Shown here piece by piece: positions 1-64,000 of a DNA stretch of 64,000 nucleotides. Positions within the stretch are counted from its first letter, which is position 1. Each line of letters opens with the position of its first letter. This stretch comes from Candidatus Gygaella obscura (GTDB lineage: Bacteria > Omnitrophota > Gorgyraeia > Gygaellales > Gygaellaceae), in contig JAVCCR010000032.1 of NCBI GenBank assembly GCA_030765485.1, positions 55,481 to 119,480 on the forward strand, read 5' to 3'. The notes beneath the pieces are model-generated. The model worked only from the letters and a program-made list of their open reading frames with translations, ran no database searches and was not told where the DNA came from. The translations under genes were made by a program, and so were the position numbers.

Positions 1-206
1 GAATAAGGCGGGTTCTTTTAGAGAAAGCTGCAGCAGTGCCCAAAGAGGTGTGTCAATTGTGTTACGAGGCATTACTTTTGGCTCCGGTTTTAACAAGGAA
101 AGGGAATTTCAATCTTATTTCTGATGTTGAAGTCGGAGTTGAATTGTTAGAGGCTGCTTTTAAATCCGGTCTTATAAATGTAAGAATAAATAATGAAATT
201 GCTTGA
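1..206 (+). CDS. 3' end of methenyl-THF cyclohydrolase / formiminotransferase-cyclodeaminase-family protein (FchA-like), partial
   Basis: Frame-3 ORF enters from upstream and stops at TGA 204-206, overlapping the folD start. Its C-terminal ...GNFNLISDVEVGVELLEAAFKSGLINVRINNEIA resembles the cyclodeaminase/FchA C-terminus (GNxNxISD motif). It sits immediately upstream of folD-metVF, as in acetogen clusters. Confidence 0.45.
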   Translation, partial: IRRVLLEKAAAVPKEVCQLCYEALLLAPVLTRKGNFNLISDVEVGVELLEAAFKSGLINVRINNEIA

Positions 207-1029
207 AGGTAGAAAAATAGTTGATGGGATTAAATGCAGTTTAAAACAGGAGATTAAAGGTTTAAACCGAAAACCTGTTTTGGCTTGTGTTCAGCTGGGA
301 GACAATTCTTCGGTTTCAAGTTATATAAAATCACAGCAGAAATGCGCTAAGGATTTAGGAATTGAATATTGTTTGAAGTCCTTAGCGGCTCAAACCAGCC
401 AGGAGGATTTGATTGATACGATTACTGAACTTAATAACGACAGTAATATTAACGGTATAATTATCCAGCTTCCTTTGCCCGAACATATTGATGTAAGGAC
501 TGTATATATGGCGGTTTCTCCTGGTAAAGACGCAGAATCTATGCATCCGGAAAACCTAGGAAAGCTTTTCTTTTCTAGTACTAAAGTTTCTCCTTGCACG
601 GCTAGTGCAGTTGTAGAATTATTAAAATCAATCGATATCAAACTTTATGGTAAAGAGGTTGTTATCGTCGGGCACAGTCCCATATTAGGTAAGCCTTTAT
701 CTATTATGCTTTTGAATGAGTATGCCACAATCACAGTTTGTCATATTGCTACATTTGAAGCCGAGAAGTTGATATCTCATATAAAGCAGGCAGATATATT
801 AATTGTAGCTGTGGGTAAAGCGAATTTCATAAAAGCGGATTGGGTAAAAGAAGGTGCGGTAGTTATTGATGTGGGTATTAATAAGCTTGGCGATAAGATA
901 ATCGGAGATGTTGATTTTGATAATGTTTCTAAGAAAGCAAGCTTTATTACGCCTGTTCCCGGAGGGGTAGGGCCTTTAACCACGGCAATATTAATGCGCA
1001 ATCTAGTTACACTAGCAGGCAAGAAATGA
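193..1029 (+). CDS. folD: bifunctional methylene-THF dehydrogenase / methenyl-THF cyclohydrolase
   Basis: 278 aa. FolD-like throughout, with the Rossmann motif VVIVGHSPILGKP and C-terminal PVPGGVGPLTTAILMRNLV. Confidence 0.9.
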   Translation: MKLLEGRKIVDGIKCSLKQEIKGLNRKPVLACVQLGDNSSVSSYIKSQQKCAKDLGIEYCLKSLAAQTSQEDLIDTITELNNDSNINGIIIQLPLPEHIDVRTVYMAVSPGKDAESMHPENLGKLFFSSTKVSPCTASAVVELLKSIDIKLYGKEVVIVGHSPILGKPLSIMLLNEYATITVCHIATFEAEKLISHIKQADILIVAVGKANFIKADWVKEGAVVIDVGINKLGDKIIGDVDFDNVSKKASFITPVPGGVGPLTTAILMRNLVTLAGKK

Positions 1030-1685
1030 TAGTTACAAAGCAAAAGAGCTTACAAGATATATTAGCGGCATTAAAGAATAAAACCAATATTTTCATTATT
1101 GGTTGTGGGGAATGTGCAACGGCTTGCAAGACAGGCGGAGAAGAGGAAGTTAAAGCCTTAGCCAGCGAGTTATCTAAACATAAGAAGAATATTATTGGTT
1201 CTGTTATTCCTAAAGCTCCCTGTGTTGTTAGTCAGGTAAAAAGGGATTTATCTAAATTCCGTGTCGAGCTGGAAAAAACAGATTGTGTTTTAGTTATGGC
1301 CTGCGGTCTGGGTGTGCAGGCAGTCATAAAAAGTAAACGTTTTAACGGTAAAGTAGTTAGTTGCTGCGATACTTTATTTGCCGGATCAATGACTTCAGTA
1401 GGAGAATTTTTTGAATCCTGTTCTTCTTGTGGAGAGTGTGTTTTAAATATTACTGGTGGTCTTTGTCCTGTTACCAGGTGTCCGAAGTCATTATTGAACG
1501 GTCCCTGCGGCGGGGCAAAAAACGGGAAATGCGAAGTAGATAGAAACAACGATTGTGTTTGGATTTTGATCTACGAACGACTTAAAGAACTGGGTGAGTT
1601 GGATAATATTAAAAATTTTATCGAAGCAAAAAACCAGCGTAAGAATTTACGCCCTGGAAGTAGGTCTTTAAAAAAAGATAATTAA
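1026..1685 (+). CDS. metV: MTHFR C-terminal-domain-like zinc-finger protein (MetV-type partner of MetF)
   Basis: 219 aa and Cys-rich (GCGECATAC, CSSCGEC, CPVTRCP, NGPCGG). Its start overlaps the folD stop (ATGA) and it sits immediately upstream of metF, as in acetogen metVF operons. Confidence 0.75.
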   Translation: MIVTKQKSLQDILAALKNKTNIFIIGCGECATACKTGGEEEVKALASELSKHKKNIIGSVIPKAPCVVSQVKRDLSKFRVELEKTDCVLVMACGLGVQAVIKSKRFNGKVVSCCDTLFAGSMTSVGEFFESCSSCGECVLNITGGLCPVTRCPKSLLNGPCGGAKNGKCEVDRNNDCVWILIYERLKELGELDNIKNFIEAKNQRKNLRPGSRSLKKDN

Positions 1686-1687
1686 AT

Positions 1688-2557
1688 ATGAGTAAATTAG
1701 AAACAGCTTTTAAGAATAAAAAATTTGCGGTTACCAGCGAGATTGGACCGCCCAAGGGGATTTTGTTTGAACAGATTTTAATGGATAACATTTCTTTAAG
1801 GGGGCGTGTGGATGCAATTAATGTTACTGATCTTCAGAGTTCGGTTATGCGTTTAGGCTCTTTGGCATTTTCTAAAATTCTTTTAGACAACGCAATAGAA
1901 CCGGTTTTTCAGCTTACCTGTAGAGATAGAAATAGACTTGCTCTACAGTCAGATCTTTTAAGCGCTGCAGTCTTGGGTATTGAAAATGTATTATTGTTAA
2001 CAGGCGATCATCCTATTCTAGGTGATCATCCTCAGGCAAAGGCTGTTTATGATTTAGACAGTGTTCAGCTTTTAGATTGTGCAAGAAAACTTACCAACGG
2101 AGTTGATCTTTGTGGTAATAAGCTTAAAGGTTCTCCTAAGTTGTTTTTAGGGGCTGTTGTTAATCCGGGGGTGGAAACTCTTGATCTAGAGTTGTTGAAG
2201 ATGGAAAAGAAGATTAAAGCAGGTGCACAGTTTTTCCAGACTCAGGCAGTTTATGATATGGATTCTTTCGATAGGTTTATGAAAAAAGCCAAGACCTTTA
2301 ATGTCCCGATAATGGCGGGGATAGTGCTTTTAAAATCTGTTAATATGGCTAAATATCTAAATGATAATGTTGCTGGTATAAATGTCCCCGAAGCACTAAT
2401 TAAACGTATGGAGAAGTCAACGGATAAGGTCAAGACTTCAATAGATATAGCTACAGAGCTTATAAATAATCTAAAAAGTAATTGCCAGGGTGTTCATATC
2501 ATGCCCATTGGTTGGGATAAGTATGTAGTGTCGCTTTTGGATCAAGCCGGTTTATAA
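1688..2557 (+). CDS. metF: 5,10-methylene-THF reductase
   Basis: 289 aa MTHFR-family TIM-barrel protein with acetogen-type MetF length and context, following metV. Confidence 0.85.
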   Translation: MSKLETAFKNKKFAVTSEIGPPKGILFEQILMDNISLRGRVDAINVTDLQSSVMRLGSLAFSKILLDNAIEPVFQLTCRDRNRLALQSDLLSAAVLGIENVLLLTGDHPILGDHPQAKAVYDLDSVQLLDCARKLTNGVDLCGNKLKGSPKLFLGAVVNPGVETLDLELLKMEKKIKAGAQFFQTQAVYDMDSFDRFMKKAKTFNVPIMAGIVLLKSVNMAKYLNDNVAGINVPEALIKRMEKSTDKVKTSIDIATELINNLKSNCQGVHIMPIGWDKYVVSLLDQAGL

Positions 2558-2559
2558 TT

Positions 2560-3429
2560 ATGAAAATTTTAATTATTGGTAGTTCTGCTGCGGGTATTGA
2601 AGCTGCAGCGATGATCAGTTCTTCAGATAGGACGCATGAAGTTACTATAGTCAGCGAAGAGGCTGTTTTGCCTTATTATAGATTTAAACTTGCCGAGTTT
2701 ATTTTTATTAAAGAAGCGGGAAATGGATTCTATTTTAAAGATAAAGAATTTTTCGAAAAGAACAATCTAAAACTTTTGTTAAATAAGAAAGCCATAGGCC
2801 TGGACACAAGAAAAAGAAGGGTAAGGCTAGACGATAATACTTATATTGATTTTGACAGGCTTTTGGTTGCTACGGGAGCTAATTGTGTATTGCCGCAGAT
2901 AAAAGGAACAAATAAAAAGAATGTTTATGGACTTAGGAGTTATTCTGATGCCGAAGAAATAAAAAAGAATCTACCGATTGCCAGTACTGTATTTTTAACA
3001 GGTAACGAAATGTACCTGCGGGATATGGCTTTAAAGTTGAGCCTGCAGAAAAAAGAAGTATTTTTAGTTACTACAAATAATAATCTGGTAGCAGATATTG
3101 AAGAAAACGAGAATTTGAGGTTTATGCTTGAGGATGAAATATTGGAGATAATCGGAGAGTCACAGATACAGGCGGTTAAGCTTAAAAGCAATAAGGTTAT
3201 GGCATGTTCATTATTAGTTTATAATGGTAATTTTAAATCTAATATAAATTTTTTGAAAGGTTCGCCAGTAGAATTATCCGATGGAGTAATTGTAGATGAG
3301 AATATGCGCACCAATTTGGATTTTATTTTTGCTGCCGGCGATGTAGTTGTAATTGACGAGACGAGAAAACGCACCTGGGATAATGCAATCGAGCAGGGCA
3401 GAAAGGCCGGTTTGTCAATATTATTATAG
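2560..3429 (+). CDS. FAD-dependent pyridine-nucleotide-disulfide-oxidoreductase-like flavoprotein with degenerate NAD(P) site and no redox CxxxxC
   Basis: 289 aa. N-terminal IIGSSAAGIEAA is a dinucleotide (FAD) motif and the FAAGDVV FAD motif sits near the C-terminus. The central second Rossmann region reads VFLTGNEMYL, so it lacks GxGxxG. Confidence 0.5.
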   Translation: MKILIIGSSAAGIEAAAMISSSDRTHEVTIVSEEAVLPYYRFKLAEFIFIKEAGNGFYFKDKEFFEKNNLKLLLNKKAIGLDTRKRRVRLDDNTYIDFDRLLVATGANCVLPQIKGTNKKNVYGLRSYSDAEEIKKNLPIASTVFLTGNEMYLRDMALKLSLQKKEVFLVTTNNNLVADIEENENLRFMLEDEILEIIGESQIQAVKLKSNKVMACSLLVYNGNFKSNINFLKGSPVELSDGVIVDENMRTNLDFIFAAGDVVVIDETRKRTWDNAIEQGRKAGLSILL

Positions 3430-3488
3430 CTTTCTTCTTTTTCTACCGCGTAAAATCAGCTTAACAGACAATTCCTTTATTACCTATA

Positions 3489-5552
3489 ATGACAGATTTA
3501 AAATCAAGTTTACAAAAATTATCATTACTTTTAAAAGAAGACGTAGGTATATTGTTTAATAGCGATATATCAGAAAAATACGATGAAAATTTTTCATTTA
3601 AGGATATGGAAAATGCCTTTCCTTTGATCTGTGCTTTTTTTGGTAAGCGTATTTCTAGTTTTAGACAGCTGCGGAGTGCGTTAAATAAAATATCTCTTTT
3701 GCAAGATAAGGTAACAAACAGCGATAAAAAAATAAAAGAATCCGAGTACATCAGAAGACTTGGTTTGGTTATTTTATTTTATGAAGAGATAAAGATTTAT
3801 TTCGATGCTTTATCAAAAAGAAGGAATTTGGAAAGCATTTTGTTTAGCGATACACATATCAGAAAACTCGGTATAGCTTTATTGGATAAGAGCATAAGTG
3901 GATTTATTGTCTTTGTTGGAAGTGTAAATAAAAGTTCTAGCAGGGATGTTTTCTTAACGGATGCAGCCAAAAGGAAGTTAATAGTTTTTGATGACGCGTA
4001 TAAAACAGTTCAGTGCCTTATTAGGTTAAGTTTTATGTTTGGTTGTCAGAATAAAAAAGATTGGAAGTCTGTGTGTGATTACTGCAGGTCTAGTCTGCCT
4101 GCTGTAACTGTTTTATTAGATAATTTTAAAGAAATTGATTTAGCACAGGCCTGTGGAGCCTTAAATCTATCTGTTCCTATTATTACCAATAAAAGGTCAT
4201 TAAAGGTTAGGTATAGTAAGATTAAAAACGGTTACGATGCATTTATTAATATTAAAGAATCTGCTGTAATTATAGATAAGGTTGTAGAGGCAAGGAATAT
4301 TAAATTTGTTCCGGATTTGAGCCGTTTTCCAGTTGGTTTCGGTACAAAGTTTGAAGGGCAGATTATAAAAGATAAAGATTCTTTTATTGATTTTTCTCTT
4401 GGGTCTGCATGTGAGTTATTAGTAAATAGAAACCCTTCGCAGATCCGAGATGGCCAGATAGAAATTATTGGTAGCGATTTGGATAGTTTAAAAGCTGATG
4501 GATACAATAAAAGGCTTTTTATTTTAGTAGAGATGGTTACTAAAAGTGCCTCTAATGAATTTAATGCGGTTTTAGAACGTCAAATCCATAGATTTATTAA
4601 TTATATCGATGGTGTAACACATAGTGGACAAAGTGATTTTTTGAATATTTCAGTTAGTAGGAGTTCGTTTAGGAAGGGTTTAAGATTAAATGATATTGCT
4701 TTTTTTATTTATGCGATGATGCATAGGGAATATTCTAAAATTATAAATAAGATTCAAATAAAAATTATTACTGATAGAAAGCGTTTTGAAAAAGAATTAA
4801 GAAAATCCCGGGATATACACAGGACGCGTTTGGTAAAAGTTATCAATGAAACAGATGAATCCGTTAAAGAGTTTTATTCCTGTTCTATATGCCGCAGTTT
4901 TGCCTTAAATCATATATGTATTATTAGCCCTGAACATCCTGGTCTTTGCGGTTCTTATTCATTTCTTGATGCCAAGATTGCTTTTGAAATCGAGCCTTCA
5001 GGAGCAAATTATCCAATAAAAAAAGGAAAAGTTATTGATCGCAGGCTTGGACAGTGGCAAGGAGTGAATAGATACATTAAAAAAGTTACCAAAAATGCAG
5101 TTAAAAAAGTTAATCTTTATTCATTGATAGAATATCCGCATACCTGTTCTTTATGCTTTGAGTGTATTGTTGTAATCTTGCCGGAATTAAACGGTGTTAT
5201 GGTTGTGAGTAGAGATTATACTGGTAAAAATCCTCTTGGACTTGATTTTTCAAAATTGGCTCATCTATTGGGTTTTGGTGTTCAGTCTCCAGGAATGCTA
5301 GGTTCTAGCAGGGTTTTTCTATTAAGCAAAAAGTTTATGCCTCAAGAGGGGGGGGTAAAAAGAATTATTTGGATGCCCAGCAGTTTAAAGTATTTTTTGA
5401 CAAAGTATAATAAAGCAAGTCAAAAAAAGAGTAATTTAAAGAAAATATTCAGTAAGATTGCCGATGAGCATGATTGTACTTGCTTGGAGGATTTAGCAGA
5501 GTTTTTAAAGAAAAGAAAACACTCCTGTTTGAATATGAGCAGGATTATTTAA
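3489..5552 (+). CDS. acsB: acetyl-CoA synthase (CODH/ACS beta subunit, AcsB/CdhC family) homolog
   Basis: 687 aa. The C-terminal domain carries C465-x2-C468-x8-C477-x9-C487 (CSICRSFALNHICIISPEHPGLCG), the exact spacing of the A-cluster [4Fe-4S] ligands of ACS. About 66 residues downstream it has YPHTCSLCFECIV, where canonical ACS has TSCGCFE. The flanking similarity (PEHPGLCG, LYSLIEYP, GGVKRIIWMP) is ACS-like. Confidence 0.65.
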   Translation: MTDLKSSLQKLSLLLKEDVGILFNSDISEKYDENFSFKDMENAFPLICAFFGKRISSFRQLRSALNKISLLQDKVTNSDKKIKESEYIRRLGLVILFYEEIKIYFDALSKRRNLESILFSDTHIRKLGIALLDKSISGFIVFVGSVNKSSSRDVFLTDAAKRKLIVFDDAYKTVQCLIRLSFMFGCQNKKDWKSVCDYCRSSLPAVTVLLDNFKEIDLAQACGALNLSVPIITNKRSLKVRYSKIKNGYDAFINIKESAVIIDKVVEARNIKFVPDLSRFPVGFGTKFEGQIIKDKDSFIDFSLGSACELLVNRNPSQIRDGQIEIIGSDLDSLKADGYNKRLFILVEMVTKSASNEFNAVLERQIHRFINYIDGVTHSGQSDFLNISVSRSSFRKGLRLNDIAFFIYAMMHREYSKIINKIQIKIITDRKRFEKELRKSRDIHRTRLVKVINETDESVKEFYSCSICRSFALNHICIISPEHPGLCGSYSFLDAKIAFEIEPSGANYPIKKGKVIDRRLGQWQGVNRYIKKVTKNAVKKVNLYSLIEYPHTCSLCFECIVVILPELNGVMVVSRDYTGKNPLGLDFSKLAHLLGFGVQSPGMLGSSRVFLLSKKFMPQEGGVKRIIWMPSSLKYFLTKYNKASQKKSNLKKIFSKIADEHDCTCLEDLAEFLKKRKHSCLNMSRII

Positions 5553-5566
5553 AAAGCTTTTTTTGC

Positions 5567-5596
5567 TTGACTTGTATATATTATATGAGGTATATT
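5567..5596 (+). promoter_or_regulatory. putative sigma70-type promoter (TTGACT-18-TATATT) upstream of the TPR gene
   Basis: TTGACT at 5567-5572 and TATATT at 5591-5596. It is preceded by an AT-rich palindrome, AAAAAGCTTTTT. Confidence 0.3.
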
Positions 5597-5607
5597 ATAA
5601 CTAAATT

Positions 5608-6543
5608 ATGCGTAAGTATTTGAAACTTCTTTTTTTAGGTATTTTTTTGCTACTGGTTATTTGCGATGCCAGAAGTGTTTGTTTTGCTGATCATAAAGAT
5701 GATGCTTTAGATTTACGCAATAAAGGTCTTTTGGCCCAACGATTAGGAAATATCGATAAAGCTCTTAATTTTTATCTTCAGGCGCGCAAAAAATGGTCTT
5801 CCTGGCCGGTTATATATAATGATATTGGTGTTATTTATGAATTTCAATTAAGGATAAACGAAGCAGAGGCTGTCTATCTAAAAGCAATACAGTTTGATCC
5901 TTATTATGCTTCCAGTTATACTAATTTAGCCTTTCTTTATGAAAAGAAACAGGATTTTAAAAATGCTATTTTTTACTGGAAGAAAAGAATTCAGCTGGGC
6001 GATGTTGATGATCCTTGGGCAAAAACTGCCCGCGAAAGAATTGCTATTTTAAGAAATAAGATTGGGTTGCAAGAGGGTGATAGTACAGACGAATTGATTA
6101 AACAGGTAAATAAAGATATTTCTCGTTATGATAATCATATTTTTCCTTTTTCGGAGATTATTGATCTTGAATCTATAGATGATCTTTCTATGGAAGAAAA
6201 AATTACTAAAATTAGAAATGCCAAGGCAAGAGCCAAGTGGCTTCGCGATAACGATTATTCTGTTATGGAGAAAGATCAACTTGAGATGATTGATGAGTTA
6301 GAGTATTCCGTAGAGTTGGAGCGTGTGGAACAGGAAAAAGATCAACTTCTAGATCTTGATAGTGAAGGTTCGCTAGAGTTATTGAGAGAATTGTCAAAAG
6401 ATGATGATCCAGAAGTGAGAAAAAGTGCTGACGATGCCCTTTGGTATAATAGCCAAGGTTTTGGCATGTTGGCTAAAGAAGAAGCAGAGCGTATTAATCA
6501 GATGCGCAGTTTACCTTCAAGTAAATCACAGATAGATTATTAG
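5608..6543 (+). CDS. secreted TPR-repeat protein with acidic coiled-coil C-terminus
   Basis: N-terminal signal peptide MRKYLKLLFLGIFLLLVICDA. TPR-like repeats (AxxxYxxAIxxDPxYAxxYxNLAxxY). The C-terminal ~120 aa are D/E-rich. Confidence 0.6.
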   Translation: MRKYLKLLFLGIFLLLVICDARSVCFADHKDDALDLRNKGLLAQRLGNIDKALNFYLQARKKWSSWPVIYNDIGVIYEFQLRINEAEAVYLKAIQFDPYYASSYTNLAFLYEKKQDFKNAIFYWKKRIQLGDVDDPWAKTARERIAILRNKIGLQEGDSTDELIKQVNKDISRYDNHIFPFSEIIDLESIDDLSMEEKITKIRNAKARAKWLRDNDYSVMEKDQLEMIDELEYSVELERVEQEKDQLLDLDSEGSLELLRELSKDDDPEVRKSADDALWYNSQGFGMLAKEEAERINQMRSLPSSKSQIDY

Positions 6544-6596
6544 CACTAACTCCTAAATTTTAAAGATTAATGGCTTATTCCTTCCATTAGTTTTAT

Positions 6597-9119
6597 ATGA
6601 AAAACCCTAAAGAGTTAATATTAATAGACGCTAATTCATTTTGTTACCGTGCTTTTTATGCCATAAAGCAGCTTCAGACGAGCTATGGGCAGTCGACCAA
6701 TGCTGTTTACGGTTTTGTTGTTATGATAAATAAGATTGTTGAGATGTTTAAGCCTGAATACCTTGGGGTTTGTTTTGATGTTTCCAGAAAGACCTTTCGT
6801 TCTGAAAAATTCCGTGATTATAAGCTTAACAGGCCGGCTATGCCGGATGAGCTTGTTTCTCAGATAGATTTCATCAAGGAGCTGGTAAGAAGTTATAATT
6901 TCGCCCTGTTACAACGCCAGGGGTATGAAGCAGATGATATTATTGCTACAGCCTGCAGGACTTTTAAAAATAATGGATTTAAAAGTATCGTTATTAGTTC
7001 GGATAAAGATATGTTGCAGTTAGTGGATGATAAAACGTTTATTTATAATCCTCAGAAAGATAAAGGGCTTATGTTTGATAAAAGGGTTGTTTTAGAGCGG
7101 GTTGGCTTACATCCTGAGCAGATAGTTGATTTTATTAGTTTGACCGGTGATAATGCCGATAATATTCCGGGGGTTAAAGGTATAGGAGAAAAAACTGCTG
7201 TTTTATTGCTTAAGGAGTTTAAAACAGTGGATGGCGTTTTGAAGAATCTAGAAGAAATAAAAAAACCGAAATTAAGGGATTCACTTAGACAGGCAAAGAA
7301 GCAACTGACTTTAAACCGCGAGCTTATAACTTTGGATTCTAATGTAGACGTAGATGTTTCTTTGGATAATCTAAAGGTTAAAGAACCCGATTACAAAAGA
7401 CTTTCTCAGCTATATAGAAAACTTGAATTTAAGAGTTTATTAAAACAACTTCCTGATTCTTGTGATAGAGAAGTTTTAGAGTTAAAAAATGATCAGGAAT
7501 CATTTATCGGGGATTCGGAAGGAAAAAAGGCTATCTCTTTTTTTATTGAAGAAGATTGTTTTTATTTATCTTTCGGTACAGGATGTGTTTGGAAGTTCGA
7601 TTCGTTGTTTTTACAGTTAAAAGAAATATTAGAGGATAATAGTATTTTAAAAATTACGCATGATCTTAAAAAAGCTTATAGTGCTTTATCCAGATGCTCA
7701 GTAGAGTTAAAAGGAGAGCTTTTTGATATACTTTTGGCCGGATATCTTTTGGATAGCGGGAAGAGCGAATATTCGGTGAAAGACGTGCTTTTTGATTTTC
7801 TTGAGAAGCAGGTTAATCATAATTTTGAAGCTGTGAATTATTTTATTTCTTTAAAGGAGATTTTGTTAAAAAAACTTAAGGATAATCAGCTTGATAAATT
7901 GTTTTTTGAAGTTGAATTACCTTTTTCTAAAGTGTTATCCAGTATGGAAAGAGAAGGTTTTTCTATTGATGTTAGGTTTTTAAAAGATCTATCTGAAAAA
8001 TTCGAAATTAAACTAAAAAATATTACAGAAAAGATTTTTAAGATTAGCGAAGAAGAGTTTAATATCAATTCTCCTAAACAGCTTCGGGTTATTTTATTTG
8101 ATAAATTTAAACTTCCTGTTGTGAAGAAGACTAAAACCGGACCATCCACCGACGAGGAAGTTTTAAAAGTATTATCTTCAAAGCACGAGCTTCCTGTGTT
8201 GTTATTGGAGTATCGTCAGATTAACAAATTGAAGTCTACTTATGTTGATGTATTGCCGGAATTAGTGGATAAGAAGAATAAAATTCACTGTAATTTTAAG
8301 CAGTTTGGAACAGGTACAGGAAGATTGTCTTGTGAGAATCCGAACCTGCAGAATATTCCTGTAAGGACCGCCGCGGGAAAAGAAATCAGACGTGCTTTTA
8401 TTTGTTCCCGTAAAGATAATGTGCTTATTTCAAGCGATTATTCTCAGATAGAGCTGAGGATATTAGCGCATCTATCCAAAGATAAGAATCTGGTTAAGGC
8501 ATTTAAAAAGGGTGAGGATATTCATAGATTTACTGCCGGACTAGTTTTTGATGTTGAGGAAAAAGATGTGGATAATCAAATGCGCAATGTCGCTAAAAGA
8601 GTAAATTTCGGTATTATTTACGGAATGAGTGCTTTTGGTCTGGCTAAGGATCTATCGATTACTAATCAAGAAGCGCAAAATTTTATCGATACGTATTTCT
8701 TAAGGTATCCTAAAGTAAAAGAATATATCCAAGGTCAGATCAAATTTGCCGAAAATAACGGATATGTGGAAACTGTTCTCGGCAGGAAAAGATTTCTGCC
8801 ATTTATTAAAAGCAAAGTTAACGCTCAAAAGCAGTTTGCTTACCGCCAGGCAATAAATACGCCTGTTCAGGGTTCGGCAGCGGAGCTTATGAAGTTGGCG
8901 ATGATTAATATCCATGAATTGTTTATGAAAAATAGACTTTCTGCGAAAATAATACTTCAGGTTCATGATGAGTTGATTTTTGAAGTGAATAAGAATAGTT
9001 TAGAGGAATCAATATCGGTTATACGTAGCAATATGGAACAGATTTATAAGATAGATGTGCCGATTAAAACTAATTTTAAACAGGGTTCTAATTGGTTTGA
9101 TATGGTTGCTGTGAATTAA
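6597..9119 (+). CDS. polA: DNA polymerase I
   Basis: 840 aa with an N-terminal 5'-3' exonuclease domain and a C-terminal family A polymerase domain (motif A DYSQIELR, motif B RNVAKRVNFGIIYG, motif C QVHDEL). Confidence 0.9.
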   Translation: MKNPKELILIDANSFCYRAFYAIKQLQTSYGQSTNAVYGFVVMINKIVEMFKPEYLGVCFDVSRKTFRSEKFRDYKLNRPAMPDELVSQIDFIKELVRSYNFALLQRQGYEADDIIATACRTFKNNGFKSIVISSDKDMLQLVDDKTFIYNPQKDKGLMFDKRVVLERVGLHPEQIVDFISLTGDNADNIPGVKGIGEKTAVLLLKEFKTVDGVLKNLEEIKKPKLRDSLRQAKKQLTLNRELITLDSNVDVDVSLDNLKVKEPDYKRLSQLYRKLEFKSLLKQLPDSCDREVLELKNDQESFIGDSEGKKAISFFIEEDCFYLSFGTGCVWKFDSLFLQLKEILEDNSILKITHDLKKAYSALSRCSVELKGELFDILLAGYLLDSGKSEYSVKDVLFDFLEKQVNHNFEAVNYFISLKEILLKKLKDNQLDKLFFEVELPFSKVLSSMEREGFSIDVRFLKDLSEKFEIKLKNITEKIFKISEEEFNINSPKQLRVILFDKFKLPVVKKTKTGPSTDEEVLKVLSSKHELPVLLLEYRQINKLKSTYVDVLPELVDKKNKIHCNFKQFGTGTGRLSCENPNLQNIPVRTAAGKEIRRAFICSRKDNVLISSDYSQIELRILAHLSKDKNLVKAFKKGEDIHRFTAGLVFDVEEKDVDNQMRNVAKRVNFGIIYGMSAFGLAKDLSITNQEAQNFIDTYFLRYPKVKEYIQGQIKFAENNGYVETVLGRKRFLPFIKSKVNAQKQFAYRQAINTPVQGSAAELMKLAMINIHELFMKNRLSAKIILQVHDELIFEVNKNSLEESISVIRSNMEQIYKIDVPIKTNFKQGSNWFDMVAVN

Positions 9120-9137
9120 TTCTAAATAGGAAAATAT

Positions 9138-10550
9138 ATGAATATACTTTTTTGTTCTAGTGAAGTCGTACCTTTTGCTAAAACAGGTGGTTTGGCTGAT
9201 GTTGCCGGAGCATTGCCTTTGGCATTAAAAATGCTTAACCACGATATACGCATTGTTATGCCAAAATACGGCTTTATTGATGAAAAGAAATTTTCTTTAA
9301 AAAAATTGAATAATAATTTATATACGGCTAAAATAGCGGATAAAGTTACAGTTTATTTCATCGACCATAAGAGCTTCTTTAAGCGGGACGGTTTATACGG
9401 GGATAAGAATGGAGATTATCCGGACAATCTGGATAGATTTTCTTATTTTTCTCAACAGGTAATCGCTCTAATAAAGGAAGTTGATTTTATTCCCGATGTT
9501 GTGCATTGTAATGATTGGCAGACTGCGTTGATACCGGTTTATTTAAAGACCGCATGCAAAAACGATTCTGTTTATGCAAAGATAAAGACAGTATTCACAG
9601 TCCATAATCTTGCTTATCAGGGGCTTTTTGATAAAGAAAATTTTTCTAAGTTGGGTTTAGATTGGAAATTATTCAATATGGATTATCTGGAATATTACGA
9701 TAAAATTAATTTTTTAAAGGGTGGTTTGGTATTTTGCGATATTATTACTACTGTAAGCGAAGCCTATGCAAAGGAAATTCAGACTAAGGAATTCGGCTGT
9801 GGTCTGGAAGGATTATTGACGAAACGCAGTAAAGATCTTTTTGGCATTATCAATGGTCTTGATTATAATTTGTGGGATCCAGAAAAAGATAAGATGATTT
9901 ATAAGAAATATTCTGCTAAAGCCTATAAAGCCAAACATGAAAATAAAAGGCAATTGCAGGCAGAATGCGGTTTAGCAGTAAAAGAAGATGCGCTTTTATG
10001 CGGTATGGTTTCTAGGCTGGCTGAGCAAAAAGGAGTTGATGTATTGAGTGCTTCTTTGCAAGAATTAATAAAGCTTAATCTACAGGTTGTTATTTTAGGT
10101 ACGGGTGATTTGAAATACCATGATTTGTTGGCAAGGCTAGCAAAAAAATATAAAGATAAAATAAGCGTATTTTTAAAATTTGATAACGTGATAGCTCATA
10201 AGATATATGCCGGCAGTGATTTATTTTTAATGCCTTCGCGCTATGAGCCGTGTGGTTTGGGTCAGATGATAAGTTTAAAATACGGTACAGTTCCCTTGGT
10301 GTATAAAACCGGTGGTCTTGCTGATACGGTAATTGATTGTCAAAAAGACAAAACTAAAGGCAATGGATTTGTTTTTGAAAAATTTGATAAAAAAGAGTTT
10401 ATTTCAACTGTAAAAAGAGCACTTGCGGTTTTTGAAGAAAATAAATTCAATTCTCTTATTGGCAAAGCTTTTAAATATAATTTTTCGTGGAAGTCTTCGG
10501 CAAGTAAATACATAGATTTATTCAATCGTTTGGTAAAAGGAAGGGTTTAA
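9138..10550 (+). CDS. glgA: glycogen synthase (ADP-glucose type, GT5)
   Basis: 470 aa with N-terminal SEVVPFAKTGGLADVAGALP, the KTGGL motif of GlgA. Confidence 0.9.
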   Translation: MNILFCSSEVVPFAKTGGLADVAGALPLALKMLNHDIRIVMPKYGFIDEKKFSLKKLNNNLYTAKIADKVTVYFIDHKSFFKRDGLYGDKNGDYPDNLDRFSYFSQQVIALIKEVDFIPDVVHCNDWQTALIPVYLKTACKNDSVYAKIKTVFTVHNLAYQGLFDKENFSKLGLDWKLFNMDYLEYYDKINFLKGGLVFCDIITTVSEAYAKEIQTKEFGCGLEGLLTKRSKDLFGIINGLDYNLWDPEKDKMIYKKYSAKAYKAKHENKRQLQAECGLAVKEDALLCGMVSRLAEQKGVDVLSASLQELIKLNLQVVILGTGDLKYHDLLARLAKKYKDKISVFLKFDNVIAHKIYAGSDLFLMPSRYEPCGLGQMISLKYGTVPLVYKTGGLADTVIDCQKDKTKGNGFVFEKFDKKEFISTVKRALAVFEENKFNSLIGKAFKYNFSWKSSASKYIDLFNRLVKGRV

Positions 10551-10556
10551 GCGGTT

Positions 10557-11147
10557 ATGGTTTTTGGAGTTACAGGAGGTTTTGCTTGCGGTAAAAGTAC
10601 GGTTAGCAAGATGTTTCGTGATTTGGGTGCAAAATTAATTGATGCGGATAAAATTGCTCACGTTCTTTTAGATTCGCCCAAGTTAAAAAGAAGTTTAGTT
10701 TCTTATTTTGGGAAAGATATATTAACCAGGCAAAAGAAGATTAGTAGGAAAAAACTTGCGAATATTGTTTTTTCAAAACCAAACAGCCTGAGATTTCTTA
10801 ATAGTGTTGTTCATCCGGAGGTAATCAAAAAATTAAAATCCCGGATTGCTTCTTTCAGAAACAGAATATTGGTTTTGGATATTCCTTTGTTGTACGAGTC
10901 ACGCTTAGAAAATTTGGTTGATTATATTGTGGTGGTTAAGTGTTTAAAATTAATTTGTTTAAAGAGGGCACAAGAGAATAATTTTTCTAAATCGCAGGCT
11001 TTGAAAATAATCCAGGCACAATTGCCTTTAAGATATAAAGTTGAGCAAGCTGATTATGTAATTGATAATAGCTATTCGTTAAAAAAGACCAATATGGAGG
11101 TTAAAAAGACATGGCGGGATATGTTGCGAAAACAGAACAAGAAGTAA
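10557..11147 (+). CDS. coaE: dephospho-CoA kinase
   Basis: 196 aa with a P-loop, [12 protein letters not shown]. Confidence 0.85.
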
Positions 11148-11149
11148 AA

Positions 11150-12397
11150 ATGGATATCAGTAATCTTAAGGATATGAAAGTAACCGATCTTAATAAAATC
11201 GCTAGAGATCTTCGTGTCAATGGGGTTAGCGGATTGAAGAAACAGGATTTGATTTTTAAAATACTTCAGGCCCAGGCGGAAAAAGCCGGACTTATGTTCG
11301 GAGAAGGCACTTTAGAGATTTTACCAGAAGGCTTTGGGTTTTTAAGGTCGGCGAATTACAATTATTTGCCTTCACCTGATGATATTTATATTTCACCATC
11401 CCAGATAAGGAAATTTGATTTAAGGACTGGCGATACAGTCAGTGGTCAGATTAGGCCTCCTAAGGAAGGCGAGAAGTATTTCGCACTTTTAAAGGTAGAG
11501 GCGGTGAATTTTGAGAATCCTGAGAATTCAAAAGAAAAGGTTCTTTTTGATAATCTTACGCCCCTTTACCCGCAGGAGAAATTTATTCTTGAGACCAAGC
11601 CAGAAGAGGTGTCCATGCGGGTAATGAGCCTGTTGGCTCCTTTAGGCAAGGGCCAGCGTGCATTAATCGTGGCTCCGCCTTATAGCGGTAAAACCGTGCT
11701 TTTACAGAAAATCGGTAATGCCATAACAAACAACCACCCTGATGCGACATTAATGGTGCTTTTGATTGATGAGCGTCCAGAAGAGGTTACGGATATGCAG
11801 CGTAATGTTAAAGGAGAAGTAATTAGCTCTACTTTCGATGAGGCTCCGGAGCGTCATGTTCAGGTAGCGGAAATCGTGTTAGAGAAGGCTAAAAGGCTTA
11901 TTGAACATAAACGGGATGTTATAATTTTACTTGATAGTATTACCCGTTTAGCACGTGCCTATAACTCAGTAATGCCTCATAGCGGTAAGATTCTTTCAGG
12001 TGGTATTGATTCAAATGCCTTGCAGAAGCCAAAGAGGTTTTTTGGCGCAGCCCGTGCATTAGAAGAAGGAGGAAGTCTTACTATAATTGCTACCGCTTTA
12101 GTTGATACTGGAAGTCGTATGGATGATGTAATTTTTGAGGAGTTTAAAGGAACTGGCAATATGGAGCTTCAGCTTGATAGAAATCTATTCCAGCGCAGAA
12201 TATATCCGGCTATTGATATTAAGCGTTCTAACACGAGACACGAGGAATTGCTTCTTAAGGAAGATGAACTTACAAAAATATGGATTATGCGCAAAGTATT
12301 GAATGATTTGAATTCTGTAGAGGCAATGGAGCTTTTGATTCAAAAATTAAAAAAGACTAAGAATAATAAGGATTTTTTAAATAGTATGAACCAGTAG
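11150..12397 (+). CDS. rho: transcription termination factor Rho
   Basis: N-terminal Rho_N domain, cold-shock-like RNA-binding domain, and Walker A PPYSGKT. I chose the start at ATG 11150 (MDISNLKDM...) immediately after the coaE stop; the ORF track's upstream Met at 11111 overlaps coaE. Confidence 0.9.
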
Positions 12398-12413
12398 ATA
12401 AGGGAAAAAGAAT

Positions 12414-13769
12414 ATGAATAAAATAGCGTTTGTTTTGTTAAGTTTTATTTTATGTTCTGTGTTTGCTTTTGCTCAAGAGGTTGAGGAAATCCGTATTGTT
12501 ACTTATTATCCTTCTCCTTACGGAAGTTATACAGAGTTACGCAGTAACAGGATGGCCATTGGAGATAATTATAGCGATGCTGGCACTTACCAATGGGGGA
12601 CTAATATTAACACTAATGCTGATTTAATTGTTCAGCAAAATGTTGGAATTGGAACATCTAACCCCGATGCCCCGCTATCTTTTGCAAATTCATTAGGTGA
12701 TAAAATCCAACTTTATGATAATGGTAGTTTTACTACGTATGGTTTTGGTGTACAAAGTAATAACCTGCAATTATTGACTACCGATCATACTACGGATATT
12801 ACTTTTAATTATGGTTTTAGTGCTTCTGCTACGGAATTGATGAGGATAAAGGGTAATGGCAATGTCGGTATCGGAATCACGAATCCAACTGAAAAGTTAT
12901 ACGTAAACGGGAATGCCATAATTGGCAGTAGTAATGTCGATGCTACTCTTAATGGGGAGGGAGTGTTTCAGTCAAGCAGTAATTTAGCTGGGGCTGGGTT
13001 TATAGCTACTCCTTGGGTGTATGCACGAGCAATAGAAGGAGATCAAAGAGGATCTGGCTCTACTCTTATTACAATTGGTGGTAAAAATGGCTTTACCAGT
13101 GATGATGAAATTGGTTTAGTAACAAACGGAAAACTAAAAATGCTTATGGATTCAAATGGGTTAGTGACTTTTTTTGGTTTGCATTCTACTTCTCCAGGGA
13201 ATCTCGTATTTAATCAGGATAGTCAGGGTGATTTTGAGACTGATATTAATTTTGATTCTAGCGGGCGTATTGCTGGAGAGAGTGATATTTTTCGTGTTGC
13301 AAGCAAAGGAACTCACGATTTACGTTTAGCAACGAATTCAGTAGATGATAAAGTTACTATTAGAAATTCAGGTATGGTTGGTATCTTGGATACGACCCCC
13401 AGTTATACTTTAGATGTTAACGGTACTTTTAGGGCGTTTGGTATTACTGATTCATCAGATATAAGATGGAAGAAAAATATAACTAATCTCGAGACTCCTT
13501 TAGATAAACTTGCTAAGCTTAGGGGAGTAAGGTATCAGTGGAATCAAGAAGCCTATCCCGATAAGAATTTTGCTCCAGGTATGCAGATTGGTATTATTGC
13601 CCAAGAGCTCGAAGAGCAATATCCTGAGTTGGTGGACATAGATAGTGATGGCTATAAATCAATTCAATATGGAAAATTAACTGCTGTATTATTAGAGGGG
13701 ATCAAAGAGTTAAAACAAGAAAATGATATTTTAAAACAAAGAATCGCATCTTTGGAAGAAAATTTTTAG
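12414..13769 (+). CDS. secreted fibre-like protein with C-terminal intramolecular chaperone (peptidase S74 / endosialidase-chaperone-like) domain
   Basis: Signal peptide MNKIAFVLLSFILCSVFAFA. Repeated GNVGIGTxNPxxxLxV-type motifs typical of tail-fibre stalks. The C-terminal ~110 aa (DIRWKKNITNLETPLDKLAKLRGVRYQWN...GIIAQELEEQYPELV...YGKLTAVLLEGIKELKQE) match the self-cleaving chaperone domain of phage tail fibres and tailspikes. Confidence 0.6.
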   Translation: MNKIAFVLLSFILCSVFAFAQEVEEIRIVTYYPSPYGSYTELRSNRMAIGDNYSDAGTYQWGTNINTNADLIVQQNVGIGTSNPDAPLSFANSLGDKIQLYDNGSFTTYGFGVQSNNLQLLTTDHTTDITFNYGFSASATELMRIKGNGNVGIGITNPTEKLYVNGNAIIGSSNVDATLNGEGVFQSSSNLAGAGFIATPWVYARAIEGDQRGSGSTLITIGGKNGFTSDDEIGLVTNGKLKMLMDSNGLVTFFGLHSTSPGNLVFNQDSQGDFETDINFDSSGRIAGESDIFRVASKGTHDLRLATNSVDDKVTIRNSGMVGILDTTPSYTLDVNGTFRAFGITDSSDIRWKKNITNLETPLDKLAKLRGVRYQWNQEAYPDKNFAPGMQIGIIAQELEEQYPELVDIDSDGYKSIQYGKLTAVLLEGIKELKQENDILKQRIASLEENF

Positions 13770-13830
13770 AAGAAAAGTTTGAAGCGATTATTTTTTACAA
13801 ATATAACTAGATGAAAGGAAGGAGAAAAAA

Positions 13831-14034
13831 ATGAAAAAGGAAATCCACCCAAAGTATAAAGATTGTACTATAGTCTGTGCATGCGGAGAGGTGATTCATA
13901 CGCGTTCTACAAAAGACAATATCCGTGTGGATATATGTTCTAAGTGTCATCCGTTTTTTACCGGAAAGCAGAAATTTATTGATTCTGCCGGACGCGTTGA
14001 AAAATTCAATAAAAAATATAAGAAAAACAAGTAA
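13831..14034 (+). CDS. rpmE: 50S ribosomal protein L31
   Basis: 67 aa with MKKEIHPKY and the zinc-ribbon cysteines CxC...CxxCHPFFTG. Confidence 0.9.
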
Positions 14035-15083
14035 TGTTTGATAAGTTTCAGATAATCGAGAGAAGATACGAAGAGCTTGAGCATCTTTTGGCCTCGCATG
14101 AGCTGATGAAGAATCAGGAAAAATATCAGGCCTTGGCTAAAGAGCTTGCTTCTATTTCAAAGATTGTTGTTAAATACAGAAACTATAAAAAATCCACTCA
14201 AGAAGAAAAGGATTTAAAAAAAGTTTTGACTGAAAAACATGAGAATGATTTTATTCAGCTTGCCGAAGAAGAACTTAAAAACATACAGGATAAAAGTGCT
14301 AGGTTAAAGTCTGAACTCGAAGATTATCTTAAAAAAGAAAATGATGTTCCGGATAGGGAATTAGTTTTTGAGATACGTGCTGGAACAGGCGGCCAAGAAG
14401 CAAGCCTTTTTGCCGGGAATTTGTTTCGTATGTATACTAAATACGCGCAGTCAAAATCTTGGAGTGTAGAATATCTTTCAGCTCATCCTACGGAATTAGG
14501 CGGATTTAAAGAGGTAATTTTTGCAATCAATGGTAGAGGCGCTTATAAAAGATTAAGGTTTGAGTCCGGCGTACATCGCGTGCAGCGCGTTCCGGAAACT
14601 GAGGCCTCAGGAAGGATTCATACATCAACTGCAACCGTAGCAGTTATGGTTGAGCCAAAGGAGGTAGAGTTAAAGATAGAACCGAAAGATTTACGTATAG
14701 ACGTATATAGGTCTTCCGGCCATGGGGGTCAGAGCGTTAATACTACAGATTCGGCAGTACGTATTACGCATATTCCTACAAAAATGGTTGTTACCTGTCA
14801 GGACGAGCGTTCACAGATCAAGAATAAAGGCAAGGCAATGAAGGTGTTAAGGGCAAGATTAATGGATCGTAAGGTTCAGCAAGAACAAAAAAAGGCTACA
14901 GAGCTGAGGAAGTCTCAGATCGGTACAGGAGACAGAAGCGAGAAGATCCGTACGTATAATTTTCCCGAGCGGCGCGTTACCGATCATAGGATTGGTTTTA
15001 CTATTCATCAGCTAGAGAAGATAATCGAAGGAGATCTAGAGCCAGTGATTAAAGCTTTATTAGAAGAAGATAGTAAAAAATGA
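14034..15083 (+). CDS. prfA: peptide chain release factor 1
   Basis: 349 aa with GGQ motif ([22 protein letters not shown]) and RF1-type length. Confidence 0.9.
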
Positions 15084-15877
15084 AAGAAAAAGATTTAATT
15101 TTAAGTGAAATTCTAAATTGTACGCCGATTGATCTATATACTAAAGAATTTGATTTAAGTTTTGATCAACAACAGAGGCTGGATACTATTTTGGAAAAAA
15201 GATCCCAAGGGGTGCCTCTGCAGCATCTTTTAGGCAGAATTGATTTTTATGGTTTGCCTTTTATGGTTAAAGAAGGTGTTTTTATCCCTAGATTTGAAAC
15301 AGAGATTTTAGTAGAAAAGGTAATTGCCTTAATTGATGGTTGGGATAATGCAAAACCGTTAAATATTCTAGATGTCTGTTCAGGGACTGGTAATATATCC
15401 ATTGCTTTGGCGCGCAATACAAAGAATACGCATATTACGGCAATAGATATTAATACAAAGGCAATTAGACTGTCTCAGGAAAATGCATCTTTGAATAACG
15501 TTCAGGATAAGACTGTTTTTTTAAGCAAAGATATATTTAAGCTTCAATGTTTTAATAAGAGTTTTGATGTTATTGTAAGTAATCCTCCGTATTTAAAGGA
15601 TAAGGATCTATCTATTCTTTCTCCGGAGGTATTGCATGATCCGAAAGAAAGTATTTTTGCCGGCGATGGCTTTAGGTTTTTTCGACAGATATTATCTATT
15701 GCTAGTAGTTTTTTAAAGAATGAAGCGTGGATTGTTTTTGAAATTGGTCATGATCAGGCTGAAGAATTAAAAGAAATCACTTTTTTAAACAAGGCTTTTA
15801 CGCTTGAGGAAATAATTAAAGATTATAACGGATTTGATAGAGTAGCGGTAATCAGATACAGGAAGAAAAATGGATAA
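15080..15877 (+). CDS. prmC: release-factor glutamine N5-methyltransferase
   Basis: 265 aa with the NPPY motif (SNPPYL) and SAM-binding VLDVCSGTG. It overlaps prfA. Confidence 0.85.
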
Positions 15878-17135
15878 ACTTATTATTGAAGGTGGAGTAT
15901 CTTTAAATGGAGAAGTTGTTGTAAGCGGGGCAAAGAACTCAAGTCTTCCTATAATGGCAGCAGCTCTTTTAACCAGTGAGCGTTGCATTATCAGAAACGT
16001 CCCAGATTTACGGGATGTGCATACGATGATAAAGATTCTAAGGTCTTTAGGTGCAGAGGCGGAATTTAGAAATAATAGTGTTATCATCGAAGCTAAGAAT
16101 ATTGATAATTTGAAAGCCGGCTATAAGATGGTTTCTACTATGAGGGCCTCTTTTTGTGTTTTAGGCCCACTATTGGGAAGGTTTAAAAAAGCCGAAGTAT
16201 CTTTCCCCGGAGGTTGCGTGATTGGTCTAAGGCCGGTTAATTTGCACATCAAAGGCTTATTGGCTTTAGGCGTTGATATAAAAACCAGATCAGGATATGT
16301 TATAGCTTCTGCGGGTAAGAAATTTAAAGGTGCAACTGTGTATTTAGGCGGAGAATTTGGTTCGACAGTTTTAGGAACGATAAATATTATGATGGCGGCT
16401 GTACTTTGTAAAGGTAAAACAGTTATTGAATTTGCAGCCTGCGAACCTGAGGTGGTTGATACAGGTAATTTTTTAAAGGCAATGGGAGCAGAAATAAGTG
16501 GATTAGGTACCCCTGTTATTGAAATTAAAGGCGTGAGTTCTTTAAGGGGTGTTGAATATGAAGTTATTTCTGATAGAATAGAAGCAGGCACATTTATGCT
16601 CGCTTCGGCGATTACCAATGGTAATGTTACTATAAAAGGTATTGATTTATCTTGCCATGGAGCATTAATTGATCGTTTAAGGGCAGCCCGAATTAAGATT
16701 AGGGAAGTCGGCGTAAAAAAAATAAATGTAAAAGGTTCTGTTTACAGAAAACCGGTTAATTTGACCACGCAGGCTTATCCAGGTTTTCCTACGGATATGC
16801 AGGCACAGTTTATGAGTTTGATGAGTGTAACCAGTGGTGTAAGCGTAATCACGGAGAAAATTTATCCGGATAGATTTATGCATATTGCCGAGCTTAATCG
16901 TATGGGTGCAAGAATAAGAAAGGAAGGTTCTTGTGCGATTATCGAAGGTGTGCGTTATTTGAGCGCAGCAGAAGTTATGGCTTCCGATTTAAGGGCTTCG
17001 GCAGCTTTAGTTTTAGCTGGTTTAGTGGCAAAAGGTAAAACTAAGATAAACCGGATTTATCATTTGGATAGAGGATACGAATCGTTAGACGCCAAGTTGA
17101 GTTCTTTGGGTGCGCGTATAACTAGAAAGAAATAA
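15870..17135 (+). CDS. murA: UDP-N-acetylglucosamine 1-carboxyvinyltransferase
   Basis: 421 aa of EPSP-synthase-fold MurA, beginning [21 protein letters not shown]. Confidence 0.9.
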   Translation: MDKLIIEGGVSLNGEVVVSGAKNSSLPIMAAALLTSERCIIRNVPDLRDVHTMIKILRSLGAEAEFRNNSVIIEAKNIDNLKAGYKMVSTMRASFCVLGPLLGRFKKAEVSFPGGCVIGLRPVNLHIKGLLALGVDIKTRSGYVIASAGKKFKGATVYLGGEFGSTVLGTINIMMAAVLCKGKTVIEFAACEPEVVDTGNFLKAMGAEISGLGTPVIEIKGVSSLRGVEYEVISDRIEAGTFMLASAITNGNVTIKGIDLSCHGALIDRLRAARIKIREVGVKKINVKGSVYRKPVNLTTQAYPGFPTDMQAQFMSLMSVTSGVSVITEKIYPDRFMHIAELNRMGARIRKEGSCAIIEGVRYLSAAEVMASDLRASAALVLAGLVAKGKTKINRIYHLDRGYESLDAKLSSLGARITRKK

Positions 17136-17704
17136 TGATTTTAGTTATAGATAATTATGATTCTTTTACGTATAATTTGGTTCAGTATATTGAAGAGTTT
17201 AATTTTTCTGTAAAGGTCTATCGTAATGATAAGATAAGTTTAAGAAGAATTTCCGGATTAAATCCTAAGAAAATTATTATTTCACCTGGGCCGGGAAGGC
17301 CGGAAAAGGCTGGAATAACCTGCAGTTGCATAAAAGAGTTTTCAGAAAAAATCCCTATACTGGGAGTTTGTCTAGGACATCAAGCCATAGCCTATGCGTT
17401 TGGTGCAAAGATAATCCAGGCTAAACGGTTGATGCACGGTAAAACCTCTTTAATTTATCATAATAAAAAGACAATCTTTAAAAATATCGTTAATCCATTT
17501 GTGGCAACCCGATATCATTCGCTGATTGTAGAAAAAAAATCTCTATCCAAGTGTTTTGAAATTATTGCAAAGACCAAGGTAGGTGAAATAATGGCGATTA
17601 AACATACAGAATTTCCTTTATGGGGAGTGCAGTTTCATCCTGAATCTATTTTGACAAAATGTGGTAAAAGTTTGTTGAAGAATTTTTTGTTTAGCGACAG
17701 GTAA
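17135..17704 (+). CDS. trpG: glutamine amidotransferase component II of anthranilate/aminodeoxychorismate synthase
   Basis: 189 aa class I GATase with MILVIDNYDSFTYNL and the catalytic GVCLGHQ. Confidence 0.85.
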   Translation: MILVIDNYDSFTYNLVQYIEEFNFSVKVYRNDKISLRRISGLNPKKIIISPGPGRPEKAGITCSCIKEFSEKIPILGVCLGHQAIAYAFGAKIIQAKRLMHGKTSLIYHNKKTIFKNIVNPFVATRYHSLIVEKKSLSKCFEIIAKTKVGEIMAIKHTEFPLWGVQFHPESILTKCGKSLLKNFLFSDR

Positions 17705-17716
17705 TAACTTAATCTT

Positions 17717-18733
17717 ATGATAGATAAAACTATAAATAAAATTATTTCGAAAATTGATTTAAATAAGTCAGAGGCAAAGAGTTTGTTCAATACGATTATG
17801 AAAGGAAGACTTTCGGATATTGAACTGGCAGCTGTGTTAATCGCTCTTAAACTTAAGGGAGAGTCTTCTTCTGAAATTGCCGGAGCGGCGTTGGCAATGA
17901 GAGAGAATATGTTTAAGGTAAAAAGGCCAAAAAAAAGCATGGTTTTAGATACCTGCGGCACAGGAGGATCGGGTAAGAACACATTTAATATTTCAACAGT
18001 AGTTGCTTTTGTAGTGAGCGGCGCGGGTGTTAATGTTGCTAAGCATGGTAATAGGGGAGTGTCTAGTAATTTCGGTAGCGCAGACGCAATAGAATCTTTA
18101 GGGATAAATATTAATATAACTCCTACACAGGCAGGATATATTTTAAAAAAAGCAGGAATTGTGTTTTTATTTGCCCCTATATTCCATCCGGCAATGAAGC
18201 ATGCTGTTAATGTTAGAAGGAATTTAAAAACAAGGACAATTTTTAATCTTTTAGGGCCATTATGCAATCCTGCTTTAGCCGATGTTCAACTTATTGGAGT
18301 GTATGCACCAGAACTGACAGAATTGATTTGCCATACTCTTAAACAGTTGAAGGTAAAAAGAGCATTTGTTGTTCATGGTATGGATGGGCTTGATGAGGTA
18401 ACTATATCTAATAGAACTAAGGTAAGTGAATTAAACAATAAAAGAATAAAAACGTTTTATTTAAGTCCTAAAGATTTCGGGTTGAAAAAACAGAATCTAA
18501 AATCTCTTATTGTTGAAAATAAGTTTCAGAACAAAAAAGCCATTATTGATTGTCTCAATGGTAAGCCAGGCGCAAAGTTAGACGTGGTTTTGATGAATGC
18601 AGCCTTATCTTTAGTTTTATCCGGAGTAGCCAAAGGTTTTAAAGAGGCAGTTAAATTAGCTTACGAGTCAATAAAAGGTAAAAAAGCACTAAAGAAACTA
18701 GAGCTTTTAAGAAAATATTCAAATAATCTATAA
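17717..18733 (+). CDS. trpD: anthranilate phosphoribosyltransferase
   Basis: 338 aa with GTGGSGKNTFNIST and KHGNR motifs. Confidence 0.9.
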   Translation: MIDKTINKIISKIDLNKSEAKSLFNTIMKGRLSDIELAAVLIALKLKGESSSEIAGAALAMRENMFKVKRPKKSMVLDTCGTGGSGKNTFNISTVVAFVVSGAGVNVAKHGNRGVSSNFGSADAIESLGININITPTQAGYILKKAGIVFLFAPIFHPAMKHAVNVRRNLKTRTIFNLLGPLCNPALADVQLIGVYAPELTELICHTLKQLKVKRAFVVHGMDGLDEVTISNRTKVSELNNKRIKTFYLSPKDFGLKKQNLKSLIVENKFQNKKAIIDCLNGKPGAKLDVVLMNAALSLVLSGVAKGFKEAVKLAYESIKGKKALKKLELLRKYSNNL

Positions 18734-19524
18734 TGAAAAAAGAAGCGTTTTTAAAAAAGATAATTCAACAGAAGAAAATCCGCATAGATGAAAAGAAAAA
18801 CTTACTTTCTTTAGAACAGCTTAAAGAAAAGTTAAATCAGGCACCAGCTGTTCGAGATTTTAAAAAAGCAATTTCTAAATCTTCAGAAGTAAGTTTAATC
18901 GCTGAGATTAAAAAGGCTTCTCCTTCTAAGGGGCTTATTCGAAGTGATTTTGATGTTTTAGAGATAATAAAGGCCTATGAGACCAGTGGAGTCCAGGCGG
19001 TGTCTGTTCTCACGGAAGAAGATTTTTTTCAAGGCAGTATGGAAAATATACGCTTGGTAAGAGAGAATAGTCAGTTGGCAATCTTAAGAAAGGATTTTAT
19101 TTTAGACTCGTATCAGGTTTTTGAATCGCGTGTTTTTGGCGCGGATTGTATTCTTTTAATAGTATCCTTATTGAAAAAAGATTTGTTGGTTGAGTTAATT
19201 GATTTGGCAAATAGCCTTGGCATGAATTGTTTGGTAGAGGTGCATAACGAGATAGAGCTTAAACGCGTTTTGTCTTTAAAAAAGGATTTTATTCTTGGGA
19301 TCAATAACCGCGATCTCCAGACTTTTGAGGTAGATATAAAAACGAGCGAGAAAATGCTTCCTTTTATTCCAAAAGGAAATACAATAGTTGTGGAAAGCGG
19401 TATAAGAAACTATCAGGATGTTTTATTCTTGAAATTCTTACGCGTTAATGCAGTTTTAATCGGTGAAACATTTATGAGGTCTGATAATATTGTTTCAAAA
19501 GTAAAAGAGGTAATGAATTGGTAA
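18733..19524 (+). CDS. trpC: indole-3-glycerol-phosphate synthase
   Basis: 263 aa TrpC TIM barrel with IAEIKKASPSKG. Confidence 0.85.
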   Translation: MKKEAFLKKIIQQKKIRIDEKKNLLSLEQLKEKLNQAPAVRDFKKAISKSSEVSLIAEIKKASPSKGLIRSDFDVLEIIKAYETSGVQAVSVLTEEDFFQGSMENIRLVRENSQLAILRKDFILDSYQVFESRVFGADCILLIVSLLKKDLLVELIDLANSLGMNCLVEVHNEIELKRVLSLKKDFILGINNRDLQTFEVDIKTSEKMLPFIPKGNTIVVESGIRNYQDVLFLKFLRVNAVLIGETFMRSDNIVSKVKEVMNW

Positions 19525-20144
19525 AGATAAAAATATGCGGTATAACTAATTTTGAAGACGCGTTAAAAGCAGTTGATTTGGGGGTGGATATAATTGGGTT
19601 TAATTTTTTTAAAAGAAGCCCGCGTTATATTTTGCCTAAAGATGCAGCTAAGATAATTAAGAAATTACCATGTTTTATATATAGCGTAGGGGTTTTTGTC
19701 AATGATGACCCCAAATATATAAATAAAACTATTGATATTACGGGAATCCAGGCGTTGCAGTTCCATGGCAATGAAACATCAGAGTTTTGTGATCAGTTCG
19801 ATTATCCTTTAATAAAGGCATTTCGCGTAAGGAATAAGGCAAGTTTTAAGGAAATCCCCAAATATAACGTTGATGCATATCTGTTGGATACATATGAAGC
19901 AAGAAAATTCGGTGGAACTGGAAAAACCTTTAATTGGAAGCTTGTGAAGAGTTTGAAAAAAACAAGCCTTCCTATTTTTATTTCTGGCGGTCTTAATCCA
20001 AAAAATGTTGTTCAGGCTATAAAAGTGACAAACCCTTATGCTGTGGATGTGAATTCTGGAATCGAGAAGTTCCCTGGTAAAAAAGACCCTAAACTGATGA
20101 AAGAATTTGTCTACAAGGCAAGAGGGACGAATCAGTTATCATAA
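19518..20144 (+). CDS. trpF: phosphoribosylanthranilate isomerase
   Basis: 208 aa beginning MVKIKICGIT, with a PRAI fold. Confidence 0.85.
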   Translation: MVKIKICGITNFEDALKAVDLGVDIIGFNFFKRSPRYILPKDAAKIIKKLPCFIYSVGVFVNDDPKYINKTIDITGIQALQFHGNETSEFCDQFDYPLIKAFRVRNKASFKEIPKYNVDAYLLDTYEARKFGGTGKTFNWKLVKSLKKTSLPIFISGGLNPKNVVQAIKVTNPYAVDVNSGIEKFPGKKDPKLMKEFVYKARGTNQLS

Positions 20145-20159
20145 AACAAAGGAAAAACA

Positions 20160-20921
20160 ATGATATTTCTTTTGGTATTATTAATGGCATTGATAGTAGG
20201 TTTATCGTTTTTTATTATCACGAATATCAATTCTTCAGAGCATGATCAGAAGCTGGCAATAAAAAAACTTCAGGATGATGTAAAAAGAAAATCTCATGAG
20301 CTTGAAGATACCCAAATACATCTTAAGGAGTTTATTGAAAAACATCAGCAAAAGGAGAATGATAGGGATGCTGTAAATGAGCAGTTAAAAGAACTTCATA
20401 AGCTGCGTGATCTCTTAAAACAAAAAGAAAGTGAAATAGCAAAACTTACAAAAACCAACCAAGGATTAAATAATGATTTATCTGTTGTAAAACAAGATAT
20501 GGATAAATTAAATACAGAATTAATAAGTATAAATGAGGTATATAATGGTCTTAAAGAACAATACGCGGAATTAGAAAAAGATATGGAATCTTCTTCCAAG
20601 GAAGATTTTGTAGAGTCAGAAGTAAAGCCCGAGTTTGAGCAGCCGCCAAAGCAGGAAACAAAAAAAGAGTCTTTAAAGACTTCAGCAAAAGAGGAAAAAG
20701 ATATTACGGTTGATAATCCAAAGGTTGAAACACCTGATGAGAAGCAATCTTCGGAAAATACACCAGGTAAGGATAATTTAGATACGTTTTCAGAAGGTGA
20801 TACTATTATTGCAGAAAAAGATAAGTCTTTACCAGAGTCATCTAAAAAAGAAGATGATTCTGCTGGTCAAGAAGGAAAAGACAAGTCAGATATTAATAAG
20901 AATGATTTACCAAAGGAATAA
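20160..20921 (+). CDS. membrane-anchored coiled-coil protein with acidic disordered tail, embedded in the trp operon
   Basis: 253 aa with an N-terminal TM segment ([20 protein letters not shown]), about 130 aa of heptad-rich K/E/L coiled coil, and an acidic low-complexity C-terminus. Its stop overlaps the trpB start (TAATGA). Confidence 0.5.
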
Positions 20922-22099
20922 TGAGCGCTAAGAATAAAAGAAAAGGGTATTTTGATGAATTCGGAGGTAGTTTTGTTCCGGAGACGCTGGTTGCTTGTTT
21001 AGAAGAGCTTGACAATGAATACAGTAAGGCAATCAAAAGTTCCTTGTTTAAAAAGGAGCTTTATTATTATTTAAGTGATTTTGCCGGAAGGCCTACGCCT
21101 TTATATTTTGCTTTTAATTTAAGCAGGATTTTAAAATTGAAAATATACCTAAAAAGAGAAGATCTTTTACATACTGGAGCACACAAAATAAATAATACTT
21201 TAGGCCAGGTACTTTTAGCCAGGCGCATGGGTAAAAAAAGAATAATTGCTGAGACAGGCGCTGGTCAGCACGGAGTGGCTACGGCTACGGTTGCGGCTTT
21301 ATTTGGATTTAAATGCGATGTATATATGGGGCTAGAAGATATCAAAAGGCAAAGACTTAATGTTTTTAGAATGAAGTTAATGGGTGCGAATGTTATACCT
21401 GTGGAAAATGGCTCGCAGACTTTAAAAGATGCAATGACCGAGGCTTTGCGTGATTGGGTAACAAATGTAAGAGATACTCATTATATAATCGGCAGTGTTG
21501 CCGGGCCGCATCCTTATCCAGTGATGGTAAGGGATTTTCAGAAGATAATCGGAGAAGAAACAAAAAAAGAGATTTTGAAAAAAGAAAAGAGACTTCCAGA
21601 TTATCTTCTTGCCTGTGTGGGGGGCGGAAGTAATGCAATGGGATTGTTTTATCCTTTTTTTAATTATAAAAAAGTAAAGTTTATCGGTGTTGAAGCAGCC
21701 GGACTTGGGCTTGGTTCGTCTCATCACTCGGCTACTCTGGTTGCCGGTAGGATTGGGGTTTTGCATGGTTCAAAATCTAATGTGCTGCAGGATAAGTACG
21801 GCCAGATAAAAATTGCACATTCCATAGCAGCTGGACTTGATTATCCAGGGGTTGGTCCGGAACATTCTTTTTATAAAAAAATAAAAAGGGCAGAGTATGT
21901 CGCCGTGAGCGACAAAGAGGCAATGGAAGGTTTTAAATTCTTAAGTGAAAAAGAAGGTATTATTCCTGCTCTTGAAACGGCACATGCCGTAGCCTATCTA
22001 AAGAAATTGTCCAAGAGGGCTAAGAAGAATTCTCTTGTTGTTCTTTGTCTTTCTGGAAGAGGCGATAAGGACATGGATATAGTGTATAAACGAATTTAA
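20921..22099 (+). CDS. trpB: tryptophan synthase beta chain
   Basis: 392 aa with PLP-lysine context HTGAHKINN and GGGSNAMG. Confidence 0.9.
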
Positions 22100-22102
22100 G
22101 CA

Positions 22103-22897
22103 ATGAACAGAATTGAGAATCAATTTTCCGACTTGAAAAGAAAAAAAAAGAAAGCATTTATTGCTTTCTTGACCGCAGGCCTTCCTTCACTTGAAAAAAC
22201 CTATAGACTTATTATAGAATTCGAAAAAAGAGGGGTTGATATTATTGAAATTGGTGTTCCTTTTTCTGATCCTTTAGCAGACGGTCCGATAATTCAAGAG
22301 GCTTCAAGCTTTGCTTTGAAAAATAAAATTAACCTAGAGAAAATACTTTCTTTGGTTAAAAAGGTTAGAACCAAAAGTCAGATCCCGATGCTATTAATGA
22401 CTTATTATAATCCCGTATTTTGTTTTCCTCAGGAGCGCTTTATTGAAGAGGCTAAACTAGCGGGAGTAGACGGTTTGATTATTCCTGATCTTCCTCCGGA
22501 AGAGGCCGTTGTTATTTCCAGAAAAGCTAATAATTTTGATGTTGATATTGTTTTTTTTGCTGCTCCGACAAGTTCTACCTCTCATTTAAAACTGGTTTCC
22601 AGGGCTTCTAAAGGGTTTATTTACTACATAAGTGTTACCGGAGTAACAGGTGTAAGGAATAAACTTCCTTTAGATTTGTCGAAGAATATTAAACGAGTAA
22701 AGCGCTTGAGTAAGAAACCGGTTTGCATCGGTTTCGGTATTTCTTCTTCAAAACAGGTGAGTGATGTTTCTCGTTTTTGTGACGGAGTTATCGTTGGCAG
22801 TGCAATAGTCAGTAAGATCAGAGATAATATTAATAGCCATAATATGGTCAAAAAAGTCGGTAAGTTTGTCGAAAGCCTTACCTGTGTATTGAAATAA
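22103..22897 (+). CDS. trpA: tryptophan synthase alpha chain
   Basis: 264 aa with IEIGVPFSDPLADGP. Confidence 0.9.
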   Translation: MNRIENQFSDLKRKKKKAFIAFLTAGLPSLEKTYRLIIEFEKRGVDIIEIGVPFSDPLADGPIIQEASSFALKNKINLEKILSLVKKVRTKSQIPMLLMTYYNPVFCFPQERFIEEAKLAGVDGLIIPDLPPEEAVVISRKANNFDVDIVFFAAPTSSTSHLKLVSRASKGFIYYISVTGVTGVRNKLPLDLSKNIKRVKRLSKKPVCIGFGISSSKQVSDVSRFCDGVIVGSAIVSKIRDNINSHNMVKKVGKFVESLTCVLK

Positions 22898-22904
22898 CCT
22901 AGAT

Positions 22905-24176
22905 ATGCATCAGCAATTAATTACTTTGGAAAACGGGTTGCGTGTAATTTCTTTGAAGGAAACCGATAAAAGATCAGTTTCTTTAGGGATCTGGTTTAAC
23001 GTCGGGTCGCGCTATGAAGAAAAAAAAGAAAAGGGGATTGCTCATTTTATCGAACATATGATGTTTAAGGGGTCTCAGCGTTTTGATAAGGACCAGATAA
23101 AGCGTTCCATAGAAGGTGTAGGAGGTACTTTAAATGCTTTTACAAGCGAAGAATTTACCTGTTATTTGGCAAAGATACCTTATCAGCATATAGATTTGAC
23201 TTTAGATGTGCTTTGCGATATGTGTCTTCATCCCGTATTCGATGCACAAGAGTTGGAAAAAGAAAGATCAGTAATTTTAGAAGAGATGAAGATGTATAAA
23301 GATCATCCGGCGATTTATGTCAATGAGTTGTTAGATCGATTGATGTGGCCGGATTGTTCTTTGGGGGATCCGGTTATCGGCTATGAAGAAAATCTTTTGG
23401 CTATGAAAAGAAGCGATCTTGTTAGCTTCAGAGATAATTTTTACGTGCCTAATAATACCGTTATTTCTGTTTGTGGATATTTTGACAGTGATAAGTTGAA
23501 CAAAAAAATCTCTGCTTTGTTTAGCGGATATAAAAAGAAAGAAGTGAGGGCATTTAAAAAGGTAAGTAAAAGCAGCGTTTCTCCGCAGGTGAAGATTTTT
23601 AAAAAGGACACCGAACAGACCCATTTATCTCTTGGTTTCTATGCTTCTAAAAGAAAAAGCCCGGATAGGTACGCGTTGGCTGTATTAAACGTTATTATGG
23701 GGGCAAATATGTCCAGTAGGTTATTTGATGTAATAAGAGAAAAAGAAGGTCTTGCCTATTCTATTTCCAGCTCTTTGAGAAAATTCCATGATGCCGGTTT
23801 ATTTTTGGTGCGTTCAGGCATTAAGAATGAGAATTTGATAAAATATATTAAGTTATTGCTACAGGAATTAAATAGGGTAAAACAAGAGCTAGTTTCTGTG
23901 AATGAATTTAAAAGGGCCAAAGATTTTCTTATCGGTCAGCTGGAATTATCTTTGGAGGATACCTTGGAAAATATGTTTTTTGCAGGTGAGTCTATTATAG
24001 CGCTTGGAAAACTTGATTCATTGGACGCAATAGTTAAGAAAATTGAAGAGGTAACTCCTGAGCAGGTGAAAGATTTAGCTAATAAGATTTTTAGAAAGGA
24101 AGCTATGAATATGGCGATAATCGGACCTCATGAAAATAAAATATCAGAACTAATTTTAAAGGAGTTAACTCTATAA
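22905..24176 (+). CDS. M16-family (pitrilysin-like) zinc peptidase
   Basis: 423 aa with the inverted zinc motif HxxEH (GIAHFIEHMMFKGS). Confidence 0.8.
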   Translation: MHQQLITLENGLRVISLKETDKRSVSLGIWFNVGSRYEEKKEKGIAHFIEHMMFKGSQRFDKDQIKRSIEGVGGTLNAFTSEEFTCYLAKIPYQHIDLTLDVLCDMCLHPVFDAQELEKERSVILEEMKMYKDHPAIYVNELLDRLMWPDCSLGDPVIGYEENLLAMKRSDLVSFRDNFYVPNNTVISVCGYFDSDKLNKKISALFSGYKKKEVRAFKKVSKSSVSPQVKIFKKDTEQTHLSLGFYASKRKSPDRYALAVLNVIMGANMSSRLFDVIREKEGLAYSISSSLRKFHDAGLFLVRSGIKNENLIKYIKLLLQELNRVKQELVSVNEFKRAKDFLIGQLELSLEDTLENMFFAGESIIALGKLDSLDAIVKKIEEVTPEQVKDLANKIFRKEAMNMAIIGPHENKISELILKELTL

Positions 24177-24178
24177 TT

Positions 24179-25198
24179 ATGGAAGGGTTATTTAATCTAC
24201 CTGTTGTTTTTTTTACTTTAGTTATTCTAGTTATACTCTCAATGTTTTTTGCCCTTTCGGAAACAGCTTTTGTTGCTTTGAATAAGTTGCGGCTAAGGCA
24301 GCTTCTGAAAAAAAAGGTAAAAGGAGCTCAAAGCGCTCAGAGGGTTTTTTCGAAAATGGATCAGCTAATCTCTTTGATTCTTATTGGTAACAATTTTGTT
24401 AATATTGCGATTTCTGCTTTAGTGACGAGTGTTTTTATATTTAAGTTTGGACCTAAATGGGGTGTATTAATTGCTACATTCTGTGTAGGTATTTTTATAG
24501 TTATATTCTGCGAGATAATACCAAAACTGTTTGCTATTCAGTATTCTAAGCGTACGGCGCTTGTTTTAGCTCCATTTTTGGAATATTTAATAAAGCTTTT
24601 TTCTCCCTTGGTTAGCGTTTTTGCATCTTTTAGCAATTTCGTTTTAAGGATTTTCGGCGGGAAGCCCCAAAAAAGAATTCCACTATTATCAGAAGAAGAA
24701 CTTAGAATAATGATCGAACTTGGTAGAGAAGAGGGAGTTGTTACGGAACAAGAGCTTAAGATTCTTCATAAGACTTTTGATTTCAGCGATCTTAAGGCAA
24801 AGGATATTCTTATTTCCAAAGATGAAATCGTAGCAGTTAACATTAAAGATAGCGCTTCGGAACTGATGCGTATTTTGGTAGAAGAAGGACATTCCAGGAT
24901 TCCCGCATATGAAGGTACAATTGATAATGTTAAGGGTATAATTTATGCCAGAGACCTGCTTTATCTTTTAAGCCATAAGGATTTATTTTTAGTTTCTGAT
25001 ATAGTACATCCGGCTTATTTTATAGAAGGGGATAAGAAGATAAGCGAGCTTTTAAAGGAATTCCAGCAAAAAAAGTTACAGATTGCAATTGTAACTGATA
25101 GCGTAGGTCGAACCCTAGGGTTGGTTACTTTAGAAGATTTATTGGAAGAGATAGTTGGGGAGATAGAAGAAGACACTTTTAATATTCCAGTGAGATAG
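24179..25198 (+). CDS. CNNM/HlyC-CorC-family transporter (DUF21 + CBS pair)
   Basis: 339 aa with an N-terminal 4-TM DUF21 region followed by tandem CBS domains. No CorC_HlyC C-terminal domain. Confidence 0.8.
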   Translation: MEGLFNLPVVFFTLVILVILSMFFALSETAFVALNKLRLRQLLKKKVKGAQSAQRVFSKMDQLISLILIGNNFVNIAISALVTSVFIFKFGPKWGVLIATFCVGIFIVIFCEIIPKLFAIQYSKRTALVLAPFLEYLIKLFSPLVSVFASFSNFVLRIFGGKPQKRIPLLSEEELRIMIELGREEGVVTEQELKILHKTFDFSDLKAKDILISKDEIVAVNIKDSASELMRILVEEGHSRIPAYEGTIDNVKGIIYARDLLYLLSHKDLFLVSDIVHPAYFIEGDKKISELLKEFQQKKLQIAIVTDSVGRTLGLVTLEDLLEEIVGEIEEDTFNIPVR

Positions 25199-25227
25199 TT
25201 TTGATATTAGTCTAGACAGAGCTATTG

Positions 25228-25256
25228 TTGACATTGATTTTAAATTATGGTAGTAT
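25228..25256 (+). promoter_or_regulatory. sigma70-type promoter TTGACA-17-TAGTAT with extended -10 TG
   Basis: TTGACA at 25228-25233, a 17 bp spacer, and TGGTAGTAT ending at 25256. It lies 36 bp upstream of the small ORF at 25292. Confidence 0.6.
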
Positions 25257-25291
25257 CTTCTTAGATTATCAAGAGAAAGGAGCAGTTTGTT

Positions 25292-25438
25292 ATGGAACAA
25301 GGATATTGCGTAAAATGTAAAGCTAAAAGAGATATGAAAGACACACAAAATGTCACTCTAAAAAACGGCCGTTCAGCACTTAAGGGAAAATGTACTACCT
25401 GCGACACAAGCATGTTTAAGATTTTAGGAAAAAAGTAA
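25292..25438 (+). CDS. small zinc-ribbon protein (CxxC...CxxC, DUF5679-like), 48 aa
   Basis: The ORF MEQGYCVKCKAKRDMKDTQNVTLKNGRSALKGKCTTCDTSMFKILGKK is preceded by RBS AGGAG (25278-25282) and the promoter above. It is below the ORF-track size cut-off. Confidence 0.55.
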   Translation: MEQGYCVKCKAKRDMKDTQNVTLKNGRSALKGKCTTCDTSMFKILGKK

Positions 25439-25447
25439 AATTTTAAG

Positions 25448-25831
25448 TTGATAACTTCTAGAAAAAAAGCATATTTAGCAGCTAAGATAGCACAAGATAA
25501 GAAAGTTAAAGACCTTACGATTTTGGATATGCGTAAGGTCTGTAATTTTTGCAATTATTTCGTAGTTCTTACCGTTAGATCTAATCCTCAGTCACAGGCT
25601 GTTAAGGATGCTGTTAGTGAAGGATTCACCCAGCAGGGGATAGCGTATAGAATTAATGGAAATAACAGCGATTGGGTTTTGATTGATTCTTATGATGTTG
25701 TTGTGCATATTTTTGATGAGAATGCCAGGGATTTTTATAGTTTGGAACGCCTCTGGCAGAACGCAAGTCAGTTAAAATTACCCTCCTCAGTTAAAAATGG
25801 TCCAAAAAAAGTTAGAAGAAAACCTCGTTAA
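25448..25831 (+). CDS. rsfS: ribosomal silencing factor RsfS (Iojap)
   Basis: 127 aa with LTILDMRKVCNFCNYFVVLTVRSNPQSQAV. Confidence 0.85.
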   Translation: MITSRKKAYLAAKIAQDKKVKDLTILDMRKVCNFCNYFVVLTVRSNPQSQAVKDAVSEGFTQQGIAYRINGNNSDWVLIDSYDVVVHIFDENARDFYSLERLWQNASQLKLPSSVKNGPKKVRRKPR

Positions 25832-27446
25832 AGTAATTACAAAAGTTCTGCAGGATTTTTCCCTCAATGAGCCTTCAATTTTAAAAGAGATATCCCTAGA
25901 TATTCCTGATGCGGCTTTTGGTGATCTGTCTTCTAACATCGCATTTAAGCTTACCAAAAGTCTTAAAAAAGCCCCTATTGAAATAGCCAGAGATTTTGTT
26001 GTAAGGCTTACATCTTTTGTAGAAAAAGATGTATTTTTATCCACATATATAGAAAAAATCAGTGTTGCCGCCGCTGGTTTTATAAATTTTTCTTTAAAAA
26101 AAGAATTTTATACTGATTTATTGAAAGAAATACTTAGAACTAAACGTAATTTCTCGAAGCTTAATCTTGGTAAAAACAGGAAAGTCCAGATAGAGTTTGT
26201 AAGCGCTAATCCTACAGGGCCGCTTTCTATTGCCCATGCAAGACAGGCAGCGATTGGCGATGCCCTTTGTAACCTGTTGAGGTTTTTTGGATACAAGGTA
26301 ATTAAAGAGTATTATATTAATGATGAAGGTAACCAGATTAATATTCTGGCGCAGTCTACCCAGGCAAGACTTAAGGAGTTATTGCAAGAGCCGGTTGAAT
26401 TTAAAGAAGAGTTTTATCAGGGAGATTATATTTATGATATCGCAAGGACGTTGTTAAAGGATGACCCTGGGAAAAAAGATGATTTAAAGTTTTTAGCTGA
26501 TTATTCCGTTAAATATCTTCTTGATGTTATAAAAAAGGATTTGAGAGATTTTGGAGTTACTTTTGATGTTTGGTTTTCTCAGCGTAAACTTATCCTTAAA
26601 AACGTACTTAAATTGATAGAGCGTCTTAGAGAAAAAGGGTATATTTATGATTTAGATGCAGCGGTTTGGTTTAAATCTACTTCTTTTGGCGATGATAAAG
26701 ATAGAGTAGTTGTAAAAAACGATAACACTCTTACTTATCTTGCTTGGGATATACTCTATCACGAAAATAAATTCAAGAGGGGTTTTAAAGAGGTCATAGA
26801 TATTTGGGGTCCGGACCATCATGGATATAAGGCTAGAATGTATTCGGTTGTTCAGGCTTTGGGTTTAACCAAAGAGCAGCTGTCTATATTGATAATTCAG
26901 TTAGCAACTATCTATAGGGATGGAAAGCCTGTTTCGATGTCGACAAGAAGAGGCACTTATATTTCTTTAAGAGAAGTTTTAGATGAGGTTGGTAAAGATG
27001 CCGCCAGGTTCTTTTTTATGATGCGTAGGATTTCAAGTCATTTGGATTTTGATCTTGAATTGGCGAAACGTCACAGCCCGGAAAACCCAGTATATTATGT
27101 TCAGTATGCCTATGCCCGTATTGCCAATATAATAAAAAATGCCTCGACCTATAAAATAGGCGCTGATCTGGATCTATTGAAGGAGCCGGAGGAATTATCT
27201 CTTATGCGTATACTGCTTAAATATTCTTATGTTTTAAAACAGTGCGTCAATATTAAAGACCCGTGCAATATAACAGGCTATCTGCAGGAATTGGCCGCAG
27301 CATTCCATAAATTTTATGATAAACATAAGGTTTTAGTTGATGAGCCGCATTTACGAAACGCAAGATTAACCCTTATAGCTTGTGTTCAGATTATTTTAAG
27401 CAATTCTTTTTCCTTTCTAGGGATTAGTTCTCCTGAAAAGATGTAG
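25797..27446 (+). CDS. argS: arginine--tRNA ligase
   Basis: 549 aa with class I HIGH region (ANPTGPLSIAHARQAAIGD) and a KMSTR-like MSTRRG. The start at 25797 overlaps rsfS by 35 nt, so the true start is uncertain. Confidence 0.9.
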   Translation: MVQKKLEENLVKVITKVLQDFSLNEPSILKEISLDIPDAAFGDLSSNIAFKLTKSLKKAPIEIARDFVVRLTSFVEKDVFLSTYIEKISVAAAGFINFSLKKEFYTDLLKEILRTKRNFSKLNLGKNRKVQIEFVSANPTGPLSIAHARQAAIGDALCNLLRFFGYKVIKEYYINDEGNQINILAQSTQARLKELLQEPVEFKEEFYQGDYIYDIARTLLKDDPGKKDDLKFLADYSVKYLLDVIKKDLRDFGVTFDVWFSQRKLILKNVLKLIERLREKGYIYDLDAAVWFKSTSFGDDKDRVVVKNDNTLTYLAWDILYHENKFKRGFKEVIDIWGPDHHGYKARMYSVVQALGLTKEQLSILIIQLATIYRDGKPVSMSTRRGTYISLREVLDEVGKDAARFFFMMRRISSHLDFDLELAKRHSPENPVYYVQYAYARIANIIKNASTYKIGADLDLLKEPEELSLMRILLKYSYVLKQCVNIKDPCNITGYLQELAAAFHKFYDKHKVLVDEPHLRNARLTLIACVQIILSNSFSFLGISSPEKM

Positions 27447-27448
27447 TT

Positions 27449-29137
27449 ATGAGAAGATTATGGAATATATATAAGCCTTCCCGAGTTCTAGAAAATAAGC
27501 TTTCTAAAGATTTATCGATTAGCCCAATACTTGCTAGAATTCTTGTAAAAAGAGGCATGATTGATTCCCGCCAAGCTAAGGAGTTTTTAACTCCTGATAT
27601 CAATAAGCTTTATAGTCCTTTTACTCTTCCGGATATGGAAAAGGCAGTTGAGCGTATCAAAAAAGCCATAGGAGCTTCTGAGAATATGCTTATTTTCTCA
27701 GATTATGATGTTGATGGCATAACTTCCTGCGCTGTGCTTAAAAGGGCTCTTCTAACGATGTCTGCACGAATATTTCATTATTTTCCGCATCGTATAAAAG
27801 AGGGTTATGGTTTAAATAAAAATATAGTTAAGTTTTGTCTTGCGCGTAATATAACTTTATTGATTGCTTTAGATTGCGGCACTTCAGATAGAAAAATTAT
27901 AAATATATTGTCAGAAAAGGGGATTGATGTAATTGTCGTGGATCATCATTTGCCCGTAGAGGAAAGTATCGCTCATCCATTTTGCTTGATTAATCCGAAG
28001 ATAAGTACGTCAATATATAAATTTAAGGATCTTGCTGCGGTGGGTTTAAGTTTTAAGCTTGCTCAAGCCTTGACTGGAAAACAATTATGGGATGATTTAG
28101 ATCTTGTGTGTTTAGGCACGGTTGCCGATGTTGTTCCGCTTTTAGGCGAAAACCGCATTATTGTAAAAGAAGGCTTGTCTAGATTGCAGTGTACTCAGAA
28201 GTTAGGTCTTCAGGCGTTAATAAAAGTAAGCAGTATTAAGACCGACAGTATAGCTCCTTTTCATATTGGTTTTATTTTAGCTCCCCGTTTAAATGCTGCA
28301 GGCAGAATCGATTCCGCAGAGATAGCTTTTATGTTATTAATGAGTCAAAGTTATGATGAAGCTGTAAGATATGCAACTTTGCTTAATCAGCATAATCGCA
28401 AACGTCAGAATATTGAGTCAGATGTGTATAAGCAGGCTGTTGAGAGTATAGAGCGGAATTTTGATTTTGATAAAGATAGAGTTATTGTTTTACATCAAAA
28501 AGGCTGGCATTTGGGCGTAACAGGAATCGTGGCGTCAAAGATAGCCGATAGATATTATCGTCCGACTATTATAATTTCATTTGAAAATGGTTTGGGAAGA
28601 GGCTCGGCGCGCTCAATTGATAGTTTTCATATTTTAGATAGCTTAAAGAAGTGCTCTAAATTGCTTAAGGATTTTGGCGGGCATAGGCGTGCTGCCGGGT
28701 TGAGCATAGAGGAGAGTAAGATTAATTTATTTAATCAAGAAATAAACAGTTTTGCAAGGAAGGTTATAACAGAATTTGATTTGTGTCGTAATATTGAAAT
28801 AGACTCACATCTTGATTTTGATTCTATTGATGAAAATCTTTTAAAAGAATTAAAGTGGTTGGCTCCATTTGGTGAAGGTAACCCAGAACCAAAATTTTGC
28901 ACAAGGTCATTATGTTTAAAGGCTAGCCCGAGAGTGCTTGCAAAAGAAACGCTTAAATTATGGTTAACTGACAATATAAAGGTTTTGCCTGCCATAGGTT
29001 TTGGTATGTCTTCTTTTTTATCAACCGTTAAAAATGCCAAACAGATAGATCTTATCTATGGTATTTCTAAGGATACCTGGCAAGGACAAGATAGTATTAT
29101 CTTGAAGATTAAGGATTTGAGGTCTTCTTTGGTTTGA
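27449..29137 (+). CDS. recJ: single-stranded-DNA-specific exonuclease RecJ
   Basis: 562 aa with DHH motifs (SDYDVDGIT, VVDHH) and a DHHA1 domain. Confidence 0.9.
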   Translation: MRRLWNIYKPSRVLENKLSKDLSISPILARILVKRGMIDSRQAKEFLTPDINKLYSPFTLPDMEKAVERIKKAIGASENMLIFSDYDVDGITSCAVLKRALLTMSARIFHYFPHRIKEGYGLNKNIVKFCLARNITLLIALDCGTSDRKIINILSEKGIDVIVVDHHLPVEESIAHPFCLINPKISTSIYKFKDLAAVGLSFKLAQALTGKQLWDDLDLVCLGTVADVVPLLGENRIIVKEGLSRLQCTQKLGLQALIKVSSIKTDSIAPFHIGFILAPRLNAAGRIDSAEIAFMLLMSQSYDEAVRYATLLNQHNRKRQNIESDVYKQAVESIERNFDFDKDRVIVLHQKGWHLGVTGIVASKIADRYYRPTIIISFENGLGRGSARSIDSFHILDSLKKCSKLLKDFGGHRRAAGLSIEESKINLFNQEINSFARKVITEFDLCRNIEIDSHLDFDSIDENLLKELKWLAPFGEGNPEPKFCTRSLCLKASPRVLAKETLKLWLTDNIKVLPAIGFGMSSFLSTVKNAKQIDLIYGISKDTWQGQDSIILKIKDLRSSLV

Positions 29138-29363
29138 CGTATTTTTTGACTTTCCCCGCTTTTATACATTTAGTACAGACATTGACTGCTTTGATAGTTT
29201 TTTTGTCAATGATGCGTACCTTTTGTAAATTAGGCGAGAAATATCTTTTATTTACACGGGAGATTTTGCTACCGGTACCGCCTTTTTTCTTGTAGAGACC
29301 TTTACGGGAATTTGTTTTTCCCGCTACTTTTTTCTTTCCGCAATAAAAACATTGTTTAGCCAT
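29109..29363 (-). CDS. rpmB: 50S ribosomal protein L28
   Basis: 84 aa from MAKQCFYCGKKKVAGKTNSRKGLYKKKGGTGSKISRVNKRYFSPNLQKVRIIDKK. I took the start at MAKQ rather than the ORF-track upstream Met at 29408. It is convergent with recJ and overlaps it by 29 nt. Confidence 0.8.
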   Translation of the reverse strand: MAKQCFYCGKKKVAGKTNSRKGLYKKKGGTGSKISRVNKRYFSPNLQKVRIIDKKTIKAVNVCTKCIKAGKVKKYVKPKKTSNP

Positions 29364-29422
29364 AGGTAAAAGTATATATAAAAAGATTTTTTTGTCAAGT
29401 TTTTTCACTAATTATAAATACA

Positions 29423-29451
29423 TTGATTTAATAAGCAAGGCTTTGTATAAT
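29423..29451 (+). promoter_or_regulatory. sigma70-type promoter TTGATT-17-TATAAT (TG-adjacent -10)
   Basis: TTGATT at 29423-29428, a 17 bp spacer, and TATAAT at 29446-29451. It is only ~10 nt upstream of ATG 29461, implying a near-leaderless transcript with no SD. Confidence 0.55.
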
Positions 29452-29460
29452 GAGCCTATT

Positions 29461-30855
29461 ATGCCAGTAAAACTAAAGTTTTGCGGAGGGGTAAGAACCG
29501 TTACAGGGTCAAACCATCTTCTGATTACGGATAAATCGCGCATATTGATCGATTCTGGGATATTCTATGGTCATCGTGAAGAGTTCTATTCTGTTAATTC
29601 TTCATTTTCCTATAAGGTACACAAGCTTGATGCAGTCATAATATCTCATGCCCATATAGATCATTGTGGCAATGTGCCAAGCTTGATAAAAAGAGGCTTG
29701 CGCTGCAGGATTTTTTCTACTTCAGCCACGCGGTCTTTATGCCGTCTTATGCTTGCTGATAGTGGTAAAATCCAGGAAGAGGATATCCATTATTTAAATA
29801 AGGTTAATAGAAAATTAGGTCTTCCTTTAAGACAGGCGCTCTATACAAAAAAAGAAGGTGGAAGGTCAGTTAAAAAATTCCGTGGAATTGCCTATGGTCA
29901 AAGATTCAAAATTGCCAAAGACGTAGTACTTACTTTTGTAAATGCAGGACACATTTTAGGTTCAGCAGTAGTTGTTCTTGATATAGTCCAGAAAAACAAA
30001 AAACTAAGGTTAGGATATGCAGTGGATTTAGGTAGAAGCGGTTTGCCTATTCTGGATGGTCCAGTAGCTCCTGATGGTTTGGATTATTTGGTCATGGAGA
30101 CTACCTATGGAGGAAGATTCCATCCATCTAGTATTGATGCAAAAAAACAGTTTAAAGAAATTATTAATCGTACCATTGCTAGAAACGGCAAAGTGATTAT
30201 ACCTTCTTTTGCTTTAGAACGGGCCCAGGAAGTAATTTATTTATTAAATGAACTTTTAAAAGAAAAGGCGATTCCCTCTGTGCCGGTATATGTCGATAGC
30301 CCTTTGGCTATAGATATTACCGAGGTCTTCAAGGACAATCTTGCTTTTTTAGATGAGAAGACACGCACTTTAATTAGGACTAAACAAAGCCCTTTTGAGT
30401 TTTTGAATCTTAAATACACCAGAAGTCGCAGGGAATCTAAAGTGTTAAACGAAGATAAAAGGCCGATGATTATCATTGCTGGTTCGGGTATGTGCGAAGC
30501 AGGAAGAATCTTGCATCATTTGAAAAACAATATAGAGGATTCTCGCAATACTGTTTTAATCGTAGGATATACCGCAAGAGATACTCTGGGAGATAGAATA
30601 AGAAGGAAAGAAAAATTTGTTAAGATATTTGGTATCGAACACCAATTGAATGCTGAAGTAGAAGTTGTAGCAGGTTTTTCCGTGCATGCTGATAGTAACG
30701 GCCTGCTTGATTATGTAAAAAACTATCCCAAGTTAAAACAGGTTTTTCTTGTCCATGGCGATGAAGATCAAAGCCAGGCTTTTTATAAAAGATTGATAGA
30801 TGAAAAAATTCCCACATATATGCCTGTTAAAGATGAAGAGTTAATTCTCGATTGA
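29461..30855 (+). CDS. beta-CASP / MBL-fold RNA-processing metallo-hydrolase (CPSF/Ysh1-like)
   Basis: HxHxDH motif (SHAHIDHCGNVPSL) with beta-CASP and RNA-specificity C-terminal regions. I chose the start at MPVKLKF, downstream of the promoter that lies inside the ORF-track extension (29392). Confidence 0.75.
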   Translation: MPVKLKFCGGVRTVTGSNHLLITDKSRILIDSGIFYGHREEFYSVNSSFSYKVHKLDAVIISHAHIDHCGNVPSLIKRGLRCRIFSTSATRSLCRLMLADSGKIQEEDIHYLNKVNRKLGLPLRQALYTKKEGGRSVKKFRGIAYGQRFKIAKDVVLTFVNAGHILGSAVVVLDIVQKNKKLRLGYAVDLGRSGLPILDGPVAPDGLDYLVMETTYGGRFHPSSIDAKKQFKEIINRTIARNGKVIIPSFALERAQEVIYLLNELLKEKAIPSVPVYVDSPLAIDITEVFKDNLAFLDEKTRTLIRTKQSPFEFLNLKYTRSRRESKVLNEDKRPMIIIAGSGMCEAGRILHHLKNNIEDSRNTVLIVGYTARDTLGDRIRRKEKFVKIFGIEHQLNAEVEVVAGFSVHADSNGLLDYVKNYPKLKQVFLVHGDEDQSQAFYKRLIDEKIPTYMPVKDEELILD

Positions 30856-30856
30856 A

Positions 30857-32680
30857 ATGAATCCGTCGGCTATTATTAAAAATTTATCCCAAGATAACGA
30901 CTTTTGTTTTTTTGATTCAGTTAAAATAGATAGGTTTAATCGCTATAGTTATCTTTTTACTGATCCGGTAGATATAATCACTACAAATAGTTTATCTCAG
31001 GTAAAGAGGCTTTTAAGACAGATAGAAAAAGCAAAAAAAAGATATTATCTTGGCGGGTTTTTAAGTTACGAATTGGCTGATTTTGTTGAACCGACGATAG
31101 GCTTTAAACAGGAGTATGATTTTCCTTTATTGTGGTTCGGTATCTATAAAAAGCCGATAGTCTTTAAAACAAATAAATCTGCAAGATCAGAGAATAGACA
31201 GTCTTCTTATTTTATTCAAAATCACAGGGTTAACATAACAGACAGAGAGTATTTTGAGAAGATTAAAAAAATTAAGAATTATATAAGAAAGGGCCAAACT
31301 TATCAGATTAATTTTACCTATAAAGATAAATTTAATTTTTTCGGTTCACCAATTGATTTTTATTTTGATTTAAGATCCAGGCAGCCAACCGGATTCAGCG
31401 CATATATTCATTTTAAAGATTCGTGTATTCTTTCTTTATCTCCGGAGTTATTTTTTCGTAAACGGGGTAGTTATATTTATACCCGGCCGATGAAGGGTAC
31501 GATTAAAAAAGGAAAAAACATTATAGATAATAGAAACAATATGAAAGCTTTAAGGGCAAGCGCCAAGGATAGAAGCGAGAATATTATGATTGTTGATCTT
31601 ATCCGTAACGACTTGGCAAGAATATCTATTGAAAGTTCTGTTCAAGCATTTGATTTATTTCGAATTGAGAAGTATAAGTCTCTTTTGCAGATGACTTCAT
31701 CAGTAAAAGCAAAAGTCGATAAAGATATTTGTTTTTTCGATTTGATTAAAAATGTTTTTCCTTCTGGTTCCGTCACGGGGGCGCCGAAGATAAGTTCGAT
31801 GAAACTTATTAAAGCACTTGAAAAAGAGCCGCGCAGGATCTATACGGGTTCTGTTGGTTTTATAACGCCTGATAACGATAGTTGTTTTAATGTTTCTATC
31901 CGGACAGTTTTGATAGATAAGAAAAAGCATGCTGCCGAAATGGGTATTGGAAGCGGTATAGTTTATGATTCTATAAGCAAAAAAGAACTAAAAGAATGCA
32001 GGCTCAAGGCAGATTTCTTAACCCATTTGGCCCAGAATGAGTTTAAATTGATTGAGACTATTCTTTTCTCGCAGAAAGAAAAATATTTTCTGCTTGATTA
32101 TCATTTTAAGAGATTATCTGAATCCGCAAGTTTTTTTGATTATTCTTTTAAGGCTTCTATGATTAAGGATAAGCTAAATTCTTACGCAAAAAGATTAAAG
32201 TTAAATAGCTGTCCTTATAAGGTTAGACTTCTTTTATCAAAGCAAGGCAAGATACAATTGACTCATTCTAGACTAAATACCAATAGAGAATCATTATATG
32301 TTAAAATCAGCCCTGAAAGAATAGATCCAAGCAATATATTTCTTTATCATAAAACTACCAATAGGTCTATATACGATAGAGGTTTAAGGAAATCAAGAGC
32401 ATCCGGTTTGTTTGATTTTATTTATTTAAACCAGAAAAATGAAATCTGTGAAAGCTCTATCGGAAACGTTGTTATAAAAAAAGGCTCTTTTTTCTTCACT
32501 CCTCCAATAAGCTGCGGATTGCTTCCCGGTGTTTATCGGGATTTTTTGATCAGTAAAAGCTTATTAAAAAATAGAATAAAGGAAAAGATTTTGTTTATGG
32601 AAGATTTGGTTAATTGCGATAAAATTTTTATTATTAATTCTGTAATAAAAATGTTCGAAGTAAAACTATTGACAAAATAA
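30857..32680 (+). CDS. pabBC: aminodeoxychorismate synthase component I fused to aminodeoxychorismate lyase (PabB-PabC fusion)
   Basis: 607 aa. The N-terminal ~390 aa are a chorismate-binding domain (PKISSMKLIKALEKEPRRIYTGSVGF) and the C-terminal ~200 aa are aminotransferase class IV-like. Confidence 0.75.
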   Translation: MNPSAIIKNLSQDNDFCFFDSVKIDRFNRYSYLFTDPVDIITTNSLSQVKRLLRQIEKAKKRYYLGGFLSYELADFVEPTIGFKQEYDFPLLWFGIYKKPIVFKTNKSARSENRQSSYFIQNHRVNITDREYFEKIKKIKNYIRKGQTYQINFTYKDKFNFFGSPIDFYFDLRSRQPTGFSAYIHFKDSCILSLSPELFFRKRGSYIYTRPMKGTIKKGKNIIDNRNNMKALRASAKDRSENIMIVDLIRNDLARISIESSVQAFDLFRIEKYKSLLQMTSSVKAKVDKDICFFDLIKNVFPSGSVTGAPKISSMKLIKALEKEPRRIYTGSVGFITPDNDSCFNVSIRTVLIDKKKHAAEMGIGSGIVYDSISKKELKECRLKADFLTHLAQNEFKLIETILFSQKEKYFLLDYHFKRLSESASFFDYSFKASMIKDKLNSYAKRLKLNSCPYKVRLLLSKQGKIQLTHSRLNTNRESLYVKISPERIDPSNIFLYHKTTNRSIYDRGLRKSRASGLFDFIYLNQKNEICESSIGNVVIKKGSFFFTPPISCGLLPGVYRDFLISKSLLKNRIKEKILFMEDLVNCDKIFIINSVIKMFEVKLLTK

Positions 32681-32696
32681 AAAATAATTGTATAAT
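32669..32696 (+). promoter_or_regulatory. sigma70-type promoter TTGACA-16-TATAAT upstream of the por operon
   Basis: TTGACA at 32669-32674 and TGTATAAT ending at 32696, in the last codons and 3' flank of pabBC and ~43 nt upstream of porG. Confidence 0.55.
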
Positions 32697-32738
32697 TAAA
32701 ATTCGGTTTTCCCTCAAGGTATAAAACAAACTAAAAGA

Positions 32739-33290
32739 ATGAAAGAAATAAGAATACACGCTCGCGCCGGTCAAGGCGCAATAACAACGGCAGTAATATT
32801 AGGACAAGCTTTTTTTCAGGAAGGAAAGCATGTCTATGCTTTTCCTCATTTTGGAGCAGCGAGAATGGGTGCTCCTATGAATGCTTTTGTGCGCGTTGAT
32901 GATGATCCTGTAAGGTTGAGGAGTCAGATTTATTATCCTGATTATCTTTTAGTAATAGATGATACTCTTTTAAGGGGTTTTAATTGTTTCGCTGGCTTTA
33001 AGGACAGGGGAATTGCAGTAATTAATAGCAATCAAAGTTCGCATAATACGGGTCTTACAAAAATGCAAAAGGCTTATTGTCTTCCCGGAAATGAAATTGC
33101 CTTAAAAACAATAGGTAAACCTTTAGGTAATACTGCTATTTTAGGTGCTTTTGTGGCTGCTACGGATGAGTTGAAGCTAGATTCTTTATTGGCAAGTATA
33201 GAAAAACGTTTTCCTGAGAAAATCCGTAAAGTAAATATTGAGGCTGCAAAGCAGGGTTATGAATTTGTAAAAAATATAAGGAATAAATAA
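32739..33290 (+). CDS. porG: pyruvate:ferredoxin oxidoreductase gamma subunit
   Basis: 183 aa PorG-like, in a four-gene porGDAB arrangement. Confidence 0.85.
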   Translation: MKEIRIHARAGQGAITTAVILGQAFFQEGKHVYAFPHFGAARMGAPMNAFVRVDDDPVRLRSQIYYPDYLLVIDDTLLRGFNCFAGFKDRGIAVINSNQSSHNTGLTKMQKAYCLPGNEIALKTIGKPLGNTAILGAFVAATDELKLDSLLASIEKRFPEKIRKVNIEAAKQGYEFVKNIRNK

Positions 33291-33291
33291 T

Positions 33292-33546
33292 ATGTTTGGT
33301 CCTTTGACAGCAAAACCAGGTTCAAGTCAAAATAACAAGACAGGTTCTTGGAGGATTAAAGCAAGGCCTAAATTCTTAAAAAAAGAATGCATTGGTTGCA
33401 AGCTTTGTAGTTTAGTTTGTCCGGAAGGCTGCATCACAGGAACTGATAAGGATTCAATCAAGTGTGATCTTGATTATTGTAAAGGCTGCGGTTTATGTGT
33501 AAAGATTTGTCCTAAAAAAGATATTGTAATGGAAGAGGAAAAATGA
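33292..33546 (+). CDS. porD: pyruvate:ferredoxin oxidoreductase delta subunit (2x[4Fe-4S] ferredoxin)
   Basis: 84 aa with two CxxCxxCxxxCP motifs. Confidence 0.85.
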   Translation: MFGPLTAKPGSSQNNKTGSWRIKARPKFLKKECIGCKLCSLVCPEGCITGTDKDSIKCDLDYCKGCGLCVKICPKKDIVMEEEK

Positions 33547-34718
33547 GACAGTTTCTTGAAGGTTCACAGGCCATTGCTAAGATTGTTTCTCTTTGTCGTC
33601 CGGGTGTAATATCAGCATATCCGATAACTCCTCAAACACATATTGTTGAAGGTTTGGCTAAATATGTTGCAGACGGTAAATTAAAAAGTGAGTTTGTCAA
33701 TGTAGAAAGCGAACATTCCGCAGCCTCAGTAGTTTTAGGAGGTTCTGCCGGAGGGGCAAGAGTATTTACCGCAACCAGCTCTCAAGGGCTTTTTCTGATG
33801 GCGGAAGTAGTGTTTAATATTGCCGGTATGAGGCTACCGGTAGTTATGCTTGTGGCTAATCGTGCAATATCTGCTCCGATAAATATCTGGAATGACCATC
33901 AGGACAGTGTTTCTTTAAGAGACTCTGGATGGATTCAGATGTATGCGGAAAATATACAAGAGGCAGTTGATGCTACGCTTTTTGCTTATAAAATCGCCGA
34001 AAATAAAGATATAATGCTTCCGGTTATGGTATGTATGGATGGGTTTATACTTACACATGGTTTAGAGCCTGTTGATATGCCGCAGGAACAGGATGTTAAG
34101 AAATTCTTGCCTGATTATAAGGCAATATTAAAACTGGATGTTGATAATCCTATAAGTATGGGGTTATTGGCTGATCCGGATTATTATTTAGAAACAAGAT
34201 ATGCTATTCAAAAGACCCATGATGACATATTAGAACTTATTCCTAAACTTTCTGAGGAGTTTGAAGGAGTATTTGGTAGGAAAGGTATTGGTTTAGTGGA
34301 AGAATACTATACTAAAGATGCAGATAAGGTTATTGTGGCTATGGGTTCAGTGACTGGAACAATAAAAGAGGCAGTTGATATTATGCGTGCCAAGAAGAAA
34401 AAAGTAGGGTTACTGAAAATAAATACCTACAGACCATTTCCATACAAGGAAGTTTATAGAGTACTTTCAAAAGCAAAGTCAGTTGCCGTATTGGATAAGG
34501 CAGTTTCCCTGGGTGCTTACGGGCCTTTATATGCGGATATAGCCAGTGCTTTTACCGGAAAGTCGAAATTACCCAAGATAAGCGGTTTTATTGCAGGTTT
34601 AGGTGGAAGAGATATTATGCTTGATACGATTTATGGTATTTTTAAAAAACTTAACGGTACAGTAAAACCGTGTGAATATGTAGATATTAAACAGGAATTA
34701 TTAAGAGATCATTTATGA
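33543..34718 (+). CDS. porA: pyruvate:ferredoxin oxidoreductase alpha subunit
   Basis: 391 aa with PorA-like N-terminal AYPITPQT. Confidence 0.9.
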   Translation: MRQFLEGSQAIAKIVSLCRPGVISAYPITPQTHIVEGLAKYVADGKLKSEFVNVESEHSAASVVLGGSAGGARVFTATSSQGLFLMAEVVFNIAGMRLPVVMLVANRAISAPINIWNDHQDSVSLRDSGWIQMYAENIQEAVDATLFAYKIAENKDIMLPVMVCMDGFILTHGLEPVDMPQEQDVKKFLPDYKAILKLDVDNPISMGLLADPDYYLETRYAIQKTHDDILELIPKLSEEFEGVFGRKGIGLVEEYYTKDADKVIVAMGSVTGTIKEAVDIMRAKKKKVGLLKINTYRPFPYKEVYRVLSKAKSVAVLDKAVSLGAYGPLYADIASAFTGKSKLPKISGFIAGLGGRDIMLDTIYGIFKKLNGTVKPCEYVDIKQELLRDHL

Positions 34719-35608
34719 GTAAAGATACGTTTAATTCAGAAAAACCTTATCTTTTAAAACCAGGACATACTGCATGCGCCGGGTGCGGGCAGTCTTTAGC
34801 TGCACGTCTTGTAATTGATGCAGCAGGTAAAAATACTATAGTAGTTAACAATACAGGATGTTTAGAGGTGTTTAGCACTAAATGTCCTGAGTCAAGCTGG
34901 GGTGTTCCTTGGGTGCATTCGCTTTTTGAGAATGCTGCTGCTGTGGCTTCAGGAGTTGAAGCGTCTTTAAAATACTTCGGGAAAAAAGATAAAATTAATG
35001 TTATTGCCCAGGCAGGAGATGGAGGAACCGCGGATATTGGTTTGCAGGCTTTATCGGGAATGCTTGAACGGGGACATGACATATTATATGTTTGTTACGA
35101 TAACGAAGCCTATATGAATACAGGTATTCAGCGTAGCGGTCTTACGCCGTTTAACTCTAATACAACAACAACTCCGCCAGGAAGTGAATCTAAGGGTAAT
35201 TGGAGGCCTAAAAAGCCGATTCATGAGATTTGCAATGCACATGGTATTGCTTATGTTGCAACTTCTACTATAGCCTATCCTCAGGATATACAGCAAAAGG
35301 TGAAGAAGGCACTTTCTATTAAGGGTCCAAAATACATGCAGATACATGTGCCTTGTCCTTTGGGCTGGCGTTTTGACCCGTCTTTGTCTTTAGAAGTGGC
35401 TAAACTTGCTGTAGAAACCGGGCTTTATCCGATTATAGAATATGAAAATATGAAGCTTTCCAGGGTGAGAAAAATTACTCCTAAACCAGTAGCGGAATAC
35501 TTAAAAACCCAGGGAAGATTTAAACATCTTTTAAATGATGAAGAGGCATTGTTGCAGATTCAGAAAATTGCCGATACAAATATAGAAGTATACGGTCTTA
35601 AAGTCTAG
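34715..35608 (+). CDS. porB: pyruvate:ferredoxin oxidoreductase beta subunit (TPP-binding)
   Basis: 297 aa with CAGCG and GDGG TPP motifs. Confidence 0.9.
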   Translation: MSKDTFNSEKPYLLKPGHTACAGCGQSLAARLVIDAAGKNTIVVNNTGCLEVFSTKCPESSWGVPWVHSLFENAAAVASGVEASLKYFGKKDKINVIAQAGDGGTADIGLQALSGMLERGHDILYVCYDNEAYMNTGIQRSGLTPFNSNTTTTPPGSESKGNWRPKKPIHEICNAHGIAYVATSTIAYPQDIQQKVKKALSIKGPKYMQIHVPCPLGWRFDPSLSLEVAKLAVETGLYPIIEYENMKLSRVRKITPKPVAEYLKTQGRFKHLLNDEEALLQIQKIADTNIEVYGLKV

Positions 35609-35626
35609 TAAAAAGGAGAAGGTATT

Positions 35627-35806
35627 ATGAAAGTAACAGTTGATGAGTCTTTATGCGTTGGCTGCGGTCTGTGTGAATCTAATTGTTCAGAGGTTTTTAA
35701 GATGGATAATGGTATTGCCAAGGTAGTAAAGGAAGACGGAACAGGTTGTGATGTAAAATCCATGGCTGAGCAGTGCCCAGTAACAGCAATAAAGGTAGAA
35801 GAATAA
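35627..35806 (+). CDS. small [4Fe-4S] ferredoxin (59 aa)
   Basis: MKVTVDESLCVGCGLCESNCSEVFKMDNGIAKVVKEDGTGCDVKSMAEQCPVTAIKVEE, with RBS AAGGAG at 35613-35618. Missing from the ORF track. Confidence 0.7.
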   Translation: MKVTVDESLCVGCGLCESNCSEVFKMDNGIAKVVKEDGTGCDVKSMAEQCPVTAIKVEE

Positions 35807-35822
35807 TAATAAAATCACTCTT

Positions 35823-36671
35823 GTGAAAGAGGCAAGATTTTATAAAGTATTAGCAGGGGATAAGGTTCAATGTGAACTTTGTCCCCATTTTTGTTTATTG
35901 GAGTCTGGCGCAACCGGTAGCTGTAGGGTAAGAAAAAATATTAACGGCAAGCTTTTTACGCTTAATTACGCCAAAATAAGTTCTTTTGCTTTAGACCCAA
36001 TAGAGAAAAAACCACTTTACCATTTTCATCCCAAAGAATATATTTTATCTGTTGGTTCAGCTGGCTGTAATTTTGAGTGTGCTTTTTGTCAAAATTGGAC
36101 AATATCTCAAGAAACGTCTAATTTAAAAGAAACAACAAGTGAATTTTTAATCCAGCAGGCTAAGTCGAATAAGTCTTTTGGTATTGCCTATACCTATAAC
36201 GAACCTTTTATCTGGTATGAATTTGTTTTTGATACAGCTAGGCTTGCTAAAAAAGAGGGGTTGAAAAACGTTTTGGTTACAAATGGATTCGTAAACCAAA
36301 AGCCGTTAGAAGAGATGTTGCAGTTTATTGATGCGATGAACATAGATTTAAAATCTATGGACGAAGGTTTTTATCAAGATATTTGTAAAGGAAGCTTGAA
36401 TCCTGTATTGGATACTATAAAAAAATCTGCTCAAGTTTGCCATGTGGAACTGACCAATCTTGTAATACCAGGGCTTAACGATAAAGAGGATTATTTTTGT
36501 AAGTTGAGAGATTGGGTTTTTGATAATCTCGGAGCTGATATAGTAGTGCATTTAAGTAGATATTTTCCTTGTTATAAGATGGATATTGGCCCTACCTCTT
36601 TAGAGACTCTTAAAATTGCACAGGGTATAATTCAAAAGAAATTAAAATATGTATATTTGGGTAATGTTTAG
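35823..36671 (+). CDS. AmmeMemoRadiSam-system-type radical SAM enzyme (AmrS/PflA-like)
   Basis: GTG start. N-terminal zinc-like CxxCPHxC, radical SAM CNFECAFCQNW and DPIEKKPLYHF. Confidence 0.75.
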   Translation: MKEARFYKVLAGDKVQCELCPHFCLLESGATGSCRVRKNINGKLFTLNYAKISSFALDPIEKKPLYHFHPKEYILSVGSAGCNFECAFCQNWTISQETSNLKETTSEFLIQQAKSNKSFGIAYTYNEPFIWYEFVFDTARLAKKEGLKNVLVTNGFVNQKPLEEMLQFIDAMNIDLKSMDEGFYQDICKGSLNPVLDTIKKSAQVCHVELTNLVIPGLNDKEDYFCKLRDWVFDNLGADIVVHLSRYFPCYKMDIGPTSLETLKIAQGIIQKKLKYVYLGNV

Positions 36672-38125
36672 TTTGTAAGCGCAGAAATATTACTTTGTAG
36701 ATTTGCCTTTTTTCTGAGTTGGCTGAGTAGTTTTAGGTTGGAGTTGTTCTCTTCTTTTGTTAATTCCGTTTGTAGGAAATTTTTCTTATCTTTGTTAAAT
36801 TTTTCCATATCTAGAGGGTCTAGTTTATTTATTCTAAAAAGATAGAATTTATTTTCTATTCTTAAAGGAGGACTTATTTCATTTTCTTTCAACACAAAAG
36901 CGATATTAGCCAGCTCTTTGCTGTATCCGAGCTTAGGAAATATCTTTGTTTGCCTGGTAAAAGTTGAAGTTGTAAAGGGTTTCTTTTTTAAAGATTTTGC
37001 CAGCTGTTTAAAGTTCTTTTTTGATTCTTGTTTTTGTTTTTTTATCATTTGATCGTAAAAAAGATTTATTTCATTTAATGCGAGTTTTGTTTTTTGTTCA
37101 TTAGTTATTTTATCAATAATTATTCCTTTTGCTTTGTTAAAATCAATAGTATAGCCATCTTTTTTTTCTAAGACCTTGAGCATAAAGTAGCCATTACTGA
37201 TTTCCATAGGACTGCTGATTTTGCCTACGGGTAAAAACGTTGAGATTGCTATAATCTGGCTTTCGGGATCTTTGTCTGAAAGTAGTTTATTGTCGGCAAT
37301 TCTTTCTCCCGTAGTTTTAAAGTCGAGAGAGTTAGTTTTTGCAAATTGTTCTAGTTGGGTATACTCATCTATATTTATTACAAGAGCATCTATTTTTGAT
37401 TTGATGTTTTCTTTTTCTGATTTCGTAATTTTCTTTTTATAAAAGGTTCCTAGATATGCGGTGTCAATCATAACTTTGTTCTGAAAATCCTTAATATTTT
37501 TTTCATAGTAAGCTTTGATTTCATTCGAGGAGGGTTTTTCTATTTTAAAATCATCGCAGTCCACATATATATAATTTAATGAAATTTTTTCGTGTTCTTT
37601 TTTGTAACGCGCGATAAGCTCATTTTCAGTAATTGAAATATTAGAATTATTTTTAGCGTAAAGTTTCTCGATTGTAAGGGCATCTCTGATTTCTTCTTCG
37701 AATTGACGTTTCGATATATTAAAAGTAATTTCAAGTATCTGTTGATAAAGGTATTTATCAAAATAACCGTCTTTTTTAAAAAAGGGCATAGAGGCTATGG
37801 TTTTAATCACTTTTTTATCGTTAATTTTTATTCTTATTTTTTTTGCTTCCTGAAGCAGTATTAATCTATCCCAGGCCAGCTTATTTATGGTAAACGGGTT
37901 GGGTTTTTGAGGAATGCCTTTTAGTATAAAGATATGCTCGACAGCTAGTTTGCTTTTTAAGAATTTTTTTACAGAGATTTTTTTACCAAACATCTCTCCG
38001 GCGTATTCGTTGGAACGATCTTGCAAGGCAAAGTTTGCACCCCAGAGTATGAAAGAGGGCACAATTAGAATGGTTAATACCCAGATTATCCTTTTAATGT
38101 GTTTTTTGTTTAATTTGCCAAACAT
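36668..38125 (-). CDS. periplasmic chaperone / PPIase, PpiD/SurA-like
   Basis: 485 aa with an N-terminal TM anchor and a SurA_N-like region. It is convergent with amrS and overlaps it by 4 nt. Confidence 0.7.
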   Translation of the reverse strand: MFGKLNKKHIKRIIWVLTILIVPSFILWGANFALQDRSNEYAGEMFGKKISVKKFLKSKLAVEHIFILKGIPQKPNPFTINKLAWDRLILLQEAKKIRIKINDKKVIKTIASMPFFKKDGYFDKYLYQQILEITFNISKRQFEEEIRDALTIEKLYAKNNSNISITENELIARYKKEHEKISLNYIYVDCDDFKIEKPSSNEIKAYYEKNIKDFQNKVMIDTAYLGTFYKKKITKSEKENIKSKIDALVINIDEYTQLEQFAKTNSLDFKTTGERIADNKLLSDKDPESQIIAISTFLPVGKISSPMEISNGYFMLKVLEKKDGYTIDFNKAKGIIIDKITNEQKTKLALNEINLFYDQMIKKQKQESKKNFKQLAKSLKKKPFTTSTFTRQTKIFPKLGYSKELANIAFVLKENEISPPLRIENKFYLFRINKLDPLDMEKFNKDKKNFLQTELTKEENNSNLKLLSQLRKKANLQSNISALTN

Positions 38126-38169
38126 ATTATATATTTATACACTCATTTAATATATTTGCAATAATTTTC

Positions 38170-38198
38170 TTTACAAAATATCCTTTACTCTGTATAAT
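38170..38198 (+). promoter_or_regulatory. sigma70-type promoter TTTACA-17-TATAAT upstream of hisG
   Basis: TTTACA at 38170-38175, a 17 bp spacer, and TGTATAAT ending at 38198. Confidence 0.55.
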
Positions 38199-38219
38199 GA
38201 GCCAAAACGTAATAAGAAA

Positions 38220-39107
38220 ATGAAGACAAACAAAAATATTCTAAAGCTTGGTTTGCCTAAAGGCAGCCTTCAGGAATCCACTTTTAAGATGTTGCGTAAA
38301 GCCGGATTTAATATTTCTGTATCTTCTCGTTCATATTTTCCCAGTATTGACGATGATGAGATAGAATGTGTGCTGTTGCGTGCTCAAGAGATGTCTCGTT
38401 ATGTTGAGCAGGGGGCTTTAGATTGTGGGATAACCGGTAACGACTGGATTCTTGAAAACGGTTCAAAAGTTGAAATGATTGCCGATCTGATTTATGCTAA
38501 ACAAAGCCTATTGCCTGTAAGATGGGTAATTGCGGTTCCAGAAAGTTCCTCTATTCGTAGTATCAGAGATCTAAAGGGTAAGCTTATTGCTACAGAATTA
38601 GTTAATGTTACAAAGAAGTTTTTAAAGAAAAAGAATGTAAAAGCGGAAGTAGAATTCAGCTGGGGAGCTACGGAAGTAAAAGTGGCATCTAACCTTGTAG
38701 ATGCGATAGTTGAGCTTACTGAGACCGGTAGGAGTCTGCGGGCTAACAAATTAAGGATTTTGGATACGATATGCACTTCTACAACGAAGCTTATTGCTAA
38801 TAAGATTTCTTATAGCAATAATTGGAAAAGGCAAAAAATCAATAATCTGAAATTATTATTAAACGGGGCTATTTCTGCTGAAGGAAAAGTTGGTATGAAG
38901 ATGAATGTCAGCGAGAAGAATTTGAATAAATTGCTTAAGGTTGTTTCCGCCCTGAAAAATCCTACAATATCGAAATTGAGCAAGCCCGGATGGGTGGCTT
39001 TAGAGGTTGTTATTGATGAGAGCGTGGTTCGAAAGATTATTCCTTGCCTTAAAGCAAACGGGGCAGAAGGAATTATTGAATATTCACTCAACAAGCTTAT
39101 TTATTAG
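38220..39107 (+). CDS. hisG: ATP phosphoribosyltransferase, long form
   Basis: 295 aa with [10 protein letters not shown] and a C-terminal regulatory domain. Confidence 0.85.
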
Positions 39108-39129
39108 TTTATAGCAGGAGGAATTATCT

Positions 39130-39231
39130 ATGCCTTGCGGAAAAAAAAGAAAAAGAAGAAAAATCCGCACCCATAAGAGAAAAAAATCAAGAAGACGTCT
39201 TCGTCACGTCAAAAAGAGAGACTGGAATTAA
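39130..39231 (+). CDS. 33-aa ultra-basic peptide (candidate small ribosome-associated protein)
   Basis: MPCGKKRKRRKIRTHKRKKSRRRLRHVKKRDWN, with a strong SD (AGGAGG at 39113-39118). About 67% K/R. Resembles bS22-type small basic ribosomal peptides. Confidence 0.4.
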   Translation: MPCGKKRKRRKIRTHKRKKSRRRLRHVKKRDWN

Positions 39232-39445
39232 TTTCTCCTAACTTTGACCATTGATGTCCTTTTCTTTTAATACAAGAATAAAATTACAGGGTGTTTTTTA
39301 TAGTTGTGTTTTTGTTTTGGTTAATTTTTCTTATAATAAAAATTGAGCAATTGACAAGGTTTTTGATTATTGGTAGAAATTATTGAAGGTTGATTTTTGC
39401 AGAATGATATAACAGAGAGATTGGATAAAATAGAAACGAAACTCG

Positions 39446-40285
39446 ATGAAAACAAAAATTAATTATTCAAGCCAGGATTTAGAGCAATTAAAATGTATAT
39501 CTACTAAGATTAGGTGTAATATCGTAAAGATGATTGCAAATGCAAAAAGCGGTCATCCCGGAGGGAGCTTATCTTCTACGGAATTGCTCACTGTTTTATT
39601 TTTTAAAGTGATGAAATATGATGTTAAACGTCTTGATTGGGGAGAAAGGGATAGGTTTCATCTTTCCAAAGGGCATTGTTGTCCTCTTTGGTATGCGGTT
39701 TTAGCAGAGGCGGGTTATTTTTCAGCAGAGGAATTAAAAACCTTAAGGAAGTTAGGTACGTTTTTACAGGGTCATCCAGACCGGCGAACCCCAGGAGTTG
39801 ATGTTGCCAGCGGTTCTTTAGGGCAGGGTCTATCTGTGGCTTTGGGTATGTCTTTGGCAGCAAAAATGGATAATTTAGACTATAGGGTGTATTGTTTGAT
39901 GGGAGATGGAGAGATGCAGGAAGGCAATATCTGGGAAGCAGCAATGGCAGCTGCGCACTATAAATGTGATAATATATGCGCATTGCTGGATTATAATGGT
40001 TTTCAAATAGATGGTCGTGTGGTTGATGTGATGAATCTTGAGCCGATAGTTGATAAATGGCGTGCTTTTGGTTGGCATACTATTTCTATAGATGGCCACG
40101 ACATGAAACAAATACTTGATGCCTACAATGAGGCAATTACCGTGAAGTTAAAACCTACAATTATTATTGCCCGTACCATTAAAGGCAAGGGCGTTAGCTG
40201 TATGGAGAACGTGTGTGATTTTCATGGCCGAGCTCCTAACGTAGAAGAAACTAAGCAGGCTCTCGAAGATCTAGGGGAAAATTAA
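39446..40285 (+). CDS. transketolase, N-terminal (TPP-binding) subunit
   Basis: 279 aa with GHPGGSLS and GDGE motifs. A split transketolase. Confidence 0.9.
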   Translation: MKTKINYSSQDLEQLKCISTKIRCNIVKMIANAKSGHPGGSLSSTELLTVLFFKVMKYDVKRLDWGERDRFHLSKGHCCPLWYAVLAEAGYFSAEELKTLRKLGTFLQGHPDRRTPGVDVASGSLGQGLSVALGMSLAAKMDNLDYRVYCLMGDGEMQEGNIWEAAMAAAHYKCDNICALLDYNGFQIDGRVVDVMNLEPIVDKWRAFGWHTISIDGHDMKQILDAYNEAITVKLKPTIIIARTIKGKGVSCMENVCDFHGRAPNVEETKQALEDLGEN

Positions 40286-40287
40286 TT

Positions 40288-41217
40288 ATGGAACAAATGT
40301 ATCAAAGAGATGTGTATGGTAAGACTTTGGTTGAATTGGGTAAAAAACACAAAGACCTGGTAGTCTTAGATGCTGATCTTTCCGGATCTACTAGAACCTC
40401 TTTTTTTGCCAAGGAATTTAAGGATAGATTTTTTAATTTTGGAGTAGCTGAACAGAACATGATGGCTACCTCTGCAGGGTTAGCAAGTTGCGGCAAGAAA
40501 GTATTTGTTTCTACTTTTGCTATGTTTGCAACTGGAAGAGCATGGGATCAGGTCAGAAATAGCGTTTGTTATAATAAATTTAATGTTAAAATCGTTGCTA
40601 CTCATGCTGGTCTTACTGTTGGTCCTGATGGTGCAAGCCACCAGGCTTTGGAAGATATGGCTTTAATGAGCGTTATTCCAGGAATGAGAGTTATTATTCC
40701 TTGTGATGGTCCTCAGACAAGAGAGGCTATTATCGTTGCCTATGAAAACGAAGGTCCTTTTTATGTGCGTTTGAGCCGTTCAAAATTTCCTTCGGTTGAG
40801 AATCTGCCTAGTTTTAAACTGGGCAAGGCGCAGAGGTTAAGAGAGGGTAAAGATATAGCAATATTTGCCTGCGGGATAATGGTGAATACAGCTATTAAGG
40901 CTGCCCGGGTTTTAGAAGATTTAAATATTGATGCGCGTGTAGTAAATGTCCATACTTTAAAGCCAATTGATACAGAAGAGATTATTGCTGCGGCTAAAGA
41001 AACTAAGGCGATATTAGTTTGTGAGGAACATAATATAATCGGTGGCCTTTTTAGCGCTATAAGCCAGGTTGTTTGTGAAAACTATCCTGCGAAGGTTCAT
41101 TCTCTATCTGTTCGAAATCGTTTTGGTCAGTCCGGAGAACCTGATGAGTTACTTCAGAAGTATCATTTGGCTTCAAATGATATAGTAGAGTTAACAGAAA
41201 AAATTCTTAAGGCCTAG
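40288..41217 (+). CDS. transketolase, C-terminal (pyrimidine-binding) subunit
   Basis: 309 aa partner subunit immediately downstream. Confidence 0.9.
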   Translation: MEQMYQRDVYGKTLVELGKKHKDLVVLDADLSGSTRTSFFAKEFKDRFFNFGVAEQNMMATSAGLASCGKKVFVSTFAMFATGRAWDQVRNSVCYNKFNVKIVATHAGLTVGPDGASHQALEDMALMSVIPGMRVIIPCDGPQTREAIIVAYENEGPFYVRLSRSKFPSVENLPSFKLGKAQRLREGKDIAIFACGIMVNTAIKAARVLEDLNIDARVVNVHTLKPIDTEEIIAAAKETKAILVCEEHNIIGGLFSAISQVVCENYPAKVHSLSVRNRFGQSGEPDELLQKYHLASNDIVELTEKILKA

Positions 41218-41228
41218 TTTTATCCATC

Positions 41229-42110
41229 ATGAAGCATCTTTTTATTAAAAGTCCTGCAAAAATCAATTTATACCTCGATGTCCTCTCTAAAAGAAAAGAC
41301 GGCTATCATAATCTGCTTACTTTTTTCGAAAGAATTTCTCTTTTTGATAAAATCTATTTAAAAATAACAGATAAAGAAAAGGGGATTAAGCTATGTTGTA
41401 ACAAAAAAGGCATTCCCTGCGGAAGTGATAATTTAGCATATAAGGCAGCTGTTCTTATAAGAGAGGATTTTGATATTACTTCAGGATTAAGAATAGATCT
41501 AGTTAAGAATATTCCTTCTGGGGCTGGCCTTGGAGGGGCCTCAAGCAATGCGGCAATGACTCTTTTGGGCCTCAATAGGCTTTATAACCTTAAACTATCT
41601 AGGAAAAAACTATTTGTCTATGCTAGGAAAATTGGCTCTGACGTGAATTTTTTCCTGCTTGAGAAGAGTTTTGCTTTGGCAAAGGATAAAGGGGATGTTT
41701 TTTTGCCGATAAGAGGCCTTAAAACTGATAAAATATGGCATTTACTGCTTATTCCTAAGAAAAAAATTCTTACAAAAAACATATACAAAACGCTTAATCT
41801 TAAAAAGAATAAAAGTTTGACAAGATCTTTAAAGAATGTTAGACTAATGACTTACGCGTTAGAAAAAAAGGATAACTCTCTTCTCTCGAGAGCTATTTAC
41901 AATAAGCTTGAAGAGGTTACTTTAAAAAAGCTTGTTGAGATCGGGAGAATAAAATATAAGCTCAAAGCGCTGGGCGTTGATTGCAGTTTAATGTCAGGCA
42001 GTGGGCCTGCTGTGTTTGGGATTGTTCATACGAGAAAGGAGGCGCTAAGGCTTAAGAGAGAGTTTATACAGATAAAGGATTTAGATAGTTTTGTAGTGAG
42101 CACTTTTTAA
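41229..42110 (+). CDS. ispE: 4-diphosphocytidyl-2-C-methyl-D-erythritol kinase
   Basis: 293 aa GHMP kinase with PSGAGLGGASSNAA. Confidence 0.85.
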   Translation: MKHLFIKSPAKINLYLDVLSKRKDGYHNLLTFFERISLFDKIYLKITDKEKGIKLCCNKKGIPCGSDNLAYKAAVLIREDFDITSGLRIDLVKNIPSGAGLGGASSNAAMTLLGLNRLYNLKLSRKKLFVYARKIGSDVNFFLLEKSFALAKDKGDVFLPIRGLKTDKIWHLLLIPKKKILTKNIYKTLNLKKNKSLTRSLKNVRLMTYALEKKDNSLLSRAIYNKLEEVTLKKLVEIGRIKYKLKALGVDCSLMSGSGPAVFGIVHTRKEALRLKREFIQIKDLDSFVVSTF

Positions 42111-42135
42111 TTATTTAATAAGGAGGCTTGGACTT

Positions 42136-42531
42136 ATGGAGATTACTGAAGTCAGGATTTTTCCTAGAGAAAGTGTTGATAAAAAACTTAGAGCTTATGC
42201 CGCTGTTACTTTTGATAATTCTTTTGTAGTTAGAAACATTAAAGTAATTCAAGGTAATAATGGATTATTTATTGCAATGCCGTCGAGAAAAATAAAGCAG
42301 CCTTGTCCAAAATGCAATTTTAAAAATGAAACAAGAAGCAAATTTTGCAATCAGTGCGGTGCTAGCTTGCCAGTAAAAGAGAAGCCTTTAACACCGGGAG
42401 CTGATATGTTAAGCCAGATACAAGCTGAACATAAAGATATTGCCCATCCTATTACCCAAAGTTTTAGGGAGTACTTGCAAAAGCGTATTCTTGAGGCTTA
42501 CGAACAGGAAAAAAGCAAGACCACTGTTTGA
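42136..42531 (+). CDS. spoVG: SpoVG-family nucleic-acid-binding protein with inserted C4 zinc ribbon
   Basis: The N-terminus (MEITEVRIFPRE...VIQGNNGLFIAMPSRK) is SpoVG. A CPKC-x10-CNQC ribbon (aa 57-74) is inserted before the conserved DIAHPIT segment. Confidence 0.75.
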   Translation: MEITEVRIFPRESVDKKLRAYAAVTFDNSFVVRNIKVIQGNNGLFIAMPSRKIKQPCPKCNFKNETRSKFCNQCGASLPVKEKPLTPGADMLSQIQAEHKDIAHPITQSFREYLQKRILEAYEQEKSKTTV

Positions 42532-42545
42532 CAAATTTAAAACTT

Positions 42546-42617
42546 TGCCCGGTAGTGTAATTGGTAACACACGAGAATTTGGGTCTCGCTTTTCTGGTTC
42601 GAGTCCAGACCGGGCAG
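42546..42617 (+). tRNA. tRNA-Gln (anticodon UUG)
   Basis: Cloverleaf folded by hand: acceptor TGCCCGG/CCGGGCA (U1-A72, discriminator G), D-stem GTGT/ACAC, anticodon stem CGAGA/TCTCG with loop ATTTGGG, T-stem TCTGG/CCAGA with loop TTCGAGT. CCA is not encoded. Confidence 0.8.
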
Positions 42618-42636
42618 AATCTGAAGGTAAACGATT

Positions 42637-43932
42637 ATGAAAAATGTAACTACAGTTATTTTGGCAGCAGGTAAGGGAGTGCGCATGAAGTCGCAATTAC
42701 CCAAGGTATTACATACTTTATGCGGTAAACCGTTATTGCAATATAGCATTGATTTATCGCTTAAGTTGGGGATAAAGCCAATATTGGTTTTAGGTTCGCA
42801 AAAAGATTCCTTTAAGGATTACGCTTCAAGTTTTAAGACAGTGTTTCAGATAAAACCAAAAGGCACGGCAGATGCAGTTAAGTTATTAAAGAAATTTTCG
42901 CATGTTATTTCATCTAATCTAGTTGTTTTATATGGGGATATTTCTTTGCTCAGGCCGGATACGATAAAGAATTTAATTAATAGCCATGTAAAAAGCGAAG
43001 CAGCTGCCACTGTTTTAACAACATATATGGATAATCCTACTGGATATGGCAGGGTAGTTAGAGATAATTTAAGCAATATCCTAAAAATTGCCGAGGAAAA
43101 AGATGCTACTTTGGCAGAAAAAGATATAAAAGAGATCAATACTGGAATAGTCTGTTTTAAGAAAAAAGTTTTGTTTTCTTATATCAATAAAATAAAGTCT
43201 AATAATAGTAAAAAAGAGTTTTATTTAACGGATATATTTTCCATATTCAGAGAGCAACGTATTAAAATTAACTCTATTCTGCTGGAAGATTGCACTGAAA
43301 GTTTAGGCATTAATACACAGAAAGATCTGGTAACGGCTTCAAAGATTATGCGCAGTCGTATTGTTGACGATCTTTTTGAAAAAGGGGTAAGAATAATTGC
43401 TCCGGAGACCCTGTTTATAGAAACAGATGTAGAGATCGGTACGGATACAGTGATTTATCCTTATGTGGTTATTGATCGCAACGTCCAAATCGGTGCAAAT
43501 TGTAGTATCGGACCATTTTGTCATATTAGGCAGGGGTCTGTGATCAAAGACAATAATACAATCGGTAACTTTACCGAAATCGTACGTTCTAAAATTGGTA
43601 AAGATGGGTTTATGAAACACTTTTCTTACGTTGGAGATAGTATTCTTGGTGATAATGTTAATGTTGGTGCAGGGGTTATCACAGCAAACTTTGATGGTAG
43701 GGAAAAGTCTATCACAAAAGTAAAAGATAAGGCTTTTTTAGGCAGTGGTACGGTTTTAGTTGCGCCGGTTACGGTGGGTAAAGGCGCGGTTTCAGGAGCT
43801 GGTAGTGTGATTACGAAGAATAAAAATATTCCTGATAATTCGGTTTGTATGGGTATTCCGGCAGTTGTAAAGAACATCGATAAAAAGAAACAAAAAATTA
43901 ACAAATCAAATAAAAAGAAGAAAAAGAAATGA
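42637..43932 (+). CDS. glmU: bifunctional GlcNAc-1-P uridyltransferase / GlcN-1-P acetyltransferase
   Basis: 431 aa with N-terminal LAAGKGVRMKS and C-terminal left-handed beta-helix hexapeptide repeats. Ends in a poly-lysine tail. Confidence 0.9.
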   Translation: MKNVTTVILAAGKGVRMKSQLPKVLHTLCGKPLLQYSIDLSLKLGIKPILVLGSQKDSFKDYASSFKTVFQIKPKGTADAVKLLKKFSHVISSNLVVLYGDISLLRPDTIKNLINSHVKSEAAATVLTTYMDNPTGYGRVVRDNLSNILKIAEEKDATLAEKDIKEINTGIVCFKKKVLFSYINKIKSNNSKKEFYLTDIFSIFREQRIKINSILLEDCTESLGINTQKDLVTASKIMRSRIVDDLFEKGVRIIAPETLFIETDVEIGTDTVIYPYVVIDRNVQIGANCSIGPFCHIRQGSVIKDNNTIGNFTEIVRSKIGKDGFMKHFSYVGDSILGDNVNVGAGVITANFDGREKSITKVKDKAFLGSGTVLVAPVTVGKGAVSGAGSVITKNKNIPDNSVCMGIPAVVKNIDKKKQKINKSNKKKKKK

Positions 43933-44867
43933 AAGAAAAAGTATGCGTATTTAGCGGTAATGCCAATAAAGACCTCGCGTTAGGCATATGTAAAAAAATG
44001 GATCTTAAACTTAAGGAAGCTTTGGTTACTCGTTTTAGCGAAGGTGAAGTGCGCGTTCAGATTAAAGACAATGTTCGCGGTAAAGACGTATTTGTAATTC
44101 AGCCAACATGTCCTCCGGTAAACGATAATATGATGGAGCTTTTGATTATGATCGATGCCTTAAGGCGCGCCTCAAGTGGTAGGATAACAGCAGTTGTGCC
44201 TTATTTTGGTTATGCTAGACAGGACAGAAAAGATCAACCCAGGGTTCCTATAACTGCAAAGCTAATTGCCAACCTTTTGACTAATGCCGGTGTAAATAGA
44301 ATTCTTACTATGGATCTTCATGCAGGTCAAATTCAGGGATTTTTTGATATCCCCTTGGATCACTTATATGCGATTGGAATTTTTGCGGATTATTTTTCAA
44401 AGCTAAATTCTAAGAATCTTTGTGTGGTTTCTCCCGATGTAGGAGGAATAAAGATGGCCAGAAGCTATGCCAAGAGGTTGAATGCCGGTTTAGCTATAGT
44501 AGATAAGCGTCGTATTAGTCCGGAGCAGACAGAGGTAATGAATATTTTAGGTGAAATCAAGGATCGCGATGTTGTTTTAGTTGATGACATACTTGCAACC
44601 GGGACCTCGGTTATAGAGGCTGTTAATTTCTTAAAGAAAATCGGTGCGGGAAATATATACGTTGCTATAACACATGGGATACTTTCAGGTAATGCGATTG
44701 ATAAAATTAAATCCTCACAAATAAAAGAACTTGTAATTACTGATACTATTCCTCTGCCTAAGGATAAACAGATTCCTAAGATAAAAGTATTATCGGTTGC
44801 CGGATTATTGGCAGAAGCAATTAAGAGAATTCACAAAGAAGAATCAATAAGTTGTCTTTTTGATTAA
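43929..44867 (+). CDS. prs: ribose-phosphate pyrophosphokinase
   Basis: 312 aa with the PRPP-binding VDDILATGTS. Confidence 0.9.
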   Translation: MKEKVCVFSGNANKDLALGICKKMDLKLKEALVTRFSEGEVRVQIKDNVRGKDVFVIQPTCPPVNDNMMELLIMIDALRRASSGRITAVVPYFGYARQDRKDQPRVPITAKLIANLLTNAGVNRILTMDLHAGQIQGFFDIPLDHLYAIGIFADYFSKLNSKNLCVVSPDVGGIKMARSYAKRLNAGLAIVDKRRISPEQTEVMNILGEIKDRDVVLVDDILATGTSVIEAVNFLKKIGAGNIYVAITHGILSGNAIDKIKSSQIKELVITDTIPLPKDKQIPKIKVLSVAGLLAEAIKRIHKEESISCLFD

Positions 44868-44883
44868 TAACAAGGAGTTTAAG

Positions 44884-45594
44884 ATGGAAGAGTTAGTTTT
44901 AGAGGTTTCTACAAGAGAAGAGGTTGGTAAATCAGCTGTAACAAGAATAAGGAATGAAAATTTTATTCCTGCAGTATTATACGGAAAAAATAGAGAATCT
45001 GTAAGTATTAAAGTTTCTACCAAAAATCTTCATAAACTTGTAAATGAAGGAAGATTGGAAAATGCGCTTATAAGGTTAGTATTTAAAGATAAGGGTGAAA
45101 AGTCAAAACCAATACATACCTTGGTTAAGGAGCTTCAGTTTGAGCCGGTAAAGGATACGATTCTACACATTGACTTTAATGAGATTTCTATGACGGAAAA
45201 TATCAAGGTTAAAGTTCCTGTAAAGCCTAAGGGAGAACCCGAAGGTGTTAAAAAAGACGGTGGGTCTTTAGAGCATTTATTGTGGGAGTTGGATGTGGAG
45301 TGTTTACCTACAAGTGTACCGAATAAATTCGAGATAGATGTTAGTGCTTTAAAAATAGGTGATGGTATTCATATTCGCGATATCGTTGTTCCAGAGGGTG
45401 TAAAGATTTTACATGAGGAAGATAGTCTTGTTTTTAGCGTAACAGCACCTACTAAAGAAGAGTTGTCACAGGAAACAGAAGCCGCTGAAGGTTCAGAATC
45501 CGCAGAGCCGGAAGTAATCAAGAAGAAGAAAGAGTCAGCCGAAGGTGAAGCAGGCGCTGAAGCAAATAAGCCGGAAAAGAAAGAAGCAAAATAA
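44884..45594 (+). CDS. rplY: 50S ribosomal protein L25 / general stress protein Ctc
   Basis: Start at ATG 44884 (RBS AAGGAG 44872-44877). bL25/Ctc fold with an acidic C-terminal extension. Confidence 0.8.
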   Translation: MEELVLEVSTREEVGKSAVTRIRNENFIPAVLYGKNRESVSIKVSTKNLHKLVNEGRLENALIRLVFKDKGEKSKPIHTLVKELQFEPVKDTILHIDFNEISMTENIKVKVPVKPKGEPEGVKKDGGSLEHLLWELDVECLPTSVPNKFEIDVSALKIGDGIHIRDIVVPEGVKILHEEDSLVFSVTAPTKEELSQETEAAEGSESAEPEVIKKKKESAEGEAGAEANKPEKKEAK

Positions 45595-45623
45595 TAGTAA
45601 ATTATCGTTCATATCAATAAAAG

Positions 45624-46184
45624 ATGAAGTTAATAGTTGGTTTAGGCAACCCAGGGGTTAAATACAGAAATTCGAGACACAATTTAGGTTTTTTGATAGC
45701 TGACAGTTTGACATCAAGATATAAGTTAAAATATAAGATTCTCAATGCCTGTTCGTCAAGAATTGCAAAGCATAAGAATTTTGTTATAGGTAAACCGCAG
45801 ACTTATATGAATTTATCCGGATCTGCGGTTAAATGCTTAGTAAAGAAGTTTAGGTTAGAAACAAAAGATATACTTGTGGTTTTTGATGATATAAATCTGG
45901 AGTTGGGACGATTTAAGATTACTTACGGTGGTTCTTATTATGGTCACAATGGTCTTAAGTCAGTAATAGAGTCTTTACACACTAAAGATGTGGCGAGATT
46001 GCGATTAGGGATAGGTACATTTTCTTCTGAAGATTTGACAGATTTTGTATTAGGTAATCTTACCCGAAAAGAAAAAAATTCAATTGATTCACAGCTTGAA
46101 ACTATAATCGATTGCTGTCAGGATTGGGTTGAAGAAGGAATAGATTTTACAATGAATAAATATAACAAAAGGAAGAAAGAATGA
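45624..46184 (+). CDS. pth: peptidyl-tRNA hydrolase
   Basis: 186 aa beginning MKLIVGLGNPG..Y..SRHN.G. Confidence 0.9.
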   Translation: MKLIVGLGNPGVKYRNSRHNLGFLIADSLTSRYKLKYKILNACSSRIAKHKNFVIGKPQTYMNLSGSAVKCLVKKFRLETKDILVVFDDINLELGRFKITYGGSYYGHNGLKSVIESLHTKDVARLRLGIGTFSSEDLTDFVLGNLTRKEKNSIDSQLETIIDCCQDWVEEGIDFTMNKYNKRKKE

Positions 46185-46504
46185 AAAATTTTTACGAAGC
46201 AATTTATATTTTAAAACCTAATCTTAGTAAAGAACAGCTCGACGCTCAAATAAACCATCTTAAAGAGCTTGTAACTAATGAAAAAGGAGAGATTAAGGAG
46301 GCTTCTTTTTGGCAGGAGAAAAGAAAACTTGCTTATCCGATAAAAAAGTTCCAGGAGGGGGTTTATTACTTGATTCAGTTTGACGCCGATCCAAGTCTTA
46401 TCGCTAAGCTGAGAAAATCATATAGATTGAACGAGAATATCTTAAGGTATCTGATTATTAAAAAAGAAAATTCAGCAAAAAAAATAGATTCAATAAAGGA
46501 GTAA
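46181..46504 (+). CDS. rpsF: 30S ribosomal protein S6
   Basis: 107 aa beginning YEAIYILKPNL, in the rpsF-ssb-rpsR-rplI order. Confidence 0.85.
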   Translation: MKNFYEAIYILKPNLSKEQLDAQINHLKELVTNEKGEIKEASFWQEKRKLAYPIKKFQEGVYYLIQFDADPSLIAKLRKSYRLNENILRYLIIKKENSAKKIDSIKE

Positions 46505-46508
46505 TGAT

Positions 46509-46955
46509 ATGGCAAATTTAAATAAAGTTCTTCTTATTGGCAATCTAACCCGTGACCCGGAATTGCGTTACACTCCTAATGGTACGGCTGTTGTTAATTT
46601 AGGTTTAGCCGTTAACAGAAGATATAAGGATAAAGCAGGAGAACAAAAAGACGACACCTGTTTTTTGACAGTTGTAGTGTGGAATAAGCAGGCGGAAGCA
46701 TGTAATCAATATCTGCAAAAAGGAAGAAGTATTTTTGTAGAAGGAACATTGCAGCAGCGTTCCTGGCAGGACGCTCAAGGGCAAAAAAGAACAGCTATGG
46801 ATATTAGGGCTGACAGAGTGCAGTTTTTGGGTGCGCAATCTACAGTCAATACCCAATCTCAACCTTCGAAAGAGCCTGTTTTTGAAGATACAAATTTAGA
46901 AAATAGCGGTCAAGATGTAGCATCTTGGTTAGAGGAGGATAAAAATAATGATTAG
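46509..46955 (+). CDS. ssb: single-stranded DNA-binding protein
   Basis: 148 aa with the OB fold LNKVLLIGNLTRDPELRYTPNG. The C-terminus ends ...SWLEEDKNND, without the usual DDDIPF tip. Confidence 0.9.
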   Translation: MANLNKVLLIGNLTRDPELRYTPNGTAVVNLGLAVNRRYKDKAGEQKDDTCFLTVVVWNKQAEACNQYLQKGRSIFVEGTLQQRSWQDAQGQKRTAMDIRADRVQFLGAQSTVNTQSQPSKEPVFEDTNLENSGQDVASWLEEDKNND

Positions 46956-47202
46956 GAAAAAAGATAGAAAAAAACGACGTATTTCTACAGTGCCATACAG
47001 AAAAAGATATTGCAGATTCTGTAAGGAAAGGGATAAGGAAATTGATTATAAAGATATTAGATTAGTTGAGCGTTTTGTCGGCGACCGTTTAAAAATCGTT
47101 CCCAGGCGCGCCAGTGGTCTTTGTGCTAAGCATCAAAGAAGAGTATCTGAAGCTATTAAAAGAGCAAGATTTTTGGCAATAATCGATTACGTAAAAAGAT
47201 AA
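46948..47202 (+). CDS. rpsR: 30S ribosomal protein S18
   Basis: 84 aa with YRKRYCRFCKE..IDYKD...RFV. Confidence 0.9.
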   Translation: MIRKKDRKKRRISTVPYRKRYCRFCKERDKEIDYKDIRLVERFVGDRLKIVPRRASGLCAKHQRRVSEAIKRARFLAIIDYVKR

Positions 47203-47203
47203 A

Positions 47204-47650
47204 ATGATTAAAGTTATATTAACGAAAAAAATTAATGGTTTAGGTCAAGCTGGTGAAACTGTAAAAGTAAAAGAAGGTTATTTAAGGAATTACCTTTTAC
47301 CCAATAATTTGGCAATGGAGGCAACCCCTGGTAATCTTAAGCGTTCTGAAGAACTAAAGCAGAAAATAGTGATTTCAAAAGAGAATGAAAAAAACCAGGC
47401 AATAAAGCTTGGCGATAGATTTAAGAATATTTCTCTTACTTTAAAAAAAGAAGCTACGGATCAGGATGTTTTGTATGGAAGTGTTTCGAAAGAAGATATC
47501 CAGACTTCTTTTAAAGATGAGGGCTTGGATATACAATTGGAAACTCTTCATATAGATGAGCCTATAAAAAAACTAGGAATTTATCACATAAGTGTTGTTT
47601 TACATCCGGAAGTAAAATTTAAAGTAAAGATCTGGGTTGTCAGAAAATAG
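47204..47650 (+). CDS. rplI: 50S ribosomal protein L9
   Basis: 148 aa beginning MIKVILTKKINGLGQAGETVKVKEGYLRNYLLP. Confidence 0.85.
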   Translation: MIKVILTKKINGLGQAGETVKVKEGYLRNYLLPNNLAMEATPGNLKRSEELKQKIVISKENEKNQAIKLGDRFKNISLTLKKEATDQDVLYGSVSKEDIQTSFKDEGLDIQLETLHIDEPIKKLGIYHISVVLHPEVKFKVKIWVVRK

Positions 47651-47653
47651 TTT

Positions 47654-48997
47654 ATGTCAGAAGATATTTATTTGAATAAAGTTCCTCCGCAGAATACCGA
47701 AGCTGAAATGGCTGTCTTGGGATCTATGTTGATTGATAAAGAAGCTATTCCTGCTGCTTTGGAGCTGCTTTCTACAGAATTCTTTTATGATAATTCCCAC
47801 CGTAAAGTATTTGAAGCAATAGTTGATTTATTTAATGAAAACCGTGCCGTAGATATTCTTACTCTTAGCTCTAGGTTGACTGAAAAAAATGAGTTGGAGA
47901 AAATTGGTGGTGTTAGTTACCTTACTAAATTGGTAAATTCAGTACCTACTTCAGCCAATGTTCAATATTACGCCAGGATTGTTAAACAAAAAGGCATTTT
48001 AAGATCTTTGATCAATAACGCCACATCAATAGTTGCTAAGGCGTATGATAGTAATGGAAATGTAGATGAAGTATTAGACTATGCGGAACGTTTGATTTTT
48101 GAGATTAGCGATAAAAAGATTGAAGGAGGGTTTGTTCCTGTTAGGGACATAATAAAGGATAGCATTGAACAAATCGATAAACTTTATCAAAGAAAGGCGC
48201 ATGTTACAGGATTACCCAGTGGTTTCAATGATTTTGATACCAAGACTGCTGGTTTGCAGTCTTCTGATCTTGTAATTATTGCTGGTAGGCCTTCTATGGG
48301 TAAAAGTGCTTTTGCTGTCAGCGTAATAGAACACATAAGTGTAGTAGAAAAGATTCCTACAGCTTTCTTCAGTTTGGAAATGTCTAAGGAGCAGCTTGTG
48401 CAACGACTTCTTTGTAGCCATGCCAGGGTTGATGCCCATAAGGTGAGAACTGGGTTTTTAGCCGGTTCTGACTGGCCAAGGCTTACAGCTGCTGCCGGTA
48501 AGCTTTCGGAGTCATCTATATTTATTGACGATACACCGGCCATAAGTGTGTTGGAATTGCGCGCAAAAGCAAGGAGGTTAAAGCTTCATCATAATATTAA
48601 GCTTGTTGTTGTAGATTATCTTCAGCTTATGAGGGGAAATGATAAAGAGAGCCGACAGCAGGAGATTTCAGAGATTTCACGTTCTCTAAAGGCCTTAGCA
48701 AGAGAATTAAATATTACTGTAATTGCTATAAGCCAGCTTTCCCGTGCTGTAGAGTCCCGCATAGGACATAAACCTCAGTTGTCGGATTTAAGAGAATCCG
48801 GCGCCATTGAACAGGATGCAGATGTGGTTGTACTTCTTTTTAGGGAAGAATATTATAATCCCAAGGAAGAGAATAAGGGAATAGCTGAAGTAAATATCGC
48901 CAAACAGAGAAACGGTCCTGTCGGGACAGTAAAATTAGCATTTTTGAAAGAGTATATGCGTTTTGAAAACTTAGCACCTAGCTTTATGGAGGAATAA
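47654..48997 (+). CDS. dnaB: replicative DNA helicase
   Basis: 447 aa with N-terminal PPQNTEAEMAVLGSML and Walker A GRPSMGKSAF. No intein. Confidence 0.9.
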   Translation: MSEDIYLNKVPPQNTEAEMAVLGSMLIDKEAIPAALELLSTEFFYDNSHRKVFEAIVDLFNENRAVDILTLSSRLTEKNELEKIGGVSYLTKLVNSVPTSANVQYYARIVKQKGILRSLINNATSIVAKAYDSNGNVDEVLDYAERLIFEISDKKIEGGFVPVRDIIKDSIEQIDKLYQRKAHVTGLPSGFNDFDTKTAGLQSSDLVIIAGRPSMGKSAFAVSVIEHISVVEKIPTAFFSLEMSKEQLVQRLLCSHARVDAHKVRTGFLAGSDWPRLTAAAGKLSESSIFIDDTPAISVLELRAKARRLKLHHNIKLVVVDYLQLMRGNDKESRQQEISEISRSLKALARELNITVIAISQLSRAVESRIGHKPQLSDLRESGAIEQDADVVVLLFREEYYNPKEENKGIAEVNIAKQRNGPVGTVKLAFLKEYMRFENLAPSFMEE

Positions 48998-49000
48998 TCT

Positions 49001-51313
49001 ATGAATAAAGTCTTTAAGAATCTATTTGTTTTTTGTATTGTGGCTGGTTTATTGTTTGTTAGTATCAATTTATCTTTTGCTTCGGATAAAATAATCAAGA
49101 AGATTGACGTACAAGGCAATAAAAGCATTTCTACGAGTATGATAGTTTCCAAGATAAAGTCACGCGTGGGCTCGGTTTATTTTGAGAATATTGTCGATGA
49201 TGATGTGAAAAGACTTTATAAAGAAGGTTATTTTGACGATATAAAAATAGATGTTGAAGATTATGAAGATGGATTACGTCTGGTGATTAATGTTAAAGAA
49301 CGTTTGATTTTAGAGCGTATAGATTTTAAAGGGAATCGTTATATCAGGAATTCCCGAATTAGAAAGGATTTAAAATCGAAAGAAGGTCAATACGTTAATT
49401 ATAGTGATATTATGGAAGATATAGATATGGTTAAATCGCTTTATGAGAAGAAGGGTTTTTCTCTTGTAGATATAAGTTACACTGAAGATATAAATAAAGA
49501 TGCGGGGAAAGTAATCGTAACTGTTAATATTCAGGAGAAAAGAAGACATAAGATAAGAAGTTTAAATTTTTCCGGTAATGATAGTTTTTCCAGTAAAAGA
49601 TTAATGAAGCTTATCAAGACCAGAAAGGCCGCCTTCTTTAGCTCCGGAGTTTTTAAAGAAGATGTATTTTTACAGGATCAAGAAAGGTTAAGGGCTTTTT
49701 ATATGAACGAAGGGTTTAGCGATGTGAGCGTTGATTCTGAGATTGAATACGGTGCGCTCGATTCGATATATCTGACTTTTCAAATAAAAGAAGGCCCGAG
49801 ATACAATGTTAAAAAAGTAGATTTTAGCGGAAATAAAGTTTTTACTGAGAGAGAGCTTCGTTTGACGTTGGAAAATTGTTTAGAGGGTGCTGTTTATAAC
49901 GAAGACGGTTTACGCAAGGATCAGGCATTGATAAAAGAACTTTATTTTGATGATGGCTATATCGCCGTTAAGGTTGATTACGATGTATTTGCAGACCTAG
50001 AGACAAATGGTGTCAATATTACTTATAATATAGTTGAAAACGAGATTTCTTATGTAAATCTGGTTAAGGTTAGAGGAAACGTAAAGACAAAAGATATCGT
50101 TATAAGACGTGAAATGCGTTTAAAGCCTGGTGATAAATTCGATGGTGAAAAACTTAGGCGTAGTAAAGAGCGTCTTAAAAACCTGGGATTTTTTGATGAG
50201 CAGGAAGGGGTTAATTACGATATAGAAGATACTAATGTTGCGAATAAGAAAAATCTTGTTGTCGAATTAAAAGAAGCAAAGACCGGTGAATTTAGTTTTG
50301 GTGGAGGATATAGTACGGTGGATAAGATGGTAGGGTTTGTTCAGATTGAGCAGAAGAATTTTGATTGGAGGAACTGGCCTTATTTTACAGGAGACGGTCA
50401 GGATCTGCGTTTAAGGGCTGAGTTGGGCTCAATTAGTGATGAGTATATGCTAAGTTTTACAGAGCCTTGGATTTTTGATTATCCAGTTTCTTTCGGTTTC
50501 GATTTATATCGCAGTGCACACGATAGGGATACTGATGTTGGATACTCTTTTGATGAGACCAGAACCGGAGGTGATTTACGTTTGGGAAAAGCATTAGGAG
50601 AATATTTAAGCGCAAGCGCTGTGTATCGTTTGGATAATATCGAGATTACCAATATCGATGATGCTGTAGTAAGCGATATAAAAAAAGAAGAAGGCGAAAA
50701 TGATATCAGTAGTATGAAATTTGGCTTAGGTTATGATACGAGAGATAATGTATTTAGTCCCACAAAGGGTAATATTTTTGGTATAACCCTTGAATGTGCC
50801 GGAGGCCCTTTTGGCGGGGATAAAGATTTTACTAAGGTGATTACCCGCTATAGCCACTTTTTTCCTTTTATGCGAAAATCAACTTTTGAGACTAGATTCT
50901 ATGCAGGTGTTGCCAATGAGTTTGACAGCGCCGATGATGTGCCTATATATGAAAGGTTTTATGCTGGAGGTGCAAATACAATCAGAGGTTATGAGGAAAG
51001 AAAAGTTGGTCCTATTGATTCGGTAACAGAAGATCCGATTGGTGGTAAAGCAATATTTATCGCTAATTTTGAATATCTTTATCCTGTGGTAGATCAGATT
51101 AAGCTAGCAACTTTTTATGATGTGGGAAATGTTTGGAAAAAGTCTAACGATATTTTTAATGGCGGTGATTTAAAATCAAGTGTAGGTTTAGGGTTGCGAA
51201 TCAAGACCCCTATTGGACCAGTTAAGTTAGATTACGGTATTCCGCTTAAAACTGGACCTGGAGAAGAAGGTAAAGGCGGAAGGTTTCATTTTAGCGCAGG
51301 ACAAACATTCTAA
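49001..51313 (+). CDS. bamA: outer membrane protein assembly factor BamA
   Basis: 770 aa with a signal peptide, POTRA repeats, and a C-terminal Omp85 barrel ending ...RFHFSAGQTF. Confidence 0.9.
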   Translation: MNKVFKNLFVFCIVAGLLFVSINLSFASDKIIKKIDVQGNKSISTSMIVSKIKSRVGSVYFENIVDDDVKRLYKEGYFDDIKIDVEDYEDGLRLVINVKERLILERIDFKGNRYIRNSRIRKDLKSKEGQYVNYSDIMEDIDMVKSLYEKKGFSLVDISYTEDINKDAGKVIVTVNIQEKRRHKIRSLNFSGNDSFSSKRLMKLIKTRKAAFFSSGVFKEDVFLQDQERLRAFYMNEGFSDVSVDSEIEYGALDSIYLTFQIKEGPRYNVKKVDFSGNKVFTERELRLTLENCLEGAVYNEDGLRKDQALIKELYFDDGYIAVKVDYDVFADLETNGVNITYNIVENEISYVNLVKVRGNVKTKDIVIRREMRLKPGDKFDGEKLRRSKERLKNLGFFDEQEGVNYDIEDTNVANKKNLVVELKEAKTGEFSFGGGYSTVDKMVGFVQIEQKNFDWRNWPYFTGDGQDLRLRAELGSISDEYMLSFTEPWIFDYPVSFGFDLYRSAHDRDTDVGYSFDETRTGGDLRLGKALGEYLSASAVYRLDNIEITNIDDAVVSDIKKEEGENDISSMKFGLGYDTRDNVFSPTKGNIFGITLECAGGPFGGDKDFTKVITRYSHFFPFMRKSTFETRFYAGVANEFDSADDVPIYERFYAGGANTIRGYEERKVGPIDSVTEDPIGGKAIFIANFEYLYPVVDQIKLATFYDVGNVWKKSNDIFNGGDLKSSVGLGLRIKTPIGPVKLDYGIPLKTGPGEEGKGGRFHFSAGQTF

Positions 51314-51332
51314 ATTAATCAAGGAGGGTATT

Positions 51333-51824
51333 TTGCAAAGAATAAGACCAATAGCAATTTTGTTTATTTTAACTTTTTTAGTTTCCAATGTTTTGTATGC
51401 TGCAGAAGGTTTGGTTTACATGGATCTTAAGAAGGTCTTAGCCAGTTACGCAAAAACCAAGAAGTATGATTCTGCTCTTGAAAAAGAACAAAAGGAATAT
51501 AAGTCTTCCATGGAAAAGAAAGTAGCCGAGTTAAAAAAGATGCAGAGTGCATTATCGGTTTTAAACGAGAACGAGAAAGCAAAAAAGCAGGAAGTTATCG
51601 AGCAGAAACTAAGAGATCTGAGGAATTTTGAAGAAATCAAACAAAGTGAGATAAGTAAGGAATATAATTTAAAGATGAAAGATATTTTTGATGATATTGA
51701 TGTGGTAATAAAATTGGTTGCAGAGAAGAAAGGTTATTCTTTGGTTTTAGATGAGCGTTTTTTGCTTTATGCAGACGATAATCATGAGATAACTGATGAA
51801 ATAATAAAGGAATTGAATAAGTAA
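51333..51824 (+). CDS. skp: periplasmic chaperone Skp/OmpH
   Basis: 163 aa with a signal peptide and coiled-coil. Conserved position between bamA and lpxD. Confidence 0.75.
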
Positions 51825-51831
51825 TAAGTTT

Positions 51832-52878
51832 ATGCAAAAAAAACTCAGTGAGATTGCTTTATTTATTAATGGTAGGCTTTTCGGAGACGGCGGTATTATC
51901 GTAAATGGAGTTAATGGAATAGAACGGGCAGGAAAAGATGAAATAACATTTCTTGCAAATTCCAAGTACACGGGTTTTTTGAATAATACTAAAGCTGCCT
52001 GTGTAATTACATCTTGTGAGCTTCCCAGGGGATTAAAAACCGCTTATATCTTGGTCAAGGATGCTTCTATTGCTTTTAGCAAGGTTATTGCGTTATTTAA
52101 ACCTGAAGTTAAGCAGTGTTTTTTTGGTATAAGCGATAAGGCTCAGATTGCAAAAAGCGCTAAAATTGGTAAGAATGTTTCTATTGGTAGTTTTACAACT
52201 ATAGAAGATGGTGTTTCTATTGGTGATGATTGTATAATTTATTCTAATTGTTCTATAGGTAAAAATACAAGTATTGGCAGTGGTAGTTTATTTTATTCTA
52301 ATGTTACAATAAGAGAAGATATAATTATTGGCAAAAGGGTTATTATACAAAGTGCAGCAGTTATCGGTTCTGACGGTTTTGGTTTTGTAAATATAGGTGG
52401 TAAACATGAGAAGGTTCCTCAGACAGGTATTGTGGTTATTGAGGATGATGTAGAAGTAGGTGCAGGAACCACTATTGACCGCGCGCGTTTTGATAAGACT
52501 TTAATTAGCGAGGGAACAAAGATCGATAACTTAGTTCAGATAGCCCACAATGTTGTTATTGGCAAAAATTGTATAATAGTTGCTCAGGTGGGGATTTCAG
52601 GAAGTACTAATATAGGCGATAATACTATTATTGCTGGGCAAGCCGGGGTTGCTGGTCATCTGAATATTGGTAAAAATGTTTTAATTTATGGTAAAGCAGG
52701 GGTAACTAAGGACGTAAAGGATAATCAGCAGGTTTCCGGTTATCCTGCAAAAGATCATTCTTTGTCGAGGAAAATGCATGTTTATATTAATAAATTGCCA
52801 AGACTCAATGAAGAATTGAAACAAATAAAAGAGTCTTTAGCAGAGGTTAAGAAATTAAGCGAGGAGAATAAGAAGTGA
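51832..52878 (+). CDS. lpxD: UDP-3-O-acylglucosamine N-acyltransferase
   Basis: 348 aa with hexapeptide-repeat left-handed beta-helix. Confidence 0.9.
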
Positions 52879-54197
52879 ATAATAAACAGTGCACCATAGC
52901 TAAACCTATTTCTTTTGAAGGTAAGGGTTTGCATACTGGTAAAAAGATTAAGGTGACGATTAAACCTGCGCCGGCTGATTCAGGCATAAATTTTACTAGG
53001 TTAGATTTGAATAATAGGCTTACGATTAAGACTATTGTTGAAAGCGTGTTGGATCTTCCCCGTAGTCCTCGCCGTACTTCTATTGGCATTGATTGTGCTC
53101 ATGTGCATACCATAGAACATTTTATGGCTGCGTTGTTTTGCAGGGGAATTGATAATCTTTTTGTTGAACTTGATAATGAAGAGTTGCCTGGTTTTGACGG
53201 AAGCGGTAAAGGATTTATAGATATATTATCTAAAGCAGAATTAAAAGAACAGGATTCTAATAAAAATTATTTTTTGGTAAAAGAGCCTGTTTTTATTGAT
53301 GATAAGGATTCGTTTATTGCAATTTTCCCCAGCAACGAATTAAGGATAAGCTACACCTTAAGTTACAACCATTCTTTTTTAAATTGTCAATATATGGATC
53401 TAGTGGTAACTCCAGAGTCTGTGGCAAGAGAGATAATCTCTGCTAGGACATTTTGTCTTGAAGAAGAGGCGGAGCTTCTTAAGCGCAGCGGCTTGGGTAA
53501 AGGTGCAGATTATAGCAATACTTTGGTTGTTGGTGAAAAAGGCGTGCTGAAGAATAAATTGCGTTTTGAGGATGAGTTTGTAAGGCATAAGATCTTAGAT
53601 CTCATCGGTGATTTAAGTCTTTTCGGTATGGGGCTAAAGGCGCATATTGTGGCATTAAAAAGCGGCCATAATCTTAATATAAAACTTTTAAGAAAATTAC
53701 GAAATCAGCAGGTAAAATATCAAACCAGCGCAGTGGGTTCTGTTAGTGGATTTACTGTTGAGCAGGGAGATGTTTTAAGCGTTGAGCAAATACAGAAAAT
53801 ACTGCCGCATAGAAATCCGTTTTTATTCCTGGATAAGGTTATTGAGATTGTTCCGGGAAAACGTGCAGTTGGTATAAAAAATGTAACCATGAACGACTAT
53901 TTTTTTAAAGGACATTTTCCGCAGCGTCCGGTTATGCCGGGAGTAATTATTGTTGAGGCTATGGCACAGCTGGGAGGGGTGTTGATGCTTTCTGAAGCAG
54001 GGAATAAAGGTAAATTAGCTTTTTTTATGGCAATAAGTAATGCCAAATTCCGCAAGCCTGTTGTTCCCGGTGATCAGCTGGTTATGGAGGTAGAAGCAGG
54101 TAAAATTAAATCCCGCACAGGGCAGGTTTTTACAAAGGCATATGTTGATAATAAACTTGTTGCCGAAGCAGATCTTATGTTCGCATTAGTTGAATAA
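52875..54197 (+). CDS. lpxC-fabZ: bifunctional UDP-3-O-acyl-GlcNAc deacetylase / 3-hydroxyacyl-ACP dehydratase (LpxC-FabZ fusion)
   Basis: The N-terminal ~290 aa are LpxC ([15 protein letters not shown]). The C-terminal ~140 aa are FabZ hotdog ([19 protein letters not shown]). Confidence 0.9.
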
Positions 54198-54202
54198 TTA
54201 AT

Positions 54203-54982
54203 ATGATCGATAAAACCGCTATAGTATCAAAAAAAGCAAAATTGGGTTCTTTTGTTACTGTGGGCGCATTCAGTATTATTGGAGATGGCGTTGAAATAGG
54301 CTCTAATGTTCAGATTGGAAATCATTGTAATATAATTGGTAATACTTCTATAGGGGATAGTTGTAAAATTCTTACCGGTGCTGTTGTGGGTAGTATCCCT
54401 CAGGATTTAAAATATAAAGGCGAAAAAAGTTTTTTAAATATAGGCAATAAGAATATAATCCGCGAATACGTAACTATTAATCCTGGTACAAGCGAAGGTT
54501 CTTCTACGAGAATCGGAAACGATAATTTATTTATGGCATATTCACATGTTGCGCATGATTGTAAAGTTGGTAATAATTGTACTATTGCTAATAGCGGTAC
54601 ATTGGCCGGACATGTAGTTATTGAGGATTGCGTAGTTATAGGTGGTTTGGCCGCAATACATCAATTTTGTCGGATCGGAAAGTTTTCTATTATTGGCGGT
54701 TGTTCTAAAGTAGTGCAGGATGTTATTCCATTTTCAATGTGTGATGGTAATCCAGCAAGGATCTGCGGTATTAATTTAGTGGGATTAAGAAGATCAGGTT
54801 TTAATAGAGAAGAGATAATTGATATAAAAAAGTCAATTAAGCTTCTATTTTTTTCCGGACACGTAAAAGCGAAAGCGCTAGTGCAGATAAAAGATTCTGT
54901 TGATTTATCAGAGAATATAGGTCATTTGATAGATTTTGTACAATCTTCTCAGAGAGGCTTATGTCGGTCCAAAAAAGAGTAA
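54203..54982 (+). CDS. lpxA: acyl-ACP--UDP-GlcNAc O-acyltransferase
   Basis: 259 aa with hexapeptide repeats and a LpxA C-terminal helical domain. Confidence 0.9.
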   Translation: MIDKTAIVSKKAKLGSFVTVGAFSIIGDGVEIGSNVQIGNHCNIIGNTSIGDSCKILTGAVVGSIPQDLKYKGEKSFLNIGNKNIIREYVTINPGTSEGSSTRIGNDNLFMAYSHVAHDCKVGNNCTIANSGTLAGHVVIEDCVVIGGLAAIHQFCRIGKFSIIGGCSKVVQDVIPFSMCDGNPARICGINLVGLRRSGFNREEIIDIKKSIKLLFFSGHVKAKALVQIKDSVDLSENIGHLIDFVQSSQRGLCRSKKE

Positions 54983-55779
54983 GAATCGGTTTAATCGCCG
55001 GTAATGGTCGTTTCCCCATACTATTTGCTGAATCAGCAAAAAATCACAATGTCGATATTATCTGTGTTGCCGTCAAGCAAGAAACATCATCTTCAATAAA
55101 AAAAATCGTGGATAGAATATTCTGGTTGAATATTGCTGAGTATTTAAAACTTGTCGATATTTTCAAATCTGAAGGTATTACAAGAGTTGTTATGGCAGGG
55201 CAAATCAATCCTCTCAAGCTTTTTAGCAAAACAGCCACTGAAAATAGTCAGTTATCAAGTTTTCTTTCCTCTTTAAAGGATAAAAGAGCTGATACCGTAT
55301 TCGGTGCAATAGCAGATTTGCTGCAGAATAATAATATCAATCTGCAAGACTCTCGTATGTTTCTTGAAGATTATATTCCGAAAAAAGGAGTATTGACTAG
55401 TAGACAGCCAACGAATTCGGAAAAAAATGATATTGAATTTGGTTTTAATATTGCCAAGACAATAGGTTCGGTAGATATAGGACAGACAGTAGTGATTAAG
55501 AATAAGGTTGTTGTTGCCGTTGAGGCAATAGAGGGGTCTGATCGGACTATAATGCGTGCTGGTCGTATTGCCGGGAGAGGATGCATTATCGTAAAGACAA
55601 ATAAGCCTAATCAGGATATGCGTTTTGATATTCCTTTGGTCGGTTTAAAAACTATTAAGAATCTGATTCGTATAAAGGCGACTTGCTTAGCAGTTGAAGC
55701 TGAGAAAACTATTATATTGGATAAAGATTCATGTGTTAAGATGGCAGATAAAAATTCAATCGCTATAATCGCTTTATAA
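54961..55779 (+). CDS. lpxI: UDP-2,3-diacylglucosamine hydrolase, LpxI (DUF1009) type
   Basis: 272 aa beginning RIGLIAGNGRFPILFAE. Sits where lpxH/lpxI occurs in lipid A clusters. Confidence 0.7.
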   Translation: MSVQKRVRIGLIAGNGRFPILFAESAKNHNVDIICVAVKQETSSSIKKIVDRIFWLNIAEYLKLVDIFKSEGITRVVMAGQINPLKLFSKTATENSQLSSFLSSLKDKRADTVFGAIADLLQNNNINLQDSRMFLEDYIPKKGVLTSRQPTNSEKNDIEFGFNIAKTIGSVDIGQTVVIKNKVVVAVEAIEGSDRTIMRAGRIAGRGCIIVKTNKPNQDMRFDIPLVGLKTIKNLIRIKATCLAVEAEKTIILDKDSCVKMADKNSIAIIAL

Positions 55780-55819
55780 CTGGTGTTTAAATATTCTATT
55801 AAATATGATTGTTAACTAC

Positions 55820-55843
55820 AGCCTGATTAAACAGGCTTTTTTT
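55820..55843 (+). terminator. Rho-independent terminator after lpxI
   Basis: AGCCTG-ATTAAA-CAGGCT hairpin (6 bp stem) followed by a run of 6-7 T. Confidence 0.6.
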
Positions 55844-55848
55844 ATAGA

Positions 55849-56469
55849 ATGTTGAAAACAATAAAAATAGTTTTTGAAGATAGGTATATGGCTGTTTTTT
55901 ATAAGCCAGCTGATTTAATCGTAAACGCAAATAATAAAGAGCGTTCTTTGACTGATATTATAAATAAAGAGCTTGAACGAAGTTCTTGTGAAAAGTATTA
56001 TCCTTGCCATAGGCTCGATAAACAGACCTCGGGGTTGATACTCTATGCTAAGGGAAAAGAAATACGTGATCAATTGATGAATCTATTTAGAAAACGACAA
56101 ATAAAGAAAAGTTACGTCGCTTTCTTACATGGCAGCTTAAAAAAAAGCAGGATAAGTATAAACGATAAAATTGATGGTAAAGAGAGCATTTCGATAGTAA
56201 AAGTGAAATTTCAAAAGAAAAAGTTTGCTATAGTTGAACTTATTCCTTTGACTGGCAGAAAGAATCAGCTGAGGATACATTGTAAGAAGATATACCATCC
56301 TATAGTAGGAGAGCGTAAATTTATTTTTGCTAAGGATTATGATCTTAGGTTTAAAAGGCTGGCGCTTCATGCTTATAAATTAGCTTTTAAGCATCCAGTA
56401 AATAAGAAAATGATTAGTTTAGAGATCGGTTTACCTAACGAGATGAAAGAATTTATAAAAAGTAATTAA
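55849..56469 (+). CDS. RluA-family pseudouridine synthase (short, no S4 domain)
   Basis: 206 aa with the catalytic HRLDKQTSGL. Confidence 0.75.
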   Translation: MLKTIKIVFEDRYMAVFYKPADLIVNANNKERSLTDIINKELERSSCEKYYPCHRLDKQTSGLILYAKGKEIRDQLMNLFRKRQIKKSYVAFLHGSLKKSRISINDKIDGKESISIVKVKFQKKKFAIVELIPLTGRKNQLRIHCKKIYHPIVGERKFIFAKDYDLRFKRLALHAYKLAFKHPVNKKMISLEIGLPNEMKEFIKSN

Positions 56470-56483
56470 TCTAGAGAGAGGTT

Positions 56484-57221
56484 ATGAACTTAAAATTTAT
56501 TTTATTGGGTTTAGCGCAGGGAGTGAGTGAATTTCTTCCAATAAGCAGCTCCGGTCATCTGGTTTTGATTCAGAATATTTTTAATCTTAAAGAAATGCTT
56601 TTTTTTGATATTATTGTTCATTTTGCAAGTCTAATTGCGATTCTGTTGGTTTTTAGAAAAAGGTTTCTATCTTTAACTGTAAGAAAAATTCTATTTTTGT
56701 TTATTGCCAGCATACCAACGATGCTGCTTTATTTGGTCTTAAAGCAATATATCGGTTCATTATTTAATGATTTAGACTTTATTTGGTTATTTTTTCTTTT
56801 AACTGGTTGTATTATTTATTCTACTAAGTTTTCTCGTCCCAAAAAAGACATAAATTTAATTTCTGCTATTTTAATAGGAATAGCGCAGGCACTGGCTTTA
56901 TTCCCCGGTGTTTCACGTTCAGGAGCAACAATTTCAGTAGGCCTTTTACACAGGCTTCAAAGAAAAGAGGCTGTTGAATTCTCGTTTATGTTGGGTGCGA
57001 TTGCAATTTTAGGGGCAACTCTTTTGGAGTATAAGGAAATAGTTGCCATTGATAACGTTTTGGTATTTCCTACTGTTTTAGGATTCTTCGCAAGTTTAAT
57101 CGCCAGCATCATTGCCTTAAAGATCGTAGTGAAATTTGTTGAGAATTCACAGTTTTATCGATTCGGATATTATTGTTGGTTTATGGCAGGGGTAAGTTTA
57201 AGCGTAAAGTTTTTCTTTTAA
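56484..57221 (+). CDS. uppP: undecaprenyl-diphosphate phosphatase
   Basis: 245 aa polytopic membrane protein with GVSRSGATI. Confidence 0.85.
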   Translation: MNLKFILLGLAQGVSEFLPISSSGHLVLIQNIFNLKEMLFFDIIVHFASLIAILLVFRKRFLSLTVRKILFLFIASIPTMLLYLVLKQYIGSLFNDLDFIWLFFLLTGCIIYSTKFSRPKKDINLISAILIGIAQALALFPGVSRSGATISVGLLHRLQRKEAVEFSFMLGAIAILGATLLEYKEIVAIDNVLVFPTVLGFFASLIASIIALKIVVKFVENSQFYRFGYYCWFMAGVSLSVKFFF

Positions 57222-57223
57222 TT

Positions 57224-59038
57224 ATGAATGATATTTTAAGTAGTTTATCTAAAGAGAAATGGAAGAGAATTGGTACAAATAGGCGCTCCGGTATGCTTAT
57301 TCCGCTTTTTTGCGTTTATTCTAAAGATAGCTTAGGAATAGGTGACTTTTCAGATCTTAGGTTGGTTGTGGATTTTGTCTGTCTTTGTAGGAATTCAATA
57401 GTTCAGCTTTTACCGATGAACGAATTGGGTATGGATTTTTGTCCTTATGATTCATTAAGTTCTTTTGCCCTGGAACCGGCTTATGTTAGCTTTAGGGAAT
57501 TATTTGTGGGTAAGAATATCGATCTGAAACTATATATTGATAAGCTTAAGAAACAATTGCCTGATAGAACCACTCATTTAGATTATAAAGTTAAGGATTT
57601 AAAATTAAAGTTTTTAAAGTTGATATTTGAAGAGCAGAAGAATGTTTCTTCTGCTGAATTCGAGCAGTTTAAAGAAGATAATTCTTATTGGGTTGAAGAT
57701 TTTTGTTTGTTTAAGGTATTGAAGGATTTTCATAAAGGGCTTGCTTGGCATAAATGGCAGCAACCGTTTAAGGATAGAGAACACTCTGCCTTAGAAAAAT
57801 TTAAAATTGAAAACAAAATTGGTTTGGAATTTCAGGTATGGGTACAATGGCAGCTCTATCGTCAGTTTAAGAGCTCAAAAGAATATGCCAATAAAAGAGG
57901 TGTTTATATAAAAGGAGATTTGCCTATATTGGTTTCACGCGATAGTGCAGAAGTATGGGCAAAAAGAGATTTTTTTAAATTACATTTATCAGCTGGTGCG
58001 CCTGTGGATATGTATTGTGCTAAGGGACAGCGTTGGGGTATGCCTACTTATAATTGGGAAAATATCGCAAGAGATGGATATGGTTTTATAAAGGAAAGAC
58101 TTGCTTATGCCGAAAACTTCTACGATATGGTAAGGCTTGATCATGTTGTGGGTTTATTTAGAATATGGAGCATTCCTTTTGAGGAACCTTTAGAAAATCA
58201 AGGAATGAATGGTTTTTTCGACCCAGAGGATGAATTTATTTGGCTAAAGCATGGCAAAGATATTCTTTCTGCTATGCTTGCTTCAACAGATATGCTTATT
58301 TGTGCAGAGGATTTAGGCACAGTACCGGAAGGATGTGCGGATATATTAAAAGAACTAGGTATTCCAGGCAACGATATACAGCGTTGGATGAAGAATTGGT
58401 TTGATTCGCATGATTTCATAAGTCCTTCTGATTACAGGGAGATTTCAGTTGCCATGCTTTCTACGCATGATACAACCAATTGGTTTGGCTGGTGGGAATT
58501 TGAAGCCGGAACTATAGACGAAAGTATTTTTGAGAGATTTTGTTTAGAGAAAAATATAAACTTTTCTAATATTAAAGAGAAATTGTTTTCGCGAGATTTG
58601 TCTAGTTACGGAAGGCTTCGTTGGCTTGATTCTGTGGATTCGGTAAAGAAATTATCTGAATATTTATCACAACCCGTAAAGTATTTGTATCAAATTATGA
58701 ATATGTACCTGGATACTTTTAAGGAAAAGGATAAATTATTGACGCAGTTTAAGCTGCAGATTCCTTATCAGGAAAAATGTTCTCAAAGTATTATTTTTGG
58801 AGCCTATAAAAAGAATATGGAGGCGAGATGTATTTTTTGCATCCAATCAATTATTGATATATTATATATGATAGGTATATTAAAAGATGATTCATATAAT
58901 AACAGGTTTAATATCCCCGGAACTATCAATTCGAAAAATTGGTCTTTATTGTTGCCGGTTTCAATCGAAGAATTACTTGAATCGAATTTGATAGGTAAGG
59001 TAAAAGAAGTTACTCTCTCATCAGGTAGAGCAGTCTAA
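57224..59038 (+). CDS. malQ: 4-alpha-glucanotransferase (amylomaltase, GH77)
   Basis: Start set at ATG 57224 just after the uppP stop. GH77-like throughout (RxDHVxG, GxPxYNW). Confidence 0.85.
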   Translation: MNDILSSLSKEKWKRIGTNRRSGMLIPLFCVYSKDSLGIGDFSDLRLVVDFVCLCRNSIVQLLPMNELGMDFCPYDSLSSFALEPAYVSFRELFVGKNIDLKLYIDKLKKQLPDRTTHLDYKVKDLKLKFLKLIFEEQKNVSSAEFEQFKEDNSYWVEDFCLFKVLKDFHKGLAWHKWQQPFKDREHSALEKFKIENKIGLEFQVWVQWQLYRQFKSSKEYANKRGVYIKGDLPILVSRDSAEVWAKRDFFKLHLSAGAPVDMYCAKGQRWGMPTYNWENIARDGYGFIKERLAYAENFYDMVRLDHVVGLFRIWSIPFEEPLENQGMNGFFDPEDEFIWLKHGKDILSAMLASTDMLICAEDLGTVPEGCADILKELGIPGNDIQRWMKNWFDSHDFISPSDYREISVAMLSTHDTTNWFGWWEFEAGTIDESIFERFCLEKNINFSNIKEKLFSRDLSSYGRLRWLDSVDSVKKLSEYLSQPVKYLYQIMNMYLDTFKEKDKLLTQFKLQIPYQEKCSQSIIFGAYKKNMEARCIFCIQSIIDILYMIGILKDDSYNNRFNIPGTINSKNWSLLLPVSIEELLESNLIGKVKEVTLSSGRAV

Positions 59039-59052
59039 AAGAAAGGTTTAAT

Positions 59053-59646
59053 ATGAAAAATACACTGAGAAAACATTTTCTAACCGGTTTGTTGGCTGTA
59101 GTGCCGGTTTTTTTGACTATCTATGTTTTAGTTATAATATTTCAGTTTATCGATAATCTAACAGGTAGGTTTATAAATAGCTATATTAGAAGTCAGCTTG
59201 GGTTTTATATTCCTGGCCTTGGTTTTATAATTTTCTTTATTTTTATATTTTTGGTTGGTTTTGTAGCCAATATATTAATTGGTAGAAGAATGTTTCTTTT
59301 TTTTGAGAAATGGTTTAAGAGTCTGCCATTTGTAAACAAGATATATCCTGCTTTTAAACAGATAGTATCTTTTTTGTTACAGCAGCAAGAATCTAAGTTT
59401 AAAAAGGTTGTTTTAGTTGAGTACCCCAGAAAAGGAATTTGGTCGATTGGTTTTCTTACAAATGACAATACACAGACTTTTCTAAATGAAGTCGGAAAAG
59501 ATCTGGTTTCCATTTTTATTCCTAGTTCTCCGGGGCCATTAACAGGGTATGTTTTATTTTTTCCGAGAGAAGAATTAAAATTTTTAGATATTAGTGTTAC
59601 CGATGCTTTGAAAGTAATTTTTTCCGGAGGCATTATTAGAAAGTAA
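59053..59646 (+). CDS. DUF502-family membrane protein
   Basis: 197 aa with two N-terminal TM helices and a DUF502-like body. Confidence 0.7.
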   Translation: MKNTLRKHFLTGLLAVVPVFLTIYVLVIIFQFIDNLTGRFINSYIRSQLGFYIPGLGFIIFFIFIFLVGFVANILIGRRMFLFFEKWFKSLPFVNKIYPAFKQIVSFLLQQQESKFKKVVLVEYPRKGIWSIGFLTNDNTQTFLNEVGKDLVSIFIPSSPGPLTGYVLFFPREELKFLDISVTDALKVIFSGGIIRK

Positions 59647-59718
59647 TGCAAATTTTGAGATTAATTAAATCCAGGTGTTCAGCACAAAAGTTTAAAAATA
59701 GATTTATGTTGGTTGGGG

Positions 59719-59758
59719 CAGATATCGAAGCGAAAAAAAAGATTTTTTTAGATATCTG
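59719..59758. repeat. perfect 8-bp inverted repeat CAGATATC / GATATCTG around a 24-nt A/T-symmetric loop; one of three GATATC palindromes in 59719-59809
   Basis: Read directly from the sequence. GATATC also occurs at 59751-59756 and 59803-59808 (the latter within GGATATCC). Confidence 0.5.
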
Positions 59759-59882
59759 GGTTTATTAAACGATTTAGAACTAGCTGTTTTTTATTGTTCA
59801 TGGATATCCGGAAGCAAAGAACGCTAAAGGGGAAAGGCTAGTTATTAGAGGGTTAATAATAGGCTAAAAAAAAGAAATATAC

Positions 59883-59910
59883 TTGACAAAAACTAGTTAG
59901 TTTATATAAT
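59883..59910 (+). promoter_or_regulatory. sigma70-type promoter TTGACA-16-TATAAT upstream of speH
   Basis: TTGACA at 59883-59888 and TATAAT at 59905-59910, 18 nt upstream of ATG 59929. Confidence 0.55.
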
Positions 59911-59928
59911 AAAAGTGGAAGATAAAAT

Positions 59929-60354
59929 ATGAATATAAAATTGGTTTCAGATAAAGTAAAGTTAGGCATAAATAAGAAGTATCTGCCTTTTGGATTTCAG
60001 CTGTTATTGGATCTTTATGGTTGTAAACCCGGCGCTTGTGATGATTTAGATTTATGTTATAAATATTTGGATGAGATAGTGCCGTATTTAGGTATGGAAA
60101 AACAGGCTCCACCTAGTATCTTCAGAAGTGACGAAACGCGGTTTCCGGATAAGGCAGGACTTTCCGGATGGGTTCCTCTTATTGAGAGCTCCATTGTAAT
60201 ACACACTTTAACTCCCAAGAATTTTATTTCTGTTGATGTCTATTGTTGTAAATGTTTTGACGCTAATAAGGCAAAGCGTTTTACAAGTAAGTTTTTCCAG
60301 CCTAAGAGAATAGACGAGCAGTATTTGGAAAGAGGTCTTGATTATTATAAGTAA
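59929..60354 (+). CDS. speH: S-adenosylmethionine decarboxylase proenzyme (pyruvoyl-dependent, SpeH-type)
   Basis: 141 aa with LDLYGC and the self-processing site LIESSIVIHT followed by DVYCC. N-terminal extension of ~20 aa. Confidence 0.8.
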   Translation: MNIKLVSDKVKLGINKKYLPFGFQLLLDLYGCKPGACDDLDLCYKYLDEIVPYLGMEKQAPPSIFRSDETRFPDKAGLSGWVPLIESSIVIHTLTPKNFISVDVYCCKCFDANKAKRFTSKFFQPKRIDEQYLERGLDYYK

Positions 60355-60380
60355 TTGATTGTTCGTTTCGGTTTATTATG

Positions 60381-60409
60381 CCCAATCTTAATAGTTGGGA
60401 TTTTTTTTT
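60381..60409 (+). terminator. Rho-independent terminator after speH, abutting the convergent minus-strand gene
   Basis: CCCAA-TCTTAATAG-TTGGG hairpin followed by 9 T. It lies 4 nt from the stop of the minus-strand gene at 60414. Confidence 0.55.
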
Positions 60410-60413
60410 ATCT

Positions 60414-63125
60414 TTAGCGGATGGAAATATTAATTTTGATATGCTGAGGCAGTCTTTTTAAGGCAGTTTTTTTTATAATTATTGTATTTTCTTTTTTTAT
60501 AAAACTGACTTTTGGTTTTATAATTATGTTTGATATTTCATTTTTGAATTTCTTGCCAGATTTATCCAGATAGTTCAATTCAACTGATTTATTAAGAAAC
60601 TTGAAGTTTACTCCAATCGATTTATTCATAAATATTTTTTTGCAAAGTTTAGGTTGTATTAAGAGATTGGAAAAATCTCCCTTAATGCCAAAAATTTCAG
60701 TTAATAAAACAAATATAAACCAACTGGCAGAACCTGTAAGGTAACTGTAGAGACCTCTATTTTCTAAATTGAAGTATTCAGGCAGGTTGGGAAACGTTTT
60801 ACTTGTTTCGTAGTCTGTGCTTAAAGTATAGAGTCCATTAAGTATGTCCCAAGCTTTATCGTTTAAAGAATTTTTTAATAAGGCATAAGCAAACATTACG
60901 TTCATATGGCTGAAAATAGAACCATTTTCTTTATCGCCGTAAGAGAAGGAAAAAGCTCTTCCCAGGTTTATTTGAGGCTCAAGGAAATCCGTATTGAGCC
61001 TATAGGTTTTAGTTTTCTTATGCCCAAGATATTTATCCACAGTATGCAGGACTTTCAGTGTTTCTTTTTTATCGGTTAATCCGTTCATCAGTGGAAAAAC
61101 CTGGGATTGTAGCATTATGTTTATTTTTGACCCGTTTTTCCCCTCGACACGCTTGGATCTATTATCGTAGTATCCGTTAAAGAAGTGCGTGTTGCTGTCT
61201 ATTTTTAAAAACTCATTATTTTTAATATGTTTTTTTATCCAAATAGATTTTTTCTTAAGATCGCTTATAATCTTTTCAATGGGAATATCTACTTTTGTTC
61301 CGGAAACCTTTTCTTTGGTTGACCAAAAATATTTATCTAATAAGCTTATTTTATAATGCACCCTATTATAGTTTATTGGATTGGATAAAGTATCAAAAAG
61401 AGGCAGAATTTCCTTTGTCAGCTTTATACTCTTGATATGTTTAGATTCATTCAAGTATTTAAGAAGTTCTGAGATTTGTTTAAGATTTTCGGCGTAAAAA
61501 CTTGAGAAGGCAACGCTTTCTCCTTTCTCAGAAGCCATATCTAATCCATCATTCCAGTCCGCGTCTTCAAGCCTAATATTATTGTGCTTTCCCACATTGA
61601 AGAATTGGACTAAATGCTGCAGCATAATATGCTCCAGAAGACTTGCTTTATGGACACGGTTATTTTTATCAAGAAGTTTTTTCTTAAAATTTGGGTTAGG
61701 ATTTATTAGTTTTGCCCTTTTTAATATTCCGTCGTTAAAATAAGGAATTTGAGAAAAAAGTATTTTTGTATCATCGGTGTAGTTTAGATAAAGCTGAATT
61801 GTGAAAAAGGGCCATATACCATGATCCATCCATACTCTAGGTATAGAATTACGGTCGCTGATAAATGTTTTGTTGTTTTCTGCAACTATGGTTGCATTGG
61901 TTCCGTCAATCCTCACTCCGCATAGGCTGTTTATGATGAAGCTACGCAGATTGTTTTTATTGCAGGAATTATTTATTATTAAATTAAGATAATCCTGCCA
62001 GATATCTCGCCAGCCTCTGTTACCTTTACCATAATCGAAGTGGGGCAGGAAGGAACAGCCGAATGTTTTTCTTAAAATCGGTTGAACATTTACCCATTTC
62101 AGCCAGTTGTTTAGTCTAGGTTCTCCTAAATCAAATTCTATATTGGAGATTTTTTTCCAGTATAGTTTATTTTTCTCTTGGGCAGAGTTAATTTTCTTTA
62201 ACGTATTATATTTTTTTGTTATTCTATTTAAAGAGTAATCTTTGTCGTTTATGCCTAATAGGATAATGTAAGTCTGGCTTTGTAAGGGGGATAGTGTTTT
62301 TGTTTTGAATCTTAATGCACCGATAGCATCTTTACCTTGGATGTTATTTATTTCAGGTTTAGAATTATTGATTATCGCTTCAGGAGCTTCTAAGTCTGAA
62401 GTTTTGCCGATAAAACTTTCTAAATCTGGCAATATCTGAGTTGGTTTATTACCGTTTGAATCAAAGCCAAAGCAGAAGTAAACAGTTTTATTAAGTCTAT
62501 GACTTTTTTCATCAAACACCATAGTTGGTTTTAGCACTATGCCGGAGTTAGTTGGATATATACGGTTTAAGAGGCTGGTGACGTGTCTGTGGTCATGTAT
62601 ATTCTCAGCGCTTCTGCCATAAAGAGGGATTGCACTAGTTGCAGTTATTTTTACTTTTTTCCTGGAGATATTTTTTAGTTTAATTGTCATTATTTCCAGC
62701 GTTTCGTTATCAGCTGGAACAAAATTAGTAATTTCAGACTCAAGGCCAATTTTTTTGTTCGTAACTTTTACTTTATGCCATAATAGTCCAGCTTCCAGAG
62801 TTTTCTTATCATATTTTTTTTCAGGTAGACTGGATACGCCGCTGGCAGACCAAGCCTTTTTCGTGTTATGTACATATACCCAGAAATTACGGCTCATTTT
62901 GCTATTTTTTATATCTGTGGTTGAAACAGGAGAGGTGAGAAACTTATCGTTTGAAAGCTTGATATCTCCTTTTAGCTGTGCAGTTATAGAGCTTTTTAAG
63001 CCTTTTTGGTTCGCAAGAGGAAAATATGCCTCCTGGAAGTTAGATAGGTCTTTACAAGCAAAAGTTCCATCGTTGTTGGTGAATATGCATAACTTGTTAT
63101 TCATCGGGTATTTAGTATAAATCAA
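60414..63125 (-). CDS. GH94-family-like glycoside phosphorylase (cellobiose/chitobiose phosphorylase superfamily)
   Basis: 903 aa with EDADWNDGLDM (catalytic DWND motif of the GH94 (alpha/alpha)6 domain) and RGWRDIWQDYL. Exact substrate unknown. Confidence 0.55.
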   Translation of the reverse strand: MIYTKYPMNNKLCIFTNNDGTFACKDLSNFQEAYFPLANQKGLKSSITAQLKGDIKLSNDKFLTSPVSTTDIKNSKMSRNFWVYVHNTKKAWSASGVSSLPEKKYDKKTLEAGLLWHKVKVTNKKIGLESEITNFVPADNETLEIMTIKLKNISRKKVKITATSAIPLYGRSAENIHDHRHVTSLLNRIYPTNSGIVLKPTMVFDEKSHRLNKTVYFCFGFDSNGNKPTQILPDLESFIGKTSDLEAPEAIINNSKPEINNIQGKDAIGALRFKTKTLSPLQSQTYIILLGINDKDYSLNRITKKYNTLKKINSAQEKNKLYWKKISNIEFDLGEPRLNNWLKWVNVQPILRKTFGCSFLPHFDYGKGNRGWRDIWQDYLNLIINNSCNKNNLRSFIINSLCGVRIDGTNATIVAENNKTFISDRNSIPRVWMDHGIWPFFTIQLYLNYTDDTKILFSQIPYFNDGILKRAKLINPNPNFKKKLLDKNNRVHKASLLEHIMLQHLVQFFNVGKHNNIRLEDADWNDGLDMASEKGESVAFSSFYAENLKQISELLKYLNESKHIKSIKLTKEILPLFDTLSNPINYNRVHYKISLLDKYFWSTKEKVSGTKVDIPIEKIISDLKKKSIWIKKHIKNNEFLKIDSNTHFFNGYYDNRSKRVEGKNGSKINIMLQSQVFPLMNGLTDKKETLKVLHTVDKYLGHKKTKTYRLNTDFLEPQINLGRAFSFSYGDKENGSIFSHMNVMFAYALLKNSLNDKAWDILNGLYTLSTDYETSKTFPNLPEYFNLENRGLYSYLTGSASWFIFVLLTEIFGIKGDFSNLLIQPKLCKKIFMNKSIGVNFKFLNKSVELNYLDKSGKKFKNEISNIIIKPKVSFIKKENTIIIKKTALKRLPQHIKINISIR

Positions 63126-63226
63126 TTATGCTCTATTGGCAAGATTTAATTTAGCTTGTTTTTGGAAATTATTTTGTGTTATGCGATTTAAGAAGTATAA
63201 TAGCTATTTGAAGGAGGTAGTTTGTT

Positions 63227-63928
63227 ATGATTGATATGATGGTAATATTGTTGATATCTTTTTATATAATTATGGGTATCAAGAAGGGTTTCTTACGGCT
63301 TTTTGTAGAATTGATTGCTTTGCTTACAGCATTTACAATATGTTTTATTTTTTACCAGTCTTTTCACAATCCGCTTAAGACATTTTTTCTGTTAATAGCT
63401 TTAACTATAGTTCTACCGTTTATTGCCAAAGGTCTATTTTTTGGTTTTAAAAACAAGAAAAAGCAACAGCATTTATTCTTGAGCAGGTTTTTTGGTTGTG
63501 TTTTAGGTTTAGCCTGGGGAATAGTTGCGGTTTTTTTAACTTTTACGGTAATTGATCTTATTCCTAGAAGTTTGCCCTACGCAGAAGAGATTCATTTTAT
63601 GGTTGAAGATTCTAAGGCCTACGAAGTTTATCTTCAAAATTACCTCTTTAAGGAAGATCCTTTAGTTAAAAAGATTAAATATGCAGCGCAGTTAATGTCA
63701 GATAAGGATTTGACTGCCAGGCTTAAGGATGCCAAAGAGTTACAGCCGGTTTTTAACCATAAGAAAATTCAGGCAATTGCTAGAGATAAAGAATTGATAG
63801 AGGCGATAAAGAAAAAAGATTTGCTGAAGATAATCGCTGATCCTAAAATCATAGATTTTATGCAGGATGGATACCTGATGGAGCGTTTTATGGAAGTAGA
63901 TTTAGAAAGTATCATTAATGAACAATAG
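63227..63928 (+). CDS. cvpA: CvpA-family membrane protein
   Basis: 233 aa with 4 predicted TM helices and a CvpA-like N-terminus, plus a soluble C-terminal extension. Confidence 0.55.
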   Translation: MIDMMVILLISFYIIMGIKKGFLRLFVELIALLTAFTICFIFYQSFHNPLKTFFLLIALTIVLPFIAKGLFFGFKNKKKQQHLFLSRFFGCVLGLAWGIVAVFLTFTVIDLIPRSLPYAEEIHFMVEDSKAYEVYLQNYLFKEDPLVKKIKYAAQLMSDKDLTARLKDAKELQPVFNHKKIQAIARDKELIEAIKKKDLLKIIADPKIIDFMQDGYLMERFMEVDLESIINEQ

Positions 63929-64000
63929 GACAAACGGTAGTTTAAAGAATTATAACTCGCAGCAGAAGCAGGCCATTACATATAGAGATGGGCCTTGTTT
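63918..64000 (+). CDS. UvrD/PcrA/Rep-family DNA helicase, 5' end (partial)
   Basis: MNNRTNGSLKNYNSQQKQAITYRDGPCL... matches the helicase N-terminal LNxxQxxAVxxxxGPxLVLAGAGSGKT lead-in. Its start overlaps the cvpA stop. It runs off the window end. Confidence 0.45.
   Translation, partial: MNNRTNGSLKNYNSQQKQAITYRDGPC

What the first reader, a model, noticed from the sequence alone, without database searches (positions are those of the whole stretch)
12414..13769. Phage-tail-fibre-like secreted protein with self-cleaving chaperone domain in a core housekeeping locus
Between rho and rpmE-prfA lies a signal-peptide protein with tail-fibre-like GNVGIGTxNP repeats and a C-terminal intramolecular chaperone (peptidase S74 / endosialidase chaperone) domain. 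That domain normally drives trimerisation of phage tail fibres or tailspikes and then auto-cleaves. No other phage genes flank it. It may be a domesticated fibre used as a cell-surface adhesin or S-layer-like structure, or a remnant of a tailocin-like module.
Basis: partly seen in the sequence, partly recalled or inferred. Interest (0 to 1): 0.55.

Follow-up and report, generated by a model that had tools for sequence, protein, structure and literature searches.

The report
Secreted self-cleaving fibre protein of Omnitrophota
This gene encodes an exported, phage-tail-fibre-like protein with a self-cleaving folding domain; it belongs to a large, modular fibre family of the tiny, probably host-dependent Omnitrophota bacteria, the same kind of fibre that Bdellovibrio uses to grip prey, so it is a new member of a known kind and not a phage remnant.

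Summary
Window 12414-13769 (+) is an intact 451-aa ORF between rho and rpmE. It has a Sec-type leader, three "VGIGxxxPxxxL" fibre loops and a C-terminal Peptidase_S74 chaperone domain (Pfam E 3e-16) with the SDxxxK motif (S348/K353).

The window is an Omnitrophota MAG. All 64 kb are housekeeping genes, including BamA, Skp and Lpx, so the cell is diderm. No phage or tailocin genes are present.

In nine of the ten closest Omnitrophota rho loci, rho abuts rpmE directly, so the gene is a lineage-specific insertion. Its codon usage matches the host's.

The shaft is most similar to the solved Bdellovibrio MAT fibres (family profile vs Bd2133, E 1e-33). Caulton et al. 2024 already list an Omnitrophica S74 fibre among MAT proteins.

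The new part is the mature N-terminus (ExITITTYYPSPYGxY...). It is a leader module that, wherever a source names the organism, occurs almost only in Omnitrophota. It is found in >1000 protein clusters carrying swapped tips (S74, Peptidase_G2, C1q, YadA-head and others). Every member whose context I checked is a single gene among housekeeping genes.

Best reading: a Sec-exported, S74-assembled, self-cleaved trimeric surface adhesin. Verdict: new member of a known kind, moderate interest.

The parts
11111..12397 (+). rho (upstream flank of the insertion)
   Evidence: Pfam Rho_N, Rho_RNA_bind and ATP-synt_ab on the called gene. It is 76-85% identical to Rho of ten Omnitrophota MAGs.
12400..12405 (+). 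Shine-Dalgarno-like AAGGGA, 8 nt before the ATG. No separate promoter or terminator is evident.
   Evidence: Sequence read. The promoter and terminator scan was not above shuffled expectation. Co-transcription with rho and rpmE is an inference.
12414..12473 (+). Sec-type signal peptide, aa 1-20, predicted cleavage AFA|QE. There is no lipobox (residue -1 to Cys14 is Leu, and the Cys is not conserved).
   Evidence: Sequence. An equivalent leader directly precedes the conserved module in family alignments. The AF2 model gives helix 3-18.
12474..12638 (+). N-terminal module typical of Omnitrophota, aa 21-75 (QEVEEIRIVTYYPSPYGSYTELRSNRMAIGDNY...ADLIVQQ). Proposed cell-proximal anchoring or sorting module.
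   Evidence: Y31, Y32, P33, P35, G37 and Y39 are invariant in alignment A4. The profile finds 1077 cluster representatives at E<=1e-10, with the module at the N-terminus in all 150 listed. Nearly all named carriers are Omnitrophota: and P0021, P0036, P0037, P0067 and P0071. The one exception is P0003, labelled Desulfobacteraceae. No Pfam or NCBIfam model matches it. The fold is unresolved: pLDDT is about 48-60 in both models.
12639..12908 (+). Fibre repeat unit, aa 76-165, bounded by capping loops 1 (aa 76-89, nt 12639-12680) and 2 (aa 150-163, nt 12861-12902).
   Evidence: The loops match the MAT/MyRF capping-loop list in Caulton Suppl. Fig. 18. The unit is 53% identical to repeats of P0068, which lacks the leader module. 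It aligns to Bd2133 and Bd2439 chains. Model pLDDT is 70-95.
12909..13373 (+). Variable region, aa 166-320. Candidate specificity-determining part of the fibre.
   Evidence: At most 19% identity to any of eight homologues, although the flanking modules are conserved. Model confidence is low. It is covered by phage tail-fibre PHROG profiles phrog_8215 (aa 164-444) and phrog_5668 (aa 45-450).
13374..13454 (+). Last beta-helix turn, with capping loop 3 (aa 321-334, MVGILDTTPSYTLD) and the stretch up to the cleavage site (…FGITDS347). This would be the distal tip of the mature fibre.
   Evidence: Aligns with MyRF 'RVGINTDRPDEALVVHG' just upstream of its cleavage site. Model pLDDT is 81-87.
13455..13472 (+). 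Autoproteolysis motif S348-D-I-R-W-K353 (Ser-Lys dyad). Predicted cleavage is immediately N-terminal to S348.
   Evidence: This is position 1 of the Pfam S74 profile. It aligns with 'SDRRIK' of phage S16 gp37 and with the dyad position of MyRF. It is invariant or nearly invariant in alignments A1 and A2. SDxxxK is the catalytic motif according to Caulton et al..
13455..13769 (+). C-terminal intramolecular chaperone domain (Peptidase_S74), aa 348-451, plus the stop codon. It ends in a long helix (aa 419-450, nt 13668-13763).
   Evidence: Pfam E 3.3e-16. pLDDT exceeds 90. Foldseek matches: MyRF ICA domain 7dc3 (E 1e-6, TM-score on target 0.68), GA-1 chaperone 3gud (prob 1.0), T5 4uw8 and K1F 3gw6.
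13831..14034 (+). rpmE (downstream flank of the insertion), followed by prfA, prmC and murA.
   Evidence: Pfam Ribosomal_L31. In nine relatives rpmE follows rho after 18-272 nt with no gene in between.

Best explanation
The gene encodes a cellular (non-viral) fibre of the kind described in Bdellovibrio as 'mosaic adhesive trimer' (MAT) fibres.

Proposed mechanism:
1. The 49-kDa precursor is exported by Sec, and the 20-aa leader is removed.
2. The C-terminal S74 domain (aa 348-451) acts as an intramolecular chaperone. It brings three chains into register and nucleates the intertwined beta-helical shaft.
3. The Ser348/Lys353 dyad then cuts the chain just before S348 and releases a 12-kDa chaperone.
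4. This leaves a trimer of about 35-kDa chains (aa 21-347).
5. The conserved N-terminal module (aa 21-75) holds the fibre on the Omnitrophota cell envelope.
6. The variable region and the exposed distal beta-helix (aa 166-347) bind a surface ligand, probably a glycan, on a partner or prey cell.

The gene is a lineage-specific insertion into the conserved rho-rpmE junction. It is probably read through from the housekeeping operon and so expressed constitutively.

Shown here: domain identity, motif conservation, shaft homology to solved MAT fibres, family modularity, the insertion, and the absence of a phage context.

Inferred: trimerisation, cleavage, surface location, ligand binding and co-transcription.
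For: S74 domain and dyad:
- Pfam match and conserved motif.
- Confident model of the domain and fold matches to MyRF, GA-1, T5 and K1F chaperones.

Shaft:
- Sequence hits to Bd2133, Bd2439, Bd1334 and Bd3182 chains.
- The family profile's best PDB hit is Bd2133 at E 1.2e-33, ahead of any phage fibre.
- Foldseek also hits Bd fibres.
- Three capping loops match the published MAT/MyRF motif.

Cellular origin:
- Omnitrophota contig.
- The whole window is housekeeping and includes BamA, Skp, LpxD, LpxC-FabZ, LpxA and LpxI, so an outer membrane exists.
- GC, GC3 and codon adaptation lie within 1.5 SD of the other 52 ORFs.
- Only two distant hits (28-31% identity) in 2.9 million viral contigs.

Insertion:
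- polA-glgA-coaE-rho-rpmE-prfA-prmC-murA is conserved in the closest Omnitrophota loci.
- rho is followed directly by rpmE in nine of the ten closest.

Modular family:
- The N-module profile hits 1077 clusters at E<=1e-10.
- Of 145 top members, only 29 carry S74. Others carry Peptidase_G2 IMC, Gp53-like_C, YadA_head, C1q, ApeC and other tips.
- Different modules of this protein have different best relatives: 71%, 53%, <=19% and 66% identity.

Literature:
- MAT fibres sit on the Bdellovibrio surface, and S74 cleavage was shown for Bd3182.
- An Omnitrophica S74 fibre is listed as a MAT protein.
- Omnitrophota are ultra-small and carry host-dependence traits.
Against: - No experiment or expression data exist for this protein or any Omnitrophota homologue.
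- Only monomer models could be made, so trimerisation is untested. The N-module and aa 176-290 are low-confidence.
- The protein (mature about 327 aa) is a third the length of Bdellovibrio MATs (about 1000 aa).
- Its N-module (about 55 aa) is shorter than the ~130-aa MAT N-domain. Homology between the two could not be tested, because no Bdellovibrio N-domain sequence was obtainable.
- How a Sec-exported trimer would cross the outer membrane is unknown, and also unresolved for MATs. A periplasmic location is not excluded.
- A predatory or symbiotic lifestyle is inferred for the phylum, not for this organism. The window also encodes a fairly complete anabolism (trp, his and Wood-Ljungdahl CdhC genes).
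Confidence: 0.62

Rival explanations
1. It is a self-assembling surface or envelope fibre with a role other than partner recognition. Examples are a coat or S-layer-like spacer, attachment to particles or biofilm matrix, or a periplasmic or peptidoglycan-associated structure. The chemistry (Sec export, S74 folding, cleavage) is the same, but there is no host or prey ligand.
For: - The molecular features say nothing about the ligand.
- The protein is short.
- The gene sits where it would be expressed constitutively with rho and rpmE, as a structural component might be.
- No outer-membrane translocator is evident nearby.
Against: - The family shows strong tip diversification on a constant N-module. 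That is the signature of recognition proteins, not of a uniform coat.
- The variable region is <=19% identical between homologues.
- The solved relatives are adhesins.
- The gene is absent from the same locus in all the closest relatives, so it is not a core structural component.
Confidence: 0.2
2. It is a remnant of a prophage or of a tailocin or contractile-injection module: a leftover tail-fibre gene with no present cellular role.
For: The strongest library matches outside Pfam are phage tail-fibre and baseplate PHROGs (E down to 2.6e-29). S74 domains are best known from phage fibres and spikes.
Against: - No phage, integrase, tail, sheath or baseplate genes in 64 kb.
- No tRNA or flanking repeats at the site.
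- A Sec signal peptide, which cytoplasmically assembled virion fibres lack (established knowledge).
- An intact ORF with host-like codon usage.
- No close viral relatives.
- Six full-length or near-full-length homologues examined are also single genes among housekeeping genes (and a second gene in L082). Three further contexts (P0200, P0138, P0049) also lack phage structural genes.
- More than 1000 clusters share a cellular leader module.
Confidence: 0.03
3. It is a released (not anchored) product, for example a soluble lectin-like trimer, a bacteriocin-like receptor-binding protein, or a decoy that blocks phage receptors.
For: - No recognisable membrane anchor, lipobox or beta-barrel translocator.
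- Small leader-bearing proteins of 75-107 aa exist that look too short to be anchored fibres.
Against: - No hit to any defence-system model (PADLOC).
- No toxin or enzymatic domain.
- The strict conservation of the mature N-terminus across more than 1000 clusters argues for a common docking partner rather than free release.
Confidence: 0.08

Closest known systems
Bdellovibrio bacteriovorus MAT (mosaic adhesive trimer) fibres, S74 subgroup (e.g. Bd3182; Caulton et al. 2024, PMC10769870)
   Same: - Signal peptide, then a conserved N-terminal module, then a beta-helical shaft with VGIGxxxPxxxL capping loops, then a C-terminal S74 domain with SDxxxK.
- The shaft is detectably homologous to solved MAT chains.
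- Family-level tip swapping, including non-S74 tips such as C1q/TNF-like.
- Cellular genes scattered around the genome, not in prophages.
- The authors list an Omnitrophica S74 fibre (A0A2H0LB00) as a MAT protein.
   Different: - About one third the length (451 vs about 1000 aa).
- The conserved N-module is about 55 aa with an ITITTYYPSPYGxY signature, against a ~130-aa beta-rich domain in Bdellovibrio. Homology between the two is untested.
- Different phylum and a much larger, more diverse family.
- No localisation, cleavage or predation data.
Phage tail fibres and tailspikes with a C-terminal intramolecular chaperone (K1F endosialidase, T5 pb1 L-shaped fibre, S16 gp37, GA-1 neck appendage)
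   Same: S74 chaperone fold and Ser-Lys motif, with a beta-helical segment preceding the cleavage site.
   Different: - Has a Sec leader and a cellular N-module instead of a virion-attachment domain.
- No phage genes around it.
- The family profile scores Bd2133 (E 1e-33) above S16 gp37 (E 1e-21).
Myelin regulatory factor (MyRF) ICA domain
   Same: Best structural match of the model (7dc3, E 1e-6, TM-score on target 0.68). It shares the capping loop and the SDxxxK-type cleavage site.
   Different: MyRF is a eukaryotic membrane-bound transcription factor. The resemblance is limited to the last beta-helix turn plus the chaperone domain.
Trimeric autotransporter adhesins (YadA/UspA1 type)
   Same: Secreted trimeric fibrous adhesins. 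Some leader-bearing Omnitrophota family members even carry YadA_head or UspA1 repeats.
   Different: This protein has no C-terminal beta-barrel anchor or translocator domain. Trimerisation is instead driven by a cleavable S74 chaperone.

Membership tests
Peptidase_S74 / C-terminal intramolecular chaperone domain (CIMCD) | Significant match to the family profile above the curated threshold | tested here: met
   PF13884, 59.7 bits against a cut-off of 22, E 3.3e-16, profile positions 1-57 of 58.
Peptidase_S74 / C-terminal intramolecular chaperone domain (CIMCD) | Catalytic Ser and Lys in an SDxxxK motif at the start of the domain | tested here: met
   S348-D-I-R-W-K353. It aligns to the S16 gp37 and MyRF sites. 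It is invariant in A1 and at least 90% conserved in A2.
Peptidase_S74 / C-terminal intramolecular chaperone domain (CIMCD) | Chaperone fold at the C-terminus, directly after a beta-helical segment | tested here: met
   The model has pLDDT >90 for aa 350-451, ending in helix 419-450. Foldseek hits to 7dc3, 3gud, 4uw8 and 3gw6.
Peptidase_S74 / C-terminal intramolecular chaperone domain (CIMCD) | Trimer-dependent autoproteolytic release of the domain | not testable with these tools
   Needs biochemistry, or at least a multimer model. Only monomer prediction was available.
MAT (mosaic adhesive trimer) fibres, Caulton et al. 2024 | N-terminal signal peptide | tested here: met
   Read from the sequence (MNK, hydrophobic core, AFA|QE). 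Conserved across family alignments. No dedicated predictor was available.
MAT (mosaic adhesive trimer) fibres, Caulton et al. 2024 | Conserved ~130-aa beta-rich domain immediately after the signal peptide | not testable with these tools
   A conserved module does follow the leader, but it is about 55 aa long. No Bdellovibrio N-domain sequence or solved structure could be obtained for comparison. Its model is low-confidence.
MAT (mosaic adhesive trimer) fibres, Caulton et al. 2024 | Beta-helical shaft with capping-loop motif (V-G-[I]-G/N-x-x-x-P-x-x-x-L), homologous to solved MAT shafts | tested here: met
   Three loops match Suppl. Fig. 18 sequences. Bd2133: E 2.1e-6 with the single sequence and 1.2e-33 with the profile. 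Foldseek hits to Bd1334, Bd2133 and Bd3182.
MAT (mosaic adhesive trimer) fibres, Caulton et al. 2024 | Family-level mosaicism: constant base, exchangeable tips (S74 and non-S74) | tested here: met
   29 of 145 leader-bearing proteins have S74. Others carry Peptidase_G2, Gp53-like_C, C1q, YadA_head, ApeC and other tips. Best relatives differ module by module.
MAT (mosaic adhesive trimer) fibres, Caulton et al. 2024 | Cell-surface location and a role in contact with other cells | not testable with these tools
   Requires microscopy, fractionation or genetics in an uncultured phylum.
Prophage / tailocin tail-fibre gene | Lies within a cluster of phage tail, baseplate or lysis genes, or has close relatives in viral genomes | tested here: not met
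   All 64 kb are housekeeping. Only two distant viral-contig hits. No integrase, tRNA or repeats at the site.
Trimeric autotransporter adhesin | C-terminal YadA-type beta-barrel membrane anchor | tested here: not met
   No such Pfam hit at E<=1. The C-terminus is the S74 domain.

The most novel reading that the evidence does not exclude
The conserved mature N-terminus (ExITITTYYPSPYGxYxELR...) may be a previously undescribed docking or sorting signal characteristic of Omnitrophota. It would plug a very large, recombining repertoire of fibre tips (more than 1000 clusters: S74, Peptidase_G2, C1q, YadA-head, Cys-rich and even 75-107-aa mini-proteins) onto one common envelope receptor. That would give these ultra-small cells a modular, phage-like host-recognition system. 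Its genes are typically single insertions inside housekeeping operons (rho|rpmE, pheS|pheT, groEL|guaB, the aromatic amino-acid operon), which could guarantee constitutive expression.
Probability: 0.3. Interest if true: 0.6.

Novelty: new member of a known kind. Interest (0 to 1): 0.38.

Why it matters
Omnitrophota are abundant and uncultured, and are thought to live attached to, or preying on, other microbes. So far the molecules proposed for that contact are pili and giant ORFs.

A small, tractable, self-processing fibre with a defined cleavage site is an easy protein to express. Its family, with one constant base and hundreds of different tips, offers a direct route to finding what these cells bind to.

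It also extends the Bdellovibrio MAT concept to a second, unrelated lineage of putative predators or symbionts. That supports the view that S74-assembled fibres are a general bacterial cell-recognition device and not only a phage part.

For genome annotation, it is a caution that a 'tail fiber domain-containing protein' in a housekeeping locus need not indicate a prophage.

Tried and rejected
- Prophage or tailocin remnant: rejected after Pfam scans of 30 further ORFs and the called genes around the locus found only housekeeping functions, and a viral-contig scan gave only two distant hits.
- Defence system: PADLOC gave no hit.
- NCBIfam gave no hit.
- Mobile-element insertion signature: no flanking direct or inverted repeats beyond chance-size matches, and no tRNA or Rfam element nearby.
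- Own promoter or terminator: the scan was not above shuffled background.
- Paralogues in the window: none (tblastn and motif scan).
- Search with the 55-aa N-module in the 5.8-billion-protein index returned only proteins of 107 aa or less. This was apparently a length effect of that tool. It was useful for names but not for architecture, so the exhaustive representative search was used instead.
- A second AF2 run with a deeper alignment (145 sequences) did not resolve the N-module (pLDDT about 48-60).
- Comparison with the Bdellovibrio MAT N-domain could not be done, because no such sequence was reachable with the tools.
- Literature searches for Omnitrophota together with tail fibre or S74 found no dedicated study. 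The only mention is one line in Caulton et al., Suppl. Table S3.
Full report
**1. What is in the sequence**

Window 12414-13769 (+) is an intact 451-aa ORF with an ATG start. It begins 16 nt after the rho stop codon, behind a Shine-Dalgarno-like AAGGGA. It ends 61 nt before rpmE. All neighbours are on the same strand and tightly packed. A promoter and terminator scan gave nothing above shuffled expectation. Co-transcription with the surrounding housekeeping genes is therefore likely, but it is inferred.

The protein reads as follows:
- aa 1-20: signal peptide (MNKIAFVLLSFILCSVFAFA|QE).
- aa 21-75: a conserved N-terminal module.
- aa 76-165: a fibre repeat bounded by two loops, NVGIGTSNPDAPL and NVGIGITNPTEKL.
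- aa 166-320: a variable region.
- aa 321-347: a third loop (MVGILDTTPSYTL) and the last shaft turn.
- aa 348-451: the S74 domain.

A motif scan of all six frames of the window found the three loops, the SDxRxK motif and the YYPxPYG motif only in this ORF. The one exception was a single chance loop-like match elsewhere.

**2. Checking the domain claims**

- Pfam gives Peptidase_S74 (PF13884) at E 3.3e-16, 59.7 bits against a cut-off of 22. The match covers the whole profile from position 1, which is the catalytic serine.
- PHROGs gives 41 matching families, and nearly all of the best 25 are tail-fibre or baseplate families. The best are E 2.6e-29 and 4e-27, and some cover aa 45-450.
- NCBIfam and PADLOC give nothing.
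- Against PDB sequences the protein hits several chains:
  - the S74-containing distal tail fibre of phage S16 (6f45);
  - the MyRF ICA domain (7dc3);
  - with its shaft, several Bdellovibrio bacteriovorus fibres: Bd2133 8ond, Bd2439 8ol4, Bd1334 8oml and 8on4, and Bd3182 8ojn.
- In those alignments S348-D-I-R-W-K353 lies on the SDxxxK cleavage motif. S348, D349 and K353 are invariant in a 9-sequence alignment and at least 90% conserved in a 56-sequence alignment.
- An AlphaFold2 monomer model has mean pLDDT 71.7. Confidence is above 90 for aa 350-451, which ends in a 30-residue helix, and 70-95 for aa 70-170. It is poor for aa 20-70 and 176-290.
- Foldseek against the PDB returned the following:
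  - the MyRF ICA domain (E 1e-6, TM-score on target 0.68);
  - the Bd1334, Bd2133, Bd3182 and Bd2439 fibres;
  - T4 gp34;
  - the T5 L-shaped fibre with its chaperone;
  - the GA-1 and K1F intramolecular chaperones.

If cleavage occurs before S348, as shown for Bd3182 at S782, the mature chain is aa 21-347 (34.9 kDa, pI 4.4) and the released chaperone is 12.1 kDa.

**3. Whose gene is it?**

The identical protein lies on an ENA metagenome contig whose neighbours are all housekeeping genes. Rho of the window is 76-85% identical to Rho of ten Omnitrophota MAGs.

Pfam scans of the remaining large ORFs show only core functions. These include argS, recJ, the trp and his genes, PFOR, dnaB, BamA, Skp, LpxD, an LpxC-FabZ fusion, LpxA and LpxI. 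The organism is therefore a diderm with lipid A, and no phage, tailocin or secretion-system genes occur in 64 kb. Only one tRNA (Gln, 42545-42618) is present, and no other Rfam element.

The GC content (0.366), GC3 (0.257) and codon adaptation (0.724) of the fibre gene are within 1.5 SD of the other 52 ORFs.

**4. A lineage-specific insertion**

In the closest Omnitrophota loci the block polA-glgA-coaE-rho-rpmE-prfA-prmC-murA is conserved, with minor gaps. Nine loci have rpmE directly after rho, separated by 18-272 nt with no gene in between. A tenth locus, L005, has a different downstream region and also lacks a fibre gene.

The fibre gene is therefore an addition to a conserved operon junction in this lineage only. 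No flanking repeats or other mobile-element signature were found. No protein in the 5.8-billion-sequence collection, apart from the identical copy (P0001), is more than 36% identical to it over most of its length; higher identities (up to about 70%) are confined to short stretches, mainly the S74 end.

**5. The family**

The full-length search gave 1531 hits. The named hits include 'tail fiber domain-containing protein' from Omnitrophica, Desulfobacterales/Desulfobacteraceae and Ferruginibacter MAGs, and hypothetical proteins from Bacteroidota (Saprospiraceae, Dyadobacter).

Alignment revealed a sharply conserved mature N-terminus, (E)ExITITTYYP(S/A)PYGxYxELRxxRMAIGDxY...ADLVVEG, placed directly after the signal-peptide cleavage site. 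A profile of this module gave these results:
- Every named hit in the indexed search was Omnitrophota or Omnitrophica, apart from one labelled only 'bacterium'.
- The exhaustive search of 1.84 billion representatives gave 4129 proteins at E<=1e-3, 1077 at E<=1e-10 and 72 at E<=1e-30. The module was at the N-terminus in all 150 listed hits, and their lengths ranged from 93 to 614 aa.
- Named cluster members are again Omnitrophota 'tail fiber domain-containing proteins'.
- One carrier from the first search, P0003, is labelled Desulfobacteraceae.

Of 145 top members, only 29 carry S74. Others carry Peptidase_G2 (a different autoproteolytic intramolecular chaperone), Gp53-like_C, YadA_head, UspA1 repeats, C1q, ApeC or an ice-binding-like beta-roll. 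Most have no Pfam domain, and some are fragments.

Within the window's protein, each module has a different best relative:
- N-module: 71% identity to P0082.
- Repeat 76-165: 53% to P0068, a protein that lacks the leader module.
- Variable region: at most 19% to any homologue.
- Capping loop plus S74: 66% to P0003.

This is the pattern of a recombining, tip-swapping family.

**6. Genomic contexts of relatives**

Every homologue whose contig I looked up is a single gene with no phage structural genes nearby:

| Protein | Position |
|---|---|
| P0082 | between groEL and guaB |
| second leader-bearing gene, same contig as P0082 | between nadC and uvrB |
| P0036 | between an M48 peptidase and a class II aminoacyl-tRNA synthetase gene |
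| P0067 | just upstream of recA |
| P0167 (107-aa leader-bearing protein) | between pheS and pheT |
| P0255 (non-S74 tip) | inside an aromatic amino-acid operon; its start overlaps the upstream stop by 4 nt |
| P0200 (106-aa leader-bearing protein) | among housekeeping genes, immediately followed by a 425-aa ORF |
| P0138 (91-aa leader-bearing protein) | after a small HTH gene near a contig end |
| P0049 (closest S74 relative) | among small ORFs of unknown function near a pilin-like gene |

The placement inside housekeeping operons may simply reflect small, gene-dense genomes. I did not test it statistically.

**7. Comparison with what is known**

Caulton et al. 2024 (PMC10769870) define the Bdellovibrio MAT fibres by the following features:
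- a signal peptide;
- a conserved ~130-aa beta-rich N-domain;
- a long trimeric beta-helical shaft with capping loops;
- either an S74 domain (SDxxxK, cleavage shown for Bd3182) or another adhesive tip;
- surface or vesicle localisation during predation.

Their Suppl. Fig. 18 loop sequences (e.g. NVGIGTTNPSGILH; MyRF RVGINTDRPDEALV) match the three loops here.

A profile of the present family finds Bd2133 as its best solved relative (E 1.2e-33). That is ahead of phage S16 gp37 (1.4e-21), Bd1334 (1.1e-20), MyRF (5.6e-19) and a phage fibre, 8jov (1.9e-16).

Their Suppl. [quoted passage not shown] 2023. Seymour et al. themselves discuss Tad and type IV pili, giant ORFs and translocases as symbiosis traits, but not fibres. 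Full-text searches found no dedicated work on these proteins in Omnitrophota.

**8. Mechanism proposed**

*Shown:* domain composition, motif conservation, shaft homology to MAT fibres, cellular context, the insertion, and family modularity.

*Inferred from established S74 and MAT biology:*
- Sec export.
- S74-nucleated trimerisation.
- Ser348/Lys353 autoproteolysis that releases a 104-aa chaperone.
- A mature trimer anchored by the N-module, with aa 166-347 as the distal, ligand-binding part.

*Unknown:* how the fibre reaches the cell surface, what the N-module docks to, and what the ligand is.

**9. Verdict**

- The 'surface adhesin' interpretation is the best supported.
- The 'tailocin remnant' interpretation is rejected.

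The gene is a new, unusually short member of the already described class of cellular S74/MAT-like fibres. What is not in the literature I could search is the N-terminal module typical of Omnitrophota and the size and tip diversity of the family it defines. That is the part worth following up. Interest is moderate (0.38).

Noticed in passing
window 12474-12638 (aa 21-75); also P0121-P0240, P0241-P0384: The mature N-terminus ExITITTYYP(S/A)PYGxYxELR is a leader module typical of Omnitrophota. It has 1077 cluster representatives at E<=1e-10 and is N-terminal in all 150 listed hits. No Pfam or NCBIfam model covers it, and its fold was not resolved by AF2 monomer models. It may be an undescribed docking or sorting signal.
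   Followed up: partly
P0138, P0167, P0177, P0184, P0200, P0206, P0208 (loci L087, L089, L090): Complete small proteins (74-107 aa) on long contigs carry the same signal peptide and ITITTYYPSPYG leader, followed by short unrelated tails. P0200 is immediately followed by a 425-aa ORF with no Pfam hit, which could be a split fibre gene.
   Followed up: partly
L090 8001-8324; L093 8001-9668; L082 835-1452 and 8001-9326; L083; L084: Leader-bearing genes sit as single insertions within or beside conserved housekeeping operons: pheS|pheT, the aromatic amino-acid operon (with a 4-nt start/stop overlap), nadC|uvrB, groEL|guaB and upstream of recA. This parallels rho|rpmE in the window. I did not test whether it exceeds what gene-dense small genomes would give by chance.
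   Followed up: partly
P0034, P0042, P0049 (locus L092 10001-11053): These are among the closest relatives of the S74 domain (66% identity over about a quarter of the query). In them the domain is internal: it is followed by further GNVGIGTTSP fibre repeats and an unrelated C-terminal domain, not by the usual terminal helix. The context is cellular (GreA, Rrf2, a pilin-like N_methyl protein).
   Followed up: no
window 52875-54197 and 30857-32680: Two fused genes: LpxC with a FabA/FabZ-like dehydratase domain (440 aa), and a chorismate-binding (PabB-like) domain with a class IV aminotransferase (PabC-like) domain (607 aa).
   Followed up: no
window 3489-5552: An acetyl-CoA synthase subunit (CdhC/ACS) lies next to a pyridine-nucleotide-disulphide oxidoreductase. 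Together with the PFOR genes at 32739-35608, this suggests Wood-Ljungdahl-type carbon metabolism alongside complete trp and partial his operons. That is a fairly self-sufficient anabolism for a putative symbiont.
   Followed up: no
window 46184-47654 and 25198-25797: Stretches of about 1.5 kb and 0.6 kb contain no ORF of 150 aa or more. The first lies just upstream of dnaB and may hold small ribosomal-protein or ssb genes. Rfam and ARAGORN found nothing there.
   Followed up: no
L003 4808-4989 and L010 7266-7538: Two Omnitrophota relatives have enlarged rho-rpmE spacers (181 and 272 nt), against 18-107 nt in the others. L003's spacer contains a long inverted repeat (…CTCACTCAGTAAGG…TTCTGAGTGAGGGG…). 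No fibre-gene remnant was detected by tblastn.
   Followed up: partly
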